From positions 5,223,097 to 5,287,096 of the forward strand of contig CM082598.2 of the NCBI GenBank assembly GCA_040954595.2: 64,000 bases of DNA, read 5' to 3'. The position numbers were made by a program, and so were the translations under genes. The notes under the pieces were generated by a model. That model did not search any database. It was given only the letters and a program-made list of their open reading frames with translations, and was not told the DNA's origin. The DNA is from Balanoglossus misakiensis. Taxonomy: Eukaryota; Animalia; Hemichordata. Shown here in pieces: positions 1-64,000 of this stretch (positions are counted from its first letter, which is position 1; each line of letters opens with the position of its first letter).

Positions 1-700
1 TGTCAGCTTCAAATCATCGATGGTTGTTGTTTTTCAAGTGGAAAACCGTGACTGATATAGACTGTCAAGAGTCTGTCTTTTGTTTTGCGCATTTGCTGTT
101 CACAGTAGTGATTGCCACCCTCGACGTGCTGTGCTGAAGTGCTGAGGGATTATAAACCATGGACGACATCATCACAATGGCTTTGCGTAAAACTACTACT
201 CAACACGTTTCCGCTTCAGTTCTACGACATGTTGAGAGTGGTTGATTGCGGTAGAGTCGACGCTTACAGCACTTGGCATTGAGTGCATGAAGTGACAAGA
301 GATTACTTTTGCGAAGGACGTTGGTCAAGAGCTTCGCATTCATTGGCCACTGAGTATTGTGATAAACCATGAAAACCCGTGCAGTTAGGAAACACCAGGT
401 GGCATGCTGAGGGCATTGATCTCACCAGAAAGGTCGTCGTCGGCTTAGTTTCCAGCCCCCCTCCCCCCAAAAAAATGCTGAATATCTTATATGTTTGTAT
501 AAATGATAGTCTAGAGAATGCAGTGTCTGTGTTGTGAAGGATGCATTTCATAATATACAATTTACTTCTTTTTCCCCAATAACCGAAGCTGTGATGTTGA
601 ATAGTCTAAGTGATTTACCATGATTTTTGCTGTTGACTTTAGCACCAGAATGCATTTTCAGTCTTATAAATGTTAAAAATAAGTTTTTGGGGAGAGGAGC

Positions 701-965
701 TTAGAAGGACAAAGTCTCTCTCTCGCTGTCCTTCCATCCTGTTTGTAGGATATGAGAGTAAAAATCTCGCCAAAATGAATAAACGGTAGAGACCGATTAT
801 TCATCTTGGCGAGTTTTTCACTCTTGTGTCTACAAACGGGATGGAAGGTGTGTGTGGTTGAACGTTGATCACTATATATCCACATGTAGAATAATATAAA
901 CGGTGTCTTGTATCAAATATAATTAATGGAAAAAGGCTGGCAAAAGAGAGACTTTGTCCCTTTAA
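701..965. mobile_element. MITE family A, internally deleted copy
   Basis: Both termini present, left arm shortened. Confidence 0.75.
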
Positions 966-1367
966 CGAATCTGTCGTGTTTCACTCCACACACTGAGGGT
1001 GCCACTTATCAGCTACAATGGTGTATGGGAGCTAACACCCACAGTTATATTTATAAGCCAGCTTTTCCTTTAAGGAAGCCCCAGTTCTTAATGTTGATAT
1101 TGAATCGTTACACTGTGAGAAGTTACACCCTGCAGTAATTTCTCCAGGGTCTATGGTGGAAGCTTCGAGTTTTCTCCATTGAACCACTTTTGAAGTGGGG
1201 ACTGTTCCGTTCATATTTTATACGACATACATGTATAGGCAGTCGGCCTAGTTAGATTGCTGGAAATTGTCAACAACCCAAACACATTAATCAGTATCCA
1301 TATACACGACGTGCACTAAGCAGTATCAAACAATAAACGTGGATTTTATAAGTTGTAAGAAAATTCT

Positions 1368-1373
1368 TTTATT
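1368..1373 (-). terminator. Candidate polyadenylation signal of the neurotrophin gene
   Basis: AATAAA on the - strand ~175 nt after the stop codon. Confidence 0.45.
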
Positions 1374-1545
1374 ATACTGAATAATTCACGTCTGGTAAAT
1401 AATCCAAAATGAAATGTTTATAGTCAAAATATAACATACATGTACATGAACATAACTAAATAATTGACGTATGATAAATAATGCCCAATTGAACGTTTAT
1501 GATTCGTACTCAAATTAATCAATAATCAATCAATCAATTCTGCAG

Positions 1546-1678
1546 TCAATTGTTTTCATGGATTCGACAAGTACAACAGGTGTTAATGCTTATCCAATCC
1601 CATATATATTGGTTTTTCTCCTCGGACCACACGTATGCTACGTTCCATGATGGTTTGGCCAGACAGCTAGATGAATAC
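1546..1678 (-). CDS. Neurotrophin exon 5 (C-half of cystine knot, stop)
   Basis: (M)YSSSCLAKPSWNVAYVWSEEKNQYIWDWISINTCCTCRIHENN-TGA; CCTTCGCAG acceptor. Confidence 0.9.
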
Positions 1679-3278
1679 CTGCGAAGGAATGGAAACAATA
1701 TTTGACTATAATAGCTCTATGTAAATATAAATATGTCTCTCTGCCTGCCTGTATGTTTGTTTGTTTGTTCATTGTGGCCACTCGCGATCGCATGAATATA
1801 TCTCAGTGCTTATTGGGCCAACGTCGGTGTCACTTTGATGCAGTGCCTGTGTTATCAGTTTTCTGGTCTTTATACTGAATAATGTAGTTGATCAGTTGTC
1901 ATATATTCTCGCAGCTGCGGATAGCGATGGTTGCACATACTTAACTCGCCAAAATGAATAATCAGTGTTTACCATTTATTCATTTTGGTTGGATTTTTAC
2001 TCTCATATCCTACAAATTGGATGGAAGTTGTGTGTGGTCGAACGTTGATTCACTATATATCCACATGTACATTAACATAAATTGTGTCTTGTATCAAACA
2101 TAATTAATGGAAAAAGGGCAGCGAGAGAGAGACTTTGTCCCTTTAATAGTATACTGTAACCCCTGTAAATTTACCATGGACAGTAGAGATTAAGTACATC
2201 TCGGATTTTTACTTGGACTGCCAAGCGGTAAACCGCGGGCTACTTACTACTTGATCGTGAGCAGACTCGACCTCCACATTTAACCATATATGGGCATGAG
2301 TGAACTAGGGGCAACGGCTGAAAGAAAGCCTAAGGTATAACTATTGATATAAACTGTAAAATTTCCAAATCGTGTTTGGAGATAGTATTTTTTTCACTTT
2401 TCGTCAAGGCTTGCCACAATGAAAACGGATTGACCTGCACAGAAGGAATGTACTGACCTTTGTTTGTTTAATAAGTAACTACGTGATAGTATAAATTGTT
2501 GCAAGTCTCAGTTGAAAAAAAGGGTTTATTGTATAAATTGTTGCAAGTGTAACAAAGACATGCGTTGAAACCCAAATGAGTTGTGTTTAGATACATTCTT
2601 ATCAGTAAAGCAATCATTGCGGTGTAGACGACAGGTGGCTTTTCGCCTTGAATGGGAAATGCATACAAAGTGTTTCTTTTTTTCGGTGTCAATCAAAAGA
2701 AATAACGGTGCTCAGTACTTTCATTCTGTGCAGCTCGAACTGTTTTGATTGTAAGACGCTTTACACCACCTACATGTCTGCTATTCCTGTGCACGGTCCT
2801 GTCTTGTTAAGACAAGTTGTGACGTGAAAATACTGGTTGTCGTAGAGGGTGACTCTTTCCCCTTCGCGGTTCAAACCGTGGCTGAGTGAACGCCACTCGC
2901 TGCTGCTTCTGCAAACCTCCCGAAATGGTTCACCTCTCTTGTTCTAATTAAAAAAAGAAGAGTTATGATTTAAGGGAGTCAAACTATTAATCACATTCAG
3001 AATCTTTAAAGAGATATTACACCTTATTTCTTTCTTTATGTTGTGATTTGGTTCGATAAAACGCCGAAATATCATTCATTCATTCATTCATTCATTCATT
3101 CATTCATTCATTCATTCATTCATTCATTCATTCATCCATCCATTCATTCATTCATTCATTCATTCATTCATTCATTCATACATCCATCCACCTGGCCCCC
3201 ACACATACATACATACATACATACATACATACATACATACATACATACATACATACATACATACATACATACATACAT

Positions 3279-3365
<87 letters not shown>

Positions 3366-6300
3366 TGCATACATGCATACATGCATACATACATACATAC
3401 ATACATACATACATACATGTACACTTTTGGACGAAAATTGTCAAAAACGCCAAATTCTTGACTTTGCCTATTTTTTTTTGTCATTTTTGGAGGTTTTTCA
3501 TGGATTATAGCTCATGAAAATCATCCAAAAATGAAAATTTTTCGACTTTGCGAAGTTTCAAAATTTCTTCATTTTTTTTACAAAATCATGGGTTATAGCT
3601 CATGATAATCGTCCAAAAATGACAATTTTTCGACTTTGCGAATTTTCAAAATTTCTTCAATTTTTCACAAAAATCATGGGTTATAACTCATGAAAATCAT
3701 GCAAAAATGACAATTTTTCGACTTTGCGAATTTTCAAAATTTCTTCAATTTTTGACAAAAATCATGGGTTATAGCTCATGAAAATCATGCAAAAATGACA
3801 TTTTTTCGACTTTGCGAATTTTCAAAATTTCTTCAATTTTTGACAAAAATCATGGGTTATAGCTCATGAAAATCATCCAAAAATGACAATTTTTCGACTT
3901 TGCGAAGTTTCAAAATTTCTTCATTTTTTGACAAAATCATGGGTTATAGCTCATGATAATCATCCAAAAATGACAATTTTTCGACTTTGTGAAGTTTCAA
4001 AATTTCTTCAATTATTGACAAAAATCATGGGTTATAGCTCATGAAAATCGTCCAAAAATGACAATTTTTCGACTTTGCGAATTTTCAAAATTTCTTCAAT
4101 TTTTGACAAAAATCATGGGTTATAGAACATGATAATCGTCCAAAAATGACAATTTTTCGACTTTGCGAATTTTCAAAAATTCTTCATTTTTTGACAAAAA
4201 TCATGGGTTATAGCTCATGATAATCATCCAAAAATGACAATTTTTCGACTTTGCGAATTTTCAAAAATTCTTCATTTTTTGACAAAAATCATGGGTTATA
4301 GCTCATGATAATCATCCAAAAATGACAATTTTTCGACTTTGCGAATTTTCAAAATTTCTTCAATTTTTGACAAAAATCATGGGTTATAGCTCATGAAAAT
4401 CATCCAAAAATGACAATTTTTCGACTTTGCGAATTATCAAAATTTCTTCAATTTTTGACAAAAATCATGGGTTATAGCTCATGAAAATCATCCAAAAATG
4501 ACAATTTTTCGACTTTGCGAATTTTCAAAATTTCTTCAATTTTTGACAAAAATCATGGGTTATAGCTCATGAAAATCATCCAAAAATGACAATTTTTCGA
4601 CTTTGCGAATTTTCAAAATTTCTTCAATTTTTGACAAAAATCATGGGTTATAGCTCATGAAAATCATCCAAAAATGACAATTTTTCGACTTTGCGAATTA
4701 TCAAAATTTCTTCAATTTTTGACAAAAATCATGGGTTATAGCTCATGAAAATCATCCAAAAATGACAATTTTTCGACTTTGCGAATTATCAAAATTGCTT
4801 CAATTTTTGACAAAAATCATGGGTTATAGCTCATGAAAATCATCCAAAAATGACAATTTTTCGACTTTGCGAATTTTCAAAATTTCTTCAATTTTTGACA
4901 AAAATCATGGGTTATAGCTCATGAAAATCATCCAAAAATGACAATTTTTCGACTTTGCGAATTTTCAAAATTTCTTCAATTTTTGACAAAAATCATGGGT
5001 TATAGCTCATGAAAATCATCCAAAAATGACAATTTTTCGACTTTGCGAATTTTCAAAATTTCTTCAATTTTTGACAAAAATCATGGGTTATAGCTCATGA
5101 AAATCATCCAAAAATGACAATTTTTCGACTTTGCGAATTTTCAAAATTTCTTCAATTTTTGACAAAAATCATGGGTTATAGCTCATGAAAATCATCCAAA
5201 AATGACAATTTTTCGACTTTGCGAATTTTCAAAATTTCTTCAATTTTTGACAAAAATCATGGGTTATAGCTCATGAAAATCATCCAAAAATGACAATTTT
5301 TCGACTTTGCGAATTTTCAAAATTTCTTCAATTTTTGACAAAAATCATGGGTTATAGCTCATGAAAATCATCCAAAAATGACAATTTTTCGACTTTGCGA
5401 ATTTTCAAAATTTCTTCAATTTTTTGACAAAAATCATGGGTTATAGCTCATGAAAATCATCCAAAAATGACAATTTTTCGACTTTGCGAATTTTCAAAAT
5501 TTCTTCAATTTTTTGACAAAAAGCATGGGTTATAGCTCATGAAAATCATCCAAAAATGACAATTTTTCGACTTTGCGAATTTTCAAAATTTCTTCAATTT
5601 TTGACAAAAATCATGGGTTAAAGCTCATGAAAATCATCCAAAAATGACAATTTTTCGACTTTGCGAATTTTCAAAATTTCTTCAATTTTTGACAAAAATC
5701 ATGGGTTAAAGCTCATGAAAATCATCCAAAAATGACAATTTTTCGACTTTGCGAATTATCAAAATTTCTTCAATTTTTGACAAAAATCATGGGTTATAGC
5801 TCATGAAAATCATCCAAAAATGACAATTTTCCGACTTTGCGAATTTTCAAAATTTCTTCAATTTTTGACAAAAATCATGGGTTATAGCTCATGAAAATCA
5901 TCCAAAAATGACAATTTTTCGACTTTGCGAATTTTCAAAATTTCTTCATTTTTTGACAAAAATCATGGGTTATAGCTCATGAAAATCATCCAAAAATGAC
6001 AATTTTTCGACTTTGCGAATTATCAAAATTTCTTCAATTTTTGACAAAAATCATGGGTTATAGCTCATGAAAATCATCCAAAAATGACAATTTTCCGACT
6101 TTGCGAATTTTCAAAATTTCTTCAATTTTTGACAAAAATCATGGGTTATAGCTCATGAAAATCATCCAAAAATGACAATTTTTCGACTTTGCGAATATTC
6201 AAAATTTCTTCATTTTTTGACAAAAATCATGGGTTATAGCTCATGAAAATCATCCAAAAATGATAATTTTTCGACTTTGCGAATTTTCAAAATTTCTTCA

Positions 6301-9300
6301 ATTTTTGACAAAAATCATGGGTTATAGCTCATGAAAATCATCCAAAAATGACAATTTTTCGACTTTGCGAAGTTTCAAAATTTCTTCATTTTTTTTACAA
6401 AATCATGGGTTATAGCTCATGATAATCGTCCAAAAATGACAATTTTTCGACTTTGCGAATTTTCAAAATTTCTTCAATTTTTCACAAAAATCATGGGTTA
6501 TAACTCATGAAAATCATGCAAAAATGACAATTTTTCGACTTTGCGAATTTTCAAAATTTCTTCAATTTTTGACAAAAATCATGGGTTATAGCTCATGAAA
6601 ATCATGCAAAAATGACATTTTTTCGACTTTGCGAATTTTCAAAATTTCTTCAATTTTTGACAAAAATCATGGGTTATAGCTCATGAAAATCATCCAAAAA
6701 TGACAATTTTTCGACTTTGCGAAGTTTCAAAATTTCTTCATTTTTTGACAAAATCATGGGTTATAGCTCATGATAATCATCCAAAAATGACAATTTTTCG
6801 ACTTTGTGAAGTTTCAAAATTTCTTCAATTATTGACAAAAATCATGGGTTATAGCTCATGAAAATCGTCCAAAAATGACAATTTTTCGACTTTGCGAATT
6901 TTCAAAATTTCTTCAATTTTTGACAAAAATCATGGGTTATAGAACATGATAATCGTCTAAAAATGACAATTTTTCGACTTTGCGAATTTTCAAAAATTCT
7001 TCATTTTTTGACAAAAATCATGGGTTATAGCTCATGATAATCGTCCAAAAATGACAATTTTTCGACTTTGCGAATTTTCAAAAATTCTTCATTTTTTGAC
7101 AAAAATCATGGGTTATAGCTCATGATAATCATCCAAAAATGACAATTTTTCGACTTTGCGAATTTTCAAAAATTCTTCATTTTTTGACAAAAATCATGGG
7201 TTATAGCTCATGATAATCATCCAAAAATGACAATTTTTCGACTTTGCGAATTTTCAAAAATTCTTCAATTTTTGACAAAAATCATGGGTTATAGCTCATG
7301 ATAATCGTCCAAAAATGACAATTTTTCGACTTTGCGAATTTTCAAAAATTCTTCATTTTTTGACAAAAATCATGGGTTATAGCTCATGATAATCATCCAA
7401 AAATGACAATTTTTCGACTTTGCGAATTTTCAAAATTTCTTCAATTTTTGACAAAAATCATGGGTTATAACTCATGAAAATCATCCAAAAATGACAATTT
7501 TTCGACTTTGCGAATTATCTAAATTTCTTCAATTTTTGACAAAAATCATGGGTTATAGCTCATGAAAATCATCCAAAAATGACAATTTTTCGACTTTGCG
7601 AATTTTCAAAATTTCTTCAATTTTTGACAAAAATCATGGGTTATAGCTCATGAAAATCATCCAAAAATGACAATTTTTCGACTTTGCGAATTATCAAAAT
7701 TTCTTCAATTTTTGACAAAAATCATGGGTTATAGCTCATGAAAATCATCCAAAAATGACAATTTTTCGACTTTGCGAATTATCAAAATTTCTTCAATTTT
7801 TGACAAAAATCATGGGTTATAGCTCATGAAAATCATCCAAAAATGACAATTTTTCGACTTTGCGAATTTTCAAAATTTCTTCAATTTTTGACAAAAATCA
7901 TGGGTTATAGCTCATGAAAATCATCCAAAAATGACAATTTTTCGACTTTGCGAATTTTCAAAATTTCTTCAATTTTTGACAAAAATCATGGGTTATAGCT
8001 CATGAAAATCATCCAAAAATGACAATTTTTCGACTTTGCGAATTTTCAAAATTTCTTCAATTTTTGACAAAAATCATGGGTTATAGCTCATGAAAATCAT
8101 CCAAAAATGACAATTTTTCGACTTTGCGAATTTTCAAAATTTCTTCAATTTTTGACAAAAATCATGGGTTATAGCTCATGAAAATCATCCAAAAATGACA
8201 ATTTTTCGACTTTGCGAATTTTCAAAATTTCTTCAATTTTTGACAAAAATCATGGGTTATAGCTCATGAAAATCATCCAAAAATGACAATTTTTCGACTT
8301 TGCGAATTTTCAAAATTTCTTCAATTTTTGACAAAAATCATGGGTTAAAGCTCATGAAAATCATCCAAAAATGACAATTTTTCGACTTTGCGAATTTTCA
8401 AAATTTCTTCAATTTTTGACAAAAATCATGGGTTAAAGCTCATGAAAATCATCCAAAAATGACAATTTTTCGACTTTGCGAATTATCAAAATTTCTTCAA
8501 TTTTTGACAAAAATCATGGGTTATAGCTCATGAAAATCATCCAAAAATGACAATTTTTCGACTTTGCGAATTTTCAAAATTTCTTCAATTTTTTGACAAA
8601 AATCATGGGTTATAGCTCATGAAAATCATCCAAAAATGACAATTTTTCGACTTTGCGAATTTTCAAAATTTCTTCAATTTTTGACAAAAATCATGGGTTA
8701 TAGCTCATGAAAATCATCCAAAAATGACAATTTTTCGACTTTGCGAATTTTCAAAATTTCTTCAATTTTTGACAAAAATCATGGGTTAAAGCTCATGAAA
8801 ATCATCCAAAAATGACAATTTTTCGACTTTGCGAATTTTCAAAATTTCTTCAATTTTTGACAAAAATCATGGGTTAAAGCTCATGAAAATCATCCAAAAA
8901 TGACAATTTTTCGACTTTGCGAATTATCAAAATTTCTTCAATTTTTGACAAAAATCATGGGTTATAGCTCATGAAAATCATCCAAAAATGACAATTTTCC
9001 GACTTTGCGAATTTTCAAAATTTCTTCAATTTTTGACAAAAATCATGGGTTATAGCTCATGAAAATCATCCAAAAATGACAATTTTTCGACTTTGCGAAT
9101 TTTCAAAATTTCTTCATTTTTTGACAAAAATCATGGGTTATAGCTCATGAAAATCATCCAAAAATGACAATTTTTCGACTTTGCGAATTATCAAAATTTC
9201 TTCAATTTTTGACAAAAATCATGGGTTATAGCTCATGAAAATCGTCCAAAAATGACAATTTTCCGACTTTGCGAATTTTCAAAATTTCTTCAATTTTTGA

Positions 9301-12300
9301 CAAAAATCATGGGTTATAGCTCATGAAAATCATCCAAAAATGACAATTTTTCGACTTTGCGAATATTCAAAATTTCTTCATTTTTTGACAAAAATCATGG
9401 GTTATAGCTCATGAAAATCATCCAAAAATGATAATTTTTCGACTTTGCGAATTTTCAAAATTTCTTCATTTTTTGACAAAAATCATGGGTTATAGCTCAT
9501 GAAAATCATCCAAAAATGACAATTTTTCGACTTTGCGAATTTTCAAAATTTCTTCAATTTTTGACAAAAATCATGGGTTATAGCTCATGAAAATCATCCA
9601 AAAATGACAATTTTTCGACTTTGCGAATTTTCAAAATTTCTTCAATTTTTTGACAAAAATCATGGGTTATAGCTCATGAAAATCATCCAAAAATGACAAT
9701 TTTTCGACTTTGCGAATTTTCAAAATTTCTTCAATTTTTGACAAAAATCATGGGTTATAGCTCATGAAAATCATCCAAAAATGACAATTTTTCGACTTTG
9801 CGAATTTTCAAAATTTCTTCAATTTTTGACAAAAATCATGGGTTATAGCTCATGAAAATCATCCAAAAATGACAATTTTTCGACTTTGCGAATTTTCAAA
9901 ATTTCTTCAATTTTTGACAAAAATCATGGGTTATAGCTCATGAAAATCATCCAAAAATGACAATTTTTCGACTTTGCGAATTTTCAAAATTTCTTCAATT
10001 TTTGACAAAAATCATGGGTTAAAGCTCATGAAAATCATCCAAAAATGACAATTTTTCGACTTTGCGAATTTTCAAAATTTCTTCAATTTTTGACAAAAAT
10101 CATGGGTTAAAGCTCATGAAAATCATCCAAAAATGACAATTTTTCGACTTTGCGAATTATCAAAATTTCTTCAATTTTTGACAAAAATCATGGGTTATAG
10201 CTCATGAAAATCATCCAAAAATGACAATTTTTCGACTTTGCGAATTTTCAAAATTTCTTCAATTTTTGACAAAAATCATGGGTTATAGCTCATGAAAATC
10301 ATCCAAAAATGACAATTTTTCGACTTTGCGAATTTTCAAAATTTCTTCAATTTTTTGACAAAAATCATGGGTTATAGCTCATGAAAATCATCCAAAAATG
10401 ACAATTTTTCGACTTTGCGAATTTTCAAAATTTCTTCAATTTTTGACAAAAATCATGGGTTATAGCTCATGAAAATCATCCAAAAATGACAATTTTTCGA
10501 CTTTGCGAATTTTCAAAATTTCTTCAATTTTTGACAAAAATCATGGGTTAAAGCTCATGAAAATCATCCAAAAATGACAATTTTTCGACTTTGCGAATTT
10601 TCAAAATTTCTTCAATTTTTGACAAAAATCATGGGTTATAGCTCATGAAAATCATCCAAAAATGACAATTTTTCGACTTTGCGAATTTTCAAAATTTCTT
10701 CAATTTTTGACAAAAATCATGGGTTAAAGCTCATGAAAATCATCCAAAAATGACAATTTTTCGACTTTGCGAATTTTCAAAATTTCTTCAATTTTTGACA
10801 AAAATCATGGGTTAAAGCTCATGAAAATCATCCAAAAATGACAATTTTTCGACTTTGCGAATTTTCAAAATTTCTTCAATTTTTGACAAAAATCATGGGT
10901 TAAAGCTCATGAAAATCATCCAAAAATGACAATTTTTCGACTTTGCGAATTTTCAAAATTTCTTCAATTTTTGACAAAAATCATGGGTTATAGCTCATGA
11001 AAATCATCCAAAAATGACAATTTTCCGACTTTGCGAATTTTCAAAATTTCTTCAATTTTTGACAAAAATCATGGGTTATAGCTCATGAAAATCATCCAAA
11101 AATGACAATTTTTCGACTTTGCGAATTTTCAAAATTTCTTCATTTTTTGACAAAAATCATGGGTTATAGCTCATGAAAATCATCCAAAAATGACAATTTT
11201 TCGACTTTGCGAATTTTCAAAATTTCTTCAATTTTTGACAAAAATCATGGGTTATAGCTCATGAAAATCATCCAAAAATGACAATTTTCCGACTTTGCGA
11301 ATTTTCAAAATTTCTTCAATTTTTGACAAAAATCATGGGTTATAGCTCATGAAAATCATCCAAAAATGACAATTTTTCGACTTTGCGAATTTTCAAAATT
11401 TCTTCATTTTTTGACAAAAATCATGGGTTATAGCTCATGAAAATCATCCAAAAATGATAATTTTTCGACTTTGCGAATTTTCAAAATTTCTTCATTTTTT
11501 GACAAAAATCATGGGTTATAGCTCATGAAAATCATCCAAAAATGACAATTTTTGGACTTTGCGAATTTTCAAAATTTCTTCATTTTTTGACAAAAATCAT
11601 GGGTTATAGCTCATGAAAATCATCCAAAAATGACAATTTTTCGACTTTGCGAATTTTCAAAATTTCTTCAATTTTTGACAAAAATCATGGGTTATAGCTC
11701 ATGAAAATCATCCAAAAATGACAATTTTTCGACTTTGCGAATTTTCAAAATTTCTTCAATTTTTGACAAAAATCATGGGTTATAGCTCATGAAAATCATC
11801 CAAAAATGACAATTTTCCGACTTTGCGAATTTTCAAAATTTCTTCAATTTTTGACAAAAATCATGGGTTATAGCTCATGAAAATCATCCAAAAATGACAA
11901 TTTTCCGACTTTGCGAATTTTCAAAATTTCTTCAATTTTTGACAAAAATCATGGGTTATAGCTCATGAAAATCATCCAAAAATGACAATTTTCCGACTTT
12001 GCGAATTTTCAAAATTTCTTCAATTTTTGACAAAAATCATGGGTTATAGCTCATGAAAATCATCCAAAAATGACAATTTTCCGACTTTGCGAATTTTCAA
12101 AATTTCTTCAATTTTTGACAAAAATCATGGGTTATAGCTCATGAAAATCATCCAAAAATGACAATTTTCCGACTTTGCGAATTTTCAAAATTTCTTCAAT
12201 TTTTGACAAAAATCATGGGTTATAGCTCATGAAAATCATCCAAAAATGATAATTTTTCGACTTTGCGAATTTTTAAAATTTCTTCAATTTTTGACAAAAA

Positions 12301-15300
12301 TCATGGGTTATAGCTCATGAAAATCATCCAAAAATGACAATTTTCCGACTTTGCGAATTTTCAAAATTTCTTCAATTTTTGACAAAAATCATGGGTTATA
12401 GCTCATGAAAATCATCCAAAAATGATAATTTTTCGACTTTGCGAATTTTCAAAATTTCTTCAATTTTTGACAAAAATCATGGGTTATAGCTCATGAAAAT
12501 CATCCAAAAAGGATAATTTTTCGACTTTGCGAATTTTTAAAATTTCTTCAATTTTTGACAAAAATCATGGGTTATAGCTCATGAAAATCATCCAAAAATG
12601 ACTATTTTTCGACTTTGCGAATTTTCAAAATTTCTTCAATTTTTGACAAAAATCATGGGTTATAGCTCATGAAAATCATCCAAAAATGACTATTTTTCGA
12701 CTTTGCGAATTTTCAAAATTTCTTCAATTTTTGACAAAAATCATGGGTTATAGCTCATGAAAATCATCCAAAAATGACTATTTTTCGACTTTGCGAATTT
12801 TCAAAATTTCTTCAATTTTTGACAAAAATCATGGGTTATAGCTCATGAAAATCATCCAAAAATGACTATTTTTCGACTTTGCGAATTTTCAAAATTTCTT
12901 CAATTTTTGACAAAAATCATGAGTTATAGCTCATGAAAATCATCCCAAAATGACTATTTTTCGACTTTGCGAATTTTCAAAATTTCTTCAATTTTTGACA
13001 AAAATCATGGGTTATAGCTCATGAAAATCATCCAAAAATGACAATTTTCCGACTTTGCGAATTTTCAAAATTTCTTCAATTTTTGACAAAAATCATGGGT
13101 TATAGCTCATGAAAATCATCCAAAAATGACAATTTTCCGACTTTGCGAATTTTCAAAATTTCTTCAATTTTTGACAAAAATCATGGGTTATAGCTCATGA
13201 AAATCATCCAAAAATGACAATTTTCCGACTTTGCGAATTTTCAAAATTTCTTCAATTTTTGACAAAAATTATGGGTTATAGCTCATGAAAATCATCCAAA
13301 AATGATAATTTTTCGACTTTGCGAATTTTCAAAATTTCTTCAATTTTTGACAAAAATCATGGGTTATAGCTCATGAAAATCATCCAAAAATGATAATTTT
13401 TCGACTTTGCGAATTTTTAAAATTTCTTCAATTTTTGACAAAAATCATGGGTTATAGCTCATGAAAATCATCCAAAAATGACTATTTTTCGACTTTGCGA
13501 ATTTTCAAAATTTCTTCAATTTTTGACAAAAATCATGGGTTATAGCTCATGAAAATCATCCAAAAATGACTATTTTTCGACTTTGCGAATTTTCAAAATT
13601 TCTTCAATTTTTGACAAAAATCATGGGTTATAGCTCATGAAAATCATCCAAAAATGACTATTTTTCGACTTTGCGAATTTTCAAAATTTCTTCAATTTTT
13701 GACAAAAATCATGGGTTATAGCTCATGAAAATCATCCAAAAATGACTATTTTTCGACTTTGCGAATTTTCAAAATTTCTTCAATTTTTGACAAAAATCAT
13801 GGGTTATAGCTCATGAAAATCATCCCAAAATGACTATTTTTCGACTTTGCGAATTTTCAAAATTTCTTCAATTTTTGACAAAAATCATGGGTTATAGCTC
13901 ATGAAAATCATCCCAAAATGACTATTTTTCGACTTTGCGAATTTTCAAAATTTCTTCAATTTTTGACAAAAATCATGGGTTATAGCTCATGAAAATCATC
14001 CAAAAATGATAATTTTTCGACTTTGCGAATTTTCAAAATTTCTTCAATTTTTGACAAAAATCATGGGTTATAGCTCATGAAAATCATCCAAAAATGACTA
14101 TTTTTCGACTTTGCGAATTTTCAAAATTTCTTCAATTTTTGACAAAAATCATGGGTTATAGCTCATGAAAATCATCCAAAAATGACTATTTTTCGACTTT
14201 GCGAATTTTCAAAATTTCTTCAATTTTTGACAAAAATCATGGGTTATAGCTCATGAAAATCATCCAAAAATGACTATTTTTCGACTTTGCGAATTTTCAA
14301 AATTTCTTCAATTTTTGACAAAAATCATGAGTTATAGCTCATGAAAATCATCCCAAAATGACTATTTTTCGACTTTGCGAATTTTCAAAATTTCTTCAAT
14401 TTTTGACAAAAATCATGGGTTATAGCTCATGAAAATCATCCCAAAATGACTATTTTTCGACTTTGCGAATTTTCAAAATTTCTTCAATTTTTGACAAAAA
14501 TCATGGGTTATAGCTCATGAAAATCATCCCAAAATGACTATTTTTCGACTTTGCGAATTTTCAAAATTTCTTCAATTTTTGACAAAAATCATGGGTTATA
14601 GCTCATGAAAATCATCCAAAAATGACAATTTTTCGACTTTGCGAATTTTCAAAATTTCTTCAATTTTTGACAAAAATCATGGGTTATAGCTGATGAAAAT
14701 CATCCAAAAATGACAATTTTTCGACATTGCGAATTTTCAAAATTTCTTCAATTTTTGACAAAAATCATGGGTTATAGCTCATGAAAATCATCCAAAAATG
14801 ACTATTTTTCGACTTTGCGAATTTTCAAAATTTCTTCAATTTTTGACAAAAATCATGGGTTATAGCTCATGAAAATCATCCAAAAATGACTATTTTTCGA
14901 CTTTGCGAATTTTCAGAATTTTTTCAATTTTTGACAAAAATCATGGGTTATAGCTCATGAAAATCATCCAAAAATGACTATTTTTCGACTTTGCGAATTT
15001 TCAAAATTTCTTCAATTTTTGACAAAAATCATGGGTTATAGCTCATGAAAATCATCTAAAAATGAATATTTTTCGACTTTGCGAATTTTCAAAATTTCTT
15101 CAATTTTTGACAAAAATCATGGGTTATAGCTCATGAAAATCATCCAAAAATGATAATTTTTCGACTTTGCGAATTTTCAAAATTTCTTCAATTTTTGACA
15201 AAAATCATGGGTTATAGCTCATGAAAATCATCCAAAAATGACTATTTTTCGACTTTGCGAATTTTCAAAATTTCTTCAATTTTTGACAAAAATCATGGGT

Positions 15301-18300
15301 TATAGCTCATGAAAATCATCCAAAAATGACTATTTTTCGACTTTGCGAATTTTCAAAATTTCTTCAATTTTTGACAAAAATCATGGGTTATAGCTCATGA
15401 AAATCATCCAAAAATGACTATTTTTCGACTTTGCGAATTTTCAAAATTTCTTCAATTTTTGACAAAAATCATGGGTTATAGCTCATGAAAATCATCCAAA
15501 AATGACTATTTTTCGACTTTGCGAATTTTCAAAATTTCTTCAATTTTTGACAAAAATCATGGGTTATAGCTCATGAAAATCATCCCAAAATGACTATTTT
15601 TCGACTTTGCGAATTTTCAAAATTTCTTCATTTTTTGACAAAAATCATGGGTTATAGCTCATGAAAATCATCCAAAAATGACAATTTTTCGACTTTGCGA
15701 ATTTTCAAAATTTCTTCAATTTTTGACAAAAATCATGGGTTATAGCTCATGAAAATCATCCAAAAATGACAATTTTTCGACTTTGCGAATTTTCAAAATT
15801 TCTTCAATTTTTGACAAAAATCATGGGTTATAGCTCATGAAAATCATCCAAAAATGACAATTTTTCGACTTTGCGAATTTTCAAAATTTCTTCAATTTTT
15901 GACAAAAATCATGGGTTATAGCTGATGAAAATCATCCAAAAATGACAATTTTTCGACATTGCGAATTTTCAAAATTTCTTCAATTTTTGACAAAAATCAT
16001 GGGTTATAGCTCATGAAAATCATCCAAAAATGACAATTTTTCGACTTTGCGAATTTTCAAAATTTCTTCAATTTTTGACAAAAATCATGGGTTATAGCTC
16101 ATGAAAATCATCCAAAAATGACAATTTTTCGACTTTGCGAATTTTCAAAATTTCTTCAATTTTTGACAAAAATCATGGGTTATAGCTCATGAAAATCATC
16201 CAAAAATGACAATTTTTCGACTTTGCGAATTTTCAAAATTTCTTCAATTTTTGACAAAAATCATGGGTTATAGCTCATGAAAATCATCCAAAAATGACAA
16301 TTTTTCGACTTTGCGAATTTTCAAAATTTCTTCAATTTTTGACAAAAATCATGGGTTATAGCTCATGAAAATCATCCAAAAATGACAATTTTTCGACTTT
16401 GCGAATTTTCAAAATTTCTTCAATTTTTGACAAAAATCATGGGTTATAGCTCATGAAAATCATCCAAAAATGACAATTTTTCGACTTTGCGAATTTTCAA
16501 AATTTCTTCATTTTTTGACAAAAATCATGGGTTATAGCTCATGAAAATCATCCAAAAATGACAATTTTTCGACTTTGCGAATTTTCAAAATTTCTTCAAT
16601 TTTTGACAAAAATCATGGGTTATAGCTCATGAAAATCATCCAAAAATGACAATTTTTCGACTTTGCGAATTTTCAAAATTTCTTCAATTTTTGACAAAAA
16701 TCATGGGTTATAGCTCATGAAAATCATCCAAAAATGACAATTTTTCGACTTTGCGAATTTTCAAAATTTCTTCAATTTTTGACAAAAATCATGGGTTATA
16801 GCTGATGAAAATCATCCAAAAATGACAATTTTTCGACATTGCGAATTTTCAAAATTTCTTCAATTTTTGACAAAAATCATGGGTTATAGCTCATGAAAAT
16901 CATCCAAAAATGACAATTTTTCGACTTTGCGAATTTTCAAAATTTCTTCAATTTTTGACAAAAATCATGGGTTATAGCTCATGAAAATCATCCAAAAATG
17001 ACAATTTTTCGACTTTGCGAATTTTCAAAATTTCTTCAATTTTTGACAAAAATCATGGGTTATAGCTCATGAAAATCATCCAAAAATGACAATTTTTCGA
17101 CTTTGCGAATTTTCAAAATTTCTTCAATTTTTGACAAAAATCATGGGTTATAGCTCATGAAAATCATCCAAAAATGACAATTTTTCGACTTTGCGAATTT
17201 TCAAAATTTCTTCAATTTTTGACAAAAATCATGGGTTATAGCTCATGAAAATCATCCAAAAATGACAATTTTTCGACTTTGCGAATTTTCAAAATTTCTT
17301 CAATTTTTGACAAAAATCATGGGTTATAGCTCATGAAAATCATCCAAAAATGACAATTTTTCGACTTTGCGAATTTTCAAAATTTCTTCAATTTTTGACA
17401 AAAATCATGGGTTATAGCTCATGAAAATCATCCAAAATGACAATTGTTCGACTTTGCGAATTTTCAAAATTTCTTCAATTTTTGACAAAAATCATGGGTT
17501 ATAGCTCATGAAAATTATGCAAAAATGACAGTTTTTCTACTTTGCGAATTTTCAAAATGTCTTCAATTTTAGACAAAAATCATGGGTTATAGCTCATGAA
17601 AATCGTCCAAAAATGACAATTTTTCGACTTTGCGAATTTTCAAAATTTCTTCAATTTTTGACAAAAATCATGGGTTATAGCTCATGAAAATCATTCAAAA
17701 ATGACAATTTTTCGACTTTGTGAATTTTCAAAATTTCTTCAATTTTTGACAAAAATCATGGGTTATAGCTCATGAAAATCATCCAAAAATGACAATTTTT
17801 CGACTTTGCGAATTTTCAAAATTTCTTCAATTTTTGAGAAAAATCATGGGTTATAGCTCATGAAAATCGTCCAAAATGATAATTTTTCTACTTTGCGAAT
17901 TTTCAAAATTTCTTCATTTTTAAAAAAAAGCATGGGTTTAAGCTCATACATGTACATACATACATACATACATACATACATACATACATACATACATACA
18001 TACATACATACATACATACATACATACATACATACATACATACATACATACATACATACATACATACATACATACATACATACATACATACATACATACA
18101 TACATACATACATACATAAATTACAAATTTGAAAAGTCAAAACTATCTTAACAATAACTATCTAAACAATAACAATATCAGTATCTTACCACTTGTAATG
18201 TGTCGACCACAGCATTATTATCATCACCTTCAGACCAAGCGTAATCGTCGGCAGGTTGAACGTCTGGCAGAAAGTCGGGTTTTTGGGTAGAGAACATAAC

Positions 18301-21241
18301 TCGATCGGAATTGAGCGCCGGGTGGCCTTTTATGTGATCATAAAAGTCCATGATTTCGTTTCTGGTGACGTTCATCTGGGTGTCTGTCAGCTTCGTGTCA
18401 CTGCTCTTTTCCATCACTCTGATGACGCGCTGAGATAAATCTGTTCGGATTAAGTGAATGCACATTTAATTTCAAGTAGTAAGACTGCAAAATGAAAGTC
18501 TTTCACTGATTCTCATATTTCTCTCAAAACATCTGTAGAATACGTCTAGTAGTCCATCTTAAAACTGAGAAAACAAATTTGGGGACACCATGCAATAAGG
18601 TACTTGAGGTTCCCTCACGCTTGTTGATTTACAGTACATGTTCATATATCGACACCTACTTACCATGCAACAGAAGTTTCAGCATACCATTGTCATAATC
18701 GCGTCCTGGTTCGCCCTGAAACGTTGGCATGGTTTTTGCGTCCGAGTCAGGATCTAGTAAAAAATATTCAAAAAGTAGGAATTGTCTTAGAAACATCCAC
18801 CTGTTTTACGTTGAAACATTCACTTCAACAAACTTTACCTTTTTCATTACGTGTGAACATTATTTTGTTTTCTTTTGTTTTGTTTTTTATTCCGAAAAAA
18901 AACAAGTAATCGCACGCACGCAAGCAGGCATGCATGTATATACATAGCCACACGCTAACACATGTGTGAACAAACACCATTTTTCTAAATTTCTGTTTGC
19001 GCATGTGCATATATGTATTCATAAACGGCAATGCCATAACATTTTCTTTTAAATTATAAACTGTTTTACATGTACAGTAATAATAAGAATATGGACAAAA
19101 ATATTTACCAGATTCAATGCCAATGGTTGCTGCATATCCTGCAAAAAATAAAGCATCGTTATTCGTGCCATTATTTGTTACATGGAATTTAATTAGTATA
19201 TATGTGAATAATGGAAGGCTGAATATAGGTTAGTGTATTAAAGAGAAGGAGAAAAGGAGAGAGAGACAGAGAGAGACGGAGAGATCGATACAGTGTTTAA
19301 CACAAAGGAATTTTTATACAACCGATACCTCACCACATGTGCAGGTATATACATTAGACAATCAGCTCACTATCATGTCATCATTGAGCCGCATTGTAGT
19401 AACATGACGTCATATCAGGGATAATCTAGCTCCAAGCGTTTCCTGGCCTTCGGGAATTGTAATTTAATTATTTTCTGTCCCGTTATAATAACGTGATGTT
19501 ATCAGATGGGTATCTGCCATCTGATCCACTTTGCTTCCTTATTAAGCAATGAAGTGGAAAATTACCAACAAGAATACCAAGCAATTGCTTTATATCGTAC
19601 GCTCGTTTTTGTAGAGCAAAACCTGTTGATGATAAACAAAAATACTCCTCAAAAGACTGATTTTATTTTGCAAATATGATTATACTATGGAAGACGCAAC
19701 ACAGTCACTCCTGACCATGACTGAAACAATACTAAAACAACAAAACATAACAAACAAACTACTTGACCTTGCCTTGGGTTTTTGCTCGCTCACGTTTGCT
19801 GTTTTATTCCCTTTAACTCGACCCCACATGTTTAATGTCTGTATTAATTTACCATTCTATTATGCACTTTTTCTAAGAGAACTAATGCTAAAGTAGTATG
19901 TACCTCCAAACTTTCCAATTCTCTGATATACTAAACAGGTTGGGAGTCTTTATGAAAACCAAGAATAAAACGGGGTGTTAATTCACCATCTTGTTTTCAT
20001 GAACATCTCTACTTAAATTTTTTCCAAAGACCTAACACAGATTGGCGGCAATTTCGAATTTGAGAAAATTTTGCTCTGTCATTCAAAATTTTAAACTAAC
20101 AACCACAGCATTTTAATTATTGAAATTTAAACAAATTAATCGGAAAAGTGATCTTTAAATTTTAATCAGCGATTTCGAAGAAAGTAATATGCCTATTAAA
20201 ACTCTGAGACGCCGTTTTGTTGAGAATATGCACGAGTGTTTCATTATTCTGTAAATACGACCCTAATCTGAGAGAGTTACACTTTTACATTTATGTTTTT
20301 CTCAATCCGTCATTTTAAGACACAAAGCAAACATAAACTTGCAAAACACCAAATTTTGGTGATTCAGAAATAAAACTCGTATAAAGATCTTTATATTTAT
20401 ATGTAGGTCATTGGTGTAAAAAATATTTTTAGACCATGAAATTTGCAATATTATTAAAATGTGTTATCAGGAACCGCAAATCTACCTTAACATAAAATTC
20501 TTAGGTGATGTTTAAAAGATGTTGAGTGCTACTTGTTGGAAGTGGTGCTGGGGCGTAAAATGGTTAAGTAGGGACAATTTGAAATCTTAGACTATTTAAT
20601 TATAATAATGCGCCCACTTTAGCTGATGACTAAAATAATGATATTATTTTTCTTGTTCTTCAGGGAATTGGTGACTGGAATTATATTAGAATCAGTGGTG
20701 TGTGACCAGACTGTGGACAGTATAGACTCTGGCTATCGTGAATGATGAACACAGAAAAGAAAGTCATGTGATGACTAGCATATGCTCGGAATCTCCATCC
20801 TCAAGTCCTGCTGAACAGCAAGCCTTGGGAGGCGTTTACATTAAATGGTAAATTTTAGATCAGTCTTCTTTTTTTCGTAAACTCCACCAGAAAATTGTCA
20901 GTGGATGGTACATTGAAAACTGGTGAATTTACATATAAAGTGTTAGATACAAATTGTGAACACTCTCCTTTAAGTTTGAACTTAAAAGACACAGATAAAA
21001 CATCGTGTCGATTGCGATGAGCAATTTTTGCGTGCCCCATTGTAATTCCAGCGATATGTTACAATTATGGGAATAATTTCGTTTCTGCTATTATAGACTG
21101 TGTATGCTGCAATCTATGAAATACATGTGGACCTAAGATCCTACAAAGAGTAGTAAAGTGTTTATGCTCACCTATTTGTGGGATAATACAGAGGCAATAT
21201 GCAGCCACCACAAGAAAGCCGTGAACAGCACTAGTCTTCAT
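1546..21241 (-). CDS. Prepro-neurotrophin (NGF/BDNF/NT-3 family cystine-knot growth factor), complete, 5 coding exons, 217 aa
   Basis: Exons 21241-21172, 19138-19109, 18440-18190, 2943-2774, 1678-1546. All introns are GT-AG with phases 1,1,0,2; total 654 nt. Protein: signal MKTSAVHGFLVVAAYCLCIIPQIGYA; prodomain with SDRVMFSTQKP (cf. proNGF SPRVLFSTQPP); dibasic KR; mature GEPFREVCRSSSEWRSLSHGLNREGERVTLYDNQYFHVTTCLNKTGPCTGIADMYSSSCLAKPSWNVAYVWSEEKNQYIWDWISINTCCTCRIHENN*. The mature part follows the NGF pattern VCxSxSxW...QYFxxTxC...CxGI...SxC...WxxIxIxTxCxC. Confidence 0.9.
1944..2146. mobile_element. MITE family A, half copy (neurotrophin intron 4)
   Basis: Ends GAGACTTTGTCCCTTTAA. Confidence 0.75.
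2774..2943 (-). CDS. Neurotrophin exon 4 (KR cleavage site and N-half of cystine knot)
   Basis: NKRGEPFREVCRSSSEW...NQYFHVTTCLNKTGPCTGIAD; TTTTTTAATTAG acceptor, GTAGGT donor. Confidence 0.9.
3072..3418. repeat. Compound microsatellite (TTCA)n/(ACAT)n/(AC)n on the left flank of the satellite
   Basis: Directly visible. Confidence 0.95.
3499..17946. repeat. 88-bp satellite DNA array, ~164 head-to-tail monomers (~14.4 kb), inside neurotrophin intron 3
   Basis: Consensus ATGGGTTATAGCTCATGAAAATCATCCAAAAATGACAATTTTTCGACTTTGCGAATTTTCAAAATTTCTTCAATTTTTGACAAAAATC, period 88 (e.g. 4203 to 4291). Near-identical copies, more diverged at both edges. Confidence 0.97.
17946..18117. repeat. (TACA)n microsatellite on the right flank of the satellite
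   Basis: Directly visible. Confidence 0.95.
18190..18440 (-). CDS. Neurotrophin exon 3 (prodomain)
   Basis: DLSQRVIRVMEK...NSDRVMFSTQKPDF...DTLQV; GAACAG acceptor, GTAAGA donor. Confidence 0.85.
19109..19138 (-). CDS. Neurotrophin exon 2 (30-nt micro-exon, end of signal peptide)
   Basis: TTTTTTGCAG acceptor, (G)YAATIGIES(D), GTAAAT donor, phase 1-1. Confidence 0.65.
21172..21241 (-). CDS. Neurotrophin exon 1 (signal peptide)
   Basis: ATG at 21241, MKTSAVHGFLVVAAYCLCIIPQI(G), donor GTGAGC in phase 1, TATA box just upstream. Confidence 0.8.
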
Positions 21242-21263
21242 CCTTCTTCTGAGTTCTAAGACA

Positions 21264-21300
21264 AACTGAGCCCTGCTTTGGTTTTACAGCTGGTTTTATA
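21264..21300 (-). promoter_or_regulatory. Neurotrophin core promoter (TATA + Inr)
   Basis: TATAAAA at 21300-21294 and an Inr-like TCAGTT at 21269-21264 about 30 nt downstream, ~25 nt before the ATG. Confidence 0.55.
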
Positions 21301-22266
21301 TGCAATTGCACTCGCGCCTCTCACTGTTCCAAGGCGCAAGGCACTAACTAATTAGCATAAACAGTCCCTGGGCGGCCGGAAGTCAAGACACTATTGAAAC
21401 ACAATGACGCATTGTCAAGTTGATGTTTGAAAAACATGTTGACAGAAAAGTGGGGACCCTGAAAGTCTTAACGTCATTCTGTGACATTGAGAAGTATTCA
21501 TGGATTTTTTCCGTCAATTGAAAACGATGATGATCAAATCGCCCAACATTATCCTGAGAGGTGATTTTTGCTAAGCAGTGTAGTTTTAAAGCACTCTCAA
21601 CATTTTTCTATGTGGTTAAATTATCATTGGTAGCAATTTACTAGTGTATTCAAATGATCATGTCATGTACAGGTAGTAGTTTTTGAAACTGGTAAACTCA
21701 CTAGTCGTTAAAACAGGACTACTAAAAGACTAAAACATTCCGAAATAGACCTTGTGACTTTGTTTTTTGCGTCTGGCCATTGTATCATCTCAAATATTCG
21801 CTTACCGTTGCACTTGTCATTGCTGCTTGAATAGTCATTGTTTAGAGTAGTGGAAAATTGCAGCCTGCCATCTGGATATGAACTCGGCACTTCATGGCAA
21901 GTGAAACGCGAATCTTGAGTTAATCTCGGGAGAAGTCGTGACATTCGCCTCCCTGTCAAGAGTTGTTGTTATCGAGTGCGTGAACAACAAGAGGGCTTAA
22001 CGAGCACAGCCGCTCACGACGTGGATCTTCAACACTCAATTTGCCACTTTCAGCTTATTTTATCATTGATAATATATTTCAACTTTCTCCTTGTACTTAG
22101 TATATACAGACGACACTGTTTTGAATTTGCAGAGATTCTAATATCCATGTGCACATACTACAATAGTTGTGTACTCTTGCAATGGACAGCTGAATAAATG
22201 GGTGTGGCACTAGTAAAATTTGATATAGAGAGAATTGGAAGGTTTGTCCCCGAGGTGCATTCTACT

Positions 22267-22445
22267 TTAAAGACACCTCCAATTTGTATATGTCCATATA
22301 TGGCAAAATGGTATATCTGAGTGTTCATAGGAACATATGGTAGTAGTCTTTTTTTCACGTGTGCCACCAACTGAAAAGCTGTGATTTGCTAGATTTGGTA
22401 TGGTAACTGTAGCTAAATTTCTGTAGGTGAGTGATTACTTTAGGT
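22267..22445 (-). mobile_element. MITE family B, old degenerate copy
   Basis: Diverged similarity to 34368-34560. Confidence 0.6.
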
Positions 22446-22784
22446 TCAATAACGTGCTGTTGTCCCAAAGAGAGATATACATGTATTATTGCAACCTTAT
22501 TCTTGTCACAGAAGTTAGATTTTTCGTATAAAAAAAACAATCGAGACACTAGAGCCTTAGTGAGTTTTACTTACACATTCGAAACCAATTAATTAAAATA
22601 CCAATGATTGTAGAGAGAAGTGTCTAGCATAGAAACTCACCACTGGTGATTGGAAGAGTGGACTTTAAAGCAAGGTGATTCGCTAAATGTTTAATTTACG
22701 CACCATGGGGGCACTCCAAAAACTGGTCCAACTGATGCATACAAGGGCTGTCAATTGTGAATGCATTTTGATGCACTTGTGGGC

Positions 22785-22863
22785 TACATACATACATACA
22801 TACCTACCTGTACCTACCTACCTACCTACCTACCTACCTACCTACCTACCTACCTACCTACCT

Positions 22864-22955
<92 letters not shown>
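22785..22955. repeat. (TACC)n/(CA)n microsatellite
   Basis: Directly visible. Confidence 0.9.
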
Positions 22956-22957
<2 letters not shown>

Positions 22958-23000
22958 TACAGTCTAACCATGCAGCTGACTCTAAAAACTTTCATTTCAG

Positions 23001-23219
23001 AAAATATTGCCCTCAACAAACTCGTCAGTGGCAAACGCTTGATTGGTGGACAAAATACATGGCCCAATCTCGTTGATGGTGATCCGACCACGTGTGCTGA
23101 TTCCGGCCCCCTCGTCCATAACCCAGCTTTCAAGATTGATCTTGGCCAGGAGTACATTGTTCACAGTGTTAAACTAAGATTTGCATCTGGATGCAAAAAC
23201 ACCATCAGTGGGAATGGAT
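23001..23219 (+). pseudogene. Orphan duplicated F-type lectin exon (copy of 52038-52256), open frame, intact splice sites
   Basis: TTTCAG acceptor, ENIALNKLVSGKRLIGGQNTWPNLVDGDPTTCADSGPLVHNPAFKIDLGQEYIVHSVKLRFASGCKNTISGNG, GTAAGT donor. Flanking intron ~22955-23370 also matches ~51990-52400. No partner exons seen nearby. Confidence 0.75.
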
Positions 23220-23366
23220 GTAAGTCACTATAATATAAGCCCATCCATCCAATGTCCCCTCCCGTCAATTCAATCAAGCCATCACTCCTTCACCGACCCA
23301 GTGCGTACAAACTACCACCTATATAACCACTCGCCCATCCACCCACCCACACCAAAACATTCATAT

Positions 23367-23367
<1 letters not shown>

Positions 23368-23398
<31 letters not shown>

Positions 23399-23530
23399 CA
23401 TACATACATACATACATACATACATACATACATACATACATACATACATACATACATACATACATACATACATACATACATACATACATACATACATACA
23501 TACATACATACATACATACATACATACATG

Positions 23531-23586
<56 letters not shown>

Positions 23587-23590
23587 TACA
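23368..23590. repeat. (TACA)n/(CA)n microsatellite
   Basis: Directly visible. Confidence 0.9.
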
Positions 23591-23928
23591 GTGACTTGAA
23601 CAAAAAACACTCTAATGAGCATGTCAAAATCAGGATGACCCCCATAAAAAGACTGACCAGTCCCTGAGTAGCTCAAGAATAAGTTTGAGGTCAAACACAA
23701 ATGTCGAGCGTTTTACAGTTATCCGTAGCCTCCTAATAAACACAGAATAGTGGGCGTTAATTGTTGCACGGTCGCAAGGACTGTTTTCGCAAAGATCAGT
23801 GTACGCCCACATGTTTCTCAGGAAGTTGCAGTAGGGTATTAAAACAAAGCCCGGGACAAGCATATGTGTGCTTTGTGTATTTACGTAGGCTAAGGACTGA
23901 GTGGTTATTCATGTATTCAAAGTCAGAG

Positions 23929-24333
23929 TTAAGGTAGAAGACTGCCCGGATGCAGTGCATGGTTATCATATTCCGTGGACTTACATGTAGAATTGTGAGA
24001 AAACAATGTTACAATATTATCATTTTCTTGAAATTAACACAAAGGGTGCCAAAAAGAGGGGCTTTGTTAAATAATCTGAAGAAAACACTTTGACACTGTG
24101 CTTGATTTTTTTTATAGATTTGTTCAGATGTATACACTTACTATAAGAAAATATAGCACTAGGAGTTTGAGAAAAGTGCTGACTTAGCATTTTTGCAATA
24201 TTTTAGACCCTGTAACTAAAATAGTAGGATGGGAACATCATGTTTTCTCTCTATTTTTATGTAACATTCACTGATATTCAATATTTGAAAAAAATCAGGA
24301 CAATATTTCAATTTTTGAGTAGTGTCCTACCTA
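23929..24333 (+). mobile_element. TTAA-GGTAG interspersed repeat; second diverged copy at ~39170-39537
   Basis: Shared GATGCAGTGCAT(G/A)GTTATCA...AAAAGTGCTGACT...; termini TTAAGGTAG / CTACCTTAA. Confidence 0.6.
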
Positions 24334-25395
24334 GTGTGGACATCCCCATATGCTGTATAATCTGAAAGTTGATTCAGACTCAGAAAAACAGGGTCAAGTT
24401 TGATGTAAACAGTTACCACGGTTTAATGATAGGTGGTTTGGAATTACCAGAAATCCGTTCCTGCGACACAAGTCGCAAATTCCGTTGACAATAGTTATGC
24501 TCCAAGATGTCCCGGATGTAGAGACGACAAGGACGTGTATTTGAACATTTTCTCACTTTGGCCGTGAAATGTAACCGCTCTACATTTCGACAGAGTAAAT
24601 TTTGAACAGAAGTTACTTCCCTGGTTCAGTTTTTGTCCAACTATATGCAGCAAAACGCTAAATTTCAGTCCGTTTCTGCTTTTTGCTGAAGTCCATGCAC
24701 GAAGTCCGAGTAACAGAGCTCCGCATACACGAGGTCGCACAGTTTGTTCCAAGCAGCAAATGGAGTCTCGGCGCAAATCACGTGGCCGAATACACAAAAA
24801 CCGATTCGCCCAAGCCCGCTGTCATCATCCAATCAAAACTTGTCACTGGCTATGGCCAGGCAATTAGCATATTCATACCCTGATTGAATTGGCCAATCAG
24901 AACAGGCCTTTCTTTCTGCACAGATGCAGAGTTCATGAGTGCGTTCTCATTCATTTGCTAAATACAACCAATCACCTTTCAGCAACTGAAACATTCCAGG
25001 ACCACTTTCACCATTCACAAGTAATTTTATATGCCAGTATTTGAGCTGAGACATTTCAGAAACGTTTCTATGGTCCTGTGTGATTGCTATAATAATCTTT
25101 TCCTACAATCTTAAGGAGAAGGGTCAACTCATTGCTGAGTTTCAATGTTACCAGTGAAGCCAAGTAAACAGTGTTTTGTTTCACAGAAGAAAAGTTATTT
25201 TATTCATATTTTACTCAGCATATTGAACAGGAAAACAGTTTAACCTTATAGTGGGGCAACTTTATGAATCCCTGTGGTATATAACAAGTAAAATTCAACA
25301 CCACTTAACAATTCTGCACTGATACACAAAGGGCATGAAATGGTTTTTATAATAAGAAAATAATTATCTCACCACTCGTTTGTGCAATGATTAAT

Positions 25396-25488
25396 TTAAC
25401 CCTTTCACCCCCAATTCCATCTGTAGAGGTCCAACCTTACCACAGAAAACAATATCTTTTGACTGAACCATGGTGATGAGAGGATTAA
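25396..25488 (+). mobile_element. Short MITE family E (~95 bp, TTAA-CCC termini; piggyBac-like); other copies ~32505-32597, 32871-32977, 34145-34238, 38159-38243, 39534-39612, 50170-50275
   Basis: TTAACCCTTTCACC...GGTGA(A/T)(A/G)GG(G/A)TTAA termini and a shared core GAAAACAATTGATTTGGA..AAACCA. Confidence 0.65.
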
Positions 25489-26505
25489 CACGGAAATGGA
25501 GACAATGCTAAATTATATTTTTCCCTCTTACCTTTCTTGTAAAACGACAACAATTCAAGATGCATTTGCTACATTATATATTCAAAACAAAACACAATAT
25601 GTAAATACCATTCACCCTTTGAACACAACTCGGAAGAAAACACTTCTGACTGACATCAAAGGTCATCAGGGGTCAGGGGCAAAGTGTTAACAATTCACAC
25701 TAAATTCAAGATGCAAATTCTGTAAGGTATAGCTTTTTTCGGGGGGGGGGGGGGGGTTAATGTAAAACATGAGGGATGGCTTTTGTAACTTGTTTGCTTT
25801 CTGATAATGCAAGTTTCACCACTTATTATTTTCTGAACGCTCTATCACAAAATCGTCCAACCACTGATTACTCTTTACGTAAGCAACAGTTTACAGGATA
25901 AATCCTGCAAAGTTAAAAGGGTCAAACAATCAATTGTTAAAATAATAAAGCACAACTTCATTTCATATAACGAGTACCAGTTACAAATGGAAATGGCTGG
26001 TTTAGCTATACATGGTGCTTTAAACTTCAAAGAGGTTGCATATTACAGCAGACAAAATCCATTCTTTGTATTTAAAAAAGCCTGGTCTCATATATCTCTT
26101 CCCTTAAGAAAAAAAATCTACATGCCTTAATGATAATGAAAAGATAGAATTATATCTCTTAGCTTTCTAAAACAGAGTGGTGGCAGCCACAACTATATTC
26201 AGTAGAGGGTACAACTGCTTTGCTATTACACAAAGCTAACATTGCACTGTTTTGCATTGATATTTCCAGCTCGAAAACTGGCACTGTGATTAACAGTAGG
26301 TACATGTACCGTAGGATCCAAGTTATACCTGTTATTTCAGAAAATGTGTCATAAAAATTGTTAGCAGCTACTTGTATAACACATGTACTATTTTGATTTT
26401 TTTACTCAAAATCAAATCGAAGGAGATGAAAGTGCTGCAGGAAATGTGAATAAATACATTTGTTAATATAAACATCTGTCAGATGCAACTACTATACAAA
26501 CCAGT

Positions 26506-26641
26506 TATGTATGTATGTATGTATGTATGTATGTATGTATGTATGTATGTATGTATGTATGTATGTATGTATGTATGTATGTATGTACGTACGTACGTAC
26601 ATATGTATGAATGTATGTATGTATGTATGCATGTATGTATG
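26506..26641. repeat. (TATG)n microsatellite, probably in the CPT1 3' UTR
   Basis: Directly visible, ~250 nt past the CPT1 stop. Confidence 0.9.
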
Positions 26642-26884
26642 CCAATACTACCCAAAGGGAGATTTAAATAAATTCTGAAAGTTATACATTCTTGCTTTAA
26701 AAAGGTCACAATAAAACCATCTAATCCGATCCTGAGCACAAAACCCTAAATTATTTTGAAATACTGCCTGAATACAAACCAAGGGTAAAGCAGTACGTTT
26801 GGAAGTACACGCGATTTACAATGTACATGTGCATACATCTTCCAACAGAAACTTGTGCAATGATGATTGAACTTCTTGCAACAA

Positions 26885-29800
26885 CTACTTTGCTTCTTCG
26901 AATATGCTTCTCAGGTTGGACAGGGCTCGTGTGATGTGTTCACCAAAGCGCTTTGAATCCTGTGTGAAAGTAAAACATTACACTAATTACCCATTCTTTT
27001 TTCATACATCCAATTTCTGTTATGTTGTTTAAAGGGACAAAGTCTCTCTCATGCTGCCCTTGTTCCATAAATGTTGTTTGATAGACACTGTTTATGTTAT
27101 TGTACATATGGATATATAGTGAATCAATGTTCAACCACACACATCTTCCACCCTGTTTGTAGGATATGAGAGTAAAAATCGCGCCACAATGAATAAAAGG
27201 TAAACACCGATTATTCATTTTGGTGAGTTTTTCACTCTCGTGTCTTCAAGCGGGATGGAAGTTGTATGTGGTTGAACGTTGATTCACTACATGTATATAT
27301 CCACATGTAGAATAACACATAGGCCTAAACAGTGTCTTGTATCAAACATAATTAATGGAAAAAGAGCAGTGAGAGAGAGACTTTATCCCTTTAAGTAACA
27401 AGTGGAAATTACACTAAATCTTGCAATGATCACAAACCTTCAGGTAGCAACAATATGTGTCAATAACACAATTTAATTCATTACCAGTCTGATGGGAAAA
27501 AAATGTATGACAAAAACACAAGGTCACAAAACTTACTGTTTTTGGTGACGACTTGTTGCTGGATACATGGAAAAATATATGGTCCTCGCCCGCAATGATG
27601 TAAGATACACCATAGCCATCAGCAGCAACCTAAAAGGAAAATTGAAATTGATTCCGTCAAGGCCAAATGTGCCTGGCATTTTTCAGTGATATACCTGAGG
27701 TTTCCCCAGTCATTTCACAACACAGGGTACTGCTTGGTATATGTGCAGTGAAACCTGTCATTACAAACACCTCTCAAATCAGGACACATCTCTATTAAGG
27801 ACAGATTTTTCAAGACAAAAGTCACAGTTTGAATAGAATATCACCTGTCTATTAAGGACACCTTTTTATTAAGGACATATTTTCTGGTCTCAGAGGTGCC
27901 CTTAATAAACATATTTCACTGCATATCAATGCAACAGATTTAATAGGTAGTAGAAGTGTCACAGGTTTTCCCAAATCATTTACAAATCTCTCCCAACCCC
28001 CAATAGCAAAAATACTTACTGGTCCAAATCCACCCCCGGCTGTTATGTAGTCAGTGTGCTTCTTCAGATCCCACTTGTCTGTCTGTTGATACGGTGTCTG
28101 ACTTGTAGATAGTCTCCATGGCTCACTTAACACCTAAGCACAATAAATTATAAGATGGCATAAATTAGGCACAAATCTATATATCAATTACTGTAAAACA
28201 TGTTATTTGCGCGAGCAATAAATTTTCGCGAAATACGCGAGAGCCAAAATAGCGTGAAAATAAATAGTCGCGTAATTTTATTTGAAGATATCGATGCAGT
28301 GAAAGAAATAAGAGAAAGCGAAAATTAATACTCGCGAAACAGTGGCCTCTCTCGATATCGCGAAAATTTCAACTCGCAAAAAATAGTGTGTTTTACAGTA
28401 CGTAAGTGGGATGGAAGTTGTGTGTGGTTAAACGTTGATTCACTATATATCCACATGTAGAATAACATAAACGTTGTATTGTATCAAACATAATTGATGG
28501 AGAAAGGGCAGCGAGAGAGAGACTTTGTCATTTAAACAGCTAGGATAAGGCCTTCATCACTGAATGGCTGTGGTTGGCATTATATGGGTCATTTAAATAC
28601 AGTGATGGACTTTTCTAACTTGTAACTTGTATAAGACCTTTTCTGCTGGGAAAGTTGCTACATCGAAAATTTTGAACCTGGATTTGAACTTGCAGTAAAA
28701 GATGTCAAGTGGGGTTTTGGTGAGTGGATTAGGCCGTCATCACAGAACAGCTGTGTTTGGCCGTCGGGCTTTCAAGATAGATGCTTTTTCTTGAGTGTCT
28801 ATGCTTTGAGTCGCTCAGAAAAGCCTTCTGCACTTGACAGCTGAACTTGAGAGTTGTTACATTGCAATTGTCGATCCAAAACAAAAATGAAGAGATTGCT
28901 TCCTCTGATGAGTACATTGTAAGGGGAGAACCATATGATTTTCAGGGGGGGGGGGATTTGGCTATGTCAGCATTTTTTTTACTGCCAGTCCACCTTTTTC
29001 CCTCAATGCTTTACAGAAACAATTTCTTTTCCCTCTTCACCATCTGCCAACAATGTTTTCCCTAAACGTTCTCCAACCACCCCCCCCCCCCACAAATCAA
29101 ATGGTCCTTCCCTTAGATTAGAAGATGCACACGACAACAATTTCCAATTAAAGTGCAGTCGGTGGAAAAGCAAGGACAGATTATCGCATCCACAGTTGGA
29201 TGAATCAATCTGATATATAAGTGGATAAGCGACGATGGGATTTCTGTAGCCACGATGTGAATGGTCACTTTGCAGACACTGCTTGCCATGGGACTGGAGT
29301 GCAGCAATGGTAAAAATGCTCCATGCTTATGCTGTGAAATCAAATCTAGGTTTGATCAAAGTAAAAATTAGCCATTTTCTGATATACCACAAATTGAAAA
29401 AAATCGCATCAAGGACACGGTGGTCCCATTGAGGGATTACACAAGAAAAAGTCTACACCGGAGTACATGGCCATATACAGACAGACAGACAGACAGACAG
29501 ACACACATAGAGAGAGAGATCAATGGGCAAACACTGACTGACCCATAAGCTGCCAATGGCATATGTACTGTACATACACTAAATAGAACAGCTGGCCTCT
29601 TTAAAACTTAGCCAGTTATGTAATCATTCAGGAATTTGCTGTGTTTATATGAAACACAGGAGGGAGTTCCTGCCTAATTAAAACAACTCAATAAAATAAA
29701 TACACACCACTTTGCAAAGCAATCTGACCAGTAGTTCTTGAGTTACTGAGTTTTGACCAAATTCACATTTTTCCAGCTAATTTGCATATTTTTGGCAATG

Positions 29801-32800
29801 ACAACTTCATTTGAACAAAGTCCCATCTACAGCCCAGCCTGCATTTACACACCAAATATCAAGGTTATACGCGCAGCGGTTTTCAAGTTTTGATGTGGAC
29901 GGACATACGTACAGACATACATCCATCCATACATACAGACGCAACCGATCCCATAAGGTCCCATGGTATATACCAAATGGGACCTAAAAACTTACTTCTT
30001 GGAGGAACGGCGACTCCACTTCAAGATACTTCGACACTACGTACAAACAGAACAGATGCCTGTCTATTCCTTTCCCAGTCATGGCATCGCGATATCCCTT
30101 CACGTGAACCTCACATGCCTTCCTTAGCAGTTCTTTTCTGTCTTCGTTCTGAGAAAACACAAAAGTTTGTTCTTTTTTTGTACAGTACTAAGTTAATAAA
30201 ATACTATGGACACGTCTTTACTGAAGACTGATAAAGGTATGTCCACCTAAGTGAAACTGTATGTACACACAAAATGTACAATTCAAATAATTTTGAGCCA
30301 GCCTGTGCAACACATGTATGCTTTCCTGAACTTTTCTCAATTGTCAGTAATATGATTTTAAAATGGGTCCATTAATCATTGTCATTTGAGTTAAAGGTAT
30401 ACGGTCACCTATGGAAAATTAGCCACAGTTACCATGGCAAATTGAGATCTAGCCAATCACAGATTTTCAGTGGGTGGCACACGCGAGAAAAAGAGCGCCA
30501 CCATATGTTCTTTAGAACGCTCAAATACGCCATTTCATATATGAGTGTATGTAAATTGGAGGTGACTGTATACCTTTCAATAAATACAAAAATGGCAATG
30601 TCAATATGACTTTCTTGAATTACTGTTACGTGATGGTACCAGGCGACCACAATGGGCTAATCGCTCTCACCGTTTTCTCAGGGTCGTCCATGGCTCGAAC
30701 AAACTCGCACGACTCCACTGTACACGGCCTCACAGTCTCTGTGCGTCCTTCACGGTACACACGCGTCATTGATGCCTCGTAGGTCAGGTTGAACTTGCCG
30801 GCATCCTGCAAATCCCAAAGGTGAACGACTTGAGAATTTAATTTCCATGTATTAGTGTTTCGTGACTTGTTTAATCTAAACTGCTGGAGGGCAACTCGTG
30901 CTTTGAGACTTAGCTGACGCCCACTCAGAATATTTCCTTTGACCTTTGTGGCACCTGGAGGCTTTGTACATGTAATATCACGATCGATCTTTAAATCAAC
31001 ATATGGCTACACTGACAAAAGTTTCCTTGAGAAATTGCAAACACCATTCCACCCTATATCCTCCTCCAGCAGTACATACATACATTATACATCCATCCAT
31101 CCAACCATCCATCCATACATACATAGATACATAAAAACATACAATCCAATGTGTACATATGGGTCAAAGTGCAACATGCCTTGGGGAATGGAGAGTTTTT
31201 GGAAGAATCCCTTGGGTAGTCAGACACACATTATACCATTGCCCTAATGGCTAGTCAATACATGTGTACAGTCAAACCTGCGTTAGTAACCACCTCTATA
31301 CAGTGGCCACTTTGTTACAGTCCCTGCGCAATTTACATGCACATTAATTGACATGTCTATAAAGGCCACCTGTCTATAAAGGCCAGTTTAGGAAAGTACC
31401 TTGACTGGCCACTATACACAGGTTTGACTGTACAAATTATAATGTTAACTTACCCTGAAATAAGCCAACTGCATTGCCATTTGAATGAAGGCATCAGGGC
31501 TGACTTTACATCTTTTGGCAACTCCCTTCCCAAACGCATCATGCACAACAAGGTGAAGATCAACTTCGTCACGAAGTTTTATTGCGGTTGCCAAGCTCGA
31601 CTCGATCACTTTCTGACACTGGCAAAAACAAAAGGGTAGAATTTGTAATCAGTCGGGGGCGCTATAAATCAAAATTATGCCATTTTCTGTGTAAATTGTT
31701 GCCATGTCAATTAGATTGTGTTCATAAGCTGGATACTGAGCATTTCACTAGCTTCAGGGATATGAACAAGAAACTGCAGTAGATACACAAAACAAAAGGA
31801 ATGAAAACATAGCGAAAAGTTACAGCTAATAGAACTTTAAAGGGACAAAGTCTCTCTCTTGCTACCCCTTTTCCATTAATTATGTTTGATACAAGACACT
31901 GTTTATGTTATTCTACATGTGGATATATAGTGAATCAATGACGTTCAACCACAAACAACTTCCTTCCCACTTGTATGATATGAGAGTAAAAACTCACCCA
32001 AAATGAATAAATGGTAAAGAACGATTATTCATTTTGGCGATTTTTTTCACTCTCCTGTCTATAAGAGGGATGGAAGTTGTGTGTGATGGAACGTTGATTC
32101 ACTATATATCCACATGTAGAATAACAAACGGTGTCTTGTATCAAATATAATTAATGGAAAAAAGGGCAGAGAGAGAGAGACTTTGTCCCTTTAAGGTAGC
32201 TTGTGAGATTCACAAAAATTCTGCAAAATAATTTTTTTAAAAACATACATTTTTTTTTCATTCAAAATTTTTACCTGGAATAGTCAAAAGAGGGCGATAT
32301 AACACTCACCTCGTCTTCAATGGCCCACTGTAATCTTTGTGGGGGCGCTAGTTTCTTGTCACTCTCTCCTTTGCAGTGACCATTCTCTCGGTAGCCAAAG
32401 TGCAACAAATCCTCCGCCATGGAGTATTCCCAGACGTGAGCAGAGATGGGCGCATCAGCCCTGGAAAGTCAAAAAGTAGGTGTGAGGGTTCCAAATCTAT
32501 ATTCTTAAAACTTTCACCCCCATCTCCCACTGTAGATGTCCAACAAATTATAGAAAACAATTGATTTGGACGAAACCATTGTGGTGAAAGGGTTGAACAC
32601 ACATCAGATGTGCATCAGCCCTGGAAAGTAAAAAAGTATGTGTGAGGGGCTTCCAGTGGTATGTTGCGCTGTGTGAGTGTCCCCTTTGACGAGAATATGT
32701 CCTCCCATTCCAGCGCAAACCTCACTGCAGTCGCCATGACCTACTAGAATCTTCAGTTGCTGTCATACCCAGTCTAAGCTACGGTTGGCTGCTTCGTTCA

Positions 32801-35800
32801 TTATAAGAATTATCTAATTTCAGGGATTTGTGGATGAATTGTAATGTTTGTAAACACACCAACGCGGCGCAACGACCCCTCCACCCCAACACTCTTGCCC
32901 CAATCTCCCCCTGTTGATGTCCAAACAATTATAGAAAACAATTGATTTGGACGAAACCATTGTGGTTTGAGGGTTGAACACATCAGCATAAAACTCAACC
33001 CAGTTTTATACAGTCACTTCAATAACTAGCACAAGTTGAATTTTGTGTTGCGATTTGCTGTTAGAAATCGAAGAAGCCACCTCTGAAGTAATAACACAAC
33101 TAAGGAAACAGTTGGTGTTATACAGAATTTTGTTATTTGTAACATTTTAGCAGAAACAGTTCATCACTTTACAATCGGTCTTTTTCAACCTGTTGCAAAC
33201 AGTCAAACTCAACACAATTTAAGTTTTGAGTACACAAGCACATGTACTTGTACAAAAGGTAGGTCCACCACACTCACACTCTCTCGTTCGTGGATTTCTC
33301 CCTCGACACTCACCAAGCGTGTTCAGCATTGAAACCAATCTTGCCATTCTTGAAGATGACCAAGGTGATGGTTTTGTCGAACCACCGATTACAACCGTTG
33401 CCCGTCAGCAGCGACTTGGCGAAGTGATCCAGCTTGGTGCAGTCGTTCTGTGAGGGTGGGGAGGGGAGGGAGGGGAAGGGAGGAGAGGGGAGAGACAGAG
33501 AGAGACACAGAACGAGATAACAGGGAGAGAGATGGGAACATTTGACTGTATGCCCTATGACTGGCTGTCACAATTCAACTAATACATTACTGATCAGAAC
33601 ATAGTTTCCAATTTGGTCAGTTCGCTAGAATTTTACTTAAAAAAACAGCGAAGTGGAAAAAAATACCAGCTGTGCATAAAAAGGCATACCACTTTTTTTC
33701 TAGACATTGTACACATATTCCAAAGAAAATAACCTCCCTCAACCTGCACATTATTCTTACCCTGTCATAGCTTGGTTCGTCATCATCTAGTGTAACAAAC
33801 AAAGCCGCCTTTTCAACTGTATCAAGTGAGGTCTTGTTCACACCACTACGGAAGAACCTCTCTCTGGCTTGTGCCCATGGTACTCTGAAAATAAATTCAC
33901 CCACAAAATATTAGTTAAAGGGAAGCGGTCGTCGCGCCACGTGGGTGTCTCCTTGATGAGAGTATGTCCTCCCATACCAGCATAAACCCCACTGCAGTCG
34001 CCAAGACCTTCAGCTGCTGTCATGCTCAGTCTTTGCTAAGGTTGGCTGCTTCGTTAATTCTAAGAATTATCTTATTTCAGGGGTTTGTGCACAATAGCCC
34101 AAGTTAGCTGGTAGATGCCGGAAAGACTCTGAATTCACTCACTGTTACACCCCCACCCCCCATTTCCATGTATAGCGATCCAGCACTGCCATTGAGTACA
34201 ATGGTGTTGGATCAAACTATTGTTGTGAAAGGGTTCAAACATACCTGTCTCCTGCAGTCAGTGCGGCTAACTTCTCCTCTCCAGGAAGCGGTTCAGATTC
34301 ATCATTAATGATCTTCTCAAATTGTCTGCAAAAGCAAGTTTTTATTCAACTCAATATTTGCCTCACATTAAAGGTATACAGTCACCTCCAATATACATGT
34401 GCCCATATATGGCTGAAATGGCGTATTTGAGCGTTCTAAAGAACATATGGTAGCGCTCTTTTTTTCGCATGTGCCACCCACTGAAAATCTGTGATTGGCT
34501 AGATCTCAATTTGCCATGGTAACTATAGCTATTTTTCCATTGGTGACCATATACCTTTAAGCAGTGGGGGAATATTGTCATCCATCTGAAGGAGACAAAA
34601 TTAATATTTTGTTATACCATGATACTTAAAATAAATGAGCTCTAGAGATTTTCATGGAGTGGCCACGCGATAAAAAGTGCACTGATAATTATTCATTCAA
34701 AGACTTAGATAATTAGAATTAGAATAACTTCATTGTCTATACATATGGAAAATCGTCTTTTTAACCGTACATGGGCCTATGCAACGTACAGATGATTGTA
34801 CATGTAATCACCCGCTGATCTCATCAATGTTATTAGAATCAACGTACTTCTCAAGTTCGCAGGGTTTCAGCAGCTGGTTGCTGTCCTGGTGCTGGATCTG
34901 CACTTTGAAGTAACGCCCCTGGTGGTAGACCACAATGTGCTTGCTGGTCTTCACGTGGACGATCTTGTCCGTCTCCAGGCCGGGAATGCGAGTCGTGTTG
35001 AACGTGCGTTCGTACTGCCACGAACACAGCGGCACGAACTTGTTCAAAGTAAGCTGACGAGAGAAAAAAAACACATTGGGTGTAAAAAGGTTAATTAAAG
35101 AGACAAAGTCTCTCTCCCTTGCTGCCCTTTTCCCATTAATTATGTTCGATACAAGACACCGTTTATATTAATGTACATGTGGATATATAGTGAATCAACT
35201 TTCAACCACACACCTTCCATCCTGCTTGTAGACACGAGAGTGAAAAAACTCTCCAAAATGAATAATCAGTCTCTACCATTTATTCATTTTCAGCGAGTTT
35301 TTACTCTCATATCATACAAGTGGGATGGAAGCTGTGTGTGGTTGAACGTTCATTCACTACATATATATGATATACATGTGTACAGGTGTATCAAACATAA
35401 TTAATGGAAAAAGGGCAGCGAGAGAGAGACTTTGGCACTGTTAGGGTTAAAAACTGTCTGCATTTTTTGAGCTGTTTACCAATTTGTAAATTGCCTTTTT
35501 ATGGCTATAATTAGCACAGGTTGAATGTCCCAGACTACTCTTATAATCGAAACAACCAAAGTTTCCAAATATTTGAGAATGACTTTCAAGTCAGATATCC
35601 AGTTTCAATGGAATATTCCGGGAAATGAAACAAAATACTCAATACGTAGAAATAACAAAATCAGAGAAAGCTTACCGGTTTAAGCTGTTGCCTGTCCAAC
35701 TTCTGCCTGAAGCTCAACATTGCATAAATAATATTTCCAGCTCTAGCTGCCTGGATGTGCGTTGGCTTTGTGAAAATTGCATCCTAAAAAAAATAAAATA

Positions 35801-38800
35801 AAAAGAGTTTAGAGTCATCTGGTACAGATCATCACAAAATTCAAAATATGGTAAAATGGTACACTCCTACACGACCTTACATCCTTCAGTTGGTATGAAC
35901 CCATCAGGTTGACTAAAACGTCTTACAAAAATTGTACAATTGCAGCTGTAGTCAATAAGTTATGCATAATTGAAAAATTACAAAAAGACTCTTTTCCAAG
36001 GAACATTTTACATGTTTCTTCTCCTAAAATGTTGTATTTTGACAACCCCATACCAACAGAAGTACACCATTATAAGATCATATCGCGGTCATGAAAGTTG
36101 GTCTATTGGAAAAAGGTAGATAGCTGTGGACTGAAGCTTAGTCCAAGTATTCCTGATTTTGAGTTACAAATTACACACAGTTCGTCACCTATGGCAATTT
36201 AGCTACAGTTACCATGGCAAATTGATACCTATAGCCAATCACAGATTTTCAGTGGGTGGCACATGTGAAAAAAAGAGCGCCACCAGATGTTCTTTAGAAC
36301 ACTCAGATATGCCATTTTTGCTGGGCGTATGTAAATTAGAGGTGACTGTGTTCCTTTAACTTACCACGCCGTAAAAGTTGCTGTTGACCATGATGGGAGA
36401 GCGCCCTCGCAGGTAGACGTACTCCTCCCACCAGTCGGCGACGTAATTGGATGATGTCAGCCACTTCAAGTAGAGGTACCTCTGCAGCTTGACTCCGATG
36501 CCTTGCTGAAACTCTGCAACGAGGCCCTCCATTCTATTGTACTGTTCGTCATCCATCAGCCCTCGCACTGATCTCAGGTACTGGAAGGAAAGTGTGGTTT
36601 AATTACTATAAAACACTTTATTTTCGCAAGCAATTAATTTCCGCCAAATACGTGAGAGCCAAAATAGCTAGAAAATAAAAAAGTTGCGTAAATTGTTTTT
36701 GAAGATAACGATGCAGTGAATGAAATAAGAGAACGCGAAAATTTAATACTCGCGAAACAGTGGCCTCTCTCGATATTGCGAAAAATTTAACTCACGAAAA
36801 TAAAGTGTTTTACAGTATAAGAACATGCATGACTGTAGACTGGTAGAATCAGTCATGTGCTAGTGGTTTGACGTTTATCAGCAACAGAGAACTCAGTAAT
36901 GTTACCACTGTCTAGTCTTGCAGTATTGAGTATTTTCAAATTCTAATTCAAACCCCTCCTACACAGGCCCAGATCATAACACAGTCAAACCTCTCTATAG
37001 TGGCCAGTCAAGGGACTTTCCTAAACTGGCCTTTATAGAGAGGTGACCTTTTCATAGAGGTTAATTAACACACATGTGAATCGCACAGGGACTGTAACAA
37101 AGTGGCCACTATATAGAGTTGACCGCTATATAGGGGTGGCCACTAACAGGGGTTTGACTGCAGTGTGACACTAGGGATAACAATTCAGCCAACTTTGCAG
37201 TCTTCACTTACTTTTGTCATAGTATCCTGCAGTTTGGGTAAGGGTAAGTTTGGCAATGCACTTTGGTAGCTGTACAGCATTGGCGTCTTGGAGCAGAGCA
37301 ATGCCAGCATTCCCTGGAAAGAGAGATGTAAAGAGAAATCAATAATTGATCATTTTGTGAGGCCTGTATGTTCATTGGTGGAATATCCACCACTGAAGTC
37401 AGGAACAGCCAATCACATTCATCGACCCCTGCACGACTTGAAATGCTGAATGTTCATTGGTGTAATATCCACCACTCCTGTCAAACACAGAGAATCACAT
37501 GCACATTCAGTGAATTCTGAATAACTCTATTTTTCCTAGTTTGAGACTTAGGGTGTTGAACCCTAATGCTATTTGGTGTCATATCAGTTTAGAGTCTCAA
37601 GTCCCTTAAAATACGTATTTGCCACTTTTTCTTCTAAAACATATTTTGACTGTCTTGACATAGTTCTCATACGTACTTAGACACACTTGGCAGTCTGAGC
37701 CCCCCCAAAAATGGACCAAATTACACTGGTTTGTACTGATTTGGTTTGAGGGTCTTTGAGGGTCCTGAATAACACACACTTGGCAGTCTAACGGGCCTGG
37801 GAGCCAGGATTCTAGGCACCCTGGAAATCAAACCAGTTTTAACTGACTTGGCAGCGTTAGGGTTTGCACTGTATTGGTCAGAGGGTCTTGTATAGGCCCT
37901 ACTGATTAACACGCACTTGGCAGCCTAACGGGCCTGGGAGCCCGGATTCTAGGCACCCTGGAAATCACACCAGTTTCAACTGACGTGGCAGTGTTAGGGT
38001 TCACATGAAAAATTTGGAATAGCATGGCACAGATTCCAGCTCTAGCAACCCCTTTAAGATAGAAATCCGCTCCTACAAATTTGCTTGTTCATGTTATGGC
38101 AGATTGGCCTAAGCACTCTGAATGGTACACCACATATACTAGAAGGGACTGTGCACAATTAACCCCCATTTCCCTGTATGCAAGTCCAACTTTACCATTG
38201 AAAACAATTGATTTGGATCAAACCACGGCGGTGAACGGGGTAAAAAACCACATACCGTTTGAAGTTTGCTCTTAATGGACATCTTTCCCCTGGGTTCGTA
38301 GATCCACGCATGGTAGTAGAGGATGTTCTTCATTGTCATTCTCAGAATAAAAATGACGGCCAGCCATAAGAGGGTAGAGAAGATGACTGCAGCGATGTAC
38401 GTATCTGCTGGGGGATCGAAATAGCCTCTGTAAAGGGTAAAGAGAGAGAGAGAAAGAGAAAGAGCATTATTCACACTTGGCTTATCATTGACACTACCCT
38501 ATATGTTCCTACACAGAACGTCTTTCAATTTTCCACAATTTTTCAGGATTTTTTAAATTTAAGGTCCAAAATGCTATTTTCCACGAAAATGATATTTCGT
38601 AAAATCTCTTCACAATCATCCCCATTTCAGTACAATCGCAATATAAGTGGTCAAAAATCAATTTCTCCAGCACTGCTTCTAAGATAACCATGACACACAA
38701 CACTTGATTGGGCATGTTCCTATGGTTTCGAATTCCAGGACTTTTGAAAATTTTCCAGGGACATACCGTAAAACACCTATTTTCACAAGTTGAAATTTTC

Positions 38801-39781
38801 ACGATATCGAGAGAGGCCACTGTTTCGCGAGTATTAATTTTCGTGTTCTCTTATTTCATTCACTGCATCATTATCTTCAAAACAAATTACGCGACTTTTT
38901 ATTTTCATGCTATTTTGGCTCTCGCGTATTTTGCAGAAAATTTATTGCTCACGAAAATAAAGTGTTTTACAGTATTAAGAATATATCCACGTATACTCAC
39001 TGAGGCAAATGGTCCTGTAGGCGTGCGATAATTCCACAGGACGGATCCATCTTCGCCAAGAGACAGGCAGTAATGGCTGTGACAACAGCTAGCCAGCTCG
39101 CAGGGCTGGCTGGGTAGGTGGTGGTCACAATATGATTCTTTAAAAAAAAGATACAAGTACATTAAAACCTGTGGGTGACTTCCCAGATGCAGTGCATAGT
39201 TATCACATTCTATACCCTTACATTACAATAGAATTTTGAGAAAAGTGTTACAATATTGTCATTTATTTGACATCTTCACTAAAGGTGCCAAAAGAGGAGG
39301 TATTATTATATGATAAAAGAAAACACTATGTCACCGTGTTTGTTTTATTGATAGAGCTGTTCATATGTTTTCAATGTAAGAAAACTATAGAAGTGCAAAA
39401 AAGTGCTGACTCGGCATTTTCTACAATATCTGAGACCCTCTAAGTGAAAAAGTGTTTGTTTTTAACATTCATTGATAAACAATATAAAACTCAGGAAAAT
39501 GACAATATTCTAACTTTGGAATAGTCCACTACCTTAACCCGTTTCCCTGAATACAGGTCTAAGTCTCTCATTGAAAACACTGGATTTGGGCCAAACCATG
39601 GTGGTGACAGGGGGGGGGGGGTAGTAAAAGCCACACATACCCTGAACCTAGCCCATCGTCTCTTCCAGGTGCGCTTGCCACTCTCGAACACGGCTCTCAG
39701 CGCTTCATGGTTGACGTTGACGTCGATTCCCTCGTGGGTGACCGTAAACTGGAAGGCTACAGCAGCGTGGGCTTCTGCCAT
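26885..39781 (-). CDS. CPT1A: Carnitine O-palmitoyltransferase 1 (CPT1A-like), complete, 17 coding exons, 768 aa
   Basis: Exons 39781-39641, 39137-39001, 38427-38256, 37313-37212, 36580-36365, 35783-35676, 35053-34848, 34325-34245, 33884-33761, 33447-33314, 32460-32310, 31618-31454, 30805-30671, 30148-29996, 28133-28020, 27629-27537, 26959-26885. All GT-AG, phases consistent, 2307 nt. Motifs: [13 protein letters not shown]-terminus, two TM segments, [29 protein letters not shown], catalytic [70 protein letters not shown]. Confidence 0.96.
27029..27394. mobile_element. MITE family A (palindromic, ~360 bp, TTAA-AGGGACAAAGTCTCTCT termini; Kolobok/T2-like), full copy
   Basis: Long inverted arms, TTAA at both ends, about 10 copies in the window. 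Superfamily inferred from the TTAA+AGG termini. Confidence 0.8.
27744..27923. mobile_element. Tigger-like MITE related to family D
   Basis: TGCAGTGAAA...TTTCACTGCA termini with internal AAGGACA sub-repeats. Confidence 0.55.
28189..28400 (+). mobile_element. MITE family C (~210 bp, TA-C(T/C)GTAAAACAC TIR; Tc1/mariner-like TA target)
   Basis: TACTGTAAAACA...TGTTTTACAGTA; six copies in the window. Confidence 0.78.
28404..28535. mobile_element. MITE family A, partial copy
   Basis: Right arm only. Confidence 0.7.
28921..29114. mobile_element. Short TIR element (AGGGGAGAACCATATGATTT...AAATCAAATGGTCCTTCCCT); related left end at ~41801
   Basis: Imperfect ~20-bp TIR with poly-G and poly-C subterminal runs. 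Confidence 0.55.
30391..30580 (+). mobile_element. MITE family B (~190 bp, TTAA-AGGTATAC(G/A)GTCACC TIR; Kolobok-like)
   Basis: TIRs AAAGGTATACGGTCACCT / AGGTGACTGTATACCTTT; five copies in the window. Confidence 0.78.
31267..31432 (+). mobile_element. MITE family D (TA-CAGTCAAACCT TIR; pogo/Tigger-like)
   Basis: TACAGTCAAACCTG...CAGGTTTGACTGTA with internal GGCCAC sub-repeats; other copies at 36980-37162 and 58820-58989. Confidence 0.75.
31837..32194. mobile_element. MITE family A, full copy
   Basis: TTAAAGGGACAAAG...CTTTGTCCCTTTAA. Confidence 0.82.
33918..34083. repeat. Interspersed repeat, second copy at ~32650-32826
   Basis: Shared ATGTCCTCCCAT..CAGC..AAACC.CACTGCAGTCGCCA.GACC...GGTTGGCTGCTTCGTT.ATT.TAAGAATTATCT. 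Confidence 0.65.
34368..34560 (-). mobile_element. MITE family B copy
   Basis: Reverse orientation, TTAA at both ends. Confidence 0.8.
35095..35436. mobile_element. MITE family A, near-full copy
   Basis: Same arms as 31837-32194. Confidence 0.78.
36178..36359 (+). mobile_element. MITE family B copy with degenerate left end
   Basis: Same internal sequence; ends 5 nt from a CPT1 exon boundary. Confidence 0.72.
36604..36817 (+). mobile_element. MITE family C copy
   Basis: Same TIR and internal sequence. Confidence 0.78.
36980..37162 (-). mobile_element. MITE family D copy
   Basis: Reverse copy of 31267-31432. Confidence 0.72.
37773..38001. repeat. Two-copy direct repeat (period 138 bp)
   Basis: CACTTGGCAG.CTAACGGGCCTGGGAGCC.GGATTCTAGGCACCCTGGAAATCA at ~37776 and ~37914. 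Confidence 0.75.
38764..38974 (-). mobile_element. MITE family C copy
   Basis: Reverse orientation. Confidence 0.78.
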
Positions 39782-40008
39782 GTTGTGTGTGTGCTACTGC
39801 TATACAGGGCAGGGCCTTTAAAGATGTAACCGGGAGGGGGGGGCGTGGTAAATCGCGAGTGGAGTCGGGCTGGGTACTCTCGGCAGCAAACCTCTCTGTA
39901 AACATAAAATGAAAATATTACAGAAACAAACTCAAAATGCATAATACCGACACACCGATAGACTGAGAAAATTGTTCAGTTTACAAAGGTTTTCCGGTTT
40001 ATATAGGT

Positions 40009-40202
40009 TTAAAGGTATACGGTCACCTATGGAAAATTGTCTATAGTTACCATGGCAAATTGAGATCTAGCCAATCACAGATTTTCAGTGGGTGGCACAC
40101 GCGAAAAAAGAGCGCCACCATATATGTTCTTTAGAATGCTCAAATACGCCATTTCAGCCATATATGGGCGTATGTAAATTGGAGGTGACTGTATACCTTT
40201 AA
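40009..40202 (+). mobile_element. MITE family B copy
   Basis: TTAAAGGTATAC...GTATACCTTTAA. Confidence 0.8.
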
Positions 40203-41287
40203 CTGAAAGACGTATGAAATATGCAACGTAAGAAGCCATCCTGAAAATTAGCTGGATAATGTCAAACTGAAATGCACAGAGCATTGACCTATAACCCATG
40301 AACTTTTAGAAAACATGGAAAATATTTGCTTGGTTTTGCAGAAATAGAAAAGGACACAAGAAACTATTAATGCAATTAACTTTACAACTACCGATATTTT
40401 TAGACAATTATGCAAACTGAAAATTATCTGTCAGATTTCACCACTGGAAACATTCAATTACTCTTCAAAACATATGTATCGCCAACTGGTAGGGATGTTT
40501 GGTGTCGGTTTCATACGGAATGGCATGTTGCCTCGTAAAAATAGCCACTGCATAATTGTAAAGCTATATTTAGTACCAGAGTGTGCCTTCACTAATGCAG
40601 AATTAACCCTAACAGTGCCAAGTCAGTAGGAAACGTAGTTATTTTCCTACCCCCCTAGAATCCGGGGCATACTTGACTGTGGAGAAATGAATTGGTATCA
40701 GACTGTGTAATGTCAAATATTTGAACAGCTGAGTACATACTAAACCGCCTCTGCTGGGTAATTTGATCAGGCCAAGATGATCATAAACAGTGGATACAGC
40801 TAGATTGAGGCAAACGACCCTGTCTAAATACACACATGGCAGCTAATCAAAGAAACCAACACTGTCTAAATACGTATTCCAGTGATGATACGTATCTATA
40901 TAGACTTGAGACTCTAACGGGTTATGACACCCGGTAGCAATAGGGTTAATGAAACACAGCCAGTCAAAGGAAGTGTTTTGCTAAGGTTGGGGAACATTGG
41001 TAATGGATTTGGGAATCCCCGTAACATTCCTATAACCCCCTAATATAACTGCATTGAATACACCCAGGGGAACCCCGGTAAAATGCCTGGGAAACTCTGG
41101 CAGATTTTACCTAGGTACCGCGTACCGCCCTTAACAAAAACACTTGTGATGATACATTTATCTCCATCACTCTGATTAAAATCAGATATAGGGTACGGTG
41201 ATGTCTTTCTCTGTTGATATAAAGACAATTTCTCGGTGTGAAATAATCCTATTTTACAGTAATGCCTGTTATTTTGGACAGAGGAAG

Positions 41288-41499
41288 TACTGTAAAACAC
41301 TTTATTTTCGCGAGTAATACATTTACGCGGAATACACGAGAGCCAAAATAGCGTGAAAATAAAAAGTCACGTAAATTTTTTTTGAAGATAACGGTGCAGT
41401 GAATGAAATATGAGAACGCGAAAATTAAAACTCACGAAACAGTGGCCTCTATCGATATCGCGAACATTTCAACTCGCGAAAATAAAGTGTTTTACAGTA
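41288..41499 (+). mobile_element. MITE family C copy
   Basis: TACTGTAAAACACTTTATTTTCGCGAG...CTCGCGAAAATAAAGTGTTTTACAGTA, perfect TIR. Confidence 0.82.
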
Positions 41500-44400
41500 T
41501 TCTAAATGCCTCAACACACAGTACAATGTACAGTTCACACACACAAGTTAAGTATGTCAGGTATGGGTTCCAAACCCACTTCATGCTAAATACATGTACT
41601 ATCAGTATCAATAAAAGTGATCTGGCTCAAGGTCACGCTGACCTCAAGGTACTCTGGATAGCAAAGTCCATTGATAAGAACACCATTAACAGGGTGCATG
41701 CAGGTGTCAATTGCTCCACAGGGGCAGGCAACCTACATTACAGTTTACTGGGGTATGCGTCCTTTTATAAATTAGCTCTAGTGTTGGCTCAGTGTCAGCT
41801 AAGGGGAGAACCATTTGATTTCTCGGGGGGGGGGGGTGGAGGAATTTTGGATAAAAGAATTTGTTTGAAGATGGTGCGTAGAAAAATCAATTTTCTGCAA
41901 TGCCTTGAGGAAGAAAGAATGCAATATGACAAATAATGCACATTTGTCAATATTACAAGAATGTCAAACTCTCAGTCACATGCGACAATCCCTGACCTTC
42001 ACCGAAACCACTCTTATCTTACCTCCCTTGAACTTGAAACTTTTGAATGACGTCATTAAGTCACTGGAGGGGGGGGGGGGGGGGTCAGAGTGCAAAAGGT
42101 TAAGCAGTTACTATAGTATTCAACTTGCATGGTACATCATACATGTACCCATCTTTATTTCATGAAATAGACATTTGGCGATATCATCACCATCACCAGT
42201 GGCCAAACCTAATTTACCAAGATCTCACCTGGGGTAAATTTCATTTTTTGTAGGACTTTATAAAATGATTCTTAAGTCGGACATTGTTCAGGTCTGTACA
42301 CAGCTGCAAGTATCTTCGGGGCTTCATTTTACTAAATCCAGTTAATAATAATAATAATTTATTTTTATACAGCGATTTCCATCAATAAAAACATCAAACC
42401 GCTTTACAATAAAAAAACTAAGCTCATAAAATACAATATTAAAACTGTGAAGATACACTGATAAAATGGCCTACTCGGCATTGGAGAATTAAAATTTCAC
42501 TGGAGCGGCCTGCTATCACACACACACTCACTTAGCTACAGGTCCGACATCTGTATTCTACGTACCACAGCCTCATTGCTGGGCACCGACGTCAAACCAG
42601 CAAAAATGGTCAGACACACAGCAGACAAAGTCCTGGGTCAAAGGGCAGCCATGGCTTAATTACTACAATTTACACATGGACTTTGCCTGTCTGTGGCGCA
42701 GAATTAAAAATATTATCAGTCAGGATTTGTTTTCATTGGTGTGTTACGACCTTTGGACCCAAATACAACCATGTGCTCCTTGGGCATGGTACTGATCCAT
42801 AATCACACATACTGTACAAACTCAAACATGTCAAGGCTGGCCAACCTCCGGCTAATCAACATTTTTTTTTCGAATCTTATTCATGGGATAAAATAGCAAG
42901 AAATATATTTTTTTGTTCATAACTAAAAACAGGGGAACAAATAATGATTATCATGTTATTCAGCACAATTAAAATTGGTTAATTGTATTGATTATGTTTA
43001 GAACTTTGGAGGGCAAAAGACTTTGCAAAAAAGCTAGTACAAAATGTCACTCTACAATTTTTTTTTTTTTTTTGGGGGGGGGGCCTGGTGATTTTCTGTT
43101 TTAAAGTTATGTAACTTATTCAAGTTATTGTACCTGAATTCTCAATCTGGATTAAACAGTTACAGTATCCATACAAATATGTAAGTGTTACTTAACATTT
43201 TAATTTCCGAAGCCATACAAATTCGACAATTTTGTATAGCGAAGTTCGAATTCTATCAAGATAATTTTTTGAAAGATGACAAGTTCTATCGACATAAAAC
43301 CCTGTTTTAAGGGCAGCGCTCATATACAAACGTGACCAGCGAACAGCTCACTGGCTGTGACGAATTTTTAGCAGTGAGTGGGTTTGATATGTCAACAATG
43401 AAGCTTACATAACACAATTGTTTCATGGTCTCAACTGCATGTGACCAACATGTGACCCTCACCTACATAGCCCGCAAAAGTAAATGTAGGTGCCCGCAAC
43501 ATTGTATTGTACAAGACCAATATCCGAATCACATGACTGTCACTACAGCATTACATCTTTCACTTTTAGTTTCAGTAGTAATAGAATCATGTCATTCAGG
43601 GAGACAGTTTTGGACTAGTCTAACTTCCATCATTTCTGTCACTGCCATATACACAAATTTAATTGACGCACCCATCGCTGTTCGGTAGAAAATACAAAGA
43701 GATGTAATATTTACACTAGCATAGCCAAACAGTGAGTGGATGACTCAGAGACAGCATAAAAGCCAGTTTTGATTTGTATATTTGCATACTGGTCTTTGCC
43801 AATTTAGTGACATTACACCTGTACACACACACTGACCATCTTTTAATGAGCTCTAAGGGGCAGAGGGTTCACTTCATGTGATCAATAGAGAAAGAATGTT
43901 GACCCAGCAAAAGGTGTACAATTATCCCCTGCGTGACAACTAATGGTGGTAATCACTTTTTATCACATGTCAAAGTTTACAGACTGTATTTTCAGACACA
44001 ATATTAATCCTCTGGTTTTTTTTTTGCCAAGTTGTACTTTTTGGTGTGCTTCGTCTATGGAGCCTGGCAAACTCAGGTTTAATTTTCAAAGCTGCAGTAA
44101 AACTGTTACCAGATTTTTTATATCTGACATGACACTGTGACCCAGAATAACCTGCAGTAGGGGATGGGGGTACATACAAGGGTAATGTCATTTTGAAAAG
44201 AACTCAAATCTGATGTTGAGGAGTAAGGCGCCGTCTTACTTTTGCCGATTCTTTGCTGTTATGTTCAGAAGGGGGTCGCATAAGCCCGAGAACAGCCAAG
44301 ACTGAAAACAACAGCCAAAACCGAGAGATCAGAATACTAGTAGCTAAAACTATCATCAGTGCCTAGCTCTACATCTGATTTTAATCACATTGAAACTGCT

Positions 44401-45771
44401 CTGGCCAAATTCCGATATATGACTTTCTTAAACCAGTCAGCAGTTAACTGTATCATCCAATTTGTCTAACTGTTACTTTTTCAAAACAGCCTGGTGACAT
44501 TTAATAAATATTGATGACGCTGTATCATATGGAGATTGTCAAAGAGTTTTGAATAGTTTATGTGTGTGCATTGTTGTTTCAAGGACTGTGTATTGGTGTT
44601 GACCTGAAAAGATTGTGTGAAGTATGTAAAAAGCACTGTAGTAGTAGAAGTGCAGGGACAATAATGTCAAAACACGCTAATTTGACGTCATTGTGAGCAT
44701 GGATGAACAATACCATTGACATGTTTGTTTCAGTGCTTGGTTGGAAGTTGGATAGAAACCTACATGAAACTGACCATCCATTAGCACCAGGCAAGATATT
44801 GAGTTGAAATAATGATTTATCTATTTTCAACGGATCAAGTACTAGTAATATATATGGTATTTTTCATAACAGTTCGTTGTACATGTACATGTTGGGGGTT
44901 GTGTTAGGACATGACACATCACACAGTACCCTCCCCCCCCCCCCTCCTTTATGAATAATGGGACCGTTTGTTTACATGGTCACTACACACGTTTCAAAGT
45001 CTCTGTAACTTGCAACAAGAAGGAAATTCACAAGCAACCGAACACGGATACCGCATGAGTTATAACCTTGCCCCGGTGTTTGTAAACAAACCAGAGTAAA
45101 GCACAGTTCCGCTCGAGCGGCAGTGCACCAAAACAAGATCCGGATCCCCGACTGAACGTCCTGGGGGAATATTCAATGCATAGGCGGATATGGATACAAG
45201 TCTACGGCCTTGTCATTAGTGATTTACCGTCGACCGTAGAGCACTTTGTCGTAGGGTTTTGTAAACATACACACTGCACTTCCCTCATAGGTGCCAGATA
45301 GGTTCAGACAGACGGTAAATTTGTGAGAAAGGCCGCTGAAATTTAGCAGAAACGAAAGCAAAACAGAGAGAGGGGTCGGGCCTCCCTCAGAACACACCGA
45401 CCACTTGTAGTTACATACCAGTCCGATATCAAGACCCAGTTCGACAATATTCCCTTGTCAGCGCTTTCATTTGCAGTCAATTCACTGCAAATGATCACGA
45501 TTCTTTCAATGTCAACGGCTCTGGTCAAACATCAGCGCTGACCGCTGTTGTTACGTCGCTTTAATGTTTTGTTGGCACACTGACAAAATGAAACCGTAGC
45601 CAACCAATGTCATGGCGTAGGTCGGTCGGTGCACAACACAGTATTTTGATGAAATTTTCGTCCGACGGTTGGAAAACGCGAAAATAAACACGCTACATTG
45701 ACGACTGATGCTTTATATCACTTGTCATCCGCAGCAAACAGAAAATATCGGAAGAAATCGATGAAAATTAC

Positions 45772-46105
45772 CTGTAACTTTTGGTGTTGTCGGCAGACTG
45801 CAAATCTCCAACCCCGGTGACCGTGTCACAAGTGACTTATGACCTGCGGCTCATGCTCATGCGCAGTCAAATCGGATGTGACGTCACAGAGTTTATCTTG
45901 GCCACGAATGAACTGATAGTGACAGAGAAATCGCCGGTGCTGAAGATTTCAGATAAAAGGGCAGATATCTGTTCCGTAGCTGGGAAGTGGTTAGACCTTA
46001 TACTGGGTCATACAAAGTCCATACCTGTGTATATTGTTAAATTTATGCCAAACCCAAAGGCTGAGATGCATGGGGGAGGGGAGTGGGCGTTGTATGGGCG
46101 GGGCT
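45772..46105 (-). promoter_or_regulatory. Probable CPT1 non-coding first exon and promoter
   Basis: Minus-strand donor CAG|GTAATT at 45771, DR1 (45833-45845), NRF1-like CTGCGCATGAG (~45856-45866), CRE TGACGTCA (45879-45886) and GC box GGGCGGGG (~46096-46103) in a CpG-richer patch. Assignment to CPT1 is inferred. Confidence 0.45.
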
Positions 46106-46989
46106 GGATTGGGTTGTTCATTCCCAGGTTCTCGAGAGCTCGTTATCTTATGAGTTTTTGTCGACATTGAATGCTTATATATTTGAGAGCATTTGTTTTC
46201 CATTGACAAAGTTATCCATTTAGGCTGTTTAAAAAGTTGGGAAGGTTATTCTGCTCTCAACATATCAGCACTCATCTCAAACGGATGTTGGAAGTGTGGC
46301 CTTTGTCCCCTAGGCGTCACAATTAGGCCTAAATGTACCTCTAGTAATTAAATAATCTCACATGAACTGCAACTTTTGGATATGTTTTTCACTACTTTAA
46401 CAAAAAATGTGCATACATGTTCGACGAACGCCCCCATCGGCCGGTTTCGAGTTGGTAGGAAATTTTCCTATTCACCCGTGCATGGTGTGAGGGCGCTCAA
46501 AATTTGAACACTCGAACGATACTAGTATAATTATGTCATATTTACCAATGAAAAATAGCATATTTTCAGACAACCGAGACAAGCTGGTTATTTGTCTCAT
46601 ACTTGCACCAATTGTAAAACATCATGGAAAAGGTGAAAATAAAACGTGATACCGCGTAAGCTTTTACCATTAATCCTTTCAGTTTGTCATACTCTGATGG
46701 AAGACTATATATATATATATTTTAATAGTAATCACTTTATTTTCTTATATACTGTGTAATTAATTTCCATGTGTGAATGAAAAGGGTCAAACTAACTATC
46801 GTTTACAGGATGTAGACCTTTGTCAACGTACAACATACAATCTCTCATTTGCATAATATTAAAATATGATTAAAAAAACGTCAAAATGTGGGTAAATTAA
46901 CGGGGGATAGTGAAAGTAGCGCTCTACCCATTTCAACTATTGTTTGTAGTTGTGTTATATTTGTTTCTGTTCGGTTATATTCAGTGATG

Positions 46990-47235
46990 AGTCAACCACA
47001 CTCAACATCCATCCTACTTGCAGACAGGAAAGTGAAAAACTCTCCAAAATGAATAATCGGTGTTTACCATTTATTCATTTTGGCAAGATTTTTACTCTCA
47101 TATCCTACAAACGGGATGGAAGTTGTGTGTGGTTGGATGTTGATTCACTTTATATCCACATGTAGAATATCATAAACAGTGTCAAACATAATTAATGGAA
47201 AAAGGCAGCGAGAGAGAGAGACTTTGTCCTTTTAA
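46990..47235. mobile_element. MITE family A, partial copy
   Basis: Centre plus right arm. Confidence 0.7.
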
Positions 47236-47276
47236 TAGACCTGGTCCAAACCGCGGAATCGAAACATAATAAATTA

Positions 47277-47681
47277 GGCCAGGAAGAAAAAAATAAATTG
47301 TTCATCGGAATCGCCGCTTCTACTTTAGCTGATTTGAAAAAAAAAAAATTTGGATCTCGGCAAATTCTACTTCCGCGTTGCAAAATTCTTAGTACTGGCG
47401 CTTGTGGCCAGAATATGTTGTGCAAACACCAACTGTAAATGTAATGGCCTATGTTATTGTTGGGAAATATAGTATTGAATTCAGTTACAAGTACATGTAT
47501 CAGTGTTTTTGTCTGAGATATTTCTGGTAAAAAGGGAAACAAATATATCGCCTTGTCTGCATCTGTGCAAATATGCCAGAGAACCGCGTTTACCTTCAGC
47601 CTAAAAAACAAAATATTCGCTCGCCGCTCCTGGAACTTGGTCCAAAAAATCCGATGAACAAGATTTTTTTTCTCTCTGGCC
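47277..47681. mobile_element. PIF/Harbinger-like MITE
   Basis: TIR GGCCAGGAAGAAAAAAATAAATTGTTCATCGGA / TCCGATGAACAAGATTTTTTTTCTCTCTGGCC with TTA duplicated on both sides. Confidence 0.65.
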
Positions 47682-48160
47682 TTATTGAAAATACATGTAA
47701 TCTCATTTTGGCATTTCAGCAATGACGTGTGGCTGCAAATAGATCGTCACGGTAGTATTTATTTTGCTTCTACTATACTTTGTCAGTCAACAGTTTCTTC
47801 TGTATTTTACTAAAGAGGGGGCGCGTCTTGTTTGTTGAAATGTCCTGATAGACCCCGCACGCTGGACTCAACAGACAAAACACAGCCCTGTGTACGTAAA
47901 AATAGCCGGAAAACTGTCGAATTGTGACAAGAAGCGATCACACCACTGCCAGCACAATTTAAAGATTTGCAAATATAGTATTTTTCATACTCTTGTTGTT
48001 GCCAGCTCTATATCACTGGGCGACCCTAAGCCCCCACGGAACAGAAAATTCCGCTCGTCAACAATCAATCATGTGTGTCAATGAATAACTACAGGGAGTT
48101 GTGGTTCTAAACACGATCAATTACAGCTCTATAAGATATTTTCGTCTTTTCCTGCCCGCA

Positions 48161-48288
48161 TCTGACTCAACGTGCCCCAAAGCAAAGAGCTATTGCTTGC
48201 GGTCTATCAGCTAGTGCCCAGAGAACCTTCACTGGACACTATAATGGACCGCAAGCCAATAGCTTTTTGGGGGGCACGTGGAGTCAGA
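48161..48288. repeat. ~128-bp imperfect hairpin (fold-back element)
   Basis: TCTGACTCAACGTGCCCC..AGCTATTGCTTGCGGTC..TAGTGCCCAG pairs with CTGGACACTA..GACCGCAAGCCAATAGCT..GGGGCACGTGGAGTCAGA. Confidence 0.75.
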
Positions 48289-48418
48289 AGTTTACAATGG
48301 ATTTAGCGTTATAAAAATGACATGTAAAAATTCAACCGGCAAAGGATAAGGATAACAGCGACGATTTAAGAAAAAAAACTGACTCAGAAAAGTATTTGAA
48401 ATGCCTTCTGATTTTAGA

Positions 48419-48670
48419 TTAAAGGGACAAAGTCTCTCTCTCGCTGCCCCCTTTCCATTAATTATGTTTGATACAATACACCATTTATGTTATTTTACAT
48501 GTGGATATAGAGTGAATCAACGTGCGACCACTCACAACTTCCATTCTGTTTGAAGAATACGAGTGTAGAAATCTCGCCAAAGTGAATATATGGTAAAGAC
48601 CAATAAAACATTTTGGCGAGGTTTTCACACTCGAGTCTACAAGCGGGATGGAAGGTGTGTTAGTGTGGTT
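48419..48670. mobile_element. MITE family A, partial copy
   Basis: Left arm plus centre. Confidence 0.72.
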
Positions 48671-48782
48671 GCGCCTAGTTTAACCAGCCAATAGCAATAG
48701 GCCTATCAAATTCTAGCTAAACAGTTCTATTATTACACCGTGGATGTTGATATGCATACTAATGAGGCGTATGAATCTTTGA

Positions 48783-48873
48783 TATAAATGAAGCTTGGCT
48801 TTCAGAAAAGACTTCAGTCCGAGAGAGGCTTCTTTGCGGAACGCGTTTACAGACTGGGAAGAGTAAAACTCGA
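48783..48873 (+). promoter_or_regulatory. TATA box and probable non-coding first exon of the F-type lectin gene
   Basis: TATAAA at 48783-48788 and donor GA|GTGAGT at 48874. The next exon has an acceptor 4 nt before the ATG. Confidence 0.45.
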
Positions 48874-49269
48874 GTGAGTACCTTCAGATAGTTAACACTG
48901 TTTTATCCCCATACACTTGCACGAATATGTTACACTTAAAATTGTGTCTGGAAACGATTTGTTCGGTTTAATATGTAGTCACCCACTTATCTTTCATTTG
49001 GACGCGCTCTTTTAAAATTCAACCCCGGCTTGTAGCCACATCAGATCGATGTCTTATGATTCATTCCACGCACTTGTTGGAGTTAATTGCGCTCTTTTGA
49101 CGATGGCGGAGTTACCGCTACTATCCCATGAAAATCTAAAGCAGGAGTGTCGTCAGAACTGCTCATGAGCGACTTTTTTGTTTATAAACACGTCCCAATT
49201 GTTTCCACTGTTGCAGCCGACCCTGGCAACCTATGCATGTAATAGCAAATGTACTTAGAAATGTGATAA

Positions 49270-49660
49270 AAAGTAACGACCCATTGTTTGCCATGATGTA
49301 CATTGTAGCAGTTACACTACAGTGTAATACAAAGTAACAGCCAAACTGTTTGCATTTGTGTACATTGTAGCAGTTACACTACAATGTAATACAAAGTAAC
49401 AATCACATTGTTTGCAATATACACTGTAGCAGTTACACTACAATGTAATACAAAGTAACAACCACATTGTTTGCAATGATGTACATTGTAGCAGTTACAC
49501 TACAGTGTAATACAAAGTAACAACCACATTGTTTGCAATGATGTACATTGTAGCAGTTACACTACAATGTAATACAAAGTAACAACCACATTGTTTGCAA
49601 TGATGTACATTGTAGCAGTTACACTACAGTGTAATAAAAAGTAACAACCACGTTGCTTGC
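49270..49660. repeat. ~62-bp tandem repeat, ~6 copies
   Basis: Unit CATTGTAGCAGTTACACTACAGTGTAATACAAAGTAACAACCACATTGTTTGCAATGATGTA at 49301, 49363, 49422, 49484, 49546, 49608. Confidence 0.9.
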
Positions 49661-49675
49661 AAACATTGCAGGAAC

Positions 49676-51917
49676 ATGAAGGTCATTCACTTGGCATTAT
49701 TTGCAGCAGTAGCAGTGGCTGTGGCCGATGCAAGTAAGTGGCATATTCTTTCTGTGATTCTACAATTCGACTGCTGTCCGAAACATAGCATTTACATGCA
49801 GATCCCTTTCTTTAGGCGTGAATCCATGACATCATGACTTTTACAGAGTACATGTACACTGAATCGACCGGGTAGAAAGGAATACAGCTCATGTGCCCAT
49901 GTCGTACGTCGCGGTTAAATATACACTATTATCAGGTTATTTTCAGTCGTGTGAATTATATAGCCGACGGGCAAAGCCGTGTCCCTGCTACCTTTGCAAC
50001 ATATTTAACAAAGAGGATATATCGGTACTAGACTCTCTCACAGCCCCTCTCGTCGTCCATGCAGGCTTATAGACTGATTGCATGTGCGCTACACAACACC
50101 ATATGAAGAGCCTTGTAGCGAACCGTGGGCTGTGAGAGAGTCTATATCTGTACATACGTAGATGTCAAATTAACCCTTTCACCCAAGTTCCCTCTAACTC
50201 CACCACACACACACAAAAAAAACAATGTACATGTACTTTTTTGTATTTGGACTGGCCCATGTGTTAAAAGGATTAAACTTCTTGCAGCTAAATAACTCCG
50301 GCAACGACTTTTATTTCAGACCTTGCTCTCAACAAACCTGTCAGTGGCAAACGTTTAATTGGTGGACAGAATACATGGCCCAATCTCGTCGATGGCGATC
50401 CGACCACGTGTGCTGATTCCGGTCCACTCGTCCGTAACCCAGCCTTCAAGATTGATCTGGGCCAGGAGTATCTTGTTCGCAGTGTTAAGCTGGTATTTGC
50501 AACTGGATGCGAAAACACCATCAGTGGCAAAGGATGTAAGTGTGGCAATTGCTTTATCAACCCAGTCCACCCGTCACAGTCTATCTTCAAACATACAGCG
50601 ATCCACCCTGTATAAACCCCCATCCATCAAAGCACCAATGCTACCTAAATTAAAACCAACCGCCCATCCAACTTACCAACCACCCATCCATCCATCTATC
50701 CATCCTATCAATCCATCCGTCCATATATTGAAGAGTTCATTTGATAACTAATTTTCCTATCAAATAACATGATAATTAAGTTAGGACGTCAAGTATTGAA
50801 AAGAAAACATAATCAGTATATATATACTGCCTGGCTTGCGCAAAATCATTCACAAATATGTGAACGTGATTTGATTTTTACTCTGAAAAGGTGGCTATCA
50901 AAACACCTTGATTGAGGTTGGGGACGGTCAGGACAGGAAGCAAGACCAAGACTGCACAACGATGGACATTAACGCTGATAAGGCCAAGGGAGAGAAATTC
51001 CGTACGTGTTCGCCAGGTCCCGTTGTCGGTCGATATGTTGTATTGCTGAAGACAGGGCCGAACGACAGAGCAATACATCTTTGTGAACTGAAAGTTTTCG
51101 GGGAACCGGTTGGTGAGTGGAATTATGTGCTTGGAAAACTCGTTGCTACTAACATGCATTCTCGCCCCACCAGACTACGGATTTCTTTCGTTTCACTATC
51201 GAAATCACGTACTCTGGTTAAAATGGAGTACCGCGCTGGTATTTGAACATATTGGTAATGCATATTCATGAGATGACATCATTATAATCTGGCCAATCAA
51301 AGTGCACCTTATTCGCTCTCACTCAGACTCAGAGCACTGCCACTGGAAGCCGCCATGTTGTTTAGAATGAGATGTAATGAGATGCGTGAATTGGATGTAA
51401 CAAGCAATCTGATTGGTTGTTGGATGTACTATGAAAGCGCCTAGACCAAATACTGAATACATGGCCTTTTTGCGGGGAGCAGAGCGCTGCCGTAAAAGGG
51501 CCGTGGTTTGCGACGATGCTAACATGCGGTCATCTACTGTAAAACACTTTATTTTCGCGAGTTGAAATTTTCGCCATATCGAGAGAAGCCACTGTTTCGC
51601 GAGTATTAACTTCGTGTTCTCTTATTTCATCCACTGATCAAAAACAATTTACGCGACTTTTCATTTTCACGCTGTTTTGGCTCTCGCGTATTTCGCGAAA
51701 ATGTATTGCTCGCGAAAATAAAGTGTTTTACAGTATTTGAGGATACGCCCATTTAGCCTCGCTTTGAGTACAAATTCATGATGGTAACATGAGGGCGGTA
51801 GACTTATGAAAAGGGTGTACTACATGTAATAATCACATACCATGCAGTAGACAGTGAACGGGTACATTCGTTTGCGGGCGCTCCGTACCCACACACACAC
51901 ACACTTAACACACACAC

Positions 51918-51986
<69 letters not shown>

Positions 51987-54322
51987 CTGTACCTTACAGT
52001 CTAACCATGCAGCTGACTCTAAAAACTTTCATTTCAGAAAATATTGCCCTCAACAAACTGGTCAGTGGCAAACGCTTGATTGGTGGACAAAATACATGGC
52101 CCAATCTCGTGGATGGCGATCCGACCACGTGTGCTGATTCCGGTCCACTCGTCCATAATCCAGCTTTCAAGATTGATCTTGGCCAGGAGTACATTGTTCA
52201 CAGTGTTAAACTAAGATTTGCATCTGGATGCAAAAACACCATCAGTGGGTTAGGATGTAAGTCACTATAATATAAGTCCATCCATCCAATGTCCTCCCGT
52301 CAATTCAATCAAGCCATCACTACTTCACCGACCCAGTGCGTACAAACTACCACCTATATAACCACTCACCCATACACCCACCCACACCAAAACATTCATA
52401 CATACATACATACATACATACATACATACATACATACATACATACATACATACATACATACATACATACATACATACATACATACATACATACATACATA
52501 CATACATACATACATACACACACATGCACACACACACATACATACATGTAGTTAAAAGATAAGTCACTATATGAACTGATGGGCTTGCGCAAAACCATTA
52601 CAAATAAGTATAAATGGTCATTTGATTATTCTTCTAGGTGGCTATGTTAACAGTTTGATTGAGGTTGGGGAAGGTCGAGACTGGAGAATAGATGAAGACT
52701 GTACAACGATGAACATAAAAGCTGACAACGCAATAGGTGAAAAAACCCGAGTGTGTTCACCAGGTCCGATTACTGGTAGATATGTTGTGTTGCTGAAGAC
52801 AGGGCCGAACGACAGGGCAATACATCTTTGTGAACTGAAAGTTTACGGAACACCTGTTGGTGAGTGACTGTATTTTGGCTTCCCTGGGATGCTTGCTAAG
52901 TCTAGCGCCCTCACGCGACCATCATGAATTGGAACAACTCCAATGGGGAAACTTGACCAATCACTTCAAGGAGGTTTCCCAGTTGGCCTCGCTATGAGTT
53001 CGAATTCATGTTGGCTGCATGGGGGCGCTAGACTTATGAAAACGGTGTATGTCAGCATGATAGGCATTTTGAGGCATGCTGTAAGCATAGAATGAAGGAT
53101 AGAATTGGATGTGGATTGTTTTGCATGGATTGCTGTGTTCCCTTGGTATCAAAGGGGCGCCGGAAAGCGTCTTAAAGCTTGCCTGTCTTTTAATTGACCA
53201 CTTATTTGCGCTTGTTACAGCTGTTCCCACGTTGGCACCACCAACACCAGCGCCCCCTACGCCAGCCCCACCAACACCAGCGCCACCTACGCCAGCCCCA
53301 TCAACAGCTGCACCCCCACCAGTCAAAACAGCAGGTACGTATCATTGTATTTAGTCTACAGATAATTTGTCGAACAGGCGTGTTTATATCATGGTTGCAT
53401 ATTGCTGCCATGTTCTCCCTCTACAACACACCACCCCTACTTCCAGGGATCATAAAGCAAATTCTCAGCCATCATTATGGCCTTAAGATACCTCTGGGCA
53501 ATAACTGTTTGACTACAGGTTTGATTGACTGCATATCTCATTCCGTACCTCTCTCTACCAACCTTTATCTCTCTGTCCGTCCGTCCGGTTGCATACCTTT
53601 ATGAATCGTTCTGATCAGTTCTACACCCCTCTCATACGCCTTCTTGAGAATTGTTTTGTTTCAGAATTTACTCCTAACACTAAGGTATATTTTGCGTTTG
53701 TCAAATGACGTTTTATATATCTAAAACGATTTCCATTACACCAGTACACTCTGTAACATTTTCTATGAAGAATTTAAAAGTGACGAACTTCTCCCTCTTC
53801 ATTTAATTTCATGTGCATCCTCGGCCACAGCCCCCGTTCCTCTAAGTAAGTATACCTATATTTAAACTAAATTTAAACTAAATTCTTGTTGGAAATTCGA
53901 AAGTCTTGACCGGTGTACATACAGTACAAGCAGAGAAGCTTGCCAGTTCTGGACACCTGGTGTACCACCACTTAGCAGCAGTTCAAGACGACCCTATTCA
54001 GATTGTCATTTTCTCTCTTTTTTGATCTGTTAATTACTTTGAATGATATTGATCGTTGGACATGATTTGATGTCCTTTTATCATTACGCGAAGTTGCTTG
54101 TATTATTATTTTGTTACCTGTACAACTCAAGCCGTGCACTGCTATAATATTATAAGTGAAGGTTTCTATTTCGCACGTCTTTAGATCACCTTCTCGAATG
54201 TCATTGGAAACAATTTCACTACAATCCTTAACCATGCCAATAATGTCATTTTTTTTATATTTATAAATGCTTACAGCTACGTACATACCAACATTACCAC
54301 GTAAGGGTTAATATTATTATTG

Positions 54323-54362
<40 letters not shown>

Positions 54363-55511
54363 AGTAATGGCAAAATCGGCCATCTTGAAATTGTGTCGAC
54401 CACTCACCTAGGTAGCCAAAAATCTATTTAAAGTAGGGAGAATTGATGTTGATCGTCTTGTTCTTGTCCCGGCACGATCGGAGACCGGTGGCGCTTGTTC
54501 TCGACTGATCTTTGCATATCCTCTATTTGACCAGCATGTGAGTTCCCACCCGGTCTGCACAACGTCGCGCAAGGCAAAACTGCCACTCAGAGTTCAGACA
54601 AGTCGAGGAAGGATTCGGAGGCCTCAAATGCCGTGGACGGAGACTACACCAGTGACGCCAATTCCGGGGCGTGTTCCTGGACAAACAAGGAGTTCCAGCC
54701 GTGGTGGAAAGTGGACCTGGGAGAGTCTTTCGATATCTACGAAGTCGTCATCACCAACAGACAAGACTGCTGCCGTGAGTATTGTCTCGTTCGAATTTCG
54801 TATAGCTCATGTGGCCGCTAAGAAATAGATAATTTGACATCATACTCTCGATCAGCCTGCTCACAAGCTTTCATGGAAAGAGGGGCCTGTGTGGCAGCTA
54901 AGGTGTGTTAAGTAAATAACATTAACCAACAATAAATCGTGTGAATCTCATGTTTTTATGTATCCACCTACCAACCTACAATCTAACTTAGCAACCATCG
55001 TATCTACCTATCTACAACGGTCCTACTTACCTACCAACATATCTAACTTACCAGCCTACCTACCTACTATCCTATCTACCTACCTACAGTCCCTACCTCC
55101 CTTCCTTACTACCTACCTACCACCCTGTCTGCCTACCTCCCTGCCTACCAACCTACCTACCTATCCCTTCCTTCCTTCATATCTAGCTATTTACCTGCCT
55201 GCCTGCCTACCTACCAACCTATCTACAATTTAAAATCAGCTCTGTTGCCTTTGTTCATACATTGCTGTTATGCTTTGTTCAACTTTGCAGCCTTCCGTAT
55301 CAAGAATGCCGAGATCCGCGTCGGCGACAGCGCCAACTTCGACGACAATCCAGTGTGTGGGAGGATGATACTTGGCAGAATGACCAAGGAACAGCCTATA
55401 CACGTCAGATGTGGCTGCGAGACCGCCATGAGTGGACGATACGTCAGTATCCAACTCATCGACCGGGAACAACAGTTGCACATGTGCGAGGTTGAGGTTA
55501 TGGCTGCTTAG
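49676..55511 (+). CDS. Secreted multi-domain F-type lectin (fucolectin/FTP, F5/8 type C-like) protein: signal, FTLD1, FTLD2, (PTPAP)n linker, FTLD3; 503 aa
   Basis: Exons 49676-49733, 50320-50535, 50891-51112, 52038-52256, 52638-52859, 53221-53334, 54535-54774, 55291-55511. All phase-1 GT-AG introns, 1512 nt. Signal MKVIHLALFAAVAVAVADA. FTLD motifs NLALNKPV, VDGD..TC, IDLG, GRYV, LCELKV; domain 3 NVAQGKTATQSS..AVDG..PWWKVDLG..ITNRQDCC..GRYVSI..MCEVEV. AATAAA at 55587. Confidence 0.88.
50029..50144. mobile_element. Tiny TIR element
   Basis: Perfect 18-bp inverted ends TAGACTCTCTCACAGCCC / GGGCTGTGAGAGAGTCTA. Confidence 0.6.
51535..51735 (-). mobile_element. MITE family C copy
   Basis: Perfect TIR, reverse orientation. 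Confidence 0.82.
51890..51985. repeat. (CA)n microsatellite
   Basis: Directly visible. Confidence 0.9.
52396..52548. repeat. (TACA)n microsatellite
   Basis: Directly visible. Confidence 0.9.
54323..54362. repeat. (GTT)n microsatellite
   Basis: Directly visible. Confidence 0.85.
54960..55228. repeat. Degenerate (CCTA)n low-complexity tract
   Basis: Directly visible. Confidence 0.75.
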
Positions 55512-56778
55512 ATGACAGGGATAGTGCATAGTTGGACTTGCATTAAAGCCTCTAGAGCTGCCAAATTTCTCATATTTTATTTCCACAATAAAAATACTTC
55601 AAATATATTCACTATCCTTTAAAATCCTCGCCATTAAGCCATATAACTTGCATTTGAATCAGTTTGTCATAGCTTAGCGACGCCTACCACGATAACTGTG
55701 GACTATTTGTATGGAGGCTGATTAAATCGGTGTGACACCGTTTTAATACATAGCGTGTTCAAATTGCAACATGCAGCCACAATCGGGCATCGATCAGATG
55801 TTCATGTATACCAATCAGTAAGCTTATTTAGACGGACCAATTTAAGTTGGAAAATAAAATCATGAAAATAATAGTAGAGGATTTAATTATTAGGGTTTAT
55901 CATTAGGCCTAATTAGGAAATACGGATGATTAAGTGATACACGTTTCGCTACGTTATTGGTATTGTCATGGAAACCAAATCTTTCAAATCTGGCTAAATA
56001 AAAACCACTACAGCATCGCTAAAATTTTCAGTGTGTTTACTTGCCAATGAAAAGGGAGCTTCGAATAATTATAGTTAGTGTCTCACCGACTGACTGACTG
56101 GTTTGACTTTTAATTTGGTAAACTTTCACAACCCTGTTTTTGAAAATATATATTACCAACGGTTATTATGATATGTGTCTTTAAAACTTGAACTGTTGGG
56201 CAGGGTCGTCCTTTCATAGGTCAGTGCACTTTTCAAACCTAACTGCACACTAAGGGAATCCAATCTGAAAACTCCACTTACGCCCACATAGAATCTAAAT
56301 GACCACATTGTGTTGAATCGACCCTTGTCCGTAGCATGAGTATCCTGCTCGGTACGACCAATCCCCTGGACTCCAGCAAGCAAGCAACCAGACCTCAATC
56401 GTTGCAAAGGTTATTTACAATCCCCCGAATAAACGTATAAATCCCTTTAAAGATTCATTGGCTGTAGGCCTACAGAGAGTACGTCGTACGACTATTTTAT
56501 AAATCAAATACCTGGCCGCTATTCAAGGAGCTTGGGCGATAAATTGCGTCTTACCTCAAGGATTGTCACTGTAATGAGCGATGACCAGGGCATATTAGGC
56601 CTATCTTTATCTCTCTGTCATCGTCAAATAGTCACGACCTGGAGATACAACACGAGTAATTAAAATGTTATGTCGTGCATTTTGTGCGCAGATTTGCCCT
56701 GGTTTTTAGGGACACCAGGAAAATATGCAGTACACGTGAAACCTTGCGGCGTCTCATGAATATACATATATGTAGGCC

Positions 56779-56906
56779 TATGTATGTATGTATGTATGTA
56801 TGTATGTATGTATGTATGTATGTATGTATGTATGTATGTATGTATGTATGTATGTATGTATGTATGTATGTATGTATGTATGTATGTATATGTATGTATA
56901 TGTATG

Positions 56907-56938
<32 letters not shown>

Positions 56939-57010
56939 TGTATGTATGTATGTATGTATGTATGTATGTATGTATGTATGTATGTGTTTGTGCGTGCGTG
57001 CGTGTGTGTG
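56779..57010. repeat. (TATG)n microsatellite
   Basis: Directly visible. Confidence 0.9.
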
Positions 57011-57919
57011 AGTGTTGGTGACGCTGTCAATAGCACTGTTATCATAAAACACAGTAATCCAGATATGAGGAAAGTAGACCTCAGCTCGAGATGAGTGGTA
57101 CGTTTATCATTATGATAAATGGCCTTGTCAGATTAGCGTTTGTTTAAGGTGTGTAAATTTGGCCCTCGAGTGGGTGACTCTGGAATGTGACAATATTGTC
57201 GTCCACTCCACGCGTGCCATTCGGCAGTGTTAGTTGGAAACACGGAGGGTGAGTTGTAAAGGGTGGGGGGTTTGGGAGGGGGGTTTGGACGATGAGGAAT
57301 CGGCCATGTTGAACAGCGCACCCAACGTTCCGAATCCTTGTGTTGTCATCGTCTGCTTGCTGTTTTTTTGAGCAAATGTGTGCGACGTTTATCGTTCAAC
57401 AGGTTGTTAATGTCTGGTACGGGCAACTCTAAAATTCAGAACAAGTCGTAGTATCTCATAAATGACTCAAATGGATTATTTGTCATTCCTTGCGATCTGT
57501 CGAAATTATGCCGTACCTGGCCTGGGCGCGCCATAAAGTTTCCTATCTGAAAACTCAATCCAAAAGAGTCGGCCAAAAATATGTCAATCTCGACTGACAT
57601 CAACGTCGCTATAGGTCGACGAAACCTCATTAGCTAGGCAAGGACCCTGAGTGTGTAGGAATTAGAACTCCACCGAAAAAGATATTAGTTTTCCTAGAAC
57701 TGTAAAGCTCTCATATATGGAAAAACGTGACGAATCTGATATATTGGGGCCCGGACTACAATTTTATGGTAATTTTTAAAATTAATTTCGGGCATGTCGC
57801 TGCATGTAGGGTCAACGAAATCCCTATCCGGGCGCCTGTCTGACATAGCCAGTGGCACCAAGCACGATATAAAGGTACGCACAGCGTTGTTCAGTTGTGA
57901 GAGAGGATATTATGATCTG

Positions 57920-57980
57920 AGGTCAAAGGTCGTCCCCGGCCAGGTACGAACAGTGTCGCCGATACCGCCCCATATATAAA
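57920..57980 (+). promoter_or_regulatory. Sulfotransferase promoter: DR1 nuclear-receptor element and TATA box
   Basis: AGGTCA-A-AGGTCG at 57920-57932, TATATAAA at 57973-57980, ATG at 58124. Confidence 0.55.
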
Positions 57981-58123
57981 GAGACCAGTCGGGCAGCCTC
58001 AGGTATTTGTATTCCAGCGGAGCGTCATAGCACAGGTCTGCGGGCGTAGTGCGTTTATGGATTAGGACCACCGAGACTTGAACACGCTCAGCCGAACAAG
58101 TGAAACACCGCGCAAGGAAGAAA

Positions 58124-60438
58124 ATGGCCGACGACAGCGACACATCACCCTGGAAGAAGTCCTATTTTTTCAGGAAGAATTACCTCTTGCCGGCCATCAT
58201 GGAAAAGAATAATATCGAAACAAATGTGAAGAATTTCGAGGTCAGAGATGACGATGTGTTTCTGGTGACATATCCCAAAGCCGGTAAGTAACAGATTTGA
58301 GCCGCACAGTTCGTCATAGTTATGCATCTTACCATGTTTAGTCCGCTTTGAAGCAAGCGGAAAAAAACCCACAAGATACTGTAGTCTAAGTTTGTCGTGT
58401 CCGACGTTACCGAGAACTGCGCTCGAACAAAACAAAACCATAGACGACGGAAATACGTTGAATTAAAACTCATTGTCGACTCCAACATGCTTTTCTTTCA
58501 ATACAAAAGTGTTTGACCAGTCAAGCATGTACGTGTCGGCCCTTGCACTAGTTGAATTAGATCAAGGTCACTGTATAGCTAGCCAGGATGAATAAGACTA
58601 GTGTGAAGGAACGTGCTGCAGTGTGCTTTGAAGGAAGCTTGGTTTAGTCTGAGGAGCGGGGACTTCACTGCGATAAGATAGAATTGTTTGACAAAACCTA
58701 TGCATGCGCATGTTTTCTTCATGACTGAAGATAGTGCCTGCGGGCAGGTAACTACAGTCTCTCTGTGATGTGACTAGACACCGGCGGTTTGCAGCGAAAA
58801 TTCTGCATATTTGTGAAAGCACAGTCAAATCTGTGTTAGTGGCCACCTCTATGTAGTGGCCACTTAGTTACTAACAGGTCATGTGCAATTAACATGTACA
58901 TTAATTGACCTGTATATAAATGCCACCTGTCTATAAAGGCCAGTTTAGGAAAGTCCCTTGACTGGCCACTATAGGCAGGTTGGACTGTACTATAGAGTGA
59001 TAGTTTGTACGAATTAAAGAACTTGTAATAGCAAAGAATGGAATTATATAATATGAAGCATCCGTTTTGCGCCGGGATAGAGTGGGGAATGTGTCGTGTG
59101 CCTATATCTTTGTAGGTTATATTTTGGCGTTGTCGTCCCCTGCATAAAACTTGCCGGTTCACTACACCGTCGCTGGTTTGTTTGTTGACATTTCGCTGTT
59201 GCTTTTTTGTCAGGCGGCAGGTTATGGATGGGACAATACAGGTCGTGTTTGACATGTACCTCTTTTGCTGGAAAATTTGTCTGTCAGCTGGAGGTTTATT
59301 CAGTAGACTTGCACCAATTCTATGGGCTTAAATATGCCATCATTCGATGAAATTCCAGCTAGAATTCGTCCAGGTTTATAACTGTAGTACTAGTGTGTGT
59401 GGAGTGAACGCATATGTCATGGGACCTCGTACCGAAACGCAGCGGTACCGAAACTTGATTCGTTCCTTGCATAGTGGGGGTCACCCCCAGGCAAAAGCGT
59501 AATATGTACAGTAAGGAAAATAAAGCGACGGCGAATAACTGAGCTTATAAAGACCAAAAAACACCAAGCGAGTAGTGGGCTAGTCTAGAGGTTTACCAAC
59601 TCAATCCTTCCACAGACTTGTCTTGGTGTAGACTCGGTGTTTAAAAACTCACCAAAATGAATAATCGGTGTTTACCATTTAAGCAAGATTTTTACTCTCA
59701 TATCCTACAAACAGGATGGAAGTTGTGTGTAGTTGAACGTTGATTCACTATATATCCACATGTACATTAACATAAACGGTGTCTTGTATCAAACATAATT
59801 AAAAGGGCAGTGAGAGAGAGACTTTGTCCCTTTAACTATAGCTTTGTGGCTGGAAATTTAAAGGACGCGTTGAATACGACGTGTTGAGATTCTAGCTGTC
59901 GGAATTTATAATATAAATGATATTTGTCATCCAGTTGAGTATCACGGCGTACTTGCGGTCTTTGGACACGGTGATTACCTGGCCGACGTCGGCATTCATC
60001 AAGCCTGTGTCAGAACCTGCTAGGGACCTACCTACTTACGCCCCCTCCCCTTCCTCCCTCCCCCAAGGTCACGGTACGGTCGTTACATATCTGGCCGAGT
60101 CGTGTTGTTCAGCGATGGTATCTACGCCGTCGTGTTTTTTTTCTCGGGTGATGAGTTCACTGACACGGTCGTATGATCAGATAAATGTGATTTCGACAAG
60201 TTTGCGCATCCTTCAAAATACGTGTATATCGCTCGTGTAGACATAACGTGGGTAAAGATAGTATAGGCGTCAATAGTGGAAACTTATCAACTGACACGAG
60301 TGGTATTGATTGGTGAATTGTGCGTTAGTTCTATTCGATAAAACGTATAGCCCAGTCTCAAAGATTCTAAGGGCTACAACTAAGGGCTACAAGTCTCAAC
60401 ATCTTCTGATAGATGTTTTGCCTAAATATATCCCCCTT

Positions 60439-60476
<38 letters not shown>

Positions 60477-62041
60477 TGTCTGTCTGTCTGTCTGTCTGTG
60501 CCGTTGAAAGTCTGTAATAATCTAAAATGCTGGCGCAGTGTCGATATTCAAACTTTTCCAAAGAGGTTTGTCTGTTTATCTGAGCTGTGTTTTATTAATT
60601 AATTAAATAATGTATTTATTTATTTATTTGTTTGCGTGCTTGCTTGTTTGTTTGTTTATTTGTAAGTGTGGTTATTTATTTACTTGTTTGTTTTCGGAAT
60701 ACAGTAATCATGAATTTTCGAATAAACCTCACTGACGTCATTCTTACGTCACAGGCACCAACTGGACGATGGAGATCATCGACGCCATTCAACACATCGA
60801 CAACTTGGATATTCTCAAGGAGAGGACTCTGATGGACAAAATGCCCATGCTGGAACTGGGACCGTCCGTCCACCCCGATCTTGTAGAAGTCGGTATCACG
60901 GACGTGCCGTCCTGCGTTGAGGCGTACTTGAGCAAAATCCCTTCGCCGAGACGTGTTCCAACTCACCTGCTGCCTGACCTCTCGCCAACCGAGCTGTTCA
61001 CGAAGAAGCCCAAGGTAAGTGGTCGGGTCAGCCTAGACTAGGCAACTAGTCGCTTGGCGATTTTTAAATCTCAATACTTTTTTGTGGTTTCGATGGTTTT
61101 TTTGTCTTAATAAATAATTTCAATACTGTGTTGCGTGCATGCTTGCCTTGAGCGTGTTTTTGGTAGTGAGGTGAGTTTCGAATTTGGGACTGAGCTTGTG
61201 GTTTCGGGTAGCGTCGTATTGGCCTACGCGTTCCCTACACATAATGACTTGGAGCCAGTTGGTTCGGGTATGCAAAAGTGTATAGGCGGTCTGAAAACCC
61301 CGAGTGCCCTATATAAAAAGACGAGTATTAACCGCACAGGCATTCACCATAACAATACAAGTAACTGGGCTGTATAGTGGCCGCCCCTGTAGAACGCATA
61401 ATAACTTCAAGACTTAACGGATTTAGGTCAAGGATTACTTAGGCCGGGCATGGGTGGGATGTCTTTCACCGGCGAAGTTCGGGTTTCGGATACCAGTATA
61501 CAACGCGTACATGCATGAGCCCTATCCTTGCTTTGTTGTAAACCTGCACCAAACTCAACAAAGCCCTTTTTAATCAACCTTCACATCATTTGCGGTCTCC
61601 GCTCGCATGCGAACCAAGCATTGATTGCACTCGCCGAGTTAAAGTACGCCTCGCTGATAACTGACCCGGATTCACGCTCACTGACCTTCAAACACCCGAG
61701 GTCAACCGGGCACTCGCCGAATGTTCAATTAAATACCTTTATCGCTCATTCATTCGTTGTTAGTTTTACGAGTGCAGTTTCAAGCGTCGGCGTCCTGTTT
61801 TTGACATTTAAAGAAATTGAGAGAAGAGACGGACCAGTTCTCGCTTACAAAGTGGTCTTTTTTGTCCAACAAGCGAAATGTACGGTGTTTGCAAACTCTA
61901 TTGTATTTTACACCACTATATTTTCTGTCCGGGGCAATATGACATGTAAAACGTTGCGCATATCTCCATTACCATGCCCCGTTTCCCATGCCCCCCTCCA
62001 ACCTGTCGTGTATCTTCGCGTCCATCATCGCCATGTCTGAT

Positions 62042-62076
<35 letters not shown>

Positions 62077-62083
62077 TCCCTCT

Positions 62084-62127
<44 letters not shown>

Positions 62128-62893
62128 ATTTTCTTTCTCCCTTTCTCTCTCTATGTCTGTCGGTCTGCCTATCTCTCTGTTTGTCTCTCCGCATGTATTT
62201 CTCCGCAGACCATACTGGTGGACAGGAACCCAAAGGATTGCCTGGTCTCCCTTCTAGGCTGGCACGCATCAACCCGTTTCCTAGAACCCATCGAGTGGGA
62301 CCAACTCGTCGATGCGTACTTGCGAGGGCACAGTAAGTTGGCTACGCAAACACTCAACAGTAATACGCGACAATGTGTAATAATAAAACCATACCGTGAC
62401 ACACGGAATTTCGTCCTTCAATTTGAGGGGTGCCAGTATATTGATTATTTTACGCAAATCAGCACCATGTTTAAAGGGACAAAGTCTCTCTCTCACTGCC
62501 CTTTTTCCATCCATTAATTATGTTTGATACAACACACTGTTTATTATTCTACATGTGGATATATAGTTGAATCAACGTTCGACCACACACAACTTCCATC
62601 CCACTTATAGACACGAGAGTGAAAAACTCACCAAAATGAATAATCGGTCTGTACCATTTATTCATTTTGGCAAGTTTTTTACTCGAGGCTCACATCCTAC
62701 AAATGATCATTTGAGAGCTTTCACCCACCTGTTGCTTTTGCCTGGGAGCGCCCTCAGGCGACACGATATGACTGACCCAATGCTTCGCTCCGTTGCAGCT
62801 GAATATGGTGATTATTGTGACTTCACGAAAGCGTGGGCGAAATACAAGGACGAGCCCTGGTTACTGTGGCTGCGATTTGAAGACATGAAGAAG
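58124..62893 (+). CDS. Cytosolic sulfotransferase (SULT family), first four coding exons, 3' part beyond the window
   Basis: Exons 58124-58283, 60755-61014, 62209-62332, 62799-62893 (phases 1,0,1,0). [20 protein letters not shown] (5'-PSB loop), SPRRVPTHL (catalytic His), RNPKDCLVS (3'-PB motif), YGDY..W..LRFEDMKK. Confidence 0.92.
58820..58989 (+). mobile_element. MITE family D copy
   Basis: Similar to 31267-31432. Confidence 0.72.
59645..59835. mobile_element. MITE family A, half copy
   Basis: Ends GACTTTGTCCCTTTAA. Confidence 0.72.
60440..60500. repeat. (TG)n/(TCTG)n microsatellite
   Basis: Directly visible. Confidence 0.85.
62044..62150. repeat. (CT)n polypyrimidine microsatellite
   Basis: Directly visible, upstream of the SULT exon 3 acceptor. 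Confidence 0.85.
62471..62703. mobile_element. MITE family A, partial copy
   Basis: Starts TTAAAGGGACAAAG. Confidence 0.72.
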
Positions 62894-62922
62894 GTACATG
62901 AGAAACAACCTTGAATAGAGAT

Positions 62923-63134
62923 TACCGTAAAACACTTTATTTACGCGAATTGAAATTTTCGCGATATCGAGAGAGGCCACTGTTTTGCGAGTATTAATTT
63001 TCGCGTTCTCTTATTTCATTCACTGCATCGTTATCTTCAAAAACAATTTATGCGACTTTTTATTTTCACGCTATTTTGGCTCTCGCCTATTTGACGAAAA
63101 TTAATTGCTCGCGAAAATGAAGTGTTTTACAGTA
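62923..63134 (-). mobile_element. MITE family C copy
   Basis: Reverse orientation. Confidence 0.78.
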
Positions 63135-63238
63135 TTTTCACGGGTTCCTAAAAGCGCCACGAGCTGCCGAGAACGTGCTGTTGAATGACGGCATTTGTCA
63201 TGAAACTGTTCGTGATTGATGACTAAATGCATCCGAAC

Positions 63239-63612
63239 TTAAAGGCACATGAGCTGCAACTGGATAAAAAAAATTAAGCTTCAAATATATGCTTTTAATT
63301 ATGTCTATTCAATGATATTTCATGACAGTTGATCAAGATCGACACTTATTTATGACAAAATGGCCAAAAATTAAAGAAAATCGAAAAATCCTGCAATTTT
63401 TAAAAAAAGTGCAATTTTGCAATGACAAAAAGAGAATGTAATGTCTTCTAGTGAATGAGATTATGCATTGTTTATGGCGTCTCATAGTGGGAAATGCAAC
63501 GTTTTCATTGTTTCTTACATTTTCCCACGGTGGCGGCCATGTTCCTTTGCAGCAAAGCTTTATTATATATCTGGTTAAAACTTGCATATGCCCTCATACT
63601 GTGTGCCTTTAA
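63239..63612. mobile_element. TTAA-AGG (Kolobok-like) MITE
   Basis: TTAAAGGCACA...TGTGCCTTTAA. Confidence 0.6.
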
Positions 63613-64000
63613 AGATAACATGGACAAATACAGACACTTCGACAATCGTAAAATATGACCCACACACAAGAATCTGCACTACAGCGTTAAATCAAAACCA
63701 AAGTGTTCTGTTCGGACAAGTCTAAACGTACACTCTACCGACAAAGAGGGCTTTACGGTTTTTAGAGGTTAACTTCAATGAAGGTACGGGTGACCTATGC
63801 ACAGGAACGAGATGACCTACATTTGCAGGCGAGTCATACTACTCAGTCTATCAGGCGACTTGTCGCACGATATCAGTGTTATCAGTACATGTACCTTGTT
63901 GTACTTGTAAATTATCAATTATTGGCATAACGCGTCTTTGGTAGTATATTTCGGCCAGCCATAAAGTCACAGATGAAAAAAGCAAAGATCTTTAAAGATC

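What the first reader, a model, noticed from the sequence alone, without database searches (positions are those of the whole stretch)
1546..21241. Hidden, complete intron-split invertebrate neurotrophin gene
Seen: five small exons splice in phase to a 217-aa precursor with signal peptide, prodomain, KR site and a 97-aa cystine knot. Only the prodomain exon appears in the ORF track. Known: vertebrate NGF, BDNF and NT-3 encode the pro and mature regions in one exon and share the prodomain motif RV(L/M)(F/L)S, here RVMFSTQKP versus proNGF RVLFSTQPP. The mature part has VC.S.S.W, QYF..T.C, C.GI, S.C and W..I.I.T.C.C. Inference: a genuine invertebrate neurotrophin (putative Trk/p75 ligand) with an intron inside the mature domain, which automated annotation could miss or fragment.
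Basis: partly seen in the sequence, partly recalled or inferred. Interest (0 to 1): 0.85.

Follow-up and report, generated by a model that had tools for sequence, protein, structure and literature searches.

The report
Acorn-worm six-exon NT2-type neurotrophin gene
This gene, likely from an acorn worm, has six exons predicted to splice into a secreted relative of nerve growth factor that likely pairs through an extra cysteine; it belongs to an already described intron-split group of invertebrate neurotrophins, so it is an ordinary new member rather than a new kind.

Summary
The missed 90-nt exon (18753-18664) carries a motif present in 7 of 7 close relatives. It raises the profile score from 289 to 334 bits, and 0 of 300 shuffles reach that. 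The nearest relatives are annotated acorn-worm proteins (Ptychodera and Glandiceps, each 65 of 97 mature residues identical), then Saccoglossus and crinoids. The family matches neurotrophins far better than Spaetzle: profile E 3e-16 against 0.02, fold Z 12.1 against 6.8. It shows the marks Wilson 2009 gave for the ambulacrarian NT2/NTa/NTb group: many exons, Asn in place of Asp30, and a seventh cysteine beside knot cysteine V. In a predicted homodimer of the closest relative, that cysteine meets its twin across the axis. No RNA run was listed and no genome was held, so splicing and receptors are untested. The scan has noted other neurotrophin-fold genes in other genomes. Verdict: new member of a known kind.

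The parts
21294..21300 (-). TATA-like box (TATAAAA), 33 nt before an initiator-like site
   Evidence: Only match of the pattern in the 160 nt upstream of the ATG; function inferred
21264..21269 (-). Initiator-like TCAGTT, likely transcription start region (consensus recalled)
   Evidence: inferred
21172..21241 (-). Exon 1 coding part: ATG and most of the predicted signal peptide (aa 1-23), phase-1 donor GTGAGC
   Evidence: hydropathy peak; 5 of 300 shuffles reach the real profile score
19109..19138 (-). Exon 2: 30-nt micro-exon (aa 24-33), likely supplies the signal-peptidase site after Ala26
   Evidence: One of only two acceptors that give stop-free phase-1/1 exons in 21171-18441; 0 of 300 shuffles reach the real score; crinoid isoforms differ by a 13-aa insert at this place
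18664..18753 (-).
   Evidence: tblastn with Ptychodera P0004 E 2.2e-4, 53% over 30 aa; +45 bits, 0 of 300 shuffles; motif in 7 of 7 close relatives
18190..18440 (-). Exon 4: main prodomain exon (aa 64-147), predicted helices and the RVMFSTQKP motif
   Evidence: Profile E 3.5e-26; 46 of 84 identical to Ptychodera P0014; helices predicted at low overall confidence
3498..17947 (.). 88-bp satellite array (164 copies, 98% alike) filling intron 4, flanked on both sides by (TACA)n
2774..2943 (-). Exon 5 (aa 148-203): KR cleavage site and first half of the mature knot (Cys I-III, Asn at the Asp30 position, conserved Gln)
   Evidence: Profile E 3.5e-21; no Pfam NGF hit on its own; alignment
1546..1678 (-). 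Exon 6 coding part (aa 204-247 and TGA): Cys IV, the extra Cys238, Cys V and VI
   Evidence: Pfam NGF E 0.0012, 19.4 bits, below the 27-bit cut-off as a fragment; NT-4 and NT-3 are its top PDB sequence hits; 72% identical to Glandiceps P0001
1368..1373 (-). AATAAA, likely poly(A) signal about 170 nt after the stop, with three ATTTA between
   Evidence: Only AATAAA in the 1,545 nt downstream; inferred

Best explanation
Six exons on the minus strand form an intact reading frame for a 247-aa neurotrophin-family precursor of the intron-split ambulacrarian NT2 type, likely from an acorn worm, which is predicted to be secreted and cut at KR into a 97-aa cystine knot that likely forms a homodimer locked by its seventh cysteine and would signal through Trk and/or p75. 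Shown: exon coordinates, splice dinucleotides, phases, an open frame, homology to annotated acorn-worm and crinoid proteins, and the residues that separate neurotrophins from Spaetzle. Predicted on the closest relative, not on this protein: the NGF fold and a homodimer in which the extra cysteines touch. Inferred: splicing in the animal (about 0.9), signal cleavage after Ala26, cutting at KR149-150 by a PC1/3- or PC2-type convertase rather than furin (about 0.7; enzyme preferences recalled), an interchain disulfide (about 0.75), and Trk/p75 as receptors (about 0.7).
For: Gene: (all five introns GT-AG; phases 1,1,1,0,2; TATA-like, initiator-like and AATAAA sites in the expected places). The last exon alone retrieved 9 proteins, 7 of them neurotrophin-family, including the curated Saccoglossus record NP_001161597. 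The six-exon model aligns end to end with Ptychodera P0004 (1-244 against 1-268, E 3e-80). Two Ptychodera isoforms differ by one Lys at the place of intron 4 (P0011/P0012), which fits a shared intron. Family: a profile of 7 relatives hits NT-3 at E 2.9e-16 and Spaetzle at 0.021. The AlphaFold2 model of P0014 matches NT-3 at Foldseek E 3.5e-8 against Spaetzle 3.9e-4, and NGF at Z 12.1 (rmsd 1.5, 88 aligned) against Spaetzle Z 6.8 (rmsd 5.4, 79 aligned). NT2-type marks from Wilson 2009 are present. Dimer: the P0014 mature domain scored 0.62 against a best control of 0.00 (3 controls), with runs agreeing in at least 91% of contacts and pLDDT at least 86; Cys239 touches Cys239 of the other copy. 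That mark was reached by 21 of 30 microbial one-chain pairs and 0 of 23 single chains, and by 17 of 29 eukaryotic pairs (animals 7 of 16) but only 1 of 7 without an older solved relative, so the pass may come from memory of NGF or Spaetzle dimers. Trk and p75 orthologs are reported for sea urchin and acorn worm (PMC2586362 passage).
Against: Splicing is not observed. The whole spliced protein was not scored against Pfam and not folded; fold and dimer rest on a relative that is 51% identical overall (65 of 97 in the mature part). The last exon alone stays under the Pfam cut-off, and exon 5 alone gives no NGF hit. The family also scores against Pfam Spaetzle: P0001 passes both cut-offs, and the two crinoid proteins score higher for Spaetzle than for NGF. 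An ESM Atlas search with P0001's mature part ranked Spaetzle clusters first (0.92, against 0.91 for an NGF-rich cluster). The vertebrate NGF consensus pattern is not matched. The trees leave the window's gene in an open fork (87/90) and lack sea-urchin and vertebrate rows. A Cys-Cys contact in a model is not a disulfide.
Confidence: 0.7

Rival explanations
1. The protein is a neurotrophin by descent but works like Spaetzle: a disulfide-linked dimer held inactive by a folded prodomain, which after cleavage activates a Toll-like receptor instead of, or besides, Trk.
For: It has the extra cysteine beside Cys V and Asn at the Asp30 position, both Spaetzle-like traits according to Wilson 2009. Pfam Spaetzle scores of relatives are close to the NGF scores, and higher in the crinoids. 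The Atlas ranked Spaetzle clusters first. The prodomain holds two conserved predicted helices (pLDDT 80-87 over residues 61-100). Zhu 2008 found acorn-worm NT the closest deuterostome NT to DNT1 and Spz (passages).
Against: Wilson's three residues that separate the families all fall on the neurotrophin side (no Pro13, Trp130 present, Ile133), and Pro136 is absent. Profile and fold matches favour NGF/NT-3 by wide margins. The prodomain shares the RV.[FL]S motif and its spacing with vertebrate proneurotrophins.
Confidence: 0.12
2. The precursor is poorly cut at its minimal KR site and acts mainly as an uncleaved proneurotrophin, through p75 and a sortilin-type co-receptor (vertebrate pathway recalled).
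For: The site lacks a P4 arginine, while several relatives carry longer basic runs. The prodomain is well conserved, 46 of 84 identical to P0014.
Against: A basic site stands just before the mature domain in 9 of 9 ambulacrarian relatives examined. Saccoglossus P0008 and Ptychodera P0006 also have a short KR site.
Confidence: 0.1
3. The first reader's five-exon, 217-aa form, without 18753-18664, is the main transcript.
For: The exon is symmetrical (phase 1/1), so skipping it keeps the frame. Crinoid and Ptychodera relatives have isoforms.
Against: Skipping costs 45 bits, the exon's motif is in 7 of 7 close relatives, and 0 of 300 shuffles reach the real score. None of the fetched isoforms of the close group lacks the motif.
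Confidence: 0.05
4. The locus is silent or misassembled: the 14.4-kb satellite disables splicing or joins two unrelated pieces.
For: A near-homogeneous array (98% alike) separates the pro and mature exons.
Against: All six exons are stop-free, in order, on one strand and in phase, with promoter-like and poly(A)-like sites. Both sides match the same relatives, P0014 and P0001. The array units show ordered variant blocks with diverged ends (43 unit types among 161).
Confidence: 0.03

Closest known systems
Ambulacrarian NT2/NTa/NTb neurotrophins (sea urchin Sp-NT2, Saccoglossus NTa and NTb; Wilson 2009 PMC2772990; Lauri 2016 PMC4812194)
   Same: Precursor split over several exons, Asn in place of Asp30, extra cysteine beside knot Cys V. 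Saccoglossus NP_001161597 is 55 of 96 identical in the mature part.
   Different: No Pro at Wilson's position 136 (Sp-NT2 has one). Sp-NT2 itself was not fetched, and which Saccoglossus record is NTa or NTb could not be told, because the paper's supplements were unreadable and its figures are not held.
Ptychodera flava P0014 (248 aa, named 'uncharacterized') and Glandiceps talaboti XP_078000040
   Same: Likely orthologs or close paralogs: 127 of 247 and 117 of 242 identical, each 65 of 97 in the mature part, with the same seven cysteines and prodomain motifs.
   Different: They have longer basic cleavage sites. The Glandiceps model starts without a clear signal peptide and has Thr at the Asp30 position.
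Vertebrate neurotrophins NGF, BDNF, NT-3, NT-4 (PF00243)
   Same: Signal-pro-mature layout, six-cysteine knot, NGF fold of the relative (Z 12.1), prodomain motif RV.[FL]S about 50 residues before Cys I.
   Different: Vertebrate precursors lie in one exon (Wilson 2009), have Asp30 and six cysteines, match the consensus pattern and form non-covalent dimers (the last point recalled).
Spaetzle (PF16077; PDB 3e07)
   Same: Related knot, multi-exon gene, extra cysteine for a covalent dimer, Asn at the Asp30 position.
   Different: Spaetzle has Pro13, an aromatic residue at 133 and no Trp130; this protein has the neurotrophin state at all three. Profile and fold matches are much weaker.

Membership tests
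Neurotrophin / NGF family (PF00243) | Six knot cysteines in NGF spacing and the conserved Gln | tested here: met
   Invariant columns with relatives; profile alignment to NT-3 and BDNF
Neurotrophin / NGF family (PF00243) | Pfam gathering score of 27 bits | tested here: inconclusive
   Last exon alone 19.4 bits; the spliced protein was not scanned. Of 7 relatives, 5 pass (29-37 bits); P0015 and P0016 do not
Neurotrophin / NGF family (PF00243) | Wilson's neurotrophin states: no Pro13, Trp130, Ile/Val133 | tested here: met
   positions mapped by me from the text, because Figure 3 is not held
Neurotrophin / NGF family (PF00243) | Signal peptide, prodomain and basic cleavage site before the knot | tested here: met
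   Hydropathy peak, KR149-150, prodomain motif; no signal-peptide predictor was run
Neurotrophin / NGF family (PF00243) | NGF fold | tested here: met
   On the relative P0014 only: Z 12.1, rmsd 1.5, 88 aligned; Foldseek E 3.5e-8
Neurotrophin / NGF family (PF00243) | Binds Trk and/or p75 | not testable with these tools
   No genome held and no receptor sequence fetched
Canonical single-exon neurotrophins (vertebrates, amphioxus NT, Sp-NT) | Whole precursor in one exon | tested here: not met
   Six coding exons
Canonical single-exon neurotrophins (vertebrates, amphioxus NT, Sp-NT) | Asp at the mammalian Asp30 position | tested here: not met
   Asn (compared)
Canonical single-exon neurotrophins (vertebrates, amphioxus NT, Sp-NT) | Vertebrate consensus pattern around Cys III-IV | tested here: not met
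   Pattern from Wilson's Figure 5 legend not matched
Ambulacrarian NT2/NTa/NTb group | Precursor split over several exons | tested here: met
   Wilson states this for Sp-NT2
Ambulacrarian NT2/NTa/NTb group | Asn in place of Asp30 | tested here: met
   among 9 ambulacrarian relatives 4 have Asn, 4 Thr and 1 Asp
Ambulacrarian NT2/NTa/NTb group | Extra Cys adjacent to knot Cys V (Sp-NT2, NTb) | tested here: met
   Cys238; present in 9 of 9 ambulacrarian relatives, absent in the oyster row P0007
Ambulacrarian NT2/NTa/NTb group | Clusters with Sp-NT2 and the Saccoglossus sequences in a tree | tested here: inconclusive
   Falls in an open fork (87/90) with Saccoglossus P0008, Ptychodera, Glandiceps and crinoids; no sea-urchin or vertebrate rows
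Spaetzle (PF16077) | Pro13, aromatic residue at 133, no Trp130 | tested here: not met
Spaetzle (PF16077) | Extra Cys at the dimer axis | tested here: met
   Cys238 present; Cys239-Cys239' contact in the predicted dimer of P0014, possibly from memory of solved dimers
Spaetzle (PF16077) | Activates Toll | not testable with these tools
   No receptor sequence available

The most novel reading that the evidence does not exclude
The intron-split NT2 lineage is a surviving deuterostome link between Spaetzle and neurotrophins: a disulfide-locked dimer with a folded helical prodomain, lying in the same ancestral linkage group as the vertebrate neurotrophins (next to CPT1), that signals through Toll-like receptors as well as or instead of Trk. 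Acorn worms would then be the place to see how one ligand family came to serve both receptor systems.
Probability: 0.12. Interest if true: 0.75.

Novelty: new member of a known kind. Interest (0 to 1): 0.27.

Why it matters
As a gene it is an expected member of a group described in 2009. It adds a full exon map for an acorn-worm member, which Wilson named as worth examining. It also adds a model in which the seventh cysteine sits on the dimer axis, and a CPT1 neighbour that falls in the vertebrate neurotrophin paralogon. The group's receptor was not reported in the papers my searches returned, so the sequence is a usable ligand for asking whether NT2-type proteins act on Trk/p75 or on Toll-like receptors.

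Tried and rejected
RNA evidence: no RNA holder was listed for 18100-21400, so no reads were laid; this is no evidence either way. Genome search for Trk, p75 and paralogs: no genome is held. Word-based searches with exon 5 and exon 4 alone found nothing, although close relatives exist. PDB sequence searches with those two exons gave only chance hits, to designed TIM barrels and G5 repeats. P0003 and P0005, 2 of the 9 hits, were dropped as repeat and ankyrin false matches. P0011, P0012 and P0013 were left out of the identity table and trees as near-duplicates or odd models, and P0010 out of the trees. tblastn hits of P0004 in the satellite are compositional noise. The prodomain's likeness to the N-terminal helix of proNT-3, seen by eye, was not confirmed: no NTF3_N hit in 7 relatives, and the Atlas first hit was an NT-3 cluster at only 0.81. 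The prodomain helices match no fold above background, and the model of exon 4 alone is low in confidence (mean pLDDT 61). A paper search for the Spaetzle interchain cysteine returned 0 papers; I rely on Wilson's statement. Wilson's supplements could not be read; they hold the alignments that would tell NTa from NTb. The neurotrophin genes are not in the stored, cut table of PMC8040251. An amphioxus origin, my first guess, was dropped once the nearest relatives proved to be acorn worms. Look-ups of earlier notes by place, by sequence and by the words 'acorn worm neurotrophin NT2' gave nothing.
Full report
Observation. A sixth exon lies between the second and third, at 18753-18664: 90 nt, phase 1/1, TAG acceptor, GTAAGT donor. 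In the 2.7 kb between exon 1 and the main prodomain exon, my filter found 5 stop-free phase-1/1 candidates from only two acceptors, those of the 30-nt exon and of this exon. The six-exon frame is 744 nt and 247 aa, with introns of 2,033, 355, 223, 15,246 and 1,095 nt, all GT-AG, in phases 1, 1, 1, 0 and 2. A TATA-like box (21300), an initiator-like site (21269) and a single AATAAA (1373) frame the gene (consensus sequences recalled). The long intron is almost all an 88-bp satellite, 164 copies at 98%. Splicing is not observed directly, and no whole genome is held.

Relatives. The last exon alone gave Pfam NGF E 0.0012 (below the cut-off) and Spaetzle E 0.012; the other four pieces scanned gave no NGF hit. 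Searched against 1.84 billion representatives it returned 9 proteins. Seven belong to this family: Glandiceps, two from Ptychodera, two from Saccoglossus (one the curated 'nerve growth factor-like protein precursor' NP_001161597), the crinoid Anneissia and the oyster Pinctada. Two were false matches. A profile search added two more Ptychodera proteins and Antedon. The six-exon protein is 127 of 247 identical to Ptychodera P0014 and 117 of 242 to Glandiceps P0001. Mature identities are 65 of 97 for both, 55 of 96 for Saccoglossus P0008, 41-43 of 97 for the crinoids and 32 of 94 for the oyster. The animal is therefore most likely an acorn worm, which agrees with unchecked notes on other pieces of this genome.

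Gene model. With a profile of 7 close relatives the six-exon model scores 334.4 bits, against 289.1 without the missed exon and 322.1 without the 30-nt exon. Shuffling the missed exon or the 30-nt exon reached the real score in 0 of 300 trials each; shuffling exon 1 did so in 5 of 300. The motif of the missed exon is in 7 of 7 close relatives and in none of the 3 distant ones. Isoform pairs of relatives differ at matching places: a 13-aa insert after the crinoid signal peptide, and one Lys at the pro/mature boundary in Ptychodera. This fits shared introns, though no relative's genome could be read.

Family. A profile of 7 relatives hits all four vertebrate neurotrophins in the PDB at E 3e-16 to 3e-13 and Spaetzle at 0.02; the two proNGF chains are matched from profile position 103-104, inside the prodomain. 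The AlphaFold2 model of P0014 (mean pLDDT 69, 82-94 over residues 161-240, pTM 0.40) matches NT-3 at Foldseek E 3.5e-8 against Spaetzle 3.9e-4. By VIA-align it matches NGF at Z 12.1 (rmsd 1.5, 88 aligned), coagulogen at 7.4 and Spaetzle at 6.8. Wilson's three separating positions are all in the neurotrophin state (mapped by me from the text). Against this, the family is borderline in Pfam: P0001 passes both cut-offs and the two crinoid proteins score higher for Spaetzle. The Atlas also ranked Spaetzle clusters first for P0001's mature part. In a published alignment (PMC3280201, supplementary file 3) human NGF, BDNF, NT-3 and NT-4 carry RV.[FL]S. Human proNGF shares 7 of 9 residues with the window's motif, with 50 versus 48 residues to Cys I (hand count). 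The motif is present in 9 of 9 ambulacrarian relatives.

Subtype. Wilson 2009 (PMC2772990) describes two types in ambulacrarians: a canonical single-exon Sp-NT, and a group of Sp-NT2 with Saccoglossus NTa and NTb. Sp-NT2 is split over several exons, the group has Asn in place of Asp30, and Sp-NT2 and NTb have an extra cysteine beside knot Cys V; Daphnia NT is predicted to have 6 exons. Lauri 2016 recovered the same cluster. The window's gene has all three marks, lacks the Pro136 of Sp-NT2 and does not match the vertebrate consensus pattern. My trees of 11 rows place it in an open fork (87/90 and 87/85) with the close acorn-worm and crinoid proteins, apart from a starred Saccoglossus/Ptychodera pair (P0009, P0016). 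They have no sea-urchin or vertebrate rows, so they do not settle orthology.

How it likely works. The hydrophobic N-terminus would direct secretion, with cleavage likely after Ala26, in the part coded by the 30-nt exon (inferred; no predictor run). The acidic prodomain (pI 4.5, one sequon) has two predicted helices and then a disordered linker. Cutting after KR149-150 would release a 97-aa, mildly acidic knot (pI 5.9, one sequon). Val at P4 points to a PC1/3- or PC2-type convertase rather than furin (recalled). Six cysteines form the knot and Cys238 is left over. Two copies of P0014's mature domain scored 0.62 against a best control of 0.00 (3 controls; contacts agree at least 91%; pLDDT at least 86; my alignment was not used). 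Cys239, the equivalent residue, touches Cys239 of the other copy. The mark was reached by 21 of 30 microbial one-chain pairs and 0 of 23 single chains, and by 17 of 29 eukaryotic pairs (animals 7 of 16) but only 1 of 7 without an older solved relative. The pass may thus come from memory of solved NGF or Spaetzle dimers, and a contact is not a bond. Wilson already suggested covalent dimers for this cysteine. Trk and p75 orthologs are reported in acorn worm and sea urchin (PMC2586362), so they are the default receptors; this step is untested.

Surroundings. The gene upstream on the same strand is a carnitine palmitoyltransferase 1 (CPT_N E 3.6e-24 at 39.5-39.8 kb, with further exons to at least 30.6 kb). 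In PMC3280201's supplementary table, CPT1A, CPT1B and CPT1C fall in the same paralogous sets as BDNF, NTF3 and NTF4, and PMC8040251's table puts CPT1 with LIN7 and KCNC in paralogon 6. This fits an old linkage of this gene with the vertebrate neurotrophin region. It is one neighbour, in a set of 227 families that may join two ancestral chromosomes, so it is weak evidence.

What was read. PMC2772990: abstract, passages, sections 10, 15 and 16; supplements unreadable and figures not held. PMC4812194, PMC2586362, PMC8605306, PMC7535936 and PMC11087794: passages. PMC3280201: passages, a supplement search and supplementary file 3. PMC8040251: supplement searches only. Searches for papers on hemichordate neurotrophins returned no functional study of this group; the library lacks most subscription journals.

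Verdict. The gene is a new member of a known kind. Interest 0.27. The bolder reading, a Toll-acting link between Spaetzle and neurotrophins, has probability about 0.12 and would deserve 0.75.

Noticed in passing
window 3498-17947: An 88-bp satellite of 164 copies fills intron 4. It is flanked on both sides by (TACA)n, has ordered blocks of unit variants with diverged ends and a repeated run of variants near its start, and has no other copy in the window.
   Followed up: partly
window about 30,600-39,800, minus strand: A carnitine palmitoyltransferase 1 gene whose vertebrate copies lie in the same paralogous sets as BDNF, NTF3 and NTF4.
   Followed up: partly
window 22,859-23,517, 50,307-50,541 and 51,886-52,547, plus strand: Repeated exons of a galactose-binding F5/8-type (fucolectin-like, name recalled) domain: a 94%-identical 670-bp copy lies at about 22.9 and 51.9 kb, on either side of CPT1, with more such exons to 55.5 kb.
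   Followed up: no
window 60,736-62,911, plus strand: Sulfotransferase exons.
   Followed up: no
proteins P0008, P0009 (Saccoglossus); P0004, P0011, P0012, P0014, P0016 (Ptychodera): Each set shares one contig length (261,871 and 53,098,162), which suggests linked neurotrophin paralogs in acorn worms; a paralog may lie beyond the left end of the window. P0009 and P0016 form a separate, more canonical-looking clade that still has the extra cysteine.
   Followed up: no
window 18,664-18,753 and the start of 18,190-18,440: The first prodomain helix resembles by eye the N-terminal helix of vertebrate proNT-3; Pfam did not confirm it and the Atlas gave only a lead (0.81).
   Followed up: partly
window 2,937-2,943: A second AG lies 6 nt inside exon 5; its use would remove the Lys of the KR site. 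A Ptychodera isoform lacks one Lys at this junction.
   Followed up: no
window 22,268-22,430, 30,405-30,570, 34,377-34,546, 36,185-36,347, 40,023-40,193: A dispersed repeat of about 170 bp in at least five copies, 76-78% alike.
   Followed up: no
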